64,000 nucleotides of DNA, from contig OZ024744.1 of NCBI GenBank assembly GCA_964016885.1, positions 43,400,001 through 43,464,000 of the forward strand. The letters run 5' to 3'. Position 1 is the first letter of the stretch, and each line of letters starts with the position of its first letter. Source of the stretch: Eledone cirrhosa (lineage: Eukaryota). A program made the translations under genes and the position numbers. This document shows positions 1-64,000 of the stretch, one piece after another. The notes beneath the pieces were generated by a model. It did not search any database, was not told the DNA's origin, and was given only the letters and a program-made list of their open reading frames with translations.

Positions 1-160
1 CTTTGAGAAAGTCAATAAAATGTTTATTCTGGATTATTTTATGGAGGTTGTAATAGAGAGTTTGATATTGTTGACTGAATTAAGTAGTTATAAATTTACT
101 GTTGAAAACCTAAATAAGTTACTGAATAACTTATTACATGATGTTTAAATTATAACTTAC

Positions 161-220
161 GCTTTTGAGAAGTTTCAGGCTTCATTGCAGCACTGGGAGG
201 GTACACGGTAATATGGTCAC
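161..220 (-). CDS. 60-bp phase-1 microexon (DHITVYPPSAAMKPETSQK); gene probably continues off the left edge
   Basis: TTCTAG acceptor, GTAAGT donor; identical to 1938-1997. Confidence 0.7.
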
Positions 221-371
221 CTAGAATATATAAACAACATCATAGTAAACCTACATGTATATATATAAAAAACATTACAAATAATGGAATCAGTTATTAG
301 ATTGATTATCTCTGATATATAGATATATACACCAGGTGCAAACACATATGGACCAAACTCCCACTGTCCCT

Positions 372-413
<42 letters not shown>

Positions 414-470
414 GAGAGAATGGATAAATTACTGAATAACTTATTATATGATGTTCAAATTATAACTTAC

Positions 471-530
471 CCTTTTTAGTTGATTTTGCCTCCATTGAAG
501 CAATGCGAGGGGACTGTGTAATATGGCCAC
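471..530 (-). CDS. 60-bp phase-1 microexon ([19 protein letters not shown])
   Basis: TTCTAG acceptor, GTAAGT donor; 1 nt different from 2257-2316. Confidence 0.7.
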
Positions 531-1162
531 CTAGAATATATAAACAAAATCATAGTAAACCTACATGTATATATACAAATAACATTTTAAATACAGGAAA
601 CAGTTATTAGATTCATTATCTCTGATATATACATATATACACCAGGTCCAAACATATATGGACCAAACTCCTACTGCCACTGCCATTTATATATATATAT
701 TTATATATAGTGAAAGGATTCAGGACGCCAACTACTTAGATCCGTAAATATACATTTACTACTAAATTTTCTATAATCATGGCAACAGTCCTAATAAAGC
801 AAATTTATTCTTACATACACACATACAGAGATTGCACACTCACAAACTCACACTCACACAAACACAAACAGGGCTCACACACACTCAAAAAAGCATCACC
901 GGTGAAACACACCCAAACAGGTACACATTGAATTAATATACAACCCAATATACCTATATGTATACATCAACATACACATAATACCAACATCACTTCACTT
1001 ATATATGTACACACAATTTTATTCAATGGGTCCACCTAACACATTACATAAACTTAGAATGTATACAGATATACAATATAACGTCAATTTGATATTAATG
1101 TTGAAACACGTGTAATAGTTTTCTGCACTAACTGGTAGGAATCGGTTTGAAATACAACTTAC

Positions 1163-1228
1163 TTTCTTTTGATCCACCTCTTATGTGTGTGCCTGAGTCA
1201 GAGACAAGGATCTCTACAGGAGTCACAC
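1163..1228 (-). CDS. 66-bp phase-1 microexon (VTPVEILVSDSGTHIRGGSKE)
   Basis: TTTTTTCCAG acceptor, GTAAGT donor; paralogue of 6029-6094. Confidence 0.7.
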
Positions 1229-1937
1229 CTGGAAAAAATATACAGAAGAAAAGAATAATAAAAGCTAGAAGGCTTTCTTGAGAAGAGTTTGTTGTCAAGT
1301 TGAAGAAAGGGTAGAATGAGTTGTCATTTGTTTAATCAACTAGATCAAATTATACGGTTTGTTCTCTCAAGGACATGCATAATTTTCCCACAAATCTAAA
1401 ACTTCCAAAAGGAGTAAAGTGTGGTTAGTCATATGTGGGATGTCTTGAATTATGAGAGAAACATTCTACATTATCCTAATGGTCCTTAAAATCAGATTTA
1501 TATAGTGGTTTACCAAATATTTAGGGTACTGGCAGATGTAGTGGAGAAGAGGATGCAGCATATGAACAATGAAGGGTGACAAGAAATTGTGAAGAACTGT
1601 AGGATAAAATTTTGATAAAGAAGAGAATACTGATCTCTGAAATAATCCAATCTTACTCAATGAATCTAATGTAACATTTATCTTCTCATTTGAATCACAT
1701 GTAATGTCATTCTTTCTCAGCTATCTCTGATAATGCCCTAAAAAAGTCTAGCTATACTTTTGTCATCATTACAAGGTCTTTGAGAAAGTCAATAAAATGT
1801 TTATTCTGGATTATTTTATGGAGGTTGTAATAGAGAGTTTGATATTGTTGACTGAATTAAGTAGTTATGAATTTACTGTTGAAAACCTAAATAAGTTACT
1901 GAATAACTTATTACATGATGTTTAAATTATAACTTAC

Positions 1938-1997
1938 GCTTTTGAGAAGTTTCAGGCTTCATTGCAGCACTGGGAGGGTACACGGTAATATGGTCAC
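1938..1997 (-). CDS. 60-bp phase-1 microexon (DHITVYPPSAAMKPETSQK)
   Basis: TTCTAG acceptor, GTAAGT donor. Confidence 0.7.
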
Positions 1998-2149
1998 CTA
2001 GAATATATAAACAACATCATAGTAAACCTACATGTATATATATAAAAAACATTACAAATATATGGAATCAGTTATTATATTGATTATCTCTGATATATAG
2101 ATATATACACCAGGTGCAAACACATATGGACCTAACTCCCACTGTCCCT

Positions 2150-2189
<40 letters not shown>

Positions 2190-2256
2190 TTTATATAGAG
2201 AGAGAATGGATAAATTACTGAATAACTTATTAGATGATGTTCAAACTATAACTTAC

Positions 2257-2316
2257 CCTTTTTAGTTGATTTTGCCTCCATTGAAGCAATGCGAGGGGAC
2301 TGTGTAATATGGTCAC
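2257..2316 (-). CDS. 60-bp phase-1 microexon ([19 protein letters not shown])
   Basis: TTCTAG acceptor, GTAAGT donor. Confidence 0.7.
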
Positions 2317-2548
2317 CTAGAATATATAAACAAAATCATAGTAAACCTACATGTATGTATAATACATTAGATATAATTAGTAATAAGATATATCATACCT
2401 AAACTGCTTCTATCGTCCCCGACTACGTAGTTTCGTGGCATATTATGCAAAAACATATATTTATATATATATACACATATATTTATATATAGAGAGAAAG
2501 GATAAATTACTGAATAACTTATTAGATGATGTTCAATTTATAACTTAC

Positions 2549-2602
2549 CCCTTAATTTTGGCTCCATTGAAGCAATGCGAGGGGACTGTGTAATATGGTC
2601 AC
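2549..2602 (-). CDS. 54-bp phase-1 microexon ([17 protein letters not shown]), net in-frame 6-bp deletion versus paralogues
   Basis: TTCTAG acceptor, GTAAGT donor, frame preserved. Confidence 0.7.
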
Positions 2603-2756
2603 CTAGAATATATAAACAAAATCATAGTAAACCTACATGTATATATACAAATAACATTACAAATACAGGAAACAGTTATTGGATTCATTATCTCTGAAAT
2701 ATACATATATACACCAGGTCCAAACACAAATGGACTAAATTCCCGCTGTCCCAGCC

Positions 2757-2757
<1 letters not shown>

Positions 2758-2804
<47 letters not shown>

Positions 2805-2842
2805 GTGAGTACCTCTTTCGTATCTACATTTTCCCAGCCATT

Positions 2843-2917
<75 letters not shown>

Positions 2918-3049
2918 GTGAGTACCTCTTTCATATCTACATTTTCCGCCTGTAGAGGTGTCTTTATGTGCCTGCGTATATGCGTATATTTATTGAGTAC
3001 CTATTTACTTGTATGTGTATATATTTGTTTGTATATGTGTATATGTGTA

Positions 3050-3114
<65 letters not shown>

Positions 3115-3206
3115 ATATATATGTTTGTGTGTATATGTGCTTTATGTGTGTATATTTATGTATGTATATGTATGTATATGTTTGTGTATATGTATGTATA
3201 TATATA

Positions 3207-3253
<47 letters not shown>

Positions 3254-3376
3254 GTGTGTATATATGTGTATGTATGTACGTATGTATGTGTATGTATGTA
3301 TGTATGTTTATGTATATGTATGTGTATGTGTGTATGTATGTATGTGTGTGTATATGTATATATATGTGTATATGTA

Positions 3377-3425
<49 letters not shown>

Positions 3426-3476
3426 ATATATATATATATATATGTGTATATATGTATATGTATGTATGTGTGTATA

Positions 3477-3551
<75 letters not shown>

Positions 3552-3563
3552 GTATGTGTGTGC

Positions 3564-3631
<68 letters not shown>

Positions 3632-3656
3632 GTATATGGTTGTGTGGGCAGGTGTG

Positions 3657-3689
<33 letters not shown>

Positions 3690-3748
3690 ATTTGTATGTA
3701 TATATGTATATGTGTGTGTGTATATGTATGTATATGTATGTATATGTA

Positions 3749-3787
<39 letters not shown>

Positions 3788-3814
3788 ATATATATGTATA
3801 TGTATGTGTATGTG

Positions 3815-3899
<85 letters not shown>

Positions 3900-3902
3900 A
3901 TG

Positions 3903-3941
<39 letters not shown>

Positions 3942-4074
3942 GTGTGTGTGTGTATGTGTGTATATATGTGTGTATATATATGTGTATATGTATGTGTCTG
4001 TGTATGTGTATGTGTGTATGTATGTATATATGTGTGTATGTGTGTGTATGTGTGTATATATATATATATATGTG

Positions 4075-4159
<85 letters not shown>

Positions 4160-4279
4160 GTGTGTGTATATATATATATATATATGTGCGTGAGAGAGTG
4201 TGTATATATATTTTGTGTGTGGGTGTGTGTATGTGTGTATGCGCGTGTGTGTGTATATATATATATATATATGTATATG

Positions 4280-4336
<57 letters not shown>

Positions 4337-4369
4337 GTATGTATATGTATTTGTGTGTGTATATATGCG

Positions 4370-4417
<48 letters not shown>

Positions 4418-4429
4418 ATATATATATAT

Positions 4430-4478
<49 letters not shown>

Positions 4479-4610
4479 TATATGTGTATATGTGTGTGTG
4501 TATAGATATTCATACATATGTATACTCGTGTTTGTATGTATTCGTGTGAGTGTATTTATTTGTGTATATATGTGTGTGTGTGTGTATGTATGTGTATGTG
4601 TGTGTGTATC

Positions 4611-4649
<39 letters not shown>

Positions 4650-4663
4650 GTGTGTGTGTGTGT

Positions 4664-4715
<52 letters not shown>

Positions 4716-4860
4716 GTATTATATATGTATGTATGTACGTGTGTATGTATGTGTGTGTACATGAATATATATTTATATATTTTTATATATGTGTGTGTGT
4801 TTTTATGTGTGTATATGTGTTTGTGTGTGTGTTTATGGTTGCGCGTAAGTGTGTGAGTGA
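2758..4860. repeat. ~2.1-kb compound (TA)n/(TG)n microsatellite
   Basis: Direct reading; source of the YI/VC pseudo-ORFs. Confidence 0.97.
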
Positions 4861-5507
4861 GTATGTGTTTTTTTGTTTTTTTGTTTTTTTGTTTTTTTGT
4901 TTTTTTGTGAATGTGTGTGTTGGTTTTTTGGCATATAGTTGATTAGTTTAAGAGAAGTTCGAAGATAATAGTAAGATATGCACTCAGTATTTTGAATCTG
5001 TCTGCAGAATTCTCTAGACCTTTGTCACTTAGTAGAACCTTAATGACTTTAGCTTTTAAAGAATCTCCCTTTTCTTTAATTCTATCGACCATGACTGACC
5101 CCCCACTGATTTTATAGACATCTGTTAGCTTAAGAGAAACTTATTGACAAGGAATGGTATGCCATCCGGAACCTGTTTATAGAATTCTGTCTGCCTTTGT
5201 TACTATAAAAACATAAATAAATATAAATAAAAATAAAAATAAACTATAGCTTTGTAGAATTAGCTTTTAATGAATTCCCCTTTCTATCAACCAATGACCT
5301 GCACCCATCCCACTCCCCACCCTCTCCTACCACTTGTAGAGACCTATAAATACCATATTTATTTTTTGATACCCAGATTCCTGATGATTTCTAATGAATG
5401 AAACAGTTCTAGTCCTGTAGAATCTCATCTATATTAAAACTGTTATACTCTGCTATGTATTGAGTACCTTACTTACTGTGGTTACCTCCGATTCAACCCG
5501 GAATAAC

Positions 5508-5543
<36 letters not shown>

Positions 5544-5850
5544 AGTGAAAGTATTCAGGACGCCGACTGGTTAGCTCCGTAAATATACATTTACTACTAA
5601 ATACACACGCACAGAGAGTGCACACACAGAGCCTCACAATCACACAAACACAAACAGGGCTCACACAGAACCTAACACACACCCTCAAAAACTAATGTCC
5701 GGAGAAACGCACCCGAACACGTACACAATGAACACAACATCAACATACACATAACACCAACATCACTTTCCTTATATATCTACGCCCTATTTTATTCATT
5801 AGTTCCACCATACGCATTACATAGATTTCCATGTATACAAAAATACAATA

Positions 5851-5950
5851 TAATTGTTTCTACTTTTGGCACCAGTGCATTACTGGTACTTTATTTTATC
5901 AACGCCATAAGGATGAAAGGCAAAGTTAACATCAGCGGGATTTGAAGTCA
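5851..5950 (-). mobile_element. Nin-domain SINE fragment
   Basis: Reverse complement of GCCTTTCATCCTTA-GG-GT-GATAAAATAAAGTACCAG core plus AAAGTAGAAACAATTAT tail. Confidence 0.7.
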
Positions 5951-6028
5951 ATTTGATATTAATGTTGAAACACGTGTAATAGTTTTCTGTACTAACTGGG
6001 CAGAAAATGTGTTTGAAATACAACTTAC

Positions 6029-6094
6029 TTTCTTTGGATCCACCTTTTTTAGGTGTGTCTGACTCGGAGACAAATATCACTACAGGAGTCATAC
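6029..6094 (-). CDS. 66-bp phase-1 microexon (MTPVVIFVSESDTPKKGGSKE)
   Basis: TTTTTCCAG acceptor, GTAAGT donor, open frame. Confidence 0.7.
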
Positions 6095-6324
6095 CTGGAA
6101 AAATATATACGGAAGAAAATAATAATAAAAGCTAGAAGACTTTCTTGAGAAGAGATTATTGTCAAGTTGAAGAAAGGGTAGAATAACCTGTTGTTTATTT
6201 AATCCACTAGATCCATATATACGGTTTGTTCTCTCAAGGACATGCTTACTTTTCCCACAAATCTAAAACTTACAAAAGGAGTAAAGTGTGGCTCGTCATA
6301 TGTGGGTTGTCTAGAATTATGAGA

Positions 6325-7505
6325 CATATTTTTGGTCCCCATGTTGTAGAACATGCTTGAACTTTCTATCCTCTGCTTTCTTTATTGCAAGGTACACTTG
6401 TCTCCTAGCTTCTCTCCTGGCCACTTGACAGTGTTCTCTACTTCCCCCATCCTGCCATACTTTCCAAGCCTGCTTTTTGGCCTTGATTGTCTCCTCCACC
6501 TTACTGTTCCACCACCAAGTTACTCTCCTCCTGCCAATAGGTCTCCTCCAGCCATAGATTTCATCCATCACTTTCAGCAGGTTCACTTTCGAGAATTCCC
6601 ACTGTTCCTCTATATTGCACATCTCTAATTGCTCTTCCTTATTGTCAAAGGCTTCAAGTAATAAGCTTTTAAATTTGTCACTGGCTATGGGATCCTTCAA
6701 CTTCCATATTCTTCTCCTCAAGATAGTCCTCCTCTGTCGTCGTGTACATCTATTCCTAACTATGAGGTCACTAACTACTAGGCTATGCTGAGAGGTGCAT
6801 TCTTCACGGCGGAGGGATTTAGTGTTTACAACAGACACTTTGTCACGTCTGTCTTCTAGTAAGGATATAATCTATCTGGCGGGCGTGTTCCCCTGATCTA
6901 TAGGTGATCAAGTAGTTTTCTCGTTTTTTAAAGTTTGTGTTACAGATAGTTAGGTTATTAGCGTCACAGAATTCCATGATTCTGAAGCCTTCCTCATTTC
7001 TATTTCCAAACCCATAGCCTCCATGGATTCCATCATAGCCATCACTATGTTGTCCGACGTGGCCGTTTAGATCGCCAGGAATAATTAAGTAGTCGCTGTC
7101 GGTTATTTGGGAGGTAGTGTGCATTAGCGTCTCATAGAACCTGTCCTTGTCAGGTAGATAAGATTGGGGTGCATAAGCGGATATTATTGTCACAGTAGTT
7201 CTATTTAGAACTAGTCTTATTTTAATTATTCTGTCATTCACTCTATTTACGTCAATTACCTTATCTACCTATTTTTTAGCTAACATAATTCCTACACAAC
7301 CCAGTCCGTGTTATTTCCCACTCAGAAAAGTTTATAGCATCGCTTTTTAGCCACGATGAATCTGGCAGACCCACCTCTCCACCTAGTCTCTTGAACACAA
7401 TAATCATCAACTTCTTTATGTTCAAGCCTCTCTACAACCTCATTTGAGCGACCTTTCAATGTGCCTACTTTGAAGTTGGGAGGGTGGGATGGATGGGTTG
7501 GAGGG
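6325..7505 (-). mobile_element. RTE-clade LINE fragment (APE endonuclease region), intronic
   Basis: VGTLKGR, CVQETRW, IISAYAPQ, GDLNGHVG, QIDYIL, SQHSLVV, TWWWN motifs across broken ORFs. Confidence 0.88.
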
Positions 7506-7769
7506 GCACACATTACATAAACTTCCATGTATACAAATATACAATATAATGTCAATTTGATATTAATGTTGAAACACGTGTATCTTTACTTTTGTCCTCA
7601 TTACAAGGTCTCTGAGGAAGTCAATAAAATGTTTATTCTGGATTATGTTAGGGAGTTTGTAATATAGGGTTTGATATTCTTGACTGAATTACGTAGTTAT
7701 AAATTTACTTTTGAAAACCTAAATAAGTTACTGAATAACTTAGTACATGATGTTTAAATTATAACTTAC

Positions 7770-7829
7770 TCTTTTGAGTAGTTTCAGGCTTCATTGCAAC
7801 ACTGGGAGGGGACACTGTAATATGGTCAT
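7770..7829 (-). CDS. 60-bp phase-1 microexon (DHITVSPPSVAMKPETTQK)
   Basis: TTTATATATTCTAG acceptor, GTAAGT donor, open frame. Confidence 0.7.
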
Positions 7830-7975
7830 CTAGAATATATAAACAAAATCATAGTAAACCTACATGTATATATACAAATAACATTACAAATGCAAGAAAC
7901 AGTTATTGGATTCATTATCGGACCTGGTGTATATATACATATATACACCAGGTCCAAACTCCTGCTGTCCCAGCC

Positions 7976-8018
<43 letters not shown>

Positions 8019-8042
8019 TGTATTAAACAACATAAGATAATT

Positions 8043-8116
8043 ATTTCATTTACCAAGGTTTCTCGAAGACAGACGAGACTAACTCAAACGTCAGACTTCG
8101 GTCGTCAGAATGAAAT
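8043..8116 (-). ncRNA. Type I hammerhead ribozyme-like motif, intronic and sense to the microexon gene
   Basis: ATTTCATT-CTGACGA-C-CGAAG...CTTCG-A-GAAA-CCTTGG-TA-AATGAAAT: 8-bp stem I, both core boxes, GUA site; C10.1/A11.1 non-canonical. Confidence 0.7.
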
Positions 8117-8542
8117 TTTATTTAAAAGCACTGTAGCCTACATAGAGTACTCTCTTTTCCTTTACCTTTCCTACGGAAACAATTTATATATATATACATA
8201 TATATATACAAAATCTATTCTTATATACACACGTACACAGAGGACACACAGAGAAACTCACTCACACACGCACACAGAACCTAACCCACACTCAAAAAGG
8301 CACCATCTGACAAACACACCCAAACAGGTAAACGATAAAGTTATATACAACCCCATATACCTATATGTATACATCAACGTACACATAACACCAACATCAC
8401 TTCACTTATATATGTACACACTATTTTATACATCAACTCCACCATATACATTACATAAACTTCTATGTTTACAAATATACAATTTAATGTCGATTTGATG
8501 TTAATGTTGAAACACGTGTAATAGTTTTCTGTACAGACTAAC

Positions 8543-8590
8543 TTTCGATATACCATTTGTTGGTGTGTCTGACTCAGAGACACTTATATA
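8543..8590 (-). pseudogene. Degenerate or 5'-disrupted copy of the 66-bp microexon (..SVSESDTPTNGISK)
   Basis: Homologous to 6029-6094 and its downstream intron; GTTAGT donor; normal acceptor missing, abuts a PLE fragment. Confidence 0.4.
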
Positions 8591-8599
8591 GGCCAGTTA

Positions 8600-8850
8600 A
8601 GGAAGAACAGTTAAGGAAGAATTATTAGTACAGTGGGTTTTTTTAAAGGATATGTTTTGCTGATCAGGGATTTTATGGTAGTTCCTGGCTTTTCTACCTC
8701 TTTAAGCTTTAAGTGGGTCTTTCTTAGGAACTTTCTATATTTGTTAGCTAATTTCCCCCCAGGGATAACATCTACGAACATGACATATTGCCGTAAGTTT
8801 CAATCAGGGACCAGTGAATCTTCCCCAGAGTCATTTGTGACAAAGAATAT
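8600..8850 (-). mobile_element. Penelope-like element fragment (RT-to-GIY-YIG linker)
   Basis: VMFVDVIPGGKLANKY...KEVEKPGTTIKSLISKTYP; homologous to the PLE at 13790-14212. Confidence 0.55.
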
Positions 8851-8917
8851 CTACACAATAATAGCTTTTGCAGTCTCTGTCCTACCATGTTATGATGTAA
8901 CAGACCACCAGCCATTT

Positions 8918-9008
8918 TTGCCTTTCATCCTTACGGGGCCGATAAAATAAAGTACCAGTAATACACTAGGTGATTGCTGGCCTTGTGTCAAACGTAGAAA
9001 CAATTATT
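8918..9008 (+). mobile_element. Nin-domain SINE 3' fragment
   Basis: TTGCCTTTCATCCTTACGGGGCCGATAAAATAAAGTACCAG...GTAGAAACAATTATT. Confidence 0.75.
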
Positions 9009-9626
9009 CCAATGGCAATAAAGATGGAGCGCATGGACCTGAGCAAATAAAGACCCTCGAAAACCATGATCAGACAAGGATAAGAACAATATTGAGGGGC
9101 TAACATCGGTCAGCATCACTCGTGATTTAGCCAATCTCTTTATTATATGGTTGGATATGACACTCAAAGAACGAGTAGCCAAGAACCATTTAGCCCTAAA
9201 TATGTTCTCCCATTATGTAGAGGTTATCTGTATAGTAGTATAGACATGCCGCTAAAGAAATCATCAAGGGACTAGAAATAAACGGTAAAAATCATTCAGC
9301 AAATAAATACCCCTCCATCCACTAGAGTATTAAAATAGACTGCCCAAACTACAGACTACCTGTTTTAGACACACAACTCTGTATTCTTCTTGTCGTGTCC
9401 ACAAGAGTGTCAGTTACAAAGCTTGGTTAGATGTAGTTCCGCCACAGCTGTCCTTTCTCATTAAACTCTGTCACGTCAAATGTTGTGCAGGGATGTTCCA
9501 GCAGGGGTCATATCAGGAGGTGCCACGCAGTCTCTGGTTTGATGCCGCAGTCACACACAATGTCCCTATCCTTTAAATATCCCCATTTTGCAATATTGAT
9601 ATGTATATATGTATGTATGTATGTAT

Positions 9627-12600
9627 GTTCTTCTGGTTTTATAATTTCACAATTTTTTTCCCAATAGAAAGAGAGAGTCGGTTTCTAACATAGACACAAG
9701 ACTCTCTCGTTGGAATTTACACAACATCAACTAGGTAGATATGTATGTATGTCTGCATGTATACATGTGTAGATATGTTATTGTATGTGTGGATGTGTAA
9801 GTTTCGAGTTGTATGTGTGCAAGTGTATAAGCTTTGCATCTGTACATGTGTATATGCAGTTATTAAAAGCAACATTTTTGGAATATTTTACATATTTTTA
9901 CTGTTCCATTAATGGATTGTACTTGTAATTTCCTAACTAGTTGTGGTCTTTCTGTTCCTGTGAAGCCTAGCTGCTCAAGATTTGTATTGAGGCAGTTACT
10001 AACATACCCCAGTGACCCAATAATCACAGGCATAAATCTGAAGGTGTAATCAGGGTGGAGTATCTGCAGATTTCTCATCAGTTCTGCATAAATATTCTCC
10101 TTTCCGCTAATCTTTGATATTATATTGGCATCTGCTGGGCAGCAAATTTACACTACTGTGCATGCCTTCTTCTCCCTGTCCCATATCATATTATCTGGTC
10201 TGTTATGCCTGCATTTTATTGGGGTTTTAACTGGAACATTCCACCAGTACTCTTTCATATTATGTATATGTATGTCTTCCACATTGCTGTAGCTTTTAAT
10301 GTGTTTATTATCGGTGCTATCTTTTTTACGGTTTGCATTGTACAGTGTTTTGGCCACTACATCATGCCTCATAGGTAGATAGTACTGCGATGACATCTTT
10401 CGACAGCTGCTGATGACATTGATGATATCTTCGATGTTAGTTCTGCAGAGTTTGCACTTGTTATCACATTTAGGTGTTTTGCCTGCATGCCTATCTCTTT
10501 TGTGAATCAGGTATTTCGTGTTAATTTCCTGTTCTTGGATTGCAAAAGCGTATCCTTCAAAGTGGGAGCCAATATAGCAGTTGTTGGTCCAAGATAGACT
10601 ACTTTCCTTATTTATATTATTCTCCCTCTGGAGCTTCCTGGCACCATATCCATGCATGATCTTTTGCTGATAAGTATGCAGTTTTTCATCCATGGATTCA
10701 CTGCGATACTGCTGAGCGACTTCCCTGGGTGTGAGTTTTTGATTATCACACAGGGAATATCTCTCAAGGAGTTCCTTCCCAACTCTTATGATCTTATCTG
10801 TTTCATGCAGATAGACTTTCTCGAGAAGCGGGCACCTACGCTTCGAGGTTCGTAGATGTTGTCGGAGAGATATGATGCGACATTCAAATGTTGTCTGGAC
10901 TGATGTTAGGCCTCTGCCTCCCTGCCTACGTTTCAATTAAAGGCGGTCTATGTCACTGTTGATGTGGAAGTTTCCGGTGTTGTTCAGTATTTTTCGAGTT
11001 CCAACATCAACTGCTCGGATTTCGTCTATCGTCCAATTGAGTATTCCAAACGTTGGTGTTAGGACAGGCACAGCAAACACATTGTGAGCCACTGTTTTGT
11101 TTTGCGCAGAGAGTTCCGATGACCAGATCTTTCTTAATCGGGTGTAGTATTCCCTGGTTACGCGTTCTTTATTACAGATACCATTATAGGATATGTTCTC
11201 ATCTATCCCCGGGTATATGTAGCAGTCCTCATCAGATATCGGTGAAACAGTTAGGCCATTGATGACAATGTTGCTAGATTGGGTTGTTGTTTTTCCTCGC
11301 TTTACAGTCATATATGAGCATTTATCTTGGCCAAACTCCATTCCTATATCCTTTGAGAACGTTGTAACCAGGTCAAGATTTTTCTTCATCCCATCCATGT
11401 TCTTGGCATAGAGTTTCAGATCGCCCACAAAGAAGTTATGGGTTAGGTTCGTATTTCTGTCCTCCTGTGAGCCAATGATGTATCCCTCACATTTCTTGAG
11501 CAGAAAGGACAAGGGGTTTAATGACAAGATGAACAATATCACAGAGAGACTGTCCCCCTGAAATATACCCCTGCAATATTTTATTTTATCAGTGAAAATA
11601 GAGTCCCCCCTCTCTGTCTTTAACCTTAGGATAGTAGCCCAAGAAGAAGACAGCCTCTCTATGGCTCTGACAATAATGTTTGGGACTTTAGCAAGTTGGA
11701 GGGCCTCTATCATCCAAGAGTGGGGAACAGAATCGAAAGCTTTCTTGTAGTTCAGCCAGACTGTAGTCATATTCCTCCTAAGTTGTTCACCTCCGACATC
11801 ACAGTTTTGTTGATTAGGAGTTGTTCAGCACATCCCCAAACCCTTTTCTTTCCAGCTGCTTGTTCATCTGTGATGATGTTATTATTTTCACAATGATCTT
11901 GGAGGAATAGGTTGAGGCAGGCTGTATACATCCTATACATTAGGTTCTCGCATGCAATGTGTCGGTAGTTTTTTGCCAAGTGGGTGTCTTTGTTCTTGGG
12001 GACCAGTAACGTTTGTGCTAATGTCAACCATTCTGGTATAAGTGTATCTCCCTTAAGAACTTGTTGGTAGAGGTCAGTAAGATACCTCCGATAGAATATT
12101 ATTTTTTTGTACCAGTAGCCGACAATCATGTCTCTTCCTGGTGTTTTCTTATCTTGGAGTTTTCCTATCACAGTCTCAAGTGTACCCTCACTTATTTCGT
12201 ATGTTTTTGTTGTAGTGTAGGAGCAATAGTTCTTTCGGATTTCTCTTATCCACACTGCATCTTGGTTGAAATTCTTCTTTTCACCCCGTATTTTTCTCCA
12301 AAAGGAATCTCTGTCTTTCTGGGATGGGGCCTCAGTGACACTTATTATTTTGCCCTTCATATCTCTATAGACTGAAGTTTGGTTTCGTCTGAATCTTTTA
12401 TTAAGCATTTTTCTCTCATCTACCTTTTTCAGGTATCGGCGTTTTTCGCTAACAGCTCTCAATTCTTGTTTGAGGGTGATCAGCTTATATTGGAGAGTTC
12501 TGGTTCTACTGTTACCAAACATCGTCTCTATTTTATTTTTCACTCTTTGTTGGTGAGGAGTGAGGTTTTTTTGTGTTTGTTTGCATGTAAGGAGCATTAT

Positions 12601-13728
12601 CACATGTCCTATGTTTTTTCGTAGGTCAGCACTCATTTTTTTCTAATTTAGTTATATATTATGGCATTTTTGGTGGTGTTTTGTTCTTGTTAATATCTCT
12701 GCTATCACCAAAATAATGCTTCACTGTCATTGCTAAGGCATATAAACAGGCGTTGATTTGCCAAAATGTTGGGCTTTTTATCCGTCGTAAATATTCATCC
12801 CCTATTTCGTCAATAACACGTAGTATTTCATTATTTGGTTTTTTTTTTCACCATTGTCATTTTAACCCGTTCAGCCAGAGAGATATTTATACATGAGCTA
12901 ATTTCTCTCTGGAAGATTTCGTTGAGGGAAATTTTCAATTCTTTATACTTTTGATTATCATTATCGATAGTATTTTCCACAACAGTCGAGGTAGACTCAG
13001 ATGGTATACGTGGTGTCACATTTATTCGATTATTATTATTATCGATAGTGTTTTCCCCAGCATTCGAGGTAGACTAGGATGGTACAGGCATAGTTGTTTC
13101 AAGGCGCTGTTCGACCTGGCTGCTAGGAAGTCTAGTAGCATGGCGATCTGTAGCACGTGTTGTGGATTCCATGTTTGTTGTGGGGGACTTACAATTAATA
13201 ATATTTATCTTATTTTTACGTTCAACAAACGTCGCTTGTTGACGTAATTGTTTCGCTGTGAAATAATTTAGCTCTGGGTGCATTTCGTCCCAGTGTAGCT
13301 GCATTCTATTCATATAGCCAATGGAGGGATTGTTTTTTGCCATTTTATAACAATTAAATAAATCATCATTAAGTTCGCAACTCCAAGAGAAATGCGATTT
13401 ATAATTTCGGTTTCTTCTGTAACTACAACTAAATAAAGTTTGGTTACCTTCTTTGTTTTTTGTCTTCGATACTTCCTTAATTTTCTTGTTGATGTTGTGT
13501 TCAACCATGCTGTTTGTAGCAAATCCTTGTAAAATGAATTATGTATTTAGTCGGATATCTCTACGAATTCGAATAAAAGGTGTCTTCAGAAGGGATAGTT
13601 AGAAGAATAACCAGTTATTCAACCTGGCTGTAGTTGTGGCATTACTGTCGGAGATAGTATTCATCTTAAATTTAATAAATAGTCTCCCACGCCAAAATAT
13701 GCGACTGATCGCGTTGACTGATGGAGTT
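9627..13728 (-). mobile_element. Near full-length, degenerate R4/Dong-like non-LTR retrotransposon (RT + restriction-like endonuclease)
   Basis: YKKAFDSVPH, GIFQGDSLS, FVGDLKLY, GGRGL, CKLC..SC zinc motif, RHDVVAK, NRPD; stops at 10937 and ~10148, frameshift near 11767; (TATG)n on both flanks. Confidence 0.9.
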
Positions 13729-13789
13729 ATGTAATGTATGTATGTATGTATGTATGTATGTATATCTAGGGCGGGTAAAATTCCCGAGA

Positions 13790-16700
13790 TAATTTTTATC
13801 TCTATGTTCTCTAATGTGCCTCTTTGTTCTATTTTGGCATGTTGGTGGAGTACTGATAAGTTTTTCCCATCCTAGACTTCTCGCTAGTGTTCACTTATCC
13901 TTTCTCCTATGCTCCGGGATGTTTCACCTATGTATGTTATATTCTTACACTGTCCGTCAGTACATCTTATGCTATATACTACGTTCCTAGTTTTGCGATT
14001 TGTTTGAGGACTTAGCTTGCAGACTATGCGTTTCCTATCAGCACAGGGGCATCTTTGAAATGAGTGTGTTTTGCTAATTAGGGTTTTTATGGGAATACCT
14101 GGTCTTTCAACTATCTTAATATTTGGTTTGAGCCAGTCTAGGGCCCATCTAAATATGTAAGCTAGGGGTTGTAGTGACGAACATTATACTCTGGTATTTA
14201 TTGCTATCATACTGTAGTGACCTACATTCCGCGGGCTCACATACAATCTCTGTGCGTGATTTGGCTCAGTTCAGCCAATCAGCGCCAGTAGAAGAGGATG
14301 TATCCCTACGCGCCCTGAGGAAGAAATTCCCCGCGAAGATTTGAAGAATCTCTCTCTTGTACCAGAAACTTCGAGCCAGCAACACGCATAATGTAACAGT
14401 GAGATTTGCACCCTAGCCTCGCCGGCTTAACGGCACATTCCCTTGTGTAACCTCTTTGTATCTGTAACTTCAACTATATAAATAAACAAACATTTCATCT
14501 CTAATTACTGCTGTTGAAATCGTTGTTATGTTACTCGTGTCTCAATGAAATCTATAATCCATGCTGCTGGAATTGGCGACCTGACGAAAGGAATATTGTA
14601 AATAGATGGTAAATAGATCGAGGGACCTTCCCTCACGTCTATGTCAACAAGATAACCCAACGAGGATACTATCACTTACCACACTGGCAACTAACGGCCT
14701 TCAATCATCTACCCTGTTAAAGTAACGACCACTGATTCTACCACCCTGCTAAAGTGGCGATAACATCCATAACCAATAACTGCTAAAGTGGTGACCGACG
14801 TAAGAATTTTACGCAGCCCTTCCTTTTCATTCAGTTGAACTTTTATTGCCACGTTTCCAACCTTTTCGCAACTTGCGAAAATAAAAAATATTCCTTTTAA
14901 GATTTTTGAAAAATTAGCAGTATTTCAAAAACTTTTCGCCACAAAGAAATTTCAAAATGGCTACCGACAAGTCCTGTCTTCGATCAACAAAGACAGCAGC
15001 AGCAGCGACAACATTGTTTAGCCACTGACCAAAACAGGGAACAGTGAGTGGCAGCTTCATAGCCTTACCGACGCAAACTACCACACATCGGAAATTTCAA
15101 AACGGCTTGTAACTTTACCGACGCAACCACCATACCTTCTGTCTCGTTACCACAGGGACTCGAGAATACATCTAATCCCTAACGGCATTAACAAACTTCT
15201 TTTTCAGTTTTCAGATAGAACTAGTGTCTGTACACTGGTGATGTGTGAACTATTTGACTTTGAAAAACTTTGAACTTATTGAGCAATTTCTCTGCTCCCT
15301 TAGATTGACTTTGAATTATCAGTTTGTTACCTTCACATATTTCTTTGTAGAATGCATTTGCTTGTTTTGTGCTCTTTTGCTATTTGTTTGCTCATGGTTT
15401 TTGTTCATTCACATTCTTTGCTGTTTTACATGCCTGCATATGCACACATTTTTTTTATCACACACCAACATGTTGTTCTTGGTATATGTTCTTCAAACGT
15501 AATATTCTGCGAGTCCCTTTTCACCTGGTTGAGATGCTGCCACATGCTAGCAGCTCACAGAGCTTAATCCACTGGATTCAAACAGGCACCGCAACACGAG
15601 AATTCTAATTGCAGCTGAACTCAAACAGCTTCGCATCTCGTTGCACACTGATCGTCCATGACGGCCATCCGTCTTGTTGTTTTTGCCCGACTCGCTGGGA
15701 AGGCAACAAATTGAACTGGACTTGTCAATATTTCAGCCACTTCTGTGGATTCGCCCGAATTATGGAATTTACACTGCAACCCACCTACGGATTAAACTTG
15801 CCTTTTTTTCTTTACAAAGCAACCAGCCATTTTTTCCTGGCTCCACAGCACATTCGACAATACATCTGGGGGCCATCATTTTCTCGCCAGCACTGGTAAA
15901 CTACCATAATAGCTTCGTTCACAGCTACTGGTACAACGCTTACCATTAACATTTAATGCAAGAACAGCAACTTCGCCCATGTCAGACTTTATCTGTTTTC
16001 TGGTAGGCCCTTGAGGGTCTCGTTTAAACTACAAAACAGCTAGTCATTTGACAGCGGCTCAACACGGCCCGTCGCGCCTAATTTATTTTTTGTTCTTGCA
16101 TGAATCTTTCTGCTCAATTATTTTTTCACTGATGTGCTCTTTCAGCATTTGTTCTTGCTGATTCAATAATATGTGGGTCCTTGGTTTCTTCGTTATCGAT
16201 TTTCGGCTGAAAATCTGGTTGGAGGTGATGTAGTGACCTACATTCCGCTGGCTCACATACATTCTCTGTGCGTGATTTGGCTCAGTTCAGCCAATCAGCG
16301 CCAGTAGAAGAGGATGTATCCCTACGCCCCCTGAGGAAGAAATTCCCCGCGAAGATTTGAAGAATCTCTCTCTTGAACCAGAAACTTCGAGCCAGCAACA
16401 CGCATAATGTAACAGTGAGATTTGCACCCTATCCTCGCCGGCTTAACGGCACAATGGCACATTCCCTTTTGTAACCTCTTTGTATCTGTAACTTCAACTA
16501 TATAAATAAACAAACATTTCATCTCTAATTACTGCTGTTGAAATCGTTGTTATGTTACTCGTGTCTCAATGAAATCTATAATCCATGCTGCTGGAATTGG
16601 CGACCTGACGAAAGGAATATTGTAAATAGATGGTAAATAGATCGAGGGACCTTCCCTCACGTCTATGTCAACAAGATAACCCAACGAGGATACTATCACT

Positions 16701-16900
16701 TACCACACTGGCAACTAACGACCTTCAATCATCTACCCTGTTAAAGTGGCGACTACTCTATAACCAAGAACTGCTAAAATACCATGATTTTGCCTTATTC
16801 TTAATCCTCTCTATTCTGTTCCAAAATTTGCTCCTATACATGGGGAAAGTTCCATATATATATTAATAAAAACGATGAAGATTCGTTTGCATGTATTTAG
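13790..16900 (-). mobile_element. Penelope-like element fragment (linker + GIY-YIG) split by an LTR element
   Basis: YRSKFWNRIERIKNKAKSWY (16779-16850) joins DSNKYQSIMFV..IVERPG..NVVYSIRC..TYIGETSRSIGERISEH (14212-13790) once the insert and one TSD are removed. Confidence 0.75.
14213..16778 (+). mobile_element. Non-autonomous LTR retroelement (TRIM/LARD-like), 2566 bp
   Basis: LTRs 14213-14787 and 16229-16778, 4-bp TSD ATAC (14209-14212, 16779-16782), PBS-like TGGTGACCGACGT at 14789, purine-rich GGAGGTGA before the 3' LTR, no recognisable gag/pol. Confidence 0.9.
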
Positions 16901-17687
16901 ATTTTGTATTGTGTCAGCCTGCTACGCGTCTTTCGTAGCGGATTGGGTCAGTGTCACCCATAGAAATTATGAATCCGACTCCATTATCGATCTCTCTTCT
17001 TACTGGTGATCCGACAAAAAATATAGTATATATATATATGTATGTGTGTGTGTGTGTGTGTGTGTGGAGGGAGAGAGTAAGGGAAAGATTATATTATTTA
17101 TTCAAGTGTGAGCTACATGAGCTCTGATATAGAGTTACTGTCCTTGCTTTCAAACTGTTTCCCCTTCTTTTTTCACTATGTGGGACGTTTCCCTCACCAC
17201 ATCACATTGAATGATGTTATTTAAAGAGTGACAATTTTAGTGTCTTTTAGGCATAACTGGAGCTTATTGGTCTTAACCACGGTGATACTTAGTGTCGCGG
17301 GGGTTTAACTCCTTTTCTCATTCAACGAGGGAAAATGATTCCATGTTTCGTGACATACTCCAGCGCTAAAATTGTCACTTCAGCCAATGTTTAAAATACA
17401 GCCACTCACAAGGCAGCAGAGGAACAGAAGATGTTTTTTTTTACAATCTCTCCTCACTTCTGCGACTAGCGTTTCCCTCCGTTGAGAGGAAGGGTATCAT
17501 GCCTGAGAAATAAGTCCTGAGAGATACATTGGCTTATACAGCTAATATTGCTAGTCTTCTTGTCTGTGGGCGGCGTAAAACAGACAAGTTGTTTAGAAGT
17601 TGTGTACTTATATTTTGGAGAAATAAAATTATATCTTAGTGTGTTATTTACAATTTAACAAACTGGGTTTATTATAACGTACTTTAA

Positions 17688-17900
17688 GGGCGGTGGTTGG
17701 CAGTTTGGTAGAGTGTCGGACAGCATGCTTTGTGGCATATAGTTACAGCATTTTACGTTCTGAGTTCAAAACTTACCGAGATTAGCTTTGCCTTTAACAT
17801 GTACGGGGTCGATAAAATAAACTACTAGTAATGCACTAGGGTAGATTTAATCGATTTTCCCTTCAAATTGCTGATTTGTCTGGCCAAATGTAGAAACAAT
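17688..17900 (+). mobile_element. tRNA-derived Nin-domain SINE just inside intron 1
   Basis: A-box-like TGGCAGTTTGGTAGAG, B-box-like GAGTTCAAAAC, GGGGTCGATAAAATAA core, GTAGAAACAATT tail. Confidence 0.75.
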
Positions 17901-17910
17901 TGTAACTTAC

Positions 17911-18130
17911 CAGGCTGCATATCGATTATGGCCGATTCATTAACATTCGCTGTGGCTGTTGGTAACTCCACAGACTCAGGATCGATAGATGTTATATTAA
18001 ATTGTTGCAGTTTCTGTTGCCGTCGTCGGAGTCGTTTTTCACGATAACAAGGAAATATGGACTCAGCAAGCCGTCGGGCTCTTTCAGCACATCTTGAGAG
18101 AAACTTCCGGCGCTTTTTACGCTCCGACAT
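17911..18130 (-). CDS. Putative first coding exon of an unannotated microexon-repeat gene (MSERKKRRKFLSRCAERARRLAESIFPC...IIDMQP/G)
   Basis: ATG at 18130, 73 open codons +1 nt, then CCTG|GTAAGT donor (17910-17905); phase 1 matches all downstream microexons; non-repetitive, basic N-terminus. Confidence 0.6.
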
Positions 18131-18654
18131 TATCAAACGAATAGAAGAAGAAACAACAAAAAACAAGCAAACACAAAAACAAATAAGATCAGTTCTCAAA
18201 CACTCAACCAATCAAACAAACAATCAGACAATGTAGATCAATTATCAGCAGTAATAAATTTCTGGATTGTTATACAGAAGAATATTTGTATAAAATACAA
18301 AATACACTTGTACACTTTCGAGAAAATATTTCACTAATGACAGAAAATATTGAAATAGTATGAATCTATACGTATACATACATATATACGTACACAGATA
18401 CATACATACAACATATATACATACATAAACACATACATAAATACCTACATACCTACAAACATACATACACACCTACATGCACACACACATATATGCATGT
18501 ATATATGTGTGTGTGTGTGTGTATGTATGTGTTATAACAGAATGTGAATATCTATTTAACACACAACCATGACGTCATAATTTGAAATCGAGAAAAACCG
18601 TGAAAATCTATTAAAAAATGTTAACATCATAGATTGGAACGCACGAGGCCCCGA

Positions 18655-19460
18655 TTGTTGTTGTTGTTGTGGTGGTGGTGGTGGTGGTGTGGTGGTAGTG
18701 GTGGTGGTAGTGATGACGGCGGTGGTGGTGGTGGTGGTGGTAGTTGGGTGGCGGTGGTGGTTTGGTGGTGGTGAGGGTAGTGGTGGTGGTTTTGTGGTGG
18801 TGGTGGTGGTTTGTTGTTGTTGGGAGTGGTGGTGATGATGGAGCGGGTGGTGGTGGTGGTGTTTGTGGTGGTAGTGGTGTTGGTGGTGATGGCGGTACTG
18901 GTCTTGTTTGTGGGTGTGGTGCTGGTGGTGGTGATGGTGCTGGTGATGATGCTGGTGGTGGTGATGATGTTGGTGGTGTTAGTGGTGGTGTTGGTGGTTT
19001 TGGTTGTGGTGTTGGTGGTGGTTTGGGTTGTGGTGCTGGTGCTGGTGTGGTGATTGTGGTGGTAGTGGTAGTGATGGTAGTGGTGGTGGTGGTGGTGGCG
19101 GTGGTGGTAATGTTGGTGGCGGCGGTGGTGGTGGTGGTGGTAGTGGTTTGTTGATCGCGGTATTGGTGCTGGTGGTAGTGGTAGTGGTAGTAGTGGTGGT
19201 GGTGGTGATGGTATGGTGGTGTTGTGAGTGGTCTTTTTTGCTGTGGAGGTGGTGGTGGCGGTTTTGTGGGTGGTGTTTTTTGTTGTGGTAGTGGTGGTAT
19301 TGGTTGTGGTGGTGCTGGTGGTGTTGTTGTTGGTGGTGGTGTTTCTGGTGGGCGTCGTGATTGTGGTGGTGGTGGTGGTTGTGGTGGTGGTGGTGGTGGT
19401 GGTGGTTGTGGTGGTGGTGGTGTTGCTGGTGGTGGTGGTGGTGTTGTTGCTGGTGTTGTT
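18655..19460. repeat. (GGT)n-rich degenerate trinucleotide tract
   Basis: Direct reading; source of the poly-V/G/H/P pseudo-ORFs. Confidence 0.95.
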
Positions 19461-19560
19461 GGCTAAGAACTATCACGTGGCTAGGGGTCAAGGCAGAAAG
19501 TTTGTGACACCAGTCACAAACTTTCTGCCTTGACCGCTAGCCACGTGATAGTTCTTAGCC
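19461..19560. repeat. 100-bp near-perfect palindrome (48-bp arms, 1 mismatch, ACCA loop)
   Basis: GGCTAAGAACTATCACGTGGCTAG...TTTGTGAC-ACCA-GTCACAAA...CTAGCCACGTGATAGTTCTTAGCC. Confidence 0.95.
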
Positions 19561-19997
19561 ATGTTGAATTCATTTCTGGCGGGGATCATGGTAGAAGAAA
19601 CTTAGTCCAGTCTGAGGTATCTCCTGAAGAGTTCGAGGCCTCGTGGATGTATCCAAGATCGGATATTTCCAAAAAGTGGAACGAAACCACCGGTGGTCGA
19701 GACTACGAGCATATTGGTAAAATTTATGTTCATTTTTTCTTTAAACTTCTATTTTGTACCTAATTCCGTGTAGTTAACTATTTGTCTAGTCAATTTCTAC
19801 AGGCTAGAAGAAATAATTAGATAAGTGTCATATGGCTGTACATCGCGGAAAATAATCTGTATCATTTGTCTACTACTTCTTCACAAGTACATTTAAAACT
19901 TATTGCCCCCTTTAAATGATTTATTTATGTGGTTAATTTATACTGATTGAGAGAGGAAATACTGTATATATTTTATCTAATGGTTCTTCGGACTTGC

Positions 19998-20131
<134 letters not shown>

Positions 20132-20138
20132 GGGGAGG

Positions 20139-20339
20139 AGTATGACCCCCCGACGGCAGAGCTCAAGCCGTTTTGACGGCTGTTTCTGGACTAAGTATGA
20201 ATTTAGTTCAGAAATAGCCGTGGAAACGGCTTGAGCTCTGCCGTCGAGGTCATACTTTTTCCTATTTCCCACTCTACTACCCTAAGTATTGAGTACTCTG
20301 GTGCGTTATGTTCCATTTAGTTCCTTACCAAAATTCTTT

Positions 20340-20433
<94 letters not shown>

Positions 20434-20639
20434 GGGGAGGAGTATGACCCCGACGGCAGAGCTCAAGCCGTTTTGACGGCTGTTTCTGGACTAAGTATGA
20501 ATTTAGTTCAGAAATAGCCGTGGAAACGGCTTGAGCTCTGCCGTCGAGGTCATACTTTTTCCTATTTCCCACTCTACTACCCTAAGTATTGAGTACTCTG
20601 GTGCGTTATGTTCCATTTAGTTCCTTACCAAAATTCTTT

Positions 20640-20645
<6 letters not shown>
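20139..20645. repeat. Two tandem 300-bp units, each with a ~117-bp MITE-like hairpin (20139-20256, 20441-20556) after (TA)n(GA)n; partial copy at ~25150-25257
   Basis: AGTATGACC..CGACGGCAGAGCTCAAGCCGTTT / AAACGGCTTGAGCTCTGCCGTCGAGGTCATACT inverted arms. Confidence 0.85.
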
Positions 20646-20712
<67 letters not shown>

Positions 20713-20859
20713 AGGAAGTTATAGTTCACTTGAAGCATTGTGTAATGAGGTATAAACGTTTGTATATGTATAATAAAGCCAAAAGAATGCAGGTATGGAC
20801 ATAGAATAAAGAATGCAAATGCAAAAGATATTGTTGACAATTAGTCTTTTACCTTAGAT

Positions 20860-21878
20860 TTATTTAAATTTTCGAGATAATATTTCGGAGGGAAGTAGAA
20901 CGGTTAAACCAGTGTTCTAAATAGCTTGCCAAGTCATGCTGACAGGAAATGGTATAGAGTATCTGTTCTATCTCTAATGTCAAAGAGTTAAGGTTAGGTG
21001 GATAAAGAGTAGTCTCCCTTTGAAAGATGTGTTTTTGTACATGCCCGTTTAAGTGTGTGGGAGAATGGATGAATGTGTAAGTATGTAAGTGTGTGTGTGT
21101 GAGTGTGAGAAGATATGTCTATACGTAAATGTGGAGGATAGATGTTATCTCGTGTTAGAACTGGTCTTTGTGTGTGTATGTGTGTGTGAGAGAGAATAAG
21201 TGGAGGTCTAAGGGTTTGTGTGTATGTGTGTGTGCGTGCGTGTGTGTGTCCGTGTGTGTGTGTGGGGTGTGTGTAAATATGGGGCTAGAAGCTCTATCAA
21301 GTTATAAATTGGGTGTTGAGTTCTAGTCTATTATAGATTGGTGGTTGTGTTTTGTCTATAATTAGTGCTTCCTTAATTCTAAGATTACTGAGGTTTCTTT
21401 CCTTAGTTTCTATCCTAACTGTTATGGTTTTGTCGGTATTTTTGCATTTAACTAGGTGTTTCTTAAATGAGGAAGCGTTAGTATTGAGGTGTTCTTTTAT
21501 TCTTATGTGGAGTGGTCTGGTGGTGCTACCTACGTAGAAGTTGCTGCATTTGTCACACTCTAGTCTGTATACGACGTAAGCCTGGTGGCATAGGTCTGTG
21601 TCGTTGATGGGGCAGTTGGCTAGCCTGCAGCAGTTGTCATGTCTGGTGGAGTGTCTTTTGGTTAGTTGTCCGCGTAGAGAAGGACCTGAGTGGCCCAGTT
21701 GGATATCTAGTCCCTCTCGTCTGATAGCTCTGCGGATGGCTGTTGTTGTTTCGTCACTGAAGTGTGGGAGCTTCAGGAAGCAAGTGTTAGTGCCTCGGGT
21801 GTGGTGTCCTCTGTTCTTTCTGGCACGGTTTGTGGTTGATGTCGTGTATCCGTTCAGTTTGAGTACTTCCAGGGAATG
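20860..21878 (-). mobile_element. Penelope-like element 3' part (family B) with GIY-YIG endonuclease
   Basis: LKLNGY...FLKLPHFSD...CRLANCP..LC..YVVYRLECDKCSNFYVGSTTRPLHIRIKEH...EALII..QP..N. Confidence 0.85.
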
Positions 21879-23760
21879 TGTTGATAGAGCCGGGTCTTAA
21901 AGTCACAAGCGGTTAATCGTATATAATCTTTGTTGGAGGTGTCCGTCCTCACGTTGCAACGGTAGATCACGTTACGTTCTCGGCGTCTGTTGTTGAGGGG
22001 GCACGTAGATCTATCAGGGCAGTTACACCTCCTGGCCGGCTCTCCACTAATGTCTAGGTTGTTTCTTCCATATTAGTTGATTTTTTCGTCGTTTGAGGAG
22101 ACTATGTTTTGTGCGAAGTTAGGTGTGGTGCTGTAGGAGAGCTTGATAGTGTTTTTGTTGATTATATTGTGGTAGTGGTGTTGTAGTGGGAAGTATTTTT
22201 CGAGGACCCTAAAGAAGATTTTCCCGATAAGTGTTGCTACCTCGGTATTATGGGGAGGATTGAACCACGTTACGTGGCGTGAGCGGAGCGTCGCCTGCTG
22301 GTTCCCCTAAGGGAAGCTGGTTAAAAAGATATTTCCTCCCGGAAGCCACTCCGCTTGAGGGCCTGGTTGTAATGAGGCGCATGTTCGTCGAATATCTGCT
22401 CATTAGCGGACAAACGAGATATGAAGAGGGAGATGTTTTTAACCAGGTTATTGGTGATGTTTCTAGGATGTTTAGTGCGGCGGTGGATGTAGTGCAGGTT
22501 GTCGTTTGGTTTCCTATAAGGGTAGTACAGATCAGTTTCGAGGTTGAGGGTAACGTCCAAGAAATTGTCTCGGGTTAGGGACGTTTGTATGGTGATTTTG
22601 AATCCCAGTCCCGGAAGAAGTTGATTAGTTGTTTATGGACCCGGTCTGTACTACTGGGGTTGTACCCTTTGAGGGTTAGGAGCCCATCGTCTCGGTACAA
22701 TCCACCGCCAAATTCAGGAAACATTTCGGTGAGTTTAAATAGTAGGAATAATCCTATAAGATCGGTCACCTCGGCCGAATCGGTCGCGCCCATACATACG
22801 TCGAAACGGGGAGTCGGGAGCTCTCTTTATCGATTTGGAGTTGTCGAAAAGTAGGACTGTCTTCCTGGCGTGGAGAATGATATTTCTTTCCTGGTTGGTG
22901 ATGGGTGTGAGTGTTTTGGCAAAGTCCAAGGCGGCCGTAAGGAGCGCTAAGGTAATAGATGCATAGTAACTCTCTATGTCAAACTGGATGAATTTTGTAT
23001 CCCGTTTGTACTCAATATTCCTGAACCATGAGATTACTTCCTGGGTGCTGACCCATAGGCCAAGTGTCGCGTTTTGCTTAAATTTTGGTATAAAGCAGTC
23101 TAGGATCTTTTCACTGATTCTCTCTATATCCGACTTCGTCGGGTTTAAAAGCCTGATGGCTGGTTTGCTGTCGAAGTTGGATTTGTGGTCCTTCAGTGTG
23201 AAGTAGGTAGTCTGTGGGTCGAGCGGTTCAGTGCGGTTTGCGACCCCGAGGCTGGAGGTAATTTGTTGTCCATCTAGATTTGTGTACTCGATAATTGAAC
23301 GGTTAGCCTTTTTATGGGTAGAGTTTAGGCTGCTCCTGATCAGTCTGTTATATCTGTCCGGGTTGACGAAATAAAGGTTTCAAGTTTTGTCCGAGTGCAC
23401 TAGGATGTCATTGGCGCTTCCATACTCCGTTATTTTGCTACGGAACTGTTGTAGGAATCTGTTGTGTCTGGGTTTGAATTTAATACCCTTGACCAGTTGG
23501 AAAAGGTCGTTCTCGATGGGTGAGAGCATAGGGTTAGGTGGGGAAGATTTGTAGGTATTGAATCCGAATCTCTCCTTGGTGTCGAAGTCCTGGTTGTCGC
23601 GGTATCTATCGTAGAAAAATGTTCTCCATCTTAGTCTTTTCGTAAAAAGATCGAATTTTTTGCTTGAGCATCCGAAGGTAAAGTTTTCTCGGTGGAATTG
23701 GAATGTTCTTGGTGGAGAAGTCGATAATGTGTTTTCGCATGGTGTGGGTAAAGAAACTTG
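21879..23760 (-). mobile_element. Penelope-like element (family A, tentatively Naiad/Chlamys-type): RT and start of GIY-YIG, degenerate
   Basis: DFSTKNIPIP, FIQFDIESYYASIT, SAEVTDLIGL, GLYRDDGL, LDVTLNL, WFNPP, CNCPDR..CPLNN. Confidence 0.88.
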
Positions 23761-23854
23761 AGCTGGGTGGAAAAGTCAGGATATGGCGTGGTAGGGTCGG
23801 AAAGTGCTCTACTACGGAGGTAGGAGCTAAATAACGAAGGAGTTGTGGTAAGGA

Positions 23855-24800
23855 ACCAGATGGAGAGCCGACCAGGAGGTGTAACTGCCCTGATAGATAT
23901 ACGTGCCCCCTCAACAACAGATGCCGAGAGCGTAACGTGATCTCCCAGTGCAACCTGAGGACGGACACCTCCAACAAAGCTTATATAGGATTAACCGCTT
24001 GTGACTTTAAGGTCCGGTTCTATCAACACCGACATACGTTCCGAAATCCGTCGGTCGACATGCCACTACACTTTCGGGCCACATCTGGGACCTCCAAGAT
24101 AATAATATAATTTACAATCTTACTTGGAGCTTACTGTCCTGAGCTAACTCTTACATGGGAGGACGCCGTCCGTGTAACTTATGCTCGGAGGAAACATTAC
24201 AAATGCTGTTTACGAAGGATCAACCCCTAAACAAAAAAGACGAACTGGTAACTGCATGCAAACACAGATTGCGTAAGACTTACCTCGCCCTCAAACCCCC
24301 TAACCATCCGGATGGGTAGACAAGAGCTGAAACACCCCACTTGCCGAATAATATAGGGGAAACCCCAGCTTACATAGGTAGTTTTACCTCTTTTCTTTTC
24401 CTCTATGTTTTCTTCTTCCCTTTGTCTCCTCCTATCACTTCCTTACACCACCGATCTTCTTCCTCGTTCTTTTTTCCCCTCTTTCGCCTACCCTGAGGCA
24501 GCCCATCTGACCTCTGTAGCCTCAGTACCCCCACCCCAGTAACTTAAAGATAGCATTGGCCGAATACGCTACACTAACTAATCATAGCAGCTGTGTTAGA
24601 TCCCAGAGATTTTATATTACATTTTACTCCCCAATTCTACAATTTCAATAATTCTTATTTAGTATCTTCTATTCTCAACTCATTCTATAGCATTGGCTGA
24701 AGAGGCAACACCAAGAATATGGCAGCTGTTTTAGACTCCATAGTTTTTGTTTTTTATCACTTCTTACTATCCAATTTTATATTTTTATATATCTTTCTCT
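23855..24800 (+). mobile_element. Inverted 3' end/pseudo-LTR of family A PLE with GIY-YIG domain
   Basis: 23860-24028 is the reverse complement of 21879-22047; AYIGLT..FKVRFYQH..CNLCSEE..LNKKDEL..CKH, stop ~24319; decayed CTGAAGAGGC hammerhead-like core ~24697. Confidence 0.85.
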
Positions 24801-25259
24801 TATTTTTTTTATTGTCTCCAAATATCAATTGATTTACCCATTCTATAAGGTCCCTCCTCTATTTTCTCCAGAAACCTTTTTTCGCCTACCTCCTCTGGCC
24901 TACTTTCATACACATTCCTTAGAATTTGCCGTATAGATTTCACTTTCAACGCTTGACCGGCTCCACCCACTCCCTCATTGTTCTACAGGCAAGTTCCGCC
25001 ACCACCACCTCCCACCCACTGCCATGATATACTTATTTGTGTTTACAACAAATTTTGACCAATCCTCTTGACAACTACAATCTTCCCATATCAGGAAGTA
25101 CCTCTTGAAAAGTTCGGCTATTTATTTACCAGACTAAAAATTCTAATATAGTCCAGAAATAACCGTCAAAACGGCTTGAGCTCTGTTGTCGGGGTCATAC
25201 ATTTTACTATTGCCCACCCTACTACTCTAAGTATTGAGTACTCTGGTGCGTTATGGTCA

Positions 25260-25900
25260 TATATCTATATCTATATCTACAGCGGGTAAAATTCCCGAGA
25301 TCCATGGACGAGTTCTCTCCAGCGGTCTCTGTCCCTCATTATCGCTGCCATGTCCTGCCTCTCCAACAGACCAGTGGCTGTCTTTAGGGCATCAACATAG
25401 GTTAACTTCGGTTTTCATTTTCCAGTGTGTCCATGCAGGGGCTCCCACAGGAGCACTGAGTGCAGTGTCAACTCTGAATGTCGGTGAGCATGTCCAGCTA
25501 ACCTCAGTCTCCTTTGTTGTCACTTTTGAGCTGATTTTTGGGACACTCCCGTACAGCTCTGAGTTCTTCATCATCAGAGTATACTGATTAATGTTCAGAG
25601 CCATCCTCAGCATTCTCGTGTAGCACCCATCCAGAATATTAAGAACCCAGAAAAGATTACTAATGTAGGCGGGAAGCCGCTGGAATTGGTTGAGGACTTC
25701 CTGTATTTGGGAGCAAAGATTGGGAATACGGAAGATTATGTGGCCGAGAGGAAAAGCAAAGCCTGGGCGGCGTGCCACAGCTTGAGATTGGTGTGGAAGT
25801 TGGACCTTCGTAAAGACCTGAAGATCTGCCTCTACGTTGCTGTAGTGGAGTCTGTGCTGCTGTATAGGTCTGAGACTTGGACACTGACCAAGAAACTCAC
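25260..25900. mobile_element. 5'-inverted RTE-clade LINE 3' end
   Basis: Minus ~25640-25300: ILDGCYTRMLRMALN..LAGH..LLWEP..DRDRWR, then (TAGATA)n tail; plus ~25655-25900: VEDFLYLG..SVLLYRSETWTLTKKL. Confidence 0.85.
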
Positions 25901-27389
25901 TCATATATATATATATATATATAATATTAAGGATACTATTTATGGTTATGCATATACTAAAACTTTTTATAGTTATATATACGAAGACTCCAAGCCTAGG
26001 TTTGGATGAAACAATTGTAAGGGAATAAATGCTTTGAACATAGCTTTGATTCTTGTGAATTCTCTCTCTCTATATATATATAAGAAAAGAGTTATTTAAT
26101 TTGTTGGTTATTCAACAAATATTTTTATAACAGATTCGAAGCACTCTACAGTTTTTCTTCTGGAGTATAATATCAATAATATTAATAAATGCAAACTATC
26201 TTTATAAAACCATATTTATTTTATTATATATATTTCAAGGGTACCAACATTTTTAGAATATATAGACATTGCAAATCCATACACATTAACACATTCATAG
26301 ATATAAGGAATGCTATCTAAATACATATACAAAAGAATTTTTATCTTAGAAAATACGTAATGTATGATACTATAAAATCATATATAAAATAATATATAAT
26401 TTTTTTTTCACATATATTTTACATATATCTTAATTAGAATATTTTTTAAAGTAAATTCTAGAATAAACGGTAAATATAACTTAACTATTTTAACTAAGAA
26501 ATATTGGAGTTATCTTTTCCTTTATAATGTAACACGCTTACACATTTCTTCTAAGTAACAACTAAACTTTACATAAATATTAACATTTTTTTGTATAATT
26601 TCATTAACTTCATAAATTTTGTAAATGTATTCCTATCTTGATGCAACTATTGAATGTACAAAATAATCTTCTACAATAAAATAGAACTATTCCTTTCTCT
26701 TAAATATATATTGAAAGGGTAAACAAGAAATTCATCGTAACTATATATAAACAATATTTAAATAATCTATCTATTAATAAAGACAACATATATACTCACC
26801 AAAATTATTCATATAAATATAAATAAAAATATAAAAAAGACATAAAGGGATGGGTTGACAACGAAAGGGGGAAAATATAATAAATATATATATATGTCTG
26901 TAAAAGGTAAACAGAAATATCAACACAATCGGTACAGTATATGCAAATGATATATTAGATTAGCGTTTGATGTAGCAGGGAGAGGGTCTTAACTTTTCGG
27001 ACGCTAGTCCTCCATTAGAAGAAAGTATGAGAAATAAAATAGATTAAGAGGACGGGTGGGATGGAATTGGAAAAAATGTCTTTAGATAAAAATAATAGGT
27101 CCATTCATGTTGACATCTCTTATATATATATATATATATATATACACCCACACACATACACCCCCCCCCCCACATATATATATATACGTACCAACATACG
27201 CATATATATATAGAGAGAGAGAGACAGACACATTCATATGTATATATGTACACACACGTAAAAATATTATATATATACATAAACACGCACACGCATATAT
27301 ACATACAATTTTATAATATAAACATAACCATAATTATAATTATATACACATATAGACAAAAATGTATACGTATATACATATATACATAC

Positions 27390-27488
<99 letters not shown>

Positions 27489-27866
27489 TAATTATGGTTA
27501 TGTTTATATATATATATCAAACAAAACACTATACACACGCAAACGCATGAGCAGAGAAGACAAAAAAAATAAACAGACTAAATAAATATGGCGTAGGCAT
27601 ACAATGCAACGGGGGGAAACATAATAGCACCACTGACGATGTTGCAGATGTGCAACAAAAGAACTTTGTTAGACTATATATATATGTGTTTGTGTCTATA
27701 TTGTATCTGTATTTTTGACCGTTGGTCAGTCAATGGTAACATTGAGGACCGAATAAATTAAATTAACCGATATAAAGGACACAGAAGCGAAAACCAACCA
27801 AACAGTGAGTGGTTCTCTTATTAATTCTGGCAATATTATAATACAAATATGACCCTCGCCAAGTAT

Positions 27867-27922
<56 letters not shown>

Positions 27923-28000
27923 TAAGAATAATGAGTTCTAAACTCAAGCAGTCCTTTACAATGAAATAGCTCAAAGAAAGAAGTATTCCTGAGCCGTGTA

Positions 28001-28827
28001 ATACAAGTTAATATAAATTAATATATATGATGAAACACAAATACCAACATATAAGTGTTTATTGTAAAAGACTAAGTTAGCTAGATTGAAAATACTAATT
28101 ATAATAATACAGTTTGTCTGTCTCGATTTAAAATAATAAATCAATAAAAACAAACGATATTGTCAAATGGCCGTGGTACTTAGATAAATTTAAATTTCAA
28201 AATCAAACCTGTTCCGTAGATAAGTTTAAACTTCAAAATCCAAATAATTTTCGAGATGGAAAAGTGAAAGAATACCCCATTCAGCTCTCTTCAGTAAGTA
28301 CCCTGAACAATTGGTATGCTTCACTTCAAAATATTTAAAAAGACTGTTTAACGCACATGGTTTTCCAGTTTCTAGCTTATATGGGGCGTTTATATGGGGC
28401 TAAACTTTAGCCCCATATAAACCGCTGTTATTTCTAGCAGAACGAGTATGCGGCAGCTAGAAACTGGAAAACCATGTGCGTTAAACAGTCTTTTTAAATA
28501 TTTTGAAGTGAAGCATACCAATTGTTCAGGGTACTTACTGAAGAGAGCTGAACGGGGTATTCTTTCACTTTTCCATCTCGAAACTTATTTGGATTTTGAA
28601 GTTTAAACTTATCTACGGAACAGGTTTGATTTTGAAATTTAAATTTGTCTAAGTACCACGGCCATTTGCCAATATCGTTTGTTTTTATTGATTTATTATT
28701 TTAAATCGAGACAGACAAACTGTATTATTATAATTAGTATTTTACAATCTAGCTAACTTAGTCTTTTACAATAAACACTTATATGTTGGTATTTGTGTTT
28801 AATCATATATATGAATTTATATTAACT

Positions 28828-28832
<5 letters not shown>
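28001..28832. repeat. ~830-bp foldback: ~377-bp inverted arms (28001-28377, 28455-28832) with a 77-bp spacer containing its own hairpin
   Basis: Arms are reverse complements with only a few mismatches; spacer GTTTATATGGGGCTAAA-C-TTTAGCCCCATATAAAC. Confidence 0.95.
28535..28606 (+). ncRNA. Minimal hammerhead-like motif in the right foldback arm (mirror copy on minus at 28226-28297)
   Basis: TTA-CTGAAGA-GAG...CTC-GAAA-CTT...AAG-TT-TAA; G10.1-C11.1 intact; only 3-bp stem I; mirror copy has a stem III mismatch. Confidence 0.5.
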
Positions 28833-28880
<48 letters not shown>

Positions 28881-28884
<4 letters not shown>

Positions 28885-29600
28885 TAAAGTATAGAAATTG
28901 TTGTGAGCGTGAAGCCAACAGTATTTCATAATATATAAGTGACTATAACGTCAAGATGGAAAAATAGTTAACGTAAGATGTGGGAAAATAATTCAAACTC
29001 AATTTTAAAAAAATCAAGTCATAGATTAATCCATAGAATTGTGAAATCCAGGGAAAAATCAATAGAGCCTTAACTCAGAATAAAATAAAGCCTAAATACT
29101 CATCAATCGATTTGGAAAAACTACAAATGCTCTGTATAGTTTTAAAAAGACCATTTCGCGAAACTTTCAGTGGGGTTGGTTACAGTTGGAACCGTTCATC
29201 AGCAGAGCTCAAACACGATAACCCTAAAATCACTGTAGTATATGTCAAAAAGGTAATTTAAAGACAGGGTAGTTCAACTCGTACGTAATTATGAAAAATA
29301 AACGCACATGGAGAGACATGGCTGGTGACGTCAGAATGTCTGTTTACATGAAACAACAGTCAAAACACATTCCGAAAAAAAACTCTACAAGTGTAAGGAG
29401 TTCAGCAAAATAGCAATATTTTCGCGGTTTTTTTCATTAAAAAAAAGACCGGGATTAGTCACAAATAATTTTAACCCCTCTAGGAGAATTCCGAGTATAT
29501 ATATAAATTAAAGTATAGAAATTGTTGTGAGCATGAAGCCAACAGTATTGCATAATATATAAGGGACTATAACGTCAAGATGGAAAAATAGTTAACGTAA
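28881..29600 (-). mobile_element. Retrozyme or PLE-pLTR-like unit: 624-bp period with a 96-bp terminal direct repeat
   Basis: 28881-28976 repeated at 29505-29600 (about 3 mismatches); no ORF; contains a hammerhead motif; abuts (TA)n. Confidence 0.6.
29129..29208 (-). ncRNA. Type I hammerhead ribozyme-like motif
   Basis: GCTCTG-CTGATGA-ACGG...TCGC-GAAA-TGGT...ACTA-TA-CAGAGC: 6-bp stem I, stem III, AUA site; A10.1.C11.1 mismatch. Confidence 0.7.
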
Positions 29601-29819
29601 ATTCATACGAAAAGTAAATTGACAATATCTTCTTCTTCACCCACTTATTTCTGAGAGGGTTGTGGGGGCAGTTTCACTTTCCTTTGTATATTTTATATTT
29701 GTTAGTGTTTTCCTTCTGTAACCATTATATTAAAGGAGTTTTTAAATAAAGAGTTAATAAATAAATAAAACGTTATACTTGTATTACCCTCCCATTTCCT
29801 CTTCACCGAACGCTATCAT

Positions 29820-30225
29820 GACTGTATGTGTGTGAAAATGTATATGTTTGAATGTATGTGTGTTTGTGTGAAAGTATGTGTAAATGTATATGTATGAATG
29901 TATGTATATTTGTGTGAAAGTATGTATATTTGTGTGAAAGTATGTGTGAATGTATGTATATTTGTGTGAAAGTATATGTGAATGTATGTATATTTGTGTG
30001 AAAGTATGTGAAAGTATGTATATTTGTGTGAAAGTATATGTGAATGTATGTATGTTTGTGTGAATGTATGTATATTTGTGTGAAAGTATGTGTGAATATA
30101 TGTATATTTGTGTGAAAGTATGTGTGAATGTATGTATGTTTGTGTGAACGTATGTGTTAACGTATGTATATTTGTGTAAATGTATATGTGAATGAATGTA
30201 TTTTTGTGTGAATGTATGTATATTT
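29820..30225. repeat. TGTGAA(A/T)GTATG-type minisatellite
   Basis: Direct reading of ~12/20/32-bp periodic units. Confidence 0.9.
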
Positions 30226-30829
30226 CTTCCTTCCTCTATTATCTCTACTGCGTTACGAACAAATACACAAGGCTATTATATTTGTAGATTGTAATCATTT
30301 AAGGCACAGTAATGTACCTCACTATGGTCTGCTCCCTAGGTGGCTGTGTAGTTGGCCTAAATGGTATTGCCGGCCTTGGGTGTGATTTTTCTATTTGTAA
30401 CATGTTGACGGTTATGCTTCAATAAATTATATTCTTCAATAAAAAGAATTACGTTATCTAAAAGTCCTATTCTACAATTTAAGTTGTAGTTGTTTCGTTC
30501 AAGTTTTGTTCCCAACTTTTAATATGTCGACAGCCTGTATCTCCTAGATGTTTCAAGTGTGATAGCAGCTGTATACAAACATGCATTAGTTGTGTAATAT
30601 TTGCTATCAGATGTTTTCATATAGTCTTTAACAATATCGTCGATAACATTTATCACGAGAGGATTTCGTTTTTTTCTTAATCTCGTAAAAAGGAAAAAAG
30701 AAAAAGAAAAACAACAAAAAAATAAACGGCTTGTTGTCTAAATATGGTTTCTAGAAATACCCCACAAAACAGTGCTTTTTAAATTGTTTTTAAACTGTAT
30801 ATATTCAACAGTAATCTTTTCCGAATCAG

Positions 30830-31760
30830 TCTTATGGAACCCAATGTAATCGAGGAACGTGAGGCCTCCTGCGGGACATGTAACCGGCTCGGACTCAGCC
30901 CAATAGACGTTCCTTCTCCTTTCACGACGTCAAGTCCCCCCAGAGCATTTGGGATGCAAACCAGTGCAACCTGACCTCGGAAAAATTAGCGCGCCAGCTC
31001 GACCAGCACCTCCTCGCGTGTTTTCGCTCGGCCTTGCAATCCCCCACTGGTTCCTGGCTCCATGCCTTACTCTTTTTTTCTACTGGCACGCAACTAAACA
31101 ATGAAACCCTGCGTATCGGGGTTTCCCTGAAGCTTGGCCTCCATATCTACAAGCCACACGAATGTCGCCGTAGACTCTTTCGGTCTCCACTCGCTTTCCT
31201 GTTGGTAGAGTGCCGGCCGGTTTCAATGCCATGCTGCTTTCAACAAAGCCATAAAACATGGTTTGGATGCTGCAGGCGTTGCCTTCCAGCTCCAGCCGGT
31301 GGGCTTGGACCAGGGGACGGCAAAAGCCAAACGGCTTGACCATCTTCCTGTTCCGCGGAGGTAAACCCTTGTCTGAGATGCCACATGCAGCGACACATTC
31401 TCCAGCGGCAACCTGGTGCAGTCTGTAACTAACCCAGACTCTGCTGCAGTTCGGGCTGAGAAGGGTAAACTCTCCAAGTATTGCTCACTCTCCGACAGAT
31501 TTGCAATCGAGCCCCTAGCAGTGAAGACCTCTGGTGTCCTTGGCCCTAGGACTATCTCCCTACTCACCATCATAAGCGCTGAGCCGGCTGGCCGCAAGTG
31601 TGAGCCTCGCGAGATAGAATTGCACTTCCAGCGCATCTCCCTCACCATCCTCGTCTTTTCTATTCTGGTCGTGGGGCGGCCAGCACGAGATGGGAGGGCG
31701 AGAGAGATGGAGGTGATAACAGTCGGAGTTCAGCTCCTCTTCATTCGGACCCGGTGTACG
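30830..31760 (+). mobile_element. CRE-like non-LTR retrotransposon 3' fragment (REL endonuclease)
   Basis: GSWLHAL..LNNETLRIGV, GDGK.PNGLT, DATCSDTFS, AEKGKLSKY, PLAVKTSGVLGP. Confidence 0.8.
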
Positions 31761-31872
31761 TGTGTGTGTGTGCTTCCTTCTATTCATTCGATATGACATA
31801 TTTTAAACTTGTCATCAACAAACAACTAAACCTGTAAAAAAAATATTGAAAAATATATATCTATATTTATCT

Positions 31873-31909
<37 letters not shown>

Positions 31910-32254
31910 GTAATAATAATAAATTTGAAGACTAAAATCCAAAGTATCGTCTTCCTGTCTTCCTCCGGTTGCAACGTTTTTTGAAATATTCACTTCTGCG
32001 TTCACAGATTGACTTTGTTAATTTCAGAAGATCCCGTTAAGGGTGAAAGCAGCGATTCTTTGCTTAAACTTTAATCTGTTATTTTAATAAATAAATATAT
32101 ATATATATATATATATACATAAATATATATAGATGTATGTGTACAAAACATACTCACGCACATAGAAAGGCAAAGCTAACCTCGGTTGGATGTGTGAATT
32201 CTATGTACCAAAGTATGTTATCCAACACTCTACCGATACTACTAATCCACCCCA

Positions 32255-32405
32255 GTACTTGACTGGTACTTTTTTTATCGACCTTAAATGGACGAAAGGT
32301 AAGGTTGACCTTGGCAGGATTTGAACCCAGAGAGTAGAGAGTCTGAACGAATACTGCAAATCATTTCATCTAACGTTATCATGATTCTGACAATTCGCCG
32401 CCTTA
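32255..32405 (-). mobile_element. Nin-domain SINE
   Basis: CTGGTACTTTTTTTATCGACC..AAAGG..GTTGACCTTGGCAGGATTTGAACCCAG = reverse complement of the SINE head and core. Confidence 0.7.
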
Positions 32406-32969
32406 AGAAATATACACAATATTTTTATTAATAAAACTAGATCCATATTCCGTATTTCTTAATTAATAGTATTTAAGTGAGAAACTAATCCGTAGCTTCG
32501 TAGTGTTTTGTTTTCTTTGTTTCCATTAATCAAGGTCAGAGTTTGAAGGGGAAGGAAGTAGTTGATTAAATCTTCCTGAGTACATATACAGACAAAACCA
32601 TTTCGTCTATGAATGTCATTAGGTTTTTCATTTAAATGAATGACATTGTGTTATCATCAATAGAGGTATGAAAAGGTAAAGTCCAACCAGCGGGGTTTGA
32701 ACCTAGCACACAGAAGGGTGTAATTAGATACAGGTAAGTTTCAACCTATCACGCAGAAGGCCGTAACTAGACACAGAGATTATTAAAATAATATCGAAAA
32801 AATCGATCAAAATTCAACCAATTAGAGAGATAAAGAAAGATACAGTGAGAGGGGGGGGGGCAGTTTCAGACAATACATTAATTATTACCAAATCTATTCA
32901 GGATATCGTGTTGCTGCCAACAAATAAACAAACTTCTTATATAGTATAGCATGAGATATGATAATGTAA

Positions 32970-33005
<36 letters not shown>

Positions 33006-33462
33006 CTTTCCTTTCTCTATGGAAGCCCTTGTTGAGTGCTTCATGGCCCGTTCATTTTTTTAATTCGAATCTGTGCCATTGTGTTCCCTGCAAACTGTCT
33101 GGACTAGCTTACCTCTTCTTTGGTTACAAGTCAGATGCCACTGAAAGACTACCCTACTACACTGGCCAATGTCCATCGGAGTAGTGTGGTGAATAGCTGG
33201 TGAGAACTATCCGTTTCAGTAAAGCTAATCCCTGCTGATGATGCGACTCAGGCTACTTACGTAATGTTTACTAACGTTACCTAATTTCTGCACACGGTAG
33301 TTTCATTTGGACCGCCACTAGCAGATGGATTCGCACTAATTATCGTATAATTGTGTACTCTAATATTCTTGGGTTGCCGTCTTAATGATACTGACTTGAT
33401 AAAATTATTGAGTGAGTGAGTGAGAAAACGACCGAAACTATTCGATAGTTTCGTTTCATTAT

Positions 33463-33512
<50 letters not shown>

Positions 33513-34019
33513 GAGAGAGAGAGAGAAGTGCGGTAGCAGGCGAAGTGTACAACAAAGTTATATCTATGAACACAGAGTCTATAACCGAGACTACAACACA
33601 TATCTAAAATATAAGCATGTAAACATCCCAGAAAATACGAATTTCCTTGTAAATTGAAAAAAATGATAAACATCTTTAATCGATTTTCTGATCTAATCAG
33701 ACCCTCATCAGACTGCGTTTATATCAATCAACCACAAGGAAGTATATATTTCTTAGGTATATATACCAATTCACTGTTAGTATTATTCTGAAATGGACAT
33801 ACTAATTTGCATATAATTAGCGCTAGTGCTGGTAATTAATTAACATATGTATTAAGAAGTTATAATACTGGGAATAAAATAAACAACTTGTCCTGTTATT
33901 TTGTGCTGCACCACTATGGGGTTTGGAGGTAGAATGGTAACATGTCAGATGATGCTGGTCAGGCAGGTGTACAAGACAATCCGAAGACTTGTCACATTGG
34001 ATTGTATACCATTTACTTT

Positions 34020-35040
34020 GGAGAGACTGGAAGACCATAGAGTGTAGTGGGAACTGGATGTCTGTAGTGTGGAGGTGAGACTGAACATTCACTGAGTGGA
34101 GGGGAGACTGGACATTCACTGAGTGGAGGGAAGACTGGACATTCACTGAGTGTAGGGGAGATTGGACGTCATCTGTGGAGGGGAGACTGGACATTCACTG
34201 AGTGGAGAGGAGACTGGACATTCACTGAGTGGGGGGGGGGGAGACTGGACATTCACTGAGTGGATGGGAGACTGGACATTCACTGAGTGGAGAGGAGACT
34301 GGACATTCACTGAGTGGAGGTGAGACTGGACATTCACTGAGTGGAGAGGAGACTGGACATTCACTGAGTGGAGGGGAGACTGGACATTCACTGAGTGGAG
34401 GTGAGACTGGCCATTCACTGAGTGGAAGGGAGACTGGACATTCACTGAGTGGAGGGGAGACTGGACATTCACTGAGTAGAGGGGAGACTGGACATTCACT
34501 GAGTGGAGGTGAGACTGGACATTCACTGAGTGGAGGTGAGACTGGACATTCACTGAGTAGAGGGGAGACTGGATATTCACTGAGTAGAGGGGAGACTGGA
34601 CATTCACTGAGTGGAGGGGAGACTGGACATTCACTGAGTGGAGGGGAGACTGGACATTCACTAAGTGGAGGTGAGACTGAACACTCACTGATTGGAGGGG
34701 AGACTGGACATTCACTAAGTGGAGGGGAGATTGGACGTCATCTGTGGAGGGGAGACTGGAAATCGACAGAGTGGATGTGAGACTGATGTCAAGATTGGAG
34801 GGGAGACTTGACGACCAGAGAGAAAAGGGGTGATTGGACGTCTATAGACTGGAGGGGAGACTTGAGGTTTACGGAGTAGAGGGATTGGAGAGGAGATTGG
34901 AAGTCCACGGAGTATAGTGGGGTCTGGACGTCATCAGAGTTGAGGGAGACTTGAGGTATACAGTGTGGAGAGGTTATTGGTCGTACATAGATTGGAGGGA
35001 AACTGGACACCCACAGAGAAGAAGGGACACTGGATGTCTA
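34020..35040. repeat. 27-bp minisatellite (GGAGACTGGACATTCACTGAGTGGAGG), homogeneous core with degenerate flanks
   Basis: More than 20 near-identical units at ~34075-34740; minus strand reads (SVNVQSPLH)n. Confidence 0.95.
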
Positions 35041-35414
35041 TAAAATTCTTTGTCGATCTGTCTTTCTAACTTTTCCTTATGAATTCCTAAACGGCTCAAC
35101 CAATTCAAATCAAATTTTACAAGGTAATAGTATCAGACCCCATGAGTGTCACCATATATTTTTTATTTTCTAATTTTATAACATCAACGAAGAAATCATC
35201 CGGGGTATGTTAACCAAGCTGACAGTTATTTCTAGCAGGCTGGGAATAAACCATAAGGGATTCTCTCTACGCGTTAGTTGTCAATGATCGTGTTTCGAGG
35301 CCAGCGTCTCCAATTCAAATGCTGACCTACACACATACACACAAACATACACACAAATACATACATACACATACACGTGCGCGTACACACACACATATGT
35401 ATATATATACAAAT

Positions 35415-35967
35415 ATCTATATCTATAACTACTAATATAATAGCCTAGTGTATTTGTCCGTCACACACTAGAGATGACTGAGGAAGGAAGGGGTGATTAT
35501 GTTGAATGAAGGAAGAGGTGTCTATTACTGAGGGGGGGGGGTGAGAAACTAGGATTCCAGCGTTGTAATATTCATCACATCTGTCTGTTTGTATGTTTGT
35601 ATCATTTGTGTGAGTAACCGCGAAGGATCTAACCAACCAACTAACCAACAAATACCTGTCTTTTATATTATGTACAGATATTACAATTAGCCGTCATTTT
35701 TGACGCCACAGGGCCAGCTAGTCTATATATAATTATCTATATCAATATATATAAAATAATATAAAATATTGGAACTTCCATCATCCTTTTGAGAAACGTT
35801 GACCCGCTACTTCTATGCCATGGCACACACTTTACAGCTAAAAGGATGATGAACCATCTCCTAGAGGTCACTGGGCCTGGAGGCAATCATTAAGGATAAA
35901 ATGCATTTTCTCTTGTACCTGTCTTCTCTTATCTCTTTACCCGGGCGACGCTGGATAGGTCAGCTAG
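35415..35967 (+). mobile_element. Two adjacent non-autonomous Helitron-like elements or 3' ends
   Basis: GC-rich subterminal hairpin-like segment then CAGCTAG|T at 35721 and 35967; TC plus AT-rich starts near 35415 and 35722. Confidence 0.55.
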
Positions 35968-36111
35968 TATATTATAATTTACTATGATCAATAAACCTCT
36001 AAACAACACCTTCACCGCAATGTATTTTGGAAATATCCAGAGTGGTGGAAAGGGTTGTATGCCACCACCACACTATCACCTCTCTCAATATCTACCGTGC
36101 ATTACTTTAAA

Positions 36112-38270
36112 CTAGCGATCGCCAAACTTTCTGACCTCACGGCGCATTAAATTCATGATTCTGAATCCCACGGATCCCTAATATGAATTTTAAAAAATAG
36201 GTAAATATTTTGTAAAATAGTGATCAGAGAACTCATTTTATTAACATGAAATGCACCTATTAAATATAACAAAATTATAAATGCTTATTTAATTATAACA
36301 AAATTATAAATGCTTATGTAATCATAACAAAATCTTTAAAGCTTGTTTAATTGTAACAATGTTGTTAAAGTTAGTTTATTACAAAATAATTGAAGCTTAT
36401 TTAAGTGTTACACATTTTAGTGTGATATTTGTTCTTGCTCGTTTGAAATAAAATCATAGATTTTTGGCTCCAATGACTTTACTGCAAGACGCGTAACAGT
36501 TTTTATTTCAAGCCGAGACAGGCACAAAGTTTTAATTGCTGTGACAGATGAAAATGTCTTTTTGCACAAATATGTTGTTGAAAATTGAATCAAAATTTTC
36601 ATTACTTTTTTCACTCAGAAATAGGTATACACTTTATATGGAGAGCCAAAAATGAGGTCTTGATAAGGATGACTGGAATTTAGCTTTGAGACTGTCGTCG
36701 GATGCTAGATCGAAGAGGTTTTCGTTTTCATTCGGGCTTAAATTGCTATCTTTAATGTTTGCTACAAATGGATCTATTATCCACATATTTTCTTCCTTTA
36801 GAGAATAACGACCTAAAGATTCTGTGAGTGATTGTAAGTGCTGTTGAACAATGGTTACCACCTGCACATAAATTCATCTAAATTTGAAAACATTTGCAGA
36901 TCTTCTTCAGTCAACCGCTTTTGACACAGTGATATTTTCTTTTGAAAAGCATCCATCATATCTTGTAGTGTGAATAAGTACGTAAGTTGTCCTTTCAAGA
37001 ATACGTGTAGCTCATTTAACAGCGAAAAAAATATCTACTAGGTATGCACGCTTGGCTACCCACTGATCGTTGGAAAAGAGTTCTTGAAATTTCGGATGAT
37101 TTTGGTGCTGGAAAAATAGTTTAACAGCTTCGCGCAGGGTGAACAGTCGTGTTAGTATTTTACTCCACGAGATCCATCTCACCTCAGCGGGAAGAATACT
37201 GGGAGTATACTGGGAACCAATTTCTTCACAAAGTGCCTCAAATGTTCGAGAATTTAGCGCTATGTCGAATTTCATTTATAATTTTGATAATGTCTGATAA
37301 TACTTCATGTAGTTCTGGGGACATTTTCCCCCGAAAGTTGCTCACGATGTATTATGCAGTGTGTAGACAAAATGTCTGGGTAACCAACATTTTTCACCTT
37401 TGCAACAATTCCTGAAAGATATCCAGTCATGTTTGCGGTACCGTCTGTAAATATCTCAATAGATTTTTCTATTCAATTCCATGTTCCAGGAAATAACTAT
37501 TAAGTACTTCAAAATTCTCAGTGCTAGTTGTTCAACCCGGCAAGTTGAGCGAACAAAGTAGTTCTTCATGTAACTCTCCTTCACACTCAACCCTCACAAA
37601 ACAAAGGAGAAGTGCCTTGTTACTTACGTCCGTTGATTCATCAAGTCGAATTAAATAAAATGTTGAATGTTTCACCATTTTCATAACTTGATTTTCAATT
37701 TCTTCAGCCATCTCTTCAATTAATTCTTTTCCAATCGTATACGGCTTTTTATTTTACGTGACCTGAAGAGCTATCAGATAAGAAGCTTTAATAAGATAAG
37801 AGCTTTAATAAAGACTTGCCATTAACAGTCATTTTTTTAAAGCGCTTCTGTCCTTCTACATATTTCTATACAGTCTTTGAAAACATTCAAATGATATCTT
37901 AGCTAAATCCGGGTGATTTGATTACAAGTGTCTTCCAAGTTTCAAAGGTTTCATGGTATCATTGGATTAATTCTCAGAACACACAACACAAAGCAGCAGT
38001 GGATCCAGCTCACTGTCAGGTTCTTGAATAAATCCAAATTTCAAATCATATTTTCTGATACTTTGAGTTTTTTTTCTTCTGTCCTCCTTCAGTTCGAATG
38101 TTCTTTCCTCCTGGTGCCTGACGAGGATTGTAGAGTCTCTGATTCATTGATCAACTCACGGTTAAGTGAAGTATTACTATTGTTACTATTGTCATTAGAG
38201 AAAGTAATGTCAAATGGAAGTCATTTCCCCATACATCTATTTCAAATTAATTCCCTTGAATTGATGATGG
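36112..38270 (-). mobile_element. Degenerate hAT (Charlie/Buster, ZBED8/SCAND3-like) DNA transposon
   Basis: LDESTDV, TDGTANMTG, EVRWIS, FSTTYLCK.TFS motifs; TIR-like CTAGCGATCGCCAAACT near 36112; other end lost at the Gypsy LTR. Confidence 0.85.
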
Positions 38271-41200
38271 TGTGGCGAATGAAATGTTCCAGCGTTTCCT
38301 CTCACTGACATGGCCATTCCTATGAAAGAGAACGCAGCAGGAGGTCATCAATGTTTGATCAAAGAGTAAATAGGCTGTCATGGAACGAGAACAGAGAGAG
38401 AATTTTCTGTTACAAAAGAGACGACACCTTCCCTGGTCACTTGGCTTTTAACTTCTATGGTGATATTAATGACGGACGAGAGCCCGGTACCTTCTATTTC
38501 AGCATAACACATAAAACAAAGTATCTTCAACAACACGCTATTCATTTACGAATGTTTACATACAACTTTGTACTTTTATGATTAGTAGTAATCATATTCC
38601 CTTTTCCTTCTCTAACTGAAGTGAAGTAGATTTTATATCTAACCGAAATTAACTATTCTGTCCTGTTTATTTTCAACAACTATTAACTTCGCTTCACTTC
38701 AACTGGTGACCCCGACGTCTTTCGAACATGCAGCTTTCTGATTAATCAATATTTACCAAGCTTCGCTTCAATATGGAACTATCACCAACATCATCTACGT
38801 TACAATCAGCAATATCCCTGTGGATCCTGACATTCTGGCCTCATGATCCTACAATTTGGTTCAGATATATCGAGGCCTAATTTCAAACACAATATTTCGC
38901 CAGACAGGACCAACATTTCCCACGTTGACGGGGCGCTTCCCCCTGAACAACTGCAGGAGATCCAGGATTTACTTACAGCACCACCAGGCCCATATTCATA
39001 TGCCACATTTAGGTGCGAACTTGTAAAGCGAACATCCGTCTCTCAGCAGCAATGGATTAACCAGCTGCTTTATTCAGGGGAGTTGGGCGATAGGCAACCG
39101 TTAGAGTTCTTAAGACAGTTAAAACAACTGTTGGGAGAGAACACCATGGAGTGGGCCATCTTGAAACAACTTTTCCTACAAAGGCTGCCACCAGCAACTC
39201 GCAGCATGTTGGCGGCCAGTGAAGCATCCATCCAAATCGAGGCGCTAGCGGATTCAGCCGATATAATAATGGCGGTAGCAGCACGACGGTCATTTGTGGC
39301 CCAGGATACATACACACACACATCCTCTAGTAAGCTCTCCTCTTCCCCTCTTTCTTCCTCATTTTCTCCTTCTTCTCCTTCCCGTCTTCTGTCTCGGATG
39401 TGAGACAGGAGGCACAATTGAACGCACTTATGGCTAAACTGCAGATACAGCCACGCAGCAACGCCAGTTCATCTCGGCGTGATTTACATCAGCGCCCGCG
39501 AGACCCGAGTCGTACCCGGGCGATCGATCTCTTATGCTATTACCACAGTAAATTCGATGAAAATGCCCGTAAATACCTATTGCCCTGTTCTTTTAGAAGG
39601 AAATGCCGCCATGTTCCGGGTAACGACGTGGCCAGGTACAAACGATGGCAACTACACTTGACTCTTCCAAATCTAGTCTCTTGTTCCACATTAGCGACCG
39701 ATCTACCGGTTTCTGGTGGTCACCGGGGCGGAGGTTAGAGTCATACCATCTGCCCTGGTGCCAGGTAGTAGGGAACCCACAGCAATCCTTCTCAAGGCGC
39801 TGAGCCACTCTGCTATACCCACATGCGGAGAAAAGTCTTTAACCCTGGATCTTGGGCTCCGCCGAATTTTCCAGTTGGTTTTTGTCATCGCCAAGTTGCC
39901 GACTCCGATCCTAGAAGCGGATTTTCTACTCCATTTTGGCCTCCTGGTGGACGTTAAACACAACAGACTGATTAATTCCACTACTGGTCTGAATGATCGC
40001 GGTATCAGCACAATGGCACCCTCCCTCAACCTTGTTTTTTTTAAACCAGGCAGTCTGGCAGATACGACGCTATTCTGAGCAGGCATCCTGACATCTCACA
40101 CCCTATTTGTAACAGTCGGCTGGTGACCCACAGTGTTACGCATCATATCGTCACCGAGGGCCTTCCGGGTTCTGTTAAACCATGGTGACTCGCTCCTGAC
40201 CACGCTAAGATCGCTAAAGCAGAGTTCGATTATGTGTTGGAACTGGGCATTGATCGTCCATCCAGTAGCAGCTGGTCTTCCCCACTTCACATGGTTCCCA
40301 GAAATCTGTAGTTGATTGGCGACCGTGTGGAGACTATCGGTTTTTTAACACACACAAAACCCAATAAGTACCCGGTACCTCACTGAATTTCTCTGCTACC
40401 CTACATGGTGCTAGGATCATTTCAATAATTGACCTCGTGTGGGCGTACAACCAGATTCCTGTTGAACCGGAAGACATACTTAAAACGGCCATTACAACTT
40501 CTTTCACCCTCTTCAGAGTTTCTTAGACTGCCATCCGGTTTACTCAATGTTGCATCAACCTTCCAGCGTTTCATCGACACAGTAGTACGTGGTTTACCCT
40601 ACGTCTACTCGTATATTGATGATATGCTGATAGCCAGCATATCCCATGGGGAACACGAAAGGAACCTACAATTGCTTTTCGAGCGTTTTTCTTAGTTTGG
40701 TGTCATCAACAACCCCAGAAAATGCCTTTTCAGTGTTTCTTCTCTTGATTTTCTGGGACACAATATCGACAAACAAGGAATCCTCTCCCGCCACGACAAA
40801 GTTAAGTCCATTTTAGATTTTCCCCACTCCAACGTACCCGAGGAAAGTACGTGAGCTCCTCGGCCTCATAAACTTTTACTGCCGATTCATACTTCGTTGT
40901 GCAGAGTTTCTCCAGCCGCTAACAGACATCCTAAGGCAGTGCAATCGGAAGAACCAGCTTATCACTTTCGATGATGAACAAGCAGCTGCTTTCCTTAAAA
41001 TGAAGAGGGTCTTGACAGAGGCCACAATGTTGGATCATCCCAAACCTGACGCACCTCTTTGTCTGTTCGTCGATATATCGAATGTCGGAGCCGGTGGCGT
41101 CCTCCAACAATGTGTAGACAATGCATGGCAACCAATTTCATTCTTCTCTAGGCGACTCAAACCTGCTGAAACAAAGTATAGCACATTCGGTCGGGAATGT

Positions 41201-42070
41201 TTGGCAGCGTACCTCAGTGTGAGACATTTCCGGCACATATTAGAAGGTTCTGTGTTTTCTATTTACATGGATTATAAACCTCTCACGTACGCTTTATATT
41301 CCAAGCCTGACCACCACTCACCTTGAGAAGTGTGTCAAATGGATTTTATATCAGCATATACTACAGATATTCGCCATATAGACAATTCTGCATCCGATGC
41401 CCTCTCTCGTGCACTCTTTGGTGCACTGCACACCTCTTTTTCCATCAGCCTCCGATATATTGCCAACAGGCGGACAGGTAGCTCCTCAAACACCGAATGT
41501 CTTCATCTTCTTCTTTGTCTTTCAAACTCCTCCCTCTACCTTTTTCTCCTGGTGGTATTTAGTGGGATGTGTCTACGGGTCACGCGCGCCCTTACGTACC
41601 TCTAAAGCATCGACGTTCGGTTTTTGCCCACTGTCAGACCAAGTAAACCCAACATCAACGCTCCCATCTACCGGTAATACGAACTCTATGACAACAACAA
41701 GCTCCAGATACGGTCGACATGTGTATTGGCCATCTCGCTCTGTTCAATATGTCGAGTAACGGTATTTTCTCTCTCTCTATTCACAAGGGAAGTAGCTGAC
41801 AGTTTTTGGTCCGAGGTTATTGATCCTCTATTTTGATACTGTTCCATTATTGATCCCTACTCACGTTTCGATCTGGGCGGGGAACTAATATAGCGAAAGA
41901 AATGTTCCAGCGTGTCCTTTCACTGACATAGCCATTCCTATGAAAGAGAACGTAATGGATGGTCATCGACCTTTGATAAAAAATAACCATCGTTCGATAA
42001 ATAGGCTGTCATGGAACGAGGACAGAGAGAGAATTTTCTGTTACAAAAGAAACGACACCTTCCCTGGTCA
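38271..42070 (+). mobile_element. Degenerate Ty3/Gypsy LTR retrotransposon, integrase largely deleted, 3' LTR truncated
   Basis: 5' LTR 38271-38701 (TG..CA), gag (LGDRQP, LFLQRLP, CYYH), protease region, RT YIDD, RNase H (VDIS..GAGGVLQQ, YSTFGRE), PPT ~41875-41888, 3' LTR from 41889. Confidence 0.92.
38704..38718 (+). promoter_or_regulatory. Primer-binding site complementary to the tRNA-Trp 3' end
   Basis: TGGTGACCCCGACGT, 2 nt after the LTR end; matches ...ACGTCGGGGTCACCA of metazoan tRNA-Trp. Confidence 0.8.
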
Positions 42071-43720
42071 TATTTAGCCACATGGTTCTATGAGAAACTT
42101 CTAATATGCTCGCATGTGTGCGTGCCGAAATCTGGGTCTTTCCGCTGGGAACAACCCCATGTTTTCTTTTTGTACATTCATCCATTCATTTATTTATTTG
42201 CTAACATTCTACGTTCTCGTGTGTCCCCCTCCATGCATCCCCTTCTTTTCTATCTTGTCTTCTGTCGCCTCCAGATCTGCTGTAGATGAGCTATGAGGCC
42301 TCACTCATACCAACATTTTCCCTTCCACCCACATACAGTTGAGCCAAGCACCCAGGCTGGTGACAACCTGCCACTCGCTCCTGATACCGCTTGGTGCCCC
42401 AGTACCGACTCCACGCCCCATCCTCCATCCTCCTCAGTCGACACCTGTATCACTTGCAGCACCACGATCAGACGGACGAGGGGCCGGGACTGTTCGGGGT
42501 GCGGCTGCTTCCACCAGGTCACATGTGTTGGTTTGACACGTCGAGCCTCCAGTGCCCTCGCAGCGTGGAGATGCAGAAACTGTCTCTTCCCCTCGTCTGC
42601 TCAGCCGCCGCCAACTGGCACACCACGAGGTGAGACAGCAAGCTTGTCTGATGCACAAGACTCGCTGGTCAACATCGCTCTTGCTCAGGCGGCTCGGGAA
42701 GATTCTTCTCAGGATCCCGAGAGGACCCGGGTGCCGGTAGCCGATGCTCTGGCTTCCTCGATTGAGAGTGCCCTGGACTCCAATCGAGCCAACGACTGGA
42801 AGCGACTCTTCTATTTCGCCCCACTCGCCTTCGGCCTCCCCAACTTTGGCGCTGACCGAGGCGGCCTGTCGACAGCAGCCTTTGTCAAGGCCAATCTTTC
42901 GTCCTTTGGGCAAGCGCCCATTCCAAGGATGCCGAAGGACGTCACACACCCTGCTCTCGGGTGGCCCCAATCCTCCACGCCAGAGACTAGCGCCAAGCGT
43001 TTGAATGACTACGTAAACGCTAAATTAATCATGGGTGATGTCTCGATCGCAGTCAGAGTGGTTGCCTCAGAAGACACTGTCATCCAACCCACTGAAATAC
43101 CGGGGTTTGTGGCGGAAAACGTATTACAGCATATGGATTCCCAGATGAGGGATTTACCTCCTTCGATTGAAAAGAGGATAATTCCGTCGGGTCGCTCGCA
43201 GCCCAAACTCGCCACCAACATCCACACAACAGCATTTGTGTGAATTCTTTACATGGAGGCCGAGGCGTTGGGCCACTCTGATGTGTGTGCACTCGTCATC
43301 AAGAAGGGAACCAGTTGATGAGAACACAGATTTGAGCAATGCATCGCTGTTTGACTGCGAAGCAGATCGGAGGTAAGCTAGGCAGTGTTCGTCGAAGACA
43401 GACTCGAGCCTGCTGAAGGAAGATCTGCATTTGCGTTGGAACTTTGTATACTGGAGAACAGAGAGACCTTCACCTGTCCAATTGTTCAGAGCCTGCTCAA
43501 GCTATGTAATCACGTCAGGTCTGGCTGTCTTGCTGAGGACCTCGCTGACGAGGGTGTGATTGGAGGAGGTTGAGGAGAGATAGGCCAGCAGTGCCAAATC
43601 CGAAGCGGATCGAAGGCCGAGGCCACTGAACCTCACTCAAATCTTCACCTCTTCCCAGTCGGCGCTGACGAAACTGACATTGCAGATGAGTTTTGCACAA
43701 CATCGGATGGTGGCTTGAAA
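42071..43720. mobile_element. Rearranged CRE-like LINE: plus-strand 5' part with PHD finger (42293-~43090) joined to an inverted REL-region piece (~43090-43720)
   Basis: CITC..CSGC..HQVTCVGL..WRCRNC; GDVSIAVRVVASED; minus strand LLDDECTHIRVAQRLG, RPDGII..GKSLIW, homologous to 63580-64000. Confidence 0.75.
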
Positions 43721-43799
43721 GCATTTGCAATTATGTCGTGTCTATCTTTGGGTTTTTTTACCTTTTTATGGGTTCTCCATGATTTCGTTTCATTTAGGA

Positions 43800-44610
43800 C
43801 TGCAAGTGAATGTTATAAATATACAACGCTACCTAATTCTTCTGCATTGAGTACTCCTTCATTATTTAGAGAATCTTTTAAATGTGAATACTCTTCGACC
43901 CTTAGCTTTCTAATATTAATTTGTTCATTTAAATCACCGATAAAATAAACTTGAGCATATTTAGGAATATTATCAACTGCATTATACAATGAACTTATTC
44001 TGTGATAAATTTGAGTTTGTATTTTAAAAACTGGCATGAATTCCGGCAGAGATATTGATTCACTGACTCCAAAGATGTCATTGAAAACAATTCGTAGTAT
44101 TTTTTTTTTATTCTTTAAGAAGTTTTTGGAATCCCGTGTTTCGTCCATCATTAGTGTATTTAAAGTTTCAGTTTGTCTTTCAATTTAACTTTACCACTTG
44201 AACAACATAATCCTTTAGATTCATCTTTAAATAGTTTTTCACAACAATGTCTACAAACTACCTACATTGTTCGTAAATTTGATAGATTATCATAATTTTT
44301 ACTTGAATCATATTCAAATGCTGCATTTGTAAACGATTTAACAGAACTACGTAGTTCAGCATAACTTGATCTTTTTACTTGAGTTACAATTTCTTGTACC
44401 TCCCTAGTCTGAGAATGTAATGCTTTATTGTGAGAAATTCTATTTTCCTCTCTTAATTCATTTCTTCTTTCTTCTGCCTAATTTCCTCTTAACACTTGAT
44501 GTGCCAATCTATTTTCCTCTCTTATTTCATCTCTTCTTTTTTCTGTCAGATTTCCTTTCTCTTTCGTCACTTTTTTCCTGAGCTGTTTGAAATTTTCCTT
44601 ACATCATTAA
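43800..44610 (-). mobile_element. Helitron RepHel N-terminal fragment
   Basis: AAFEYD, CCSSGKVKL zinc-finger-like segment and FMPVFKIQTQIYHRISSL..PKYAQVYFIGD motif. Confidence 0.7.
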
Positions 44611-44624
44611 TATTATTATTGTTT

Positions 44625-44806
44625 TTGGCAGTATCGGTAGAGGGTCGGAAGCCATGCTTTCCAGCATAGTTACGTCCCTTTACGATTTGAGTTCAAATCC
44701 CGCCGAGGTTGACTTTGCCTTTCATCTTTACGGGGTCGATAAAATAAAGTACCAGTAATGCACTGGGTAATTGCTGGCCTTGTGCCTAAAGTAGAAACAA
44801 TTATTA
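44625..44806 (+). mobile_element. tRNA-derived Nin-domain SINE, nearly complete
   Basis: TGGCAGTATCGGTAGAG A-box, GAGTTCAAATCC B-box, GCCTTTCATCTTTACGGGGTCGATAAAATAAAGTACCAG, GTAGAAACAATTATTAT tail. Confidence 0.82.
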
Positions 44807-45596
44807 TGTGCTGTATTAATATTGATAACGTAATTTTCTGAAGAGACACTGTTATTAATTAAATTTGTGTCATTTGCTTCCAGGGCAAAAACATATGGCT
44901 GACAAAGAAGAGTAAGATGAAATATAAAAGGTTTTGAGAAGAAAGAATAGAGTGGTCCAATTGTTGAAACAACGGAACATCCAGATCATGAAATTAGCGA
45001 TTTCCACTGTTACGTTCACTCTTAGCAAACTTTCGCCGAGTATCAAACTGACGACCTAATAGTGTCTTTCTGTATTTGTTCTATTCCTATATCATTCCAG
45101 CAGACGACCATTACTTGTGTGTGTATGTGTAGGTTTGTGTGAGTGTGCGTATGAGTGTCAGTGTCATAATATACAGTCAATCATGTAATTCTCTCCCCTA
45201 AGTAAACATACAGCCTCACTCACTCATACACATCTCACTTTGGTGGTGTTGGGGGGAGATAGCTGTGGTAGCAATAAGAGTAGAAACAACAGTGACAGTA
45301 GGAGTAGCATGTGGGACGTCATAAGATAGACGCTGCAGAAAGTTTTGAGCTAGATAGATAGATAAATTTCTATTTATTTGCCACGAGGGCACACAAGAAG
45401 GGGACATTTACACAGTGGGGGAGTTTACATAAATCGAGTAAAGAAAAAAGGAATAACAATAATAATATAACAATAAAAAGTCCTCAAAAGGGAGGGGGCG
45501 TGTTGGGGATTGCACATACCCCCGAAAAGTGTGCAACTCTTTTCGCGGGGGAAGCCCAGAGAGGAGGCGCTCCCCCTTTCCTCTTCACTTCTTCAC

Positions 45597-48500
45597 CTAC
45601 AGAACAATGTAGAGAGAAGGCCCATTTACACGGGCCATTCTCGCTTCTTTCACCCACCTTTCATAAAACTGTCTGGGACCAAGCACTTCTCTCTCCATCC
45701 TGATTCTTCTTCCGAAGTGGTATCGGAAGAAGTAAACCAGGTGATGGCCGGAGAGAAAGTCACCCGACCTCAGACCTTTCAGGCGCGTCCACCACACAAC
45801 CTCTTTCATCATGGCTATTACGCACAGAAAGACCGCCTCTGCTTCATTTCTGAAGGGAGGAGGCGGCTTGATGTTCACCACAGACTCGGCGGTTAATCGA
45901 ATCGGCGCCACACGCGACAGCAGTCGTTCGACGTAGCCCCACAGATCGGCAACGCCCGGGCAGTGTACCAGTGCATGCGCAACGATTTCCTCGTCGCGCA
46001 CGCATCTGGGACAGATCTTTTTCGCGGGATCCCTGCCCGGGCGCCCGTGTCTGTAGAGCTTTTCTCGAACGGGCAGAGCCCCCCGGTAACACTGCCAGGC
46101 TAGGGACCTCTGGAAGTTGTCCATGGGCCCCGGGCCGAAAGTTCTACCGAACAGGCTGGCCAGTTCGTCCTCCTCCATGCCTAGCGACTCTCCAAGGGTG
46201 TCGTCGCGCCTGCTAGCCACCAACCCTCTATAGAATGTCGAGGTGGATTCTCCACTGACAGTCGGGTCCGCTTGCCAGATAGCCGTGAGCGCCTGGGCAC
46301 ACTCGGTGTGCCAGTTGCCCAGTTTTCTCGGTCTTTGCTTCACCCAGGATTGCAGTTCGGTGAGCGAGACGAGCTGTGGGAAGGCTCGCCTCACAAACGG
46401 GGCCCACACCGGCTGACCGTTGAGGAATACCTGTAGATGCCGTAGCCTCAATGCGTGCCTACGCATCAACAGCCACGGCATACCCAGCCCTCCTTTCGAA
46501 GGGTGCTGGCAGCAGATGGATCTCCTCACCATGGGAGGCCGCTTCTTCCAGAGGAACTGGAAGAGCATGCGTTCCATGATGGTGAGCTTTTCCTTGGGGC
46601 AAGGCACGACGGTCAGGCGGTAGTAGATGACGGACGCTATGTAAGCGTTCGTCACCTCCGCCCGACCTTTCAGTGATAGTTTGCACTTGGCCCACTTCTG
46701 GGTCAGCGCAAACACCCTGCTCGTCACCTCGCCCCAATTCTTCTCCACCTGGAGGTCCGGTCCGAACCAGACCCCGAGCAGCTTCACCGGGCCCTCCGTC
46801 CACCGCCCGACGACACCGTCTAACGGCATCGGTTTGCCCCTCCACGTTCCGAGTTGCAAACCGACTGACTTGTCCTGGTTCAGCTTAGCCCCCGTCAGCC
46901 TTTCGTATTCCTCCAGTAGGGTGGCGATCGCCCCGATTTCCGAGGCGTCCGCCACCATTACTGTTACGTCGTCGGCATAGGCCGAGACCGCTTTGTGCAA
47001 TCCCGGTTCCAGGGGTATGCCCCGCAGCAACTCCAACTTCCGCAGCAGTGGCTCGAGAGTCAATACGTACAGAAGGGATGAGAGGGGGCACCCCTGTCTG
47101 ATGGATCGGGTGATTTGAAACAGCTCCGAGAGGTAGCCGTTTACTTTAATCCTAGAGTAGATGTTGCCACTGTGCATGGCAGAAATCCAGCCCCTGAAAA
47201 CGGGTCCGAAGCCCGCCGCCGCTAGCACCGCATCCAGGTAACCATGGTCGACCCTATCGAACGCCTTAGATTGATCCAAGTTGATCAGGGCCCCACCAAA
47301 GCCGGGTTCGTAGCCAACCCTCTCTATGATGTATCGCATGAGGTGGAGGTTGTCGTGAATGGACCTGGACGGGATAGCGCATGTCTGCGCGTCTCCCACC
47401 AAACCACCCACCACAAGCGCCAACCTCTTCGCCAACACCTTGGCCAAAATCTGTAACTCTGCATTCAGCAGAGTTATGGGCCTAAAGTTACTTAAGTCGT
47501 CCCCCTTGCTCTCGCCCTTCCTCACTAGCGTGACCACGCCCTTGGTCGCAGAACAGGGAATTCTCCCGTTCTGTTTCCAGTTGCAATAGACAGCCTCGAG
47601 GAGTTCGGAGAACAAGACCGGCATAGCTAAATAAAGTTCGTATGGTAGACCATCGAGACCCGGGGATTTGCGTCTGCTGCATTGGCTGAGCGCTTCCCCG
47701 ATTTCAGTGGCTGTGATTGGCCTTTCGCAGCACTCCGCTTCGCCGCTCGAAAGACGCGGTAGACCGTCGAGGTATGGACCGAAGTCCACATCCCCGTCCG
47801 GCCCCCCGCCACCTCCGAACAGTCGAGCAAAGTGCCTTTGAAAGGTCTCGCACATTCGCTCAGGTTCAAGGATCACCCGTCCATCCTGGTCTCGCAAAGA
47901 CCGAATGGTGGATTTAATCCCACTCTTGGCTTCTGTCACGCGGGCCCAGCTAAGAGCTTTGGTCCCCTCGTTTCCTAAAGCACGTATTTTACTTCGGACA
48001 ACGCAGCCTTCGTGCTTCGCGTCAAAGAACTGGCTCAATGCCGTTCTCGTCGCTAACACTCTGGCTACGTCTCCGCTCCTAATCGCCTCTTCTAGTTTAT
48101 CTGTTAACTCCCTTTCCTTCCTATTTCTATTCGCCGCTAGTTCCTTACTGTAACCTATCGAACTTACTCTAATCTCTCTCTTTAGAGATACCCACCACCT
48201 ACTGTTGACGATCGCTCCCGTCAACCGCATCTTAACTAAGCTACTAATCCGGTTTCTGTAATCTTTCTTTGTCGGTAAGGACAAGTTCATCTTCCAGTAA
48301 CCGGGACCCTGTCTATGCATTCTATCAAGGTTGACCACGCAGGTCACTAATTTGTGATCTGAATAGCCAACCATGATCAGTTCTGGACAACTAAATACGT
48401 CCCTATCCTTACTCCTAACCAAAAACCTATCTAGGTACGATCTAGATTGTCCACTGCGGTTTGCCCAGGTCCAGGTTGGCGCAGTTGGACAATCTAGTCG

Positions 48501-49029
48501 AAATCTATCGACCAGGTCGAATCGATCGAGTAACCCCTTGAGGTTGCTTCACCCCCCTCTATCAGGACATGCCGCTGCATAGTCCCAACGCGCATCTAGG
48601 ATTCCATTCCAGTCCCCCACTAAAAGCAGGGAACGCGACGTTCCTAGAAAAGTCTCCAGACGCTGGAAGAAGTCGGCTCTTTCCGCCCCGAAGGGAGCAT
48701 AAAGACCGACCAGTCTGAAAGCCCCGCCTTCACCGCCTCCGACGTCCAGCACCAGTAATCGACCCCCCGGGTCCGAGTGAACAATCTGTACGTCGAGAGT
48801 CAGACGTTTATCCAGCAGTACGTCAACTCCCCCCCCCCCCGCCTCCGGGTTGACAGAGAGATGCGTGCATCTCAAAGTCATCGAAGGCGGGCGCCAGCTG
48901 TCTCACGCTGCTGATCCGACTCTCGCAAACAACCATCACATCTATACTTTGTGACCTGAGGTCACTTAGAAGCTTTGCTTGCTTCCAAGCTGAGCCCAGG
49001 CCACGCGCGTTCAAACAGCCAACTCTCAA
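45597..49029 (-). CDS. Tx1 ORF2 copy 1 (APE-RT-zinc finger); frameshift in the C-run ~48830 and TGA ~48549
   Basis: LNARGL, VCES, GDWN, SYLDR, SDH, KSPGLDG, DQSKAFDRV, QGCPLS, AYADD, GGLG, CPRC..HALVHC. Confidence 0.9.
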
Positions 49030-49034
49030 TTGAT

Positions 49035-50892
49035 CTATTTTGGTGTTGAAAGTGAAGAAAGAAAAGCACTTACCTCTCCGGGTTGCGTAATTTCCATGGC
49101 ATCAGGTGTGTTGGGTGGAGGGATGTTTTGTGGTGGTGTGGGGGTACACGTGTGTGGTGGGGTTGGGGTATTTGGAGTTGTGTCAGGGAGAGGGGCGGTT
49201 ATGTGGAAATCTTTCAAGAGGACGCGATTCAACGGTTTTAAACAGGGGGGGGGGGGGGGCTCACGTCCCGTCTAAATTGTTCTTTTAAGGAACGATAAAG
49301 GTCCAGAGGGACCTTTATCATTTTTAAATGGGTGAAGTTCTCTGTTGAGATAAAGTTTGGCCCTTCGGTCTGCACCATAGGGTTATTGTTTATTAATTTA
49401 ACCAGTTTTTTGTTTTCTTTATTTATATATGTGTATTGCAACGTCTTTTTTTGTGATGCTGTCAATGTTTCGGAGAGGGGAGGCGCAGATTTATTTTTGT
49501 TTGTTGAGGGTGGGGTGTTTTTGATTGGAGTTGGTGTTTGTGTGTGGGTTATTTGTGGTGTGCTGGGTGTGTGTTTTCTTTTTTTTCTTTTAACTTGTCT
49601 GAAGGCTTCTCCTCCTTCTTCTTCAGAAGTTGGGGGAAACTCTTCAGCGCTAGGTGGGAGGGACGTGTTGTGTGGTTGTTTTTTTTTTGCGGGAGGGGTA
49701 GATTTGTTACTGTTTTTTTTATTATTTGTTTGGAATGGGTTTTGTGGTGGTGGTGGTAATGTTTGTGTCGTGCTTGTGGTTGGTGATGGTGGTGGTGATG
49801 TTTGTGTTGTGGTTGGTGGTGGTGATTTTTGTGTCGTGCTTGTGTTTGGTGCTGGTGGTGGTGATGTTTGTGTTGTGTTTGTGGTTGGTGGTGTCTGTAT
49901 TTTGTTTGCTGTGTGGTATTAGTGTATTTTTGGAGGTGGGTGGTGTTGGTGTACTGTTTGTGGTGGGCGTGGGCAATAGTCCTTTTTGGGGGATACGTTT
50001 CGGGCAGTTAGCCTTAACGTGCCCCCTTTCCATGCATAAATAGCATGCTGGTCTTCTCCCCTCTACAATTATGTCTATTGGGGTAAGGTCATCCAGCCAG
50101 ATGCGATCCGGGATTTGTGCTATTCTTTCGGGCCTCATTTGGACTAGTATGTCGAGGCCCATTCCCAGGAACGCATCTCCAGTTGCCTTCCCCATTGACA
50201 GCATTGTGTCTTCGCCCATATCAATGAAGCCAGCAATAGCCCACCAGAAGTCCATTGTGGGCAGCATTGTTTTTACTTTTACTCTCTGTGTTCTTCTACC
50301 CATGTAGGAGGGATAGAAGCTATATGTTATCGATGAGAGTGGGCTTAGGGAAAGCTTCTCCGCCGTTTCTTTGTCTCTTGTTAGAACCGAAATGCTGCCA
50401 TAGAGTCGGTCCTTTCGTATGAAGAGAATATTCTTCATATAGTCTTTTAGGACTAACTCTATTTCCATTTGGCTGGGCTGTGCTGGCTTTCTTGTCTGGT
50501 TCAGTATAGTTCTGTAGAGAACTGTGTTTTCTGCTCTGGCTTCCTTGAATTCTGGGGGGGGGGGGGGGAGTTAATGGAAAACATTCCGTTCTCCCCCAAA
50601 ACAATGTGTTTCTTTGCTTCGGCCAGTTTTTCTCTGGCGGCAGTTAGGTCAATTGGTGTGTATGTAATGGATTGTTTTGTTTTCTGGGCGAAAGTTGCCC
50701 TGTCGTTATTTGTATTATTTTCTGTTTGTTTGTTTTCTGTTTGCTCATTTTCCTTAACATTTGTTTTTTCATTTTGTTTGTTTGTTTCAATGTCTAATTT
50801 TGTTGTAATTATTTTTTGTTCTTCAGACTTGGGGGGGGGGGGGGGGGCGTGGCAGAGCTAATGGCAGACATGTCTGCCATCTTTTCCGCCAT
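49035..50892 (-). CDS. Tx1 ORF1 copy 1, frameshifted mainly at G-runs
   Basis: ATG at 50892 (MAEKMADM), CYLCMERGHVKANC, P/T-rich linker, TAG at 49035. Confidence 0.8.
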
Positions 50893-51339
50893 GCTGCCAA
50901 GAAAGAAATTTTTCGGCAAAAATAGATATTTATTTTACCCCCTAAAAAGGGGGTAAATGCAAAAATGTTTCCCTAAATAACAGGGGTTAGTGTTCCAAAT
51001 GTGTTGCACTGAAAAATTTATCCGGTACTTACAATAGTAAGGGTAAATCCCGATGGAATAGCGGAGCCGATGTGAAGCGTGTCTTACTCTATCAAGATAG
51101 ATAGATAAATTTCTATTTATTTGCCACGAGGGCACAAAAGAAGGGGACATTTACACAGTGGGGGAGTTTACATAAATCGAGTAAAGAAAAAAGGAATAAC
51201 AATAATAATATAACAATAAAAAGTCCTCAAAAGGGAGGGGGCGTGTTGGGGATTGCACATACCCCCGAAAAGTGTGCAACTCTTTTCGCGGGGGAAGCCC
51301 AGAGAGGAGGCGCTCCCCCTTTCCTCTTCACTTCTTCAC

Positions 51340-54300
51340 CTACAGAACAATGTAGAGAGAAGGCCCATTTACACGGGCCATTCTCGCTTCTTTCACCCAC
51401 CTTTCATAAAACTGTCTGGGACCAAGCACTTCTCTCTCCATCCTGATTCTTCTTCCGAAGTGGTATCGGAAGAAGTAAACCAGGTGATGGCCGGAGAGAA
51501 AGTCACCCGACCTCAGACCTTTCAGGCGCGTCCACCACACAACCTCTTTCATCATGGCTATTACGCACAGAAAGACCGCCTCTGCTTCATTTCTGAAGGG
51601 AGGAGGCGGCTTGATGTTCACCACAGACTCGGCGGTTAATCGAATCGGCGCCACACGCGACAGCAGTCGTTCGACGTAGCCCCACAGATCGGCAACGCCC
51701 GGGCAGTGTACCAGTGCATGCGCAACGGTTTCCTCGTCGCGCACGCATCTGGGACAGATCTTTTTCGCGGGATCCCTGCCCGGGCGCCCGTGTCTGTAGA
51801 GCTTTTCTCGAACGGGCAGAGCCCCCCGGTAACACTGCCAGGCTAGGGACCTCTGGAAGTTGTCCATGGGTCCCGGGCCGAAAGTTCTACCGAACAGGCT
51901 GGCCAGTTCGTCCTCCTCCATGCCTAGCGACTCTCCAAGGGTGTCGTCGCCCCTGCTAGCCACCAACCCTCTATAGAATGTCGAGGTGGATTCTCCACTG
52001 ACAGTCGGGTCCGCTTGCCAGATAGCCGTGAGCGCCTGGGCACACTCGGTGTGCCAGTTGCCCAGTTTTCTCGGTCTTTGCTTCACCCAGGATTGCAGTT
52101 CGGTGAGCGAGACGAGCTGTGGGAAGGCACGCCTCACAAACGGGGCCCACACCGGCTGACCGTTGAGGAATACCTGTAGATGCCGTAGCCTCAATGCGTG
52201 CCTACGCATCAACAGCCACGGCATACCCAGCCCTCCTTTCGAAGGGTGCTGGCAGCAGATGGATCTCCTCACCATGGGAGGCCGCTTCTTCCAGAGGAAC
52301 TGGAAGAGCATGCGTTCCATGATGGTGAGCTTTTCCTTGGGGCAAGGCACGACGGTCAGGCGGTAGTAGATGACGGACGCTATGTAAGCGTTCGTCACCT
52401 CCGCCCGACCTTTCAGTGATAGTTTGCACTTGGCCCACTTCTGGGTCAGCGCAAACACCCTGCTCGTCACCTCGCCCCAATTCTTCTCCACCTGGAGGTC
52501 CGGTCCGAACCAGACCCCGAGCAGCTTCACCGGGCCCTCCGTCCACCGCCCGACGACACCGTCTAACGGCATCGGTTTGCCCCTCCACGTTCCGAGTTGC
52601 AAACCGACTGACTTGTCCTGGTTCAGCTTAGCCCCCGTCAGCCTTTCGTATTCCTCCAGTAGGGTGGCGATCGCCCCGATTTCCGAGGCGTCCGCCACCA
52701 TTACTGTTACGTCGTCGGCATAGGCCGAGACCGCTTTGTGCAATCCCGGTTCCAGGGGTATGCCCCGCAGCCACTCCAACTTCCGCAGCAGTGGCTCGAG
52801 AGTCAATACGTACAGAAGGGAGGAGAGGGGCACCCTTGTCTGATGGATCGGGTGATTTGAAACGGCTCCGAGAGGTAGCCGTTTACTTTAATCCTAGAGT
52901 AGATGTTGCCACTGTGCATGGCAGAAATCCAGCCCCTGAAAACGGGTTCGAAGCCCGCCGCCGCTAGCACCGCATCCAGGTAACCATGGTCGACCCTATC
53001 GAACGCCTTAGATTGATCCAAGTTGATCAGGGCCCCACCAAAGCCGGGTTCGTAGCCAACCCTCTCTATGATGTATCGCATGAGGTGGAGGTTGTCGTGA
53101 ATGGACCTGGACGGGATAGCGCATGTCTGCGCGTCTCCCACCAAACCACCCACCACAAGCGCCAACCTCTTCGCCAACACCTTGGCCAAAATCTGTAACT
53201 CTGCATTCAGCAGAGTTATGGGCCTAAAGTTACTTAAGTCGTCCCCCTTGCTCTCGTCCTTCCTCACTAGCGTGACCACGCCCTTGGTCACAGAACAGGG
53301 AATTCTCCCGTTCTGTTGCCAGTTGCAATAGACAGCCTCGAGGAGTTCGGAGAACAAGACCGGCATAGCTAAATAAAGTTCGTATGGTAGACCATCGAGA
53401 CCCGGGGATTTGCGTCTGCTGCATTGGCTGAGCGCTTCCCCGATTTCAGTGGCTGTGATTGGCCTTTCGCAGCACTCCGCTTCGCCGCTCGAAAGACGCG
53501 GTAGACCGTCGAGGTATGGACCGAAGTCCACATCCCCGTCCGGCCCCCCGCCACCTCCGAACAGTCGAGCAAAGTGCCTTTGAAAGGTCTCGCACATTCG
53601 CTCAGGTTCAAGGATCACCCGTCCATCCTGGTCTCGCAAAGACCGAATGGTGGATTTAATCCCACTCTTGGCTTCTGTCACGCGGGCCCAGCTAACAGCT
53701 TTGGTCCCCTCGTTTCCTAAAGCACGTATTTTACTTCGGACAACGCAGCCTTCGTGCTTCGCGTCAAAGAACTGGCTCAATGCCGTTCTCGTCGCTAACA
53801 CTCTGGCTACGTCTCCGCTCCTAATCGCCTCTTCTAGTTTATCTGTTAACTCCCTTTCCCTCCTATTTCTATTCGCCGCTAGTTCCTTACTGTAACCTAT
53901 CGAACTTACTCTAATCTCTCTCTTTAGAGATATCCACCACCTACTGTTGACGATCGCTCCCGTCAACCGCATCTTAACTAAGCTACTAATCCGGTTTCTG
54001 TAATCTTTCTTTGTCGGTAAGGACAAGTTCATCTTCCAGTAACCGGGACCCTGTCTATGCGTTCTATCAAGGTTGACCACGCAGGTCACTAATTTGTGAT
54101 CTGAATAGCCAACCATGATCAGTTCTGGACAACTAAATACGTCCCTATCCTTACTCCTAACCAAAAACCTATCTAGGTACGATCTAGATTGTCCACTGCG
54201 GTTTGCCCAGGTCCAGGTTGGCGCAGTTGGACAATCTAGTCGAAATCTATCGACCAGGTCGAATCGATCGAGTAACCCCTTGAGGCTGCTACACCCCCCT

Positions 54301-54775
54301 CTATCGGGACATGCCCCTGCATAGTCCCAACGCGCATCTAGGATTCCATTCCAGTCCCCCACTAAAAGCAGGGAACGCGACGTTCCTAGAAAAGTCTCCA
54401 GACGCTGGAAGAAGTCGGCTCTTTCCGCCCCGAAGGGAGCATAAAGACCGACCAGTCTGAAAGCCCCGCCTTCACCGCCTCCGACGTCCAGCACCAGTAA
54501 TCGACCCCCCGGGTCCGAGTGAACAATCTGTACGTCGAGAGTCAGACGTTTATCCAGCAGTACGGCAGCTCCCCCCCCCCCCCCCCGCCTCCGGGTTGAC
54601 AGAGAGATGCGTGCATCTCAAAGTCATCGAAGGCGGGCGCCAGCTGTCTCACGCTGCTGATCCGACTCTCGCAAACAACCATCACATCTATACTTTGTGA
54701 CCTGAGGTCACTTAGAAGCTTTGCTTGCTTCCAAGCTGAGCCCAGGCCACGCGCGTTCAAACAGCCAACTCTCAA
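51340..54775 (-). CDS. Tx1 ORF2 copy 2; frameshifts at the C-run ~54570 and G-run ~52830
   Basis: Same motifs as copy 1; Cys codon where copy 1 has TGA. Confidence 0.9.
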
Positions 54776-54780
54776 TTGAT

Positions 54781-56613
54781 CTATTTTGGTGTTGAAAGTG
54801 AAGAAAGAAAAGCACTTACCTCTCCGGGTTGTGTAATTTCCATGGCATCAGGTGTGTTGGGTGGAGGGATGTTTTGTGGTGGTGTGAGGGTACACGTGTG
54901 TGGTGGGGTTGGGGTATTTGGAGTTGTGTCAGGGAGAGGGGCGGTTATGGGGAAATCTTTCAAGAGGACGCGATTCAACGGTTTTAAACAGGGGGGGCTC
55001 ACGTCCCGTCTAAATTGTTCTTTTAAGGAACGAGAAAGGTCCAGAGGGACCTTTATCATTTTTAAATGGGTGAAGTTCTCTGTTGAGATAAAGTTTGGCC
55101 CTTCGGTCTGCACCATAGGGTTATTGTTTATTAATTTAACCAGTTTTTTGTTTTCTTTATTTATATATGTGTATTGCAACGTCTTTTTTTGTGATGCTGT
55201 CAATGTTTCGGAGAGGGGAGGCGCAGATTTATTTTTGTTTATTGAGGGTGGGGTGTTTTTGATTGGAGTTGGTGTTTGTGTGTGGGTTATTTGTGGTGTG
55301 CTGGGTGTGTGTTTTCTTTTTTTTCTTTTAACTTGTCTGAAGGCTTCTCCTCCTTCTTCTTCAGAAGTTGGGGGAAACTCTTCAGCGCTAGGTGGGAGGG
55401 ACGTGTTGTGTGGTTGTTTTTTTTTTGCGGGAGGGGTAGATTTGTTACTGTTTTTTTTATTATTTGTTTGGAATGGGTTTTGTGGTGGTGGTGGTAATGT
55501 TTGTGTCGTGCTTGTGGTTGGTGATGGTGGTGGTGATGTTTGTGTTGTGGTTTGTGGTGGTGATTTTTGTGTCGTGCTTGTGTTTGGTGCTGGTGGTGGT
55601 GATGTTTGTGTTGTGTTTGTGGTTGGTGGTGTCTGTATTTTGTTTGCTGTGTGTGGTATTAGTGTATTTTTGGAGGTGGGTGGTGTTGGTGTACTGTTTG
55701 TGGTGGGTGTGGGCAATAGTCCTTTTTGGGGGATACGTTTCGGGCAGTTAGCCTTAACGTGTCCCCTTTCCATGCATAAATAGCATGCTGGTCTTCTCCC
55801 CTCTACAATTATGTCTATTGGGGTAAGGTCATCCAGCCAGATGCGATCCGGGATTTGTGCTATTCTTTCGGGCCTCATTTGGACTAGTATGTCGAGGCCC
55901 ATTCCCAGGAACGCATCTCCAGTTGCCTTCCCCATTGACAGCATAGTGTCTTCGCCCATATCAATGAAGCCAGCAATAGCCCACCAGAAGTCCATTGTGG
56001 GCAGCATTGTTTTTACTTTTACTCTCTGTGTTCTTCTACCCATGTAGGAGGGATAGAAGCTATATGTTGTCGACGAGAGTGGGCTTAGGGAAAGCTTCTC
56101 CGCCGTTTCTTTGTCTCTTGTTAGGACCGAAATGCTGCCATAGAGTCGGTCCTTTCGTATGAAGAGAATATTCTTCATATAGTCTTTTAGGACTAACTCT
56201 ATTTCCATTTGGCTGGGCTGTGCTGGCTTTCTTGTCTGGTTCAGTATAGTTCTGTAGAGAACTGTGTTTTCTGCTCTGGCTTTCTTGAATTCTGGGGGGA
56301 GTTAATGGAAAACATTCCGTTCTCCCCCAAAACAATGTGTTTCTTTGCTTCGGCTAGTTTTTCTCTGGCGGCAGTTAGGTCAATTGGTGTGTATGTAATG
56401 GATTGTTTTGTTTTCTGGGCGAAAGTTGCCCTGTCGTTATTTGTATTATTTTCTGTTTGTTTGTTTTCCTGTTTGCTCATTTTCCTTAACATTTGTTTTT
56501 TCATTTTGTTTGTTTGTTTCAATGTCTAATTTTGTTGTAATTATTTTTTGTTCTTCAGACTTGGGGGGCGTGGCAGAGCTAATGGCAGACATGTCTGCCA
56601 TCTTTTCCGCCAT
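54781..56613 (-). CDS. Tx1 ORF1 copy 2; 475-aa C-terminal part open, N-terminal part frameshifted
   Basis: ATG at 56613, CCHC knuckle, TAG at 54781. Confidence 0.85.
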
Positions 56614-56848
56614 GCTGCCAAGAAAGAAATTTTTCGGCAAAAATAGATATTTATTTTACCCCCTAAAAAGGGGGTAAATGCAAAAATGTTTCCCTAAATA
56701 ACAGGGGTTAGTGTTCCAAATGTGTTGCACTAAAAAATTTATCCGGTACTTACAATAGTAAGGGTAAATCCCGATGGAATAGCGGAGCCGATGCGAAGCG
56801 TGTCTTACTCTATCAAGATAGATAGATAGGTATATAGATAGATATGTA

Positions 56849-57880
56849 TTCTTCTTCTTCTTCTTCTTCTTCTTCTTCTTCTTCTTCTTCTTCTTCTTCT
56901 TCTTCTTCTTCTTCTTCTTCTTCTTCTTCTTCTTCTTCTTCTTCTTCTTCTTCTTCTTCTTCTTCTTCTTCTTCTTCTTCTTCTTCTTCTTCTTCTTCTT
57001 CTTCTTCTTCTTCTTCTTCTTCTTCTTCTTCTTCTTCTTCTTCTTCTTCTTCTTTCTTCTCTTCTTCTTCTTCTTCTTCTTCTTCTTCTTCTTCTTCTTC
57101 TTCTTCTTCTTCTTCTTCTTCTTCTTCTTCTTCTTCTTCTTCTTCTTCTTCTTCTTCTTCTTCTTCTTCTTCTTCTTCTTCTTCTTCTTCTTCTTCTTCT
57201 TCTTCTTCTTCTTCTTCTTCTTCTTCTTCTTCTTCTTCTTCTTCTTCTTCTTCTTCTTCTTCTTCTTCTTCTTCTTCTTCTTCTTCTTCTTCTTCTTCTT
57301 CTTCTTCTCTTCTTCTTCTTCTTCTTCTTCTTCTTCTTCTTCTTCTTCTTCTTCTTCTTCTTCTTCTTCTTCTTCTTCTTCTTCTTCTTCTTCTTCTTCT
57401 TCTTCTTCTTCTTCTTCTTCTTCTTCTTCTTCTTCTTCTTCTTCTTCTTCTTCTTCTTCTTCTTCTTCTTCTTCTTCTTCTTCTTCTTCTTCTTCTTCTT
57501 CTTCTTCTTCTTCTTCTTCTTCTTCTTCTTCTTCTTCTTCTTCTTCTTCTTCTTCTTCTTCTTCTTCTTCTTCTTCTTCTTCTTCTTCTTCTTCTTCTTC
57601 TTCTTCTTCTTCTTCTTCTTCTTCTTCTTCTTCTTCTTCTTCTTCTTCTTCTTCTTCTTCTTCTTCTTCTTCTTCTTCTTCTTCTTCTTCTTCTTCTTCT
57701 TCTTCTTCTTCTTCTTCTTTTCTTCTTCTTCTTCTTCTTCTTCTTCTTCTTCTTCTTCTTCTTCTTCTTCTTCTTCTTCTTCTTCTTCTTCTTCTTCTTC
57801 TTCTTCTTCTTCTTCTTCTTCTTCTTCTTCTTCTTCTTCTTCTTCTTCTTCTTCTTCTTCTTCTTCTTCTTCTTCTTCTT
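56849..57880. repeat. ~1.03-kb (TTC)n/(GAA)n tract
   Basis: Direct reading; only about 3 phase slips. Confidence 0.98.
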
Positions 57881-57970
57881 GTGAGGGTCATGGAGACAGG
57901 GTCCTCAATAAACGCCTTCCAGAGGTTCCTGTCAGAAGCAACAGAGCTCATGGATATTACTTCTCTTAAC
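57881..57970 (-). mobile_element. Probable RTE-type LINE 3' end whose (GAA)n tail is the adjacent tract
   Basis: ASDRNLWKAFIED resembles the RTE C-terminal A.DR..W motif and runs directly into AAGAAG. Confidence 0.45.
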
Positions 57971-57974
57971 ACAC

Positions 57975-60030
57975 GTTAACATACAAACATAATGCCCTCC
58001 AGCGTTTGTTTTGTTCTTTCCTCGACAATATCCAGCTGGAACTCCTCTTTGCTGGTTTCATGACTTTGGTCCTGTTATTCCCAGATCCTGAAAGTTGTTT
58101 CATGATATTGTAGGTAGATTTACCTACAAAACCTCTGGTTCCAACTTCTGTGGTGATAACTTTGAGCCAGAAATTGACTTCCCCCTGGCTATTGTCCCAA
58201 CGTATAATCGGTGTTAAACACGTGCCTTTCTAGTCTGCTGATGGCAAGGTGAGTTGAATCAAAATCACCTGTTTTGATGAACTGGAATGGAGGATGATAT
58301 CCGGCTTCAAGCCATTCTTTCTGGTGATTTCTAGTTGCTTTACCGATTCGGTGAGGTTTGCTGTACACACCCAGTCCTCTGTACCACCCAGAAGACTCTA
58401 TTCCCGTGCCCTGTATGATAGAGCTACTCCTGGCCATGATTTTCTGCTCCCTCTCGTGTAGAAGGTTGTTGGAGATTCTGGTACTGCGGATTTTACATTA
58501 GCTATACTTACCTCATGTACGATCTCCCTAAGATTGTGTTTTCTATGTGTATCTTCCTTGGGCTAGTGTTACTCTGTATTAGGTCAGAATGTGTTCCACT
58601 GTCTGTCTACCCTGGCAGAGTGGGTACTCAAGGTTATTTGATTTTCCCCACTTCACTAGGTCCATGTTCGATGGCAGGATACCATAGAGAGATCTGAGGA
58701 GTAAATTAAACACAAGATGTGCCATATGTCACACGTCATTCCGAAATACTTTGGGTTGCACATTCCCATGTCGTCCACTGGCCCTGTCGATTCTACTGTA
58801 CTGTCTTCTGGAGTCTTCTGGCATCCTCTTCTTTTTTCACCCCCTGTAAAATCAGATCTCTCTTCATCTTTTCCCTAGCCTCTTACCACTCTGCTCATGA
58901 ACCTGAGTATGTCCCATATTTTCTCTGCATCTACCGTCTCAGAAACTTTCCACTTACTGCCTGCCATCAGCTTTCACCAAATCGCTCTCACGACATTGTC
59001 TTGCGAGTCATCAAGCTTGGTCAAGAGCCTGGCTTTCCGACTTTGTACTCCTCAACGATGGCTTTCAGATGTAGCATCAACTTGACCTAGCGACAGTAGA
59101 ATGCAACATCAGTGGGACACCAAGCCACTTGTATCTTTGTTGATTTTGACCGTCAGCAGATATTTGAGAAGCTTTGGGATCAACGTAAACTGCAGACATG
59201 TGTTTGCTAGAGAGGTCACATTGGTCTATGACCTGCAGACTCTTCACCAACATTAGCTTCGTTCCGTTTCCTCTGTTCGTGTCTTTCAGAGAGTCGTCAT
59301 AATATCTCCCGAGGTTTTTGCCAGTACAAACGGTATAGTGAGATTACACAGCCCATTGCTAATCTCTCAATTGATCCAGATGGTTGTGTACTCTTTGGTG
59401 AAGAATCACGTAGAGAACCCATGAAAATCCTTCTTCAGCAATTCCCTGATGTTCTTTGGAACATGATACACCTTGAGAGCTAGTTGGATTATCTTGTATG
59501 GGATCAAACTGTAGGCACTATCCAGATCAAGCCACAGCACATCAACACCTCTCTTTTCAGCTTTAGTTCTTTGGATTACCTCCCAAATCATTGAGGTATA
59601 CTCTAAACAACCAGACTCTCCATGGATGACTCTCCCTTCTGACATGACATATTCAAGTACTTATTCTCTGTGAGGTATCTAGTTATCCTAGCTGCCATAA
59701 CAGAGAAGGATGTTCTTCCTTCAATGTTCAGATGTGTTTTTGGTCTGAATTTGTTTATCCCGCTTGAGTTCTTCTCTTTCAGAATGTACACACCTTTGGT
59801 TCTCATCTATTGGTCACTGATCTTCAAGTTCTTCCAGGCAGATCTTATCATTTTGTGGAGCAACTCAAGGACTCTGGGACATTTCTTGTACAATAGATAG
59901 GGTATTACGTTTAGCCCCGGTAATGATTTACCCTTGCTTTCCTAACCACCTTCCTTACTTTACCCAGAGTTTGGTGGCCTGTCATCGAACGATTCCTCTG
60001 GCACAGAGGGCCACACCAGACGCTGGTGTA
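57975..60030 (-). mobile_element. Degenerate HERO/NeSL-like non-LTR retrotransposon (RT + REL)
   Basis: GVYILKEKNSS..FRP, SCQKG, GCLEYTSMIWEVIQ, WLDLDSAYSLIP, QGQWT.W, EVGTRGF.GKS. Confidence 0.75.
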
Positions 60031-61250
60031 ATATGTATCTATCTAGTGTCTGTATGTGTCTGTTTATGTATATGTAGGTGTAGATATGTGTGTATGTAAT
60101 GTGTATATATCTATTGGCTGTGTACGTCTGGTTATGTATATGTATATGTAGATATGTGTATGTATGTAATATGTATCTATCTATTGGCTGTGTACGTCTG
60201 TTTATGTATATGTATGTGTGGATATGTGTGTGTATGTAATGTGTGTCTATCTATTGGCTGTGTACGTCTGGTTATGTATATGTAGGTGTAGATATGTGTG
60301 TATGTAATGTGTATCTATCTATTGGCTGTGTACGTCTGGTTATGTATATGTATATGTAGATATGTGTATGTATGTAATATGTATCTATCTATTGGCTGTG
60401 TACGTCTGTTTATGTATATGTATGTGTGGATATGTGTGTGTATGTAATGTGTGTCTATCTATTGGCTGTGTACGTCTGGTTATGTATATGTATATGTAGA
60501 TATGTGTGTGTATGTAATGTGTATCTATCTATTGGCTGTGTACGTCTGGTTATGTATATGTATATGTAGATATGTGTGTGTATGTAATGTGTGTCTATCT
60601 ATTGGCTGTGTACGTCTGGTTATGTATATGTATATGTAGTTATGTGTGTGTATGTAATGTGTATCTATCTAGTGTCTGTCCGTCTGGTTATGTATATGTA
60701 TATGTAGATATGTGTATGTATGTAATGTGTATCTATCTACTGGCTGTGTACGTCTGGTTATGTATATGTAGGTGTAGCTATGTGTGTGTATGTAATGTGT
60801 ATCTATCTATTGGCTGTGTACGTCTGTTTATGTATATGTATGTGTAGATATGTGTGTATGTAATATGTAACTATCTAGTGTCTGTATGTGTCTGTGTATG
60901 TATATGTATGTGTAGATATGTGTATGTATGTTAATATGTATATATCTAGTGTCTGTATGTGTCTGTTTATGTATATGTAGGTGTAGATGTGTGTGTATGT
61001 AATATGTATATATCTAGTGTCTGGATGTGTCTGTTTATGTATATGTATGTGTAGATATGTGTATGTATGTAATATGTATATATCTAGTGTCTGTATGTGT
61101 CTGTGTATGTATATGTAGGTGTAGATATGTGTATGTATGTAATATGTAACTATCTAGTGTCTGGATGTGTCTGTTTATGTATATGATGATGTGAATGTGT
61201 GTTTATATAATATGTATGTATTTGTCGTATGAAAGTATGTGTCTGTTTAT
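60030..61250. repeat. ~60-64-bp microsatellite-derived minisatellite
   Basis: Recurring CTATTGGCTGTGTACGTCTGGTTATG, then CTAGTGTCTG..TGTCTGTTTATG units. Confidence 0.9.
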
Positions 61251-62662
61251 GTATATGTATGCGTGTTTCTTTATGACCAGTTTTTTTCTATATGAATTTG
61301 TCACCCGATATTCGCGGGTGTTACGTTCCTAGACCACCCGCGAAGAATGGAAAACCGCGAATAGTGAACGTTCATCATAAAAATCCCTATAAACGTCAAA
61401 ATATAACGTACAATATAATAAAAAAAAAGAGGGAGCGTCCAATAAGCCGGCCAATATGGAATATTCTCAATTATGGGTGCTCGTCAGAGACACGTTTCTA
61501 TGACGTGATCTCGCCTAAAGCTTGCTTGGTATACTTACAGCTAGCTTCTACTAGGATCTTGAAGTGTTAAATCTACTCTTAATAATTGTTTCTACTTTTG
61601 GCACAAGGCCAGCAATTATCCCAGTGTATTACTGGTACTTTATTTTATTGACCCCGTAATGATGAAAGGCAATGTTAACCTCGGCGGGATTTGAACTCAG
61701 ACCATAAAGGGACGTAACTATGCTGCAAAGCATGACGTCCGACCCTCTACCGATACTGCCAATCCAATAATGTAATACAAGTTGAATCATAGCGGTAAGT
61801 TATCAGTAGATGAGGAGACAAAAGTCTCTGATACACGTACAAATAATCACTTATATTTTCTATTAAAAACAACTCTAATTATATCTACACCTAGTTTATC
61901 TTAAATCTTGTAAAATAACATTGTTCTGTATATATTATATAATTATTTACATTTCCAAATAAATAATTGTCATACAATTTAGCCTGATATTTCATTTATT
62001 CTCTGAAAACCAGTCCTTAGGTAATTAGTGCCCCAGTCTGGCCGTAAACATAGCTCAGACTATTTTGAAGTACAGTGTATGTCCGACATTCGCGGTCGCG
62101 GTTATTTTCCTGAGAACTTAAATAATAATTGTTTGTGGAAACCACCGTATATTCGCGGAGTCGTAGATATCTGCCATGATGTTTTTATGGCTTTTTTCGT
62201 GGCAATATATATATTTTTAACTCTAAATTATCAAGAACATTATACCATATTGGCCGGCCTATTGGACGCTCCCACTTTTTTTTATTATATTGTACGTTAT
62301 ATTTTGACGTTTATAGGGATTTTTATAGACCACGTTCCATATTCGCGGTTTTCCACTCTTCGCGGGTGCTCTAGGAACGTAACCCCCGCGAATATCGGGT
62401 GACAAATTCATATAAAAAAAAAATGGTTACAAAGAAACACATACATATACATAAACAGACACATCCAGACACTAGATATATACATATTACATACACATAT
62501 ATACACATACATATACATAAACAGACACATACAGACACTAGATAGTTACATATTACATACATACACATATCTACACCTACATATACATAAACAGACACAT
62601 ACAGACACTAGATATATACATATTACATACATACACATATCTACACCTACATATACATAAAC
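60900..62662. mobile_element. Foldback/MITE-like element with long inverted arms (core 61289-61459 vs 62245-62414, extending into the minisatellite)
   Basis: TATATGAATTTGTCACCCGATATTCGCGG..GGCCAATATGG vs CCATATTGGCC..CCGCGAATATCGGGTGACAAATTCATATA; TATTCGCGG resembles Tigger/pogo-type TIRs. Confidence 0.75.
61580..61765 (-). mobile_element. Nin-domain SINE inside the foldback element
   Basis: Reverse complement of the 44625-44806 SINE. Confidence 0.8.
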
Positions 62663-62978
62663 AGAGAGAGAATTTTCTGTTACAAAAGCGACGACACCTT
62701 CCCTGGTCACTTGGCTTTTAACTTCTATGGTGATAGTAATGACGGACACCTGTCACCTTCTATTTCAGCATAAAACATAAAACAAAGTATCTTCAACAAA
62801 ACTTCAAAAACGCGGTATTCATTTACGAATGTTTACATACAACTTTGTACTTTTATGATTAGAAATAATCATATTCCTTTTTCCTTTTCTAACTGAAGTG
62901 AAGTAAATTTTATATCTAACCAAAATTAACCATTCTGTCATCTTTATTTTCAACAACAACTAACTCCGTTTCACTTCA
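62661..62978 (+). mobile_element. 3' portion of an LTR of the Gypsy family at 38271
   Basis: Aligns to 38391-38701, ends CACTTCA. Confidence 0.88.
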
Positions 62979-63359
62979 AATATCTGGGCGTTCTAGTGTA
63001 ATATTGAAATGTGTCTTAGTCTAGTGAATGAGATGGTCCACTTGCTAGAAATAGCAGTCGAATCCACTGCTTTTTCGAGTGAGGGACACACTTTATGTTC
63101 AGTTAGGACACCTTTTAAGCTACTCTCGTTCTTAGTTGACTTGCAGCTAAACATAACCAGCACTAGCGTCAACAATATCAACAACAGTAAAACCACCACT
63201 AATAACAATTACAACACCACCACCAACAACAACAATACCACAACCACCAGCACCACCACCACTACCAGAATCATAAAAAAACCCATCAAAGTAGGACAAA
63301 GGGCTATAAATACTATAAATGAGAGGAAACGGAGGGTAAAACTAAGATTATGAGGTCAC

Positions 63360-64000
63360 AGAAGAGAGGGAGGGGGATAGGCTTTATGTCTGGGGCCAGG
63401 TTTTGTTGGGGCTACACACCACGGACAATAATGGGGAAAGACATTTCCGCGGACAATGGCCAGCAAGAGCGCCGCAACAGCCACCCCACCTGGCGGGGTT
63501 CTTGACGTTGACCGGTGCAAAGAGGAAGCGGCCGGACAAGCCCTGGTATTTACTTGTCTTCCTATCCTCTGCAATGTGGGCTGAAATACAGGGGTTTGTG
63601 GCGGCGAACGTATTACAGCATTTAGCGTCTCAGATTAGGGATTTACCTCTTTCGAATGAAAAGAGGGTAATTCCGTCGGGGCGCTTGCCGTCTCCACGGT
63701 CAAGGCTTGCTGGCCCCAGTTGTGATGGGAAAGAAGCTGAGTCCAGGGTCGTTCTCAGTATGTCGTTGAGATCGGCATGTCGGGAGAACCGACCTGCGTT
63801 CTAGCGGCATGACAGTGGATGCAGCCCACCCTCGCCAACGACAGCCCCCACAACAGTATTTATGTGAATCCCACACGTGGCGGCCGAGACGTTGGGTCAC
63901 TCCTATGTGTATGCACTCGTCATCCAGAAGGGTACTGGTTGATGAGGATAGCACATAAACATTAAGCCATGTATCGCTGTTTGGCTGCGAAAGTGATCGG
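63360..64000 (-). mobile_element. CRE-like LINE 3' fragment, runs off the right edge
   Basis: [36 protein letters not shown]; same family as 43090-43720. Confidence 0.78.

Follow-up and report, generated by a model that had tools for sequence, protein, structure and literature searches.

Primate DAZ is a Y-linked ampliconic family in which a 72 bp exon (24 aa) is repeated in 8-24 copies, with a head under purifying selection and exon repeats that evolve neutrally. Sex-linked ampliconic families in mammals are mostly testis-expressed. NBPF genes are segmentally duplicated and carry tandem higher-order exon units (Olduvai triplets) encoding a disordered repeat. Titin has 364 exons; its PEVK region consists of about 100 short ones that encode a disordered repeat, with a repetitive subregion that evolves in length. 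Schistosome MEGs encode secreted proteins no longer than 189 residues from 10-20 exons, mostly of 15 nt (range 6-81 nt). PMC3632108 sets out a general rule by which disordered proteins arise from symmetric exons duplicated in tandem.

We analysed a 64-kb window of the Eledone cirrhosa genome (the whole stretch of DNA under study), in which the original prediction had placed eight stop-free, phase 1-1 segments on the minus strand behind a 220-nt ATG exon. All eight segments were verified in the 18-kb end of the window, each with an AG acceptor, a GTAAGT donor, a length of 54, 60 or 66 nt and an open frame in phase 1-1. Exon 1, coding from the ATG to a phase-1 donor, was likewise verified at 17911..18130 on the minus strand (220 nt, 73 codons). 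The palindrome TGACGTCA, a candidate promoter element that we take to be a CRE-type motif, lies 440 nt upstream of the ATG at 18570..18577. Intron 1 holds a degenerate remnant of a 66-nt-type exon without an acceptor (8544..8604, minus strand), followed on the same strand by repeat exon 1 of 285 (7770..7829, 60 nt, phase 1-1), exon 2 (6029..6094, 66 nt) and exon 3 (2549..2602, 54 nt), the last of a type common to five genes of the locus's subfamily. Three exon types then recur: C in exon 4 (2257..2316, 60 nt), A in exon 5 (1938..1997, 60 nt), B in exon 6 (1163..1228, 66 nt), C in exon 7 (471..530, 60 nt) and A in exon 8 (161..220, 60 nt). The first complete 1.78-kb A-B-C exon-plus-intron unit spans 221..1997 (minus strand), and the unit is repeated about 88 times in the array. 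Within 1-18200 the same search rule returned 8 segments on the minus strand and none on the plus strand, and it found 0 on either strand of the rest of the window; 200 Markov resamples gave a mean of 0.02 segments and a maximum of 1. The acceptors, predicted to be pyrimidine-rich, are indeed T-rich but are interrupted by A's (67-80% pyrimidine), and the label "microexon" had to be dropped, since segments of 54-66 nt exceed the usual upper limits of 27 or 51 nt.

The expectation that the exons run past the window edge was borne out. Extension to the left gave 285 exon copies in total over 224 kb, down to C28:43,195,489, about 35 times more than first seen, and the array ends in a conserved candidate last exon that begins at C28:43,194,172. 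The 90 B-type exons showed a median spacing of 1,786 nt, and 67 of the 86 units compared were distinct (median divergence 1.6%), which makes an assembly artefact unlikely. Intact copies numbered 278 of 285; of the others, three are altered in length (one of 61 nt, two of 58 nt), one is interrupted by a stop and three have a dead splice site (one donor, two acceptors). An in-frame 6 bp is therefore the sole exonic length change inside the window, as had been claimed, but not farther left, where the 61-nt and 58-nt copies lie. The reading frame shifts in repeat exons 46, 58 and 64, and the stop lies in exon 274; with all splice-competent copies used, the frame ends at 1,019 residues, so these four frame-breaking exons must be skipped for a longer product. 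The first frameshift, in the 61-nt copy at C28:43,377,530, consists of one extra base within a run of A's, which may reflect an assembly error. The final two repeat copies have lost acceptors that are kept in the paralogue at C28:34.1 Mb. All intact repeat exons are symmetric and the introns measure at least 231 nt, so every skip would stay in frame. In three sequencing runs from one sample, contigs read through from exon 1 into the intron and extend over intronic repeats, with no splice joint among the 15 of 686 joints listed; these runs thus behave as genomic DNA and carry no evidence on expression.

The genome contains 17 copies of exon 1, of which 15 are open and 2 broken, and TGACGTCA lies upstream of 16 of them, being missing at the frameshifted copy. 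For each of the 16 chromosome-placed copies, a last-exon match lies on the same strand at 51-224 kb downstream; the last-exon acceptor is invariant in 18/18 aligned copies, and the last exon contributes just 2-22 residues. The family layout comprises a basic first exon, tandem 60- and 66-base phase 1-1 exons arranged in 2- or 3-exon units built from two exon types, and a short last exon. Full read-outs for 11 of the 17 genes gave arrays of 285, 36, 133, 27, 43, 62, 82, 42, 112, 2 and 83 copies, with predicted proteins of 540 to about 5,800 residues across the family. In nine genes, 774 of 822 copies are intact; loss of a splice site affects 38, a frameshift 6 and a stop 4. Five genes combine an open exon 1 with zero frame-breaking repeat copies. 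Exon length and frame are preserved despite a median nucleotide divergence of 23-30%, and six copies on C28 are 97-100% identical over exon 1 and upstream DNA.

Homologue searches used exon 1 as the query, the repeat peptides of 17-21 aa being too short for this, and so covered relatives that share the head rather than the repeats alone. No homologue of exon 1 was found among longer proteins (with the single sequence or the alignment) or near-length proteins, and three low-identity matches were rejected as unrelated, highly repetitive proteins. Exon 1 matched no Pfam family, including RRM, Ig and Fn3, gave no usable match in the ESM Atlas and only weak matches in the PDB (E at least 0.007); Rfam returned no match. 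These empty searches, together with the array read-out, support the prediction that the gene is lineage-specific, begins with a basic N-terminus and has gained its S/P/T/K-rich tail as symmetric phase-1 exons duplicated in tandem. Two candidate comparisons were set aside: an ANKRD36 analogy, for which no supporting paper was found, and the Zmast lncRNA, mismatched by description alone (18 kb, one or two exons).

Ten of the 16 placed exon-1 copies lie on C28 and six on an autosome, in a chromosome-18 cluster. C28 is out of size order among the chromosomes and carries Amnionless, eIF5, DDOST and SMARCB1, which are Z genes in octopuses and represent 4 of the 6 coleoid Z-chromosome genes tested. 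The Z marker PRPS was not found on C28, its best match being on an unplaced scaffold and a weaker one on C27. SPAG9, also a Z marker, was not found there either; its matches fell on an unplaced scaffold and on C1, the latter presumably RILP-like. Synteny with the octopus markers thus indicates that C28 is likely the Z chromosome. In the open-access papers searched, no amplified, fast-changing gene family on the cephalopod Z was found described.

Stops do not occur in the exon copies at the neutral rate that the original prediction had named as evidence against it. With each distinct nonsense change scored once, 3 were observed against 15.7 expected (P = 6e-4 after scaling); the other counts were 3 against 23.8 and 0 against 9.7 on trees. 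The five control frames showed 92 nonsense changes against 105.6 expected, and this confinement of stop depletion to the coding frame argues against a non-coding array. The dN/dS comparison proposed among exon copies gave a divided result: amino-acid change was neutral (missense/silent ratio 1.14-1.22, no difference from 1), with no significant positive selection, whereas both stops and splice-dinucleotide changes (18 observed, about 56 expected) were depleted. Because repeat evolution avoids stop codons, the repeats likely encode protein, and on this evolutionary evidence the family is very probably protein-coding. We infer that selection maintains the open frame and the Ser/Thr/Pro/Lys/Glu make-up rather than the residue sequence. 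That the window's copy makes some protein appears probable.

Exon 1 behaved differently from the repeats. Its dN/dS of 0.43 (P = 0.004, six multi-hit codons excluded, signal confined to codons 1-42) demonstrates, at the level of sequence comparison, purifying selection, although silent divergence between subfamilies (19-25%, against 2-5% in the flanks) reveals an unusual silent baseline that may bias the ratio low. Positive selection, raised by the greater divergence of the exon than of its flanks, was dismissed on finding more divergence at silent than at replacement sites, and CpG decay accounted for 0/8, 0/11 and 0/9 of the silent changes and was rejected as the source of the excess. Residues 1-42 include 17 Lys/Arg and two Cys, and hydropathy, with a maximum of 0.72 over 19 residues, indicated no hydrophobic stretch and no N-terminal signal peptide. 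Such an Arg/Lys-rich, Cys-bearing head would likely bind nucleic acid or chromatin, or membrane via an acylated Cys.

Compared with the described systems, the family resembles DAZ in being a multi-copy sex-chromosome family with a copy-variable short exon, a constrained head and neutral repeats; it differs in lacking an RRM or sequence similarity (no DAZL/BOULE homology was found for exon 1), in its location on a likely Z, and in having 17 copies whose arrays reach 285 exons, made of two exon types grouped in twos or threes. It shares with sex-linked ampliconic families its multiple copies, an identity of at least 97% reached by the six C28 copies, and the placement of most mapped copies on the chromosome identified by synteny as the likely Z. 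With NBPF it shares duplicated members with tandem exon units encoding a disordered repeat, but an Olduvai domain of about 65 aa arises there from a small-plus-large exon doublet, whereas here each repeat comes from a single symmetric exon; moreover, exon 1 has no Pfam match, the repeat peptides being too short to scan. Titin PEVK is similar in composition, in having one repeat per exon and in evolving in length rather than sequence; PEVK lies inside one conserved multidomain gene, whereas in this young family the array makes up almost the entire protein, and neither exon 1 nor the last exon (the recognised exons) supplies Ig/Fn3 flanks. The family fits the rule in PMC3632108 and differs from it in scale, family-wide repetition and Z linkage. 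The predicted likeness to schistosome MEGs extends to short multiple-of-three exons within the 6-81 nt range; the exons are far above the 15-nt mode and are tandem near-identical copies. This analogy was therefore abandoned: signal peptide and hydrophobic stretch are absent by hydropathy, and just three sequences account for 186 of the 278 intact copies, so that skipping would alter length far more than sequence.

We favour, at a probability of roughly 55%, the reading that these loci, about 17 in all with ten on the likely Z, encode very long, disordered, DAZ-like proteins predicted to serve the male germ line as anchored spacers or scaffolds. The germ-line step draws on analogy and one promoter motif, and we put expression there at even odds. 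The leading alternative, itself unlikely, is a somatic one, in which exon skipping would tune an elastic spacer of muscle or nerve resembling titin PEVK or a neurofilament tail. Composition and the one-repeat-per-exon layout (as in PEVK) and the six autosomal copies suit it, but the domain-free exon 1 does not, the few residues of the last exon add no second anchor, and a young 17-copy family with pseudogenes would be unlike conserved structural genes. Also unlikely is that the family is coding while the window's copy decays, its 1.78-kb unit having spread as a satellite, with nonsense-mediated decay or a product of about 1,000 residues as the outcome. The four frame-breaking exons, the earliest at 46 of 285, the two lost final acceptors and the very young units are consistent with decay; the 278 intact copies and the intact exon 1, TGACGTCA motif and last exon are not, and the possible assembly error at the earliest frameshift also weakens it.

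A MEG-like generator of many different protein sequences by combinatorial skipping seems improbable. Frame-neutral skips and the persistence of splice-dead copies (38/822) would allow it, yet MEGs are secreted and small, the sequences here are largely shared, and so marked a depletion of stops suggests routine inclusion of most copies. Least credible is a non-coding macrosatellite with exon-like signals inherited from a dead gene: it would explain repeats neutral at the amino-acid level and an exon 1 without homologues, but it conflicts with the frame-specific stop depletion, the conserved splice sites, the pairing of first and last exons at 16/16 placed loci and an exon 1 dN/dS below 1.

Under the favoured germ-line spacer or scaffold, a constrained head would carry a tail whose variable length stems from exons duplicated in tandem; this tail would be a disordered spacer open to phosphorylation, having 2-6 Ser/Thr-Pro sites in every 100 residues. 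Complete exon-plus-intron units would be copied by unequal crossing-over or gene conversion, so that each gene homogenises its own unit. The symmetric phase would make gain, loss or splice-site death of an exon frame-neutral, and with frame and composition selected rather than sequence, protein length would become the variable trait. More tentatively, this may be a young ampliconic family on the ancient cephalopod Z, encoding giant disordered germ-line proteins of about 500 to 5,800 residues whose length is set per gene by satellite-like exon expansion and whose heads diverge against gene conversion; such a Z-linked, DAZ-like family might be shaped by sperm competition or by conflict between the Z and autosomes, in which the chromosome-18 cluster could be the opposing party.

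In mammals, work on sperm competition and meiotic drive gives a central place to sex-linked gene families that are amplified and change fast, and the Eledone family provides a concrete candidate with sequence-defined copies for the cephalopod Z. It also offers an unusually clean natural experiment on a disordered repeat in which selection sees frame and splice sites, not residues. The 285 internal exons, derived from one unit by recent expansion, approach the 364 reported for titin, and genes of this kind would probably pass for satellite DNA in ordinary annotation.

The original prediction of eight short segments (161-7829, minus strand) and a 220-nt ATG exon (17911-18130, minus strand) was confirmed at these positions; the segments use AG as acceptor and GTAAGT as donor, and their phase 1-1 frames are open. 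The same exon rule gave no match on the opposite strand or in the remaining window, and a mean of 0.02 matches in resampled sequence (200 resamples). The acceptors, described as pyrimidine-rich, had the AG and a pyrimidine share of 67-80%. The sizes of 54-66 bp also held, but they lie above the usual limits for microexons. Elsewhere in the window, we observed a GIY-YIG ORF at 21300-21896 (minus strand), which we take to be probably of Penelope-type origin. LINE-type ORFs with endonuclease and reverse-transcriptase matches, together with a zinc-knuckle ORF (45600-48548, 52806-54617 and 49725-50570, minus strand), apparently represent two tandem copies of one element. The window also holds an inverted repeat (28089-28743) whose 289-nt arms are 99% complementary and enclose a loop of 77 nt, a run of about 345 TTC units (56849-57880) and minisatellites of 70-nt (17 copies, 60027-61221) and 27-nt units (27 copies, 34069-34785).

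The window corresponds to positions 43,400,001-43,464,000 of contig C28. To its left, 400 kb were read, and exon copies were counted at a profile score > 60. The gene carried 285 repeat-exon copies, excluding a weaker exon-like remnant in intron 1: 278 intact, three frameshifted, one with a stop, one without a donor and two without an acceptor. The majority lie in a three-exon unit of 1.78 kb, with exon lengths of 60, 66 and 60 nt, and copies that have diverged further flank them. As 67 of 86 compared units differed (median divergence 1.6%), the array is of recent origin and no simple echo of the assembly. A candidate last exon, encoding two residues and a stop, lies at 43,194,172 of the contig (C28), about 1.3 kb beyond the final repeat copy, with AATAAA about 200 nt further. 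From its ATG to the last exon, the gene covers 223,958 nt. The predicted product has 5,813 residues when all intact exons are joined, without any hydrophobic segment; with every splice-competent exon joined, the frame stops at 1,019 residues. Downstream of the gene lies a short-period satellite of about 24 kb (C28:43.158-43.182 Mb, 218-242 kb left of the window), of which the duplicate at C28:34.1 Mb has a shorter form. An isolated intron-1-like family fragment with two degenerate exons was seen near C28:43,034,500 (365 kb left of the window).

Across the genome, 17 full-length exon 1 copies were found (10 on C28, 6 on C18, 1 unplaced), of which 15 were open, one had a stop and one was frameshifted. 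For all 16 placed copies, the same strand carried a last-exon match at a distance of 51-224 kb downstream. The last-exon acceptor was identical in 18/18 aligned copies; the stop was TAA or TAG in 11, and in the other seven it was replaced by TAC, extending the frame by about 20 codons. Eleven of the 17 genes were fully read. In 10 of these, the array consists of the same two exon classes and numbers 27-285 copies; the frameshifted gene had two repeat copies left. Each of the most expanded genes had homogenised its own unit. Predicted products ranged from 540 to 5,813 residues, with tails (the repeat-exon part) of 33-35% Ser/Thr/Pro, 11-16% Lys/Arg and 11-15% Asp/Glu. Five genes combined an open exon 1 with zero frame-breaking copies. 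Three genes (C18:7.07 Mb, C18:9.38 Mb and C28:4.54 Mb) share, about 1.5 kb upstream of the last exon, an identical exon-like segment of 63 nt. This segment is divergent, has a GC donor and, as judged by eye, is open in phase 1-1; an exact-motif search did not find it in the window's subfamily. Orphan pieces were seen at C28:44.16-44.24 Mb (16 repeat exons and a last exon, with exon 1 absent from the 80 kb that were read) and C28:34.24-34.25 Mb (two exons adjoining a partial last-exon match), and a palindrome-like head-to-head pair, 37 kb apart, at C28:45.14-45.30 Mb.

To assess coding, repeat-exon changes were counted in nine genes; copies of lengths other than 60 or 66 nt, copies scoring <=60 and the gene at C28:28.8 Mb, which is decayed, were excluded. 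On trees built from 319 and 130 distinct sequences of exon plus flank, the 60-nt class showed 350 missense and 96 silent changes, with 3 nonsense changes where 23.8 were expected; the corresponding counts for the 66-nt class were 170, 48 and 0 (9.7 nonsense expected). The missense-to-silent ratios of 1.14-1.22 did not differ from 1. Tree counts are inflated by gene conversion, and for this reason a second count took each distinct change only once. In the coding frame, 3 nonsense changes were observed against 15.7 expected, compared to 92 against 105.6 in the five other frames (P = 6e-4, scaled to the control frames). Open exons served as the seed of the profile, but one stop alone does not keep a copy from being detected. 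Splice-dinucleotide changes were also depleted (18 vs about 56 expected), with no deficit at the 66-nt class donor (6 vs 5.4). Length variants that kept the frame were old and common to several genes (54 nt in five genes), and those breaking it each occurred in one or two copies. In exon 1, the single-step changes comprised 20 silent and 28 replacement ones, which gave a dN/dS of 0.43 (P = 0.004) with six multi-hit codons excluded; the constraint signal was confined to codons 1-42. Between subfamilies, its silent sites differed by 19-25% compared to 2-5% in the flanks, which are therefore converted or constrained, so this dN/dS calls for caution. Over window 17500-18400 and its paralogues, divergence between subfamilies was maximal (11-18%) in exon 1 and the preceding 110 nt and about 1-6% slightly farther, as expected for a selected site resisting gene conversion. 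The gene family is real, and it is probably protein-coding.

The sampled contigs C1-C27 descend in size from 443 to 22 Mb, followed by C28 (136 Mb) and then small scaffolds. Amnionless, eIF5, DDOST and SMARCB1 were found on C28, the eIF5 match being presumably not eIF2-beta, judging by its motifs. Amnionless is Z-linked in Octopus vulgaris (10.1101/2024.12.09.627507), and the other three appear in a published list of Z genes conserved in coleoids (PMC10925132, Table S6). This gene content and the break in size order suggest that C28 is likely the Z chromosome and the animal a coleoid cephalopod. Given its size of 136 Mb, C28 may partly be fused autosomal material. SPAG9 and PRPS1 were searched and not found on C28; their likely matches are on unplaced scaffolds. 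C28 makes up 4.6% of the 3.0-Gb genome and holds 10/16 placed family copies, although local duplicates are not independent events.

The family belongs to neither DAZ, NBPF, titin nor the schistosome micro-exon genes (MEGs), which are described as small and secreted (10.1101/2023.06.21.545858). Its closest working analogue is DAZ, a sex-linked multi-copy family with a constrained head, neutral repeats and a 72-bp exon whose copy number varies (PMC2322974, 10.1101/2024.04.02.587783). NBPF Olduvai triplets (10.1101/2021.07.06.450945) and titin PEVK (PMC6469411) similarly encode disordered repeats from tandem exon units, and symmetric exons have been linked to disorder as a general rule (PMC3632108). 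No description of this family was found among the open-access papers searched, and it is apparently undescribed so far. The kind of architecture is already known; its scale here is unusual, and it lies on the likely cephalopod Z.

A CRE-type motif lies upstream of 16/17 exon-1 copies, and in mammals this motif is tied to spermatid genes. Together with Z amplification and fast turnover with pseudogenes, it gives male germ-line expression about even odds; most ampliconic families of mammals are testis-expressed (PMC13616518). Unequal exchange would duplicate exon-plus-intron units, and the symmetric phase would make unit gain, loss or splice-site silencing harmless; splice-silenced copies numbered 38/822 compared to 10/822 breaking the frame. 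The basic, Cys-bearing head encoded by exon 1 would likely act as an anchor, with either chromatin or RNA or else a membrane as its target, and the tail as a likely disordered, phosphorylatable spacer. Since selection preserves the frame and the head, length would be the trait that varies.
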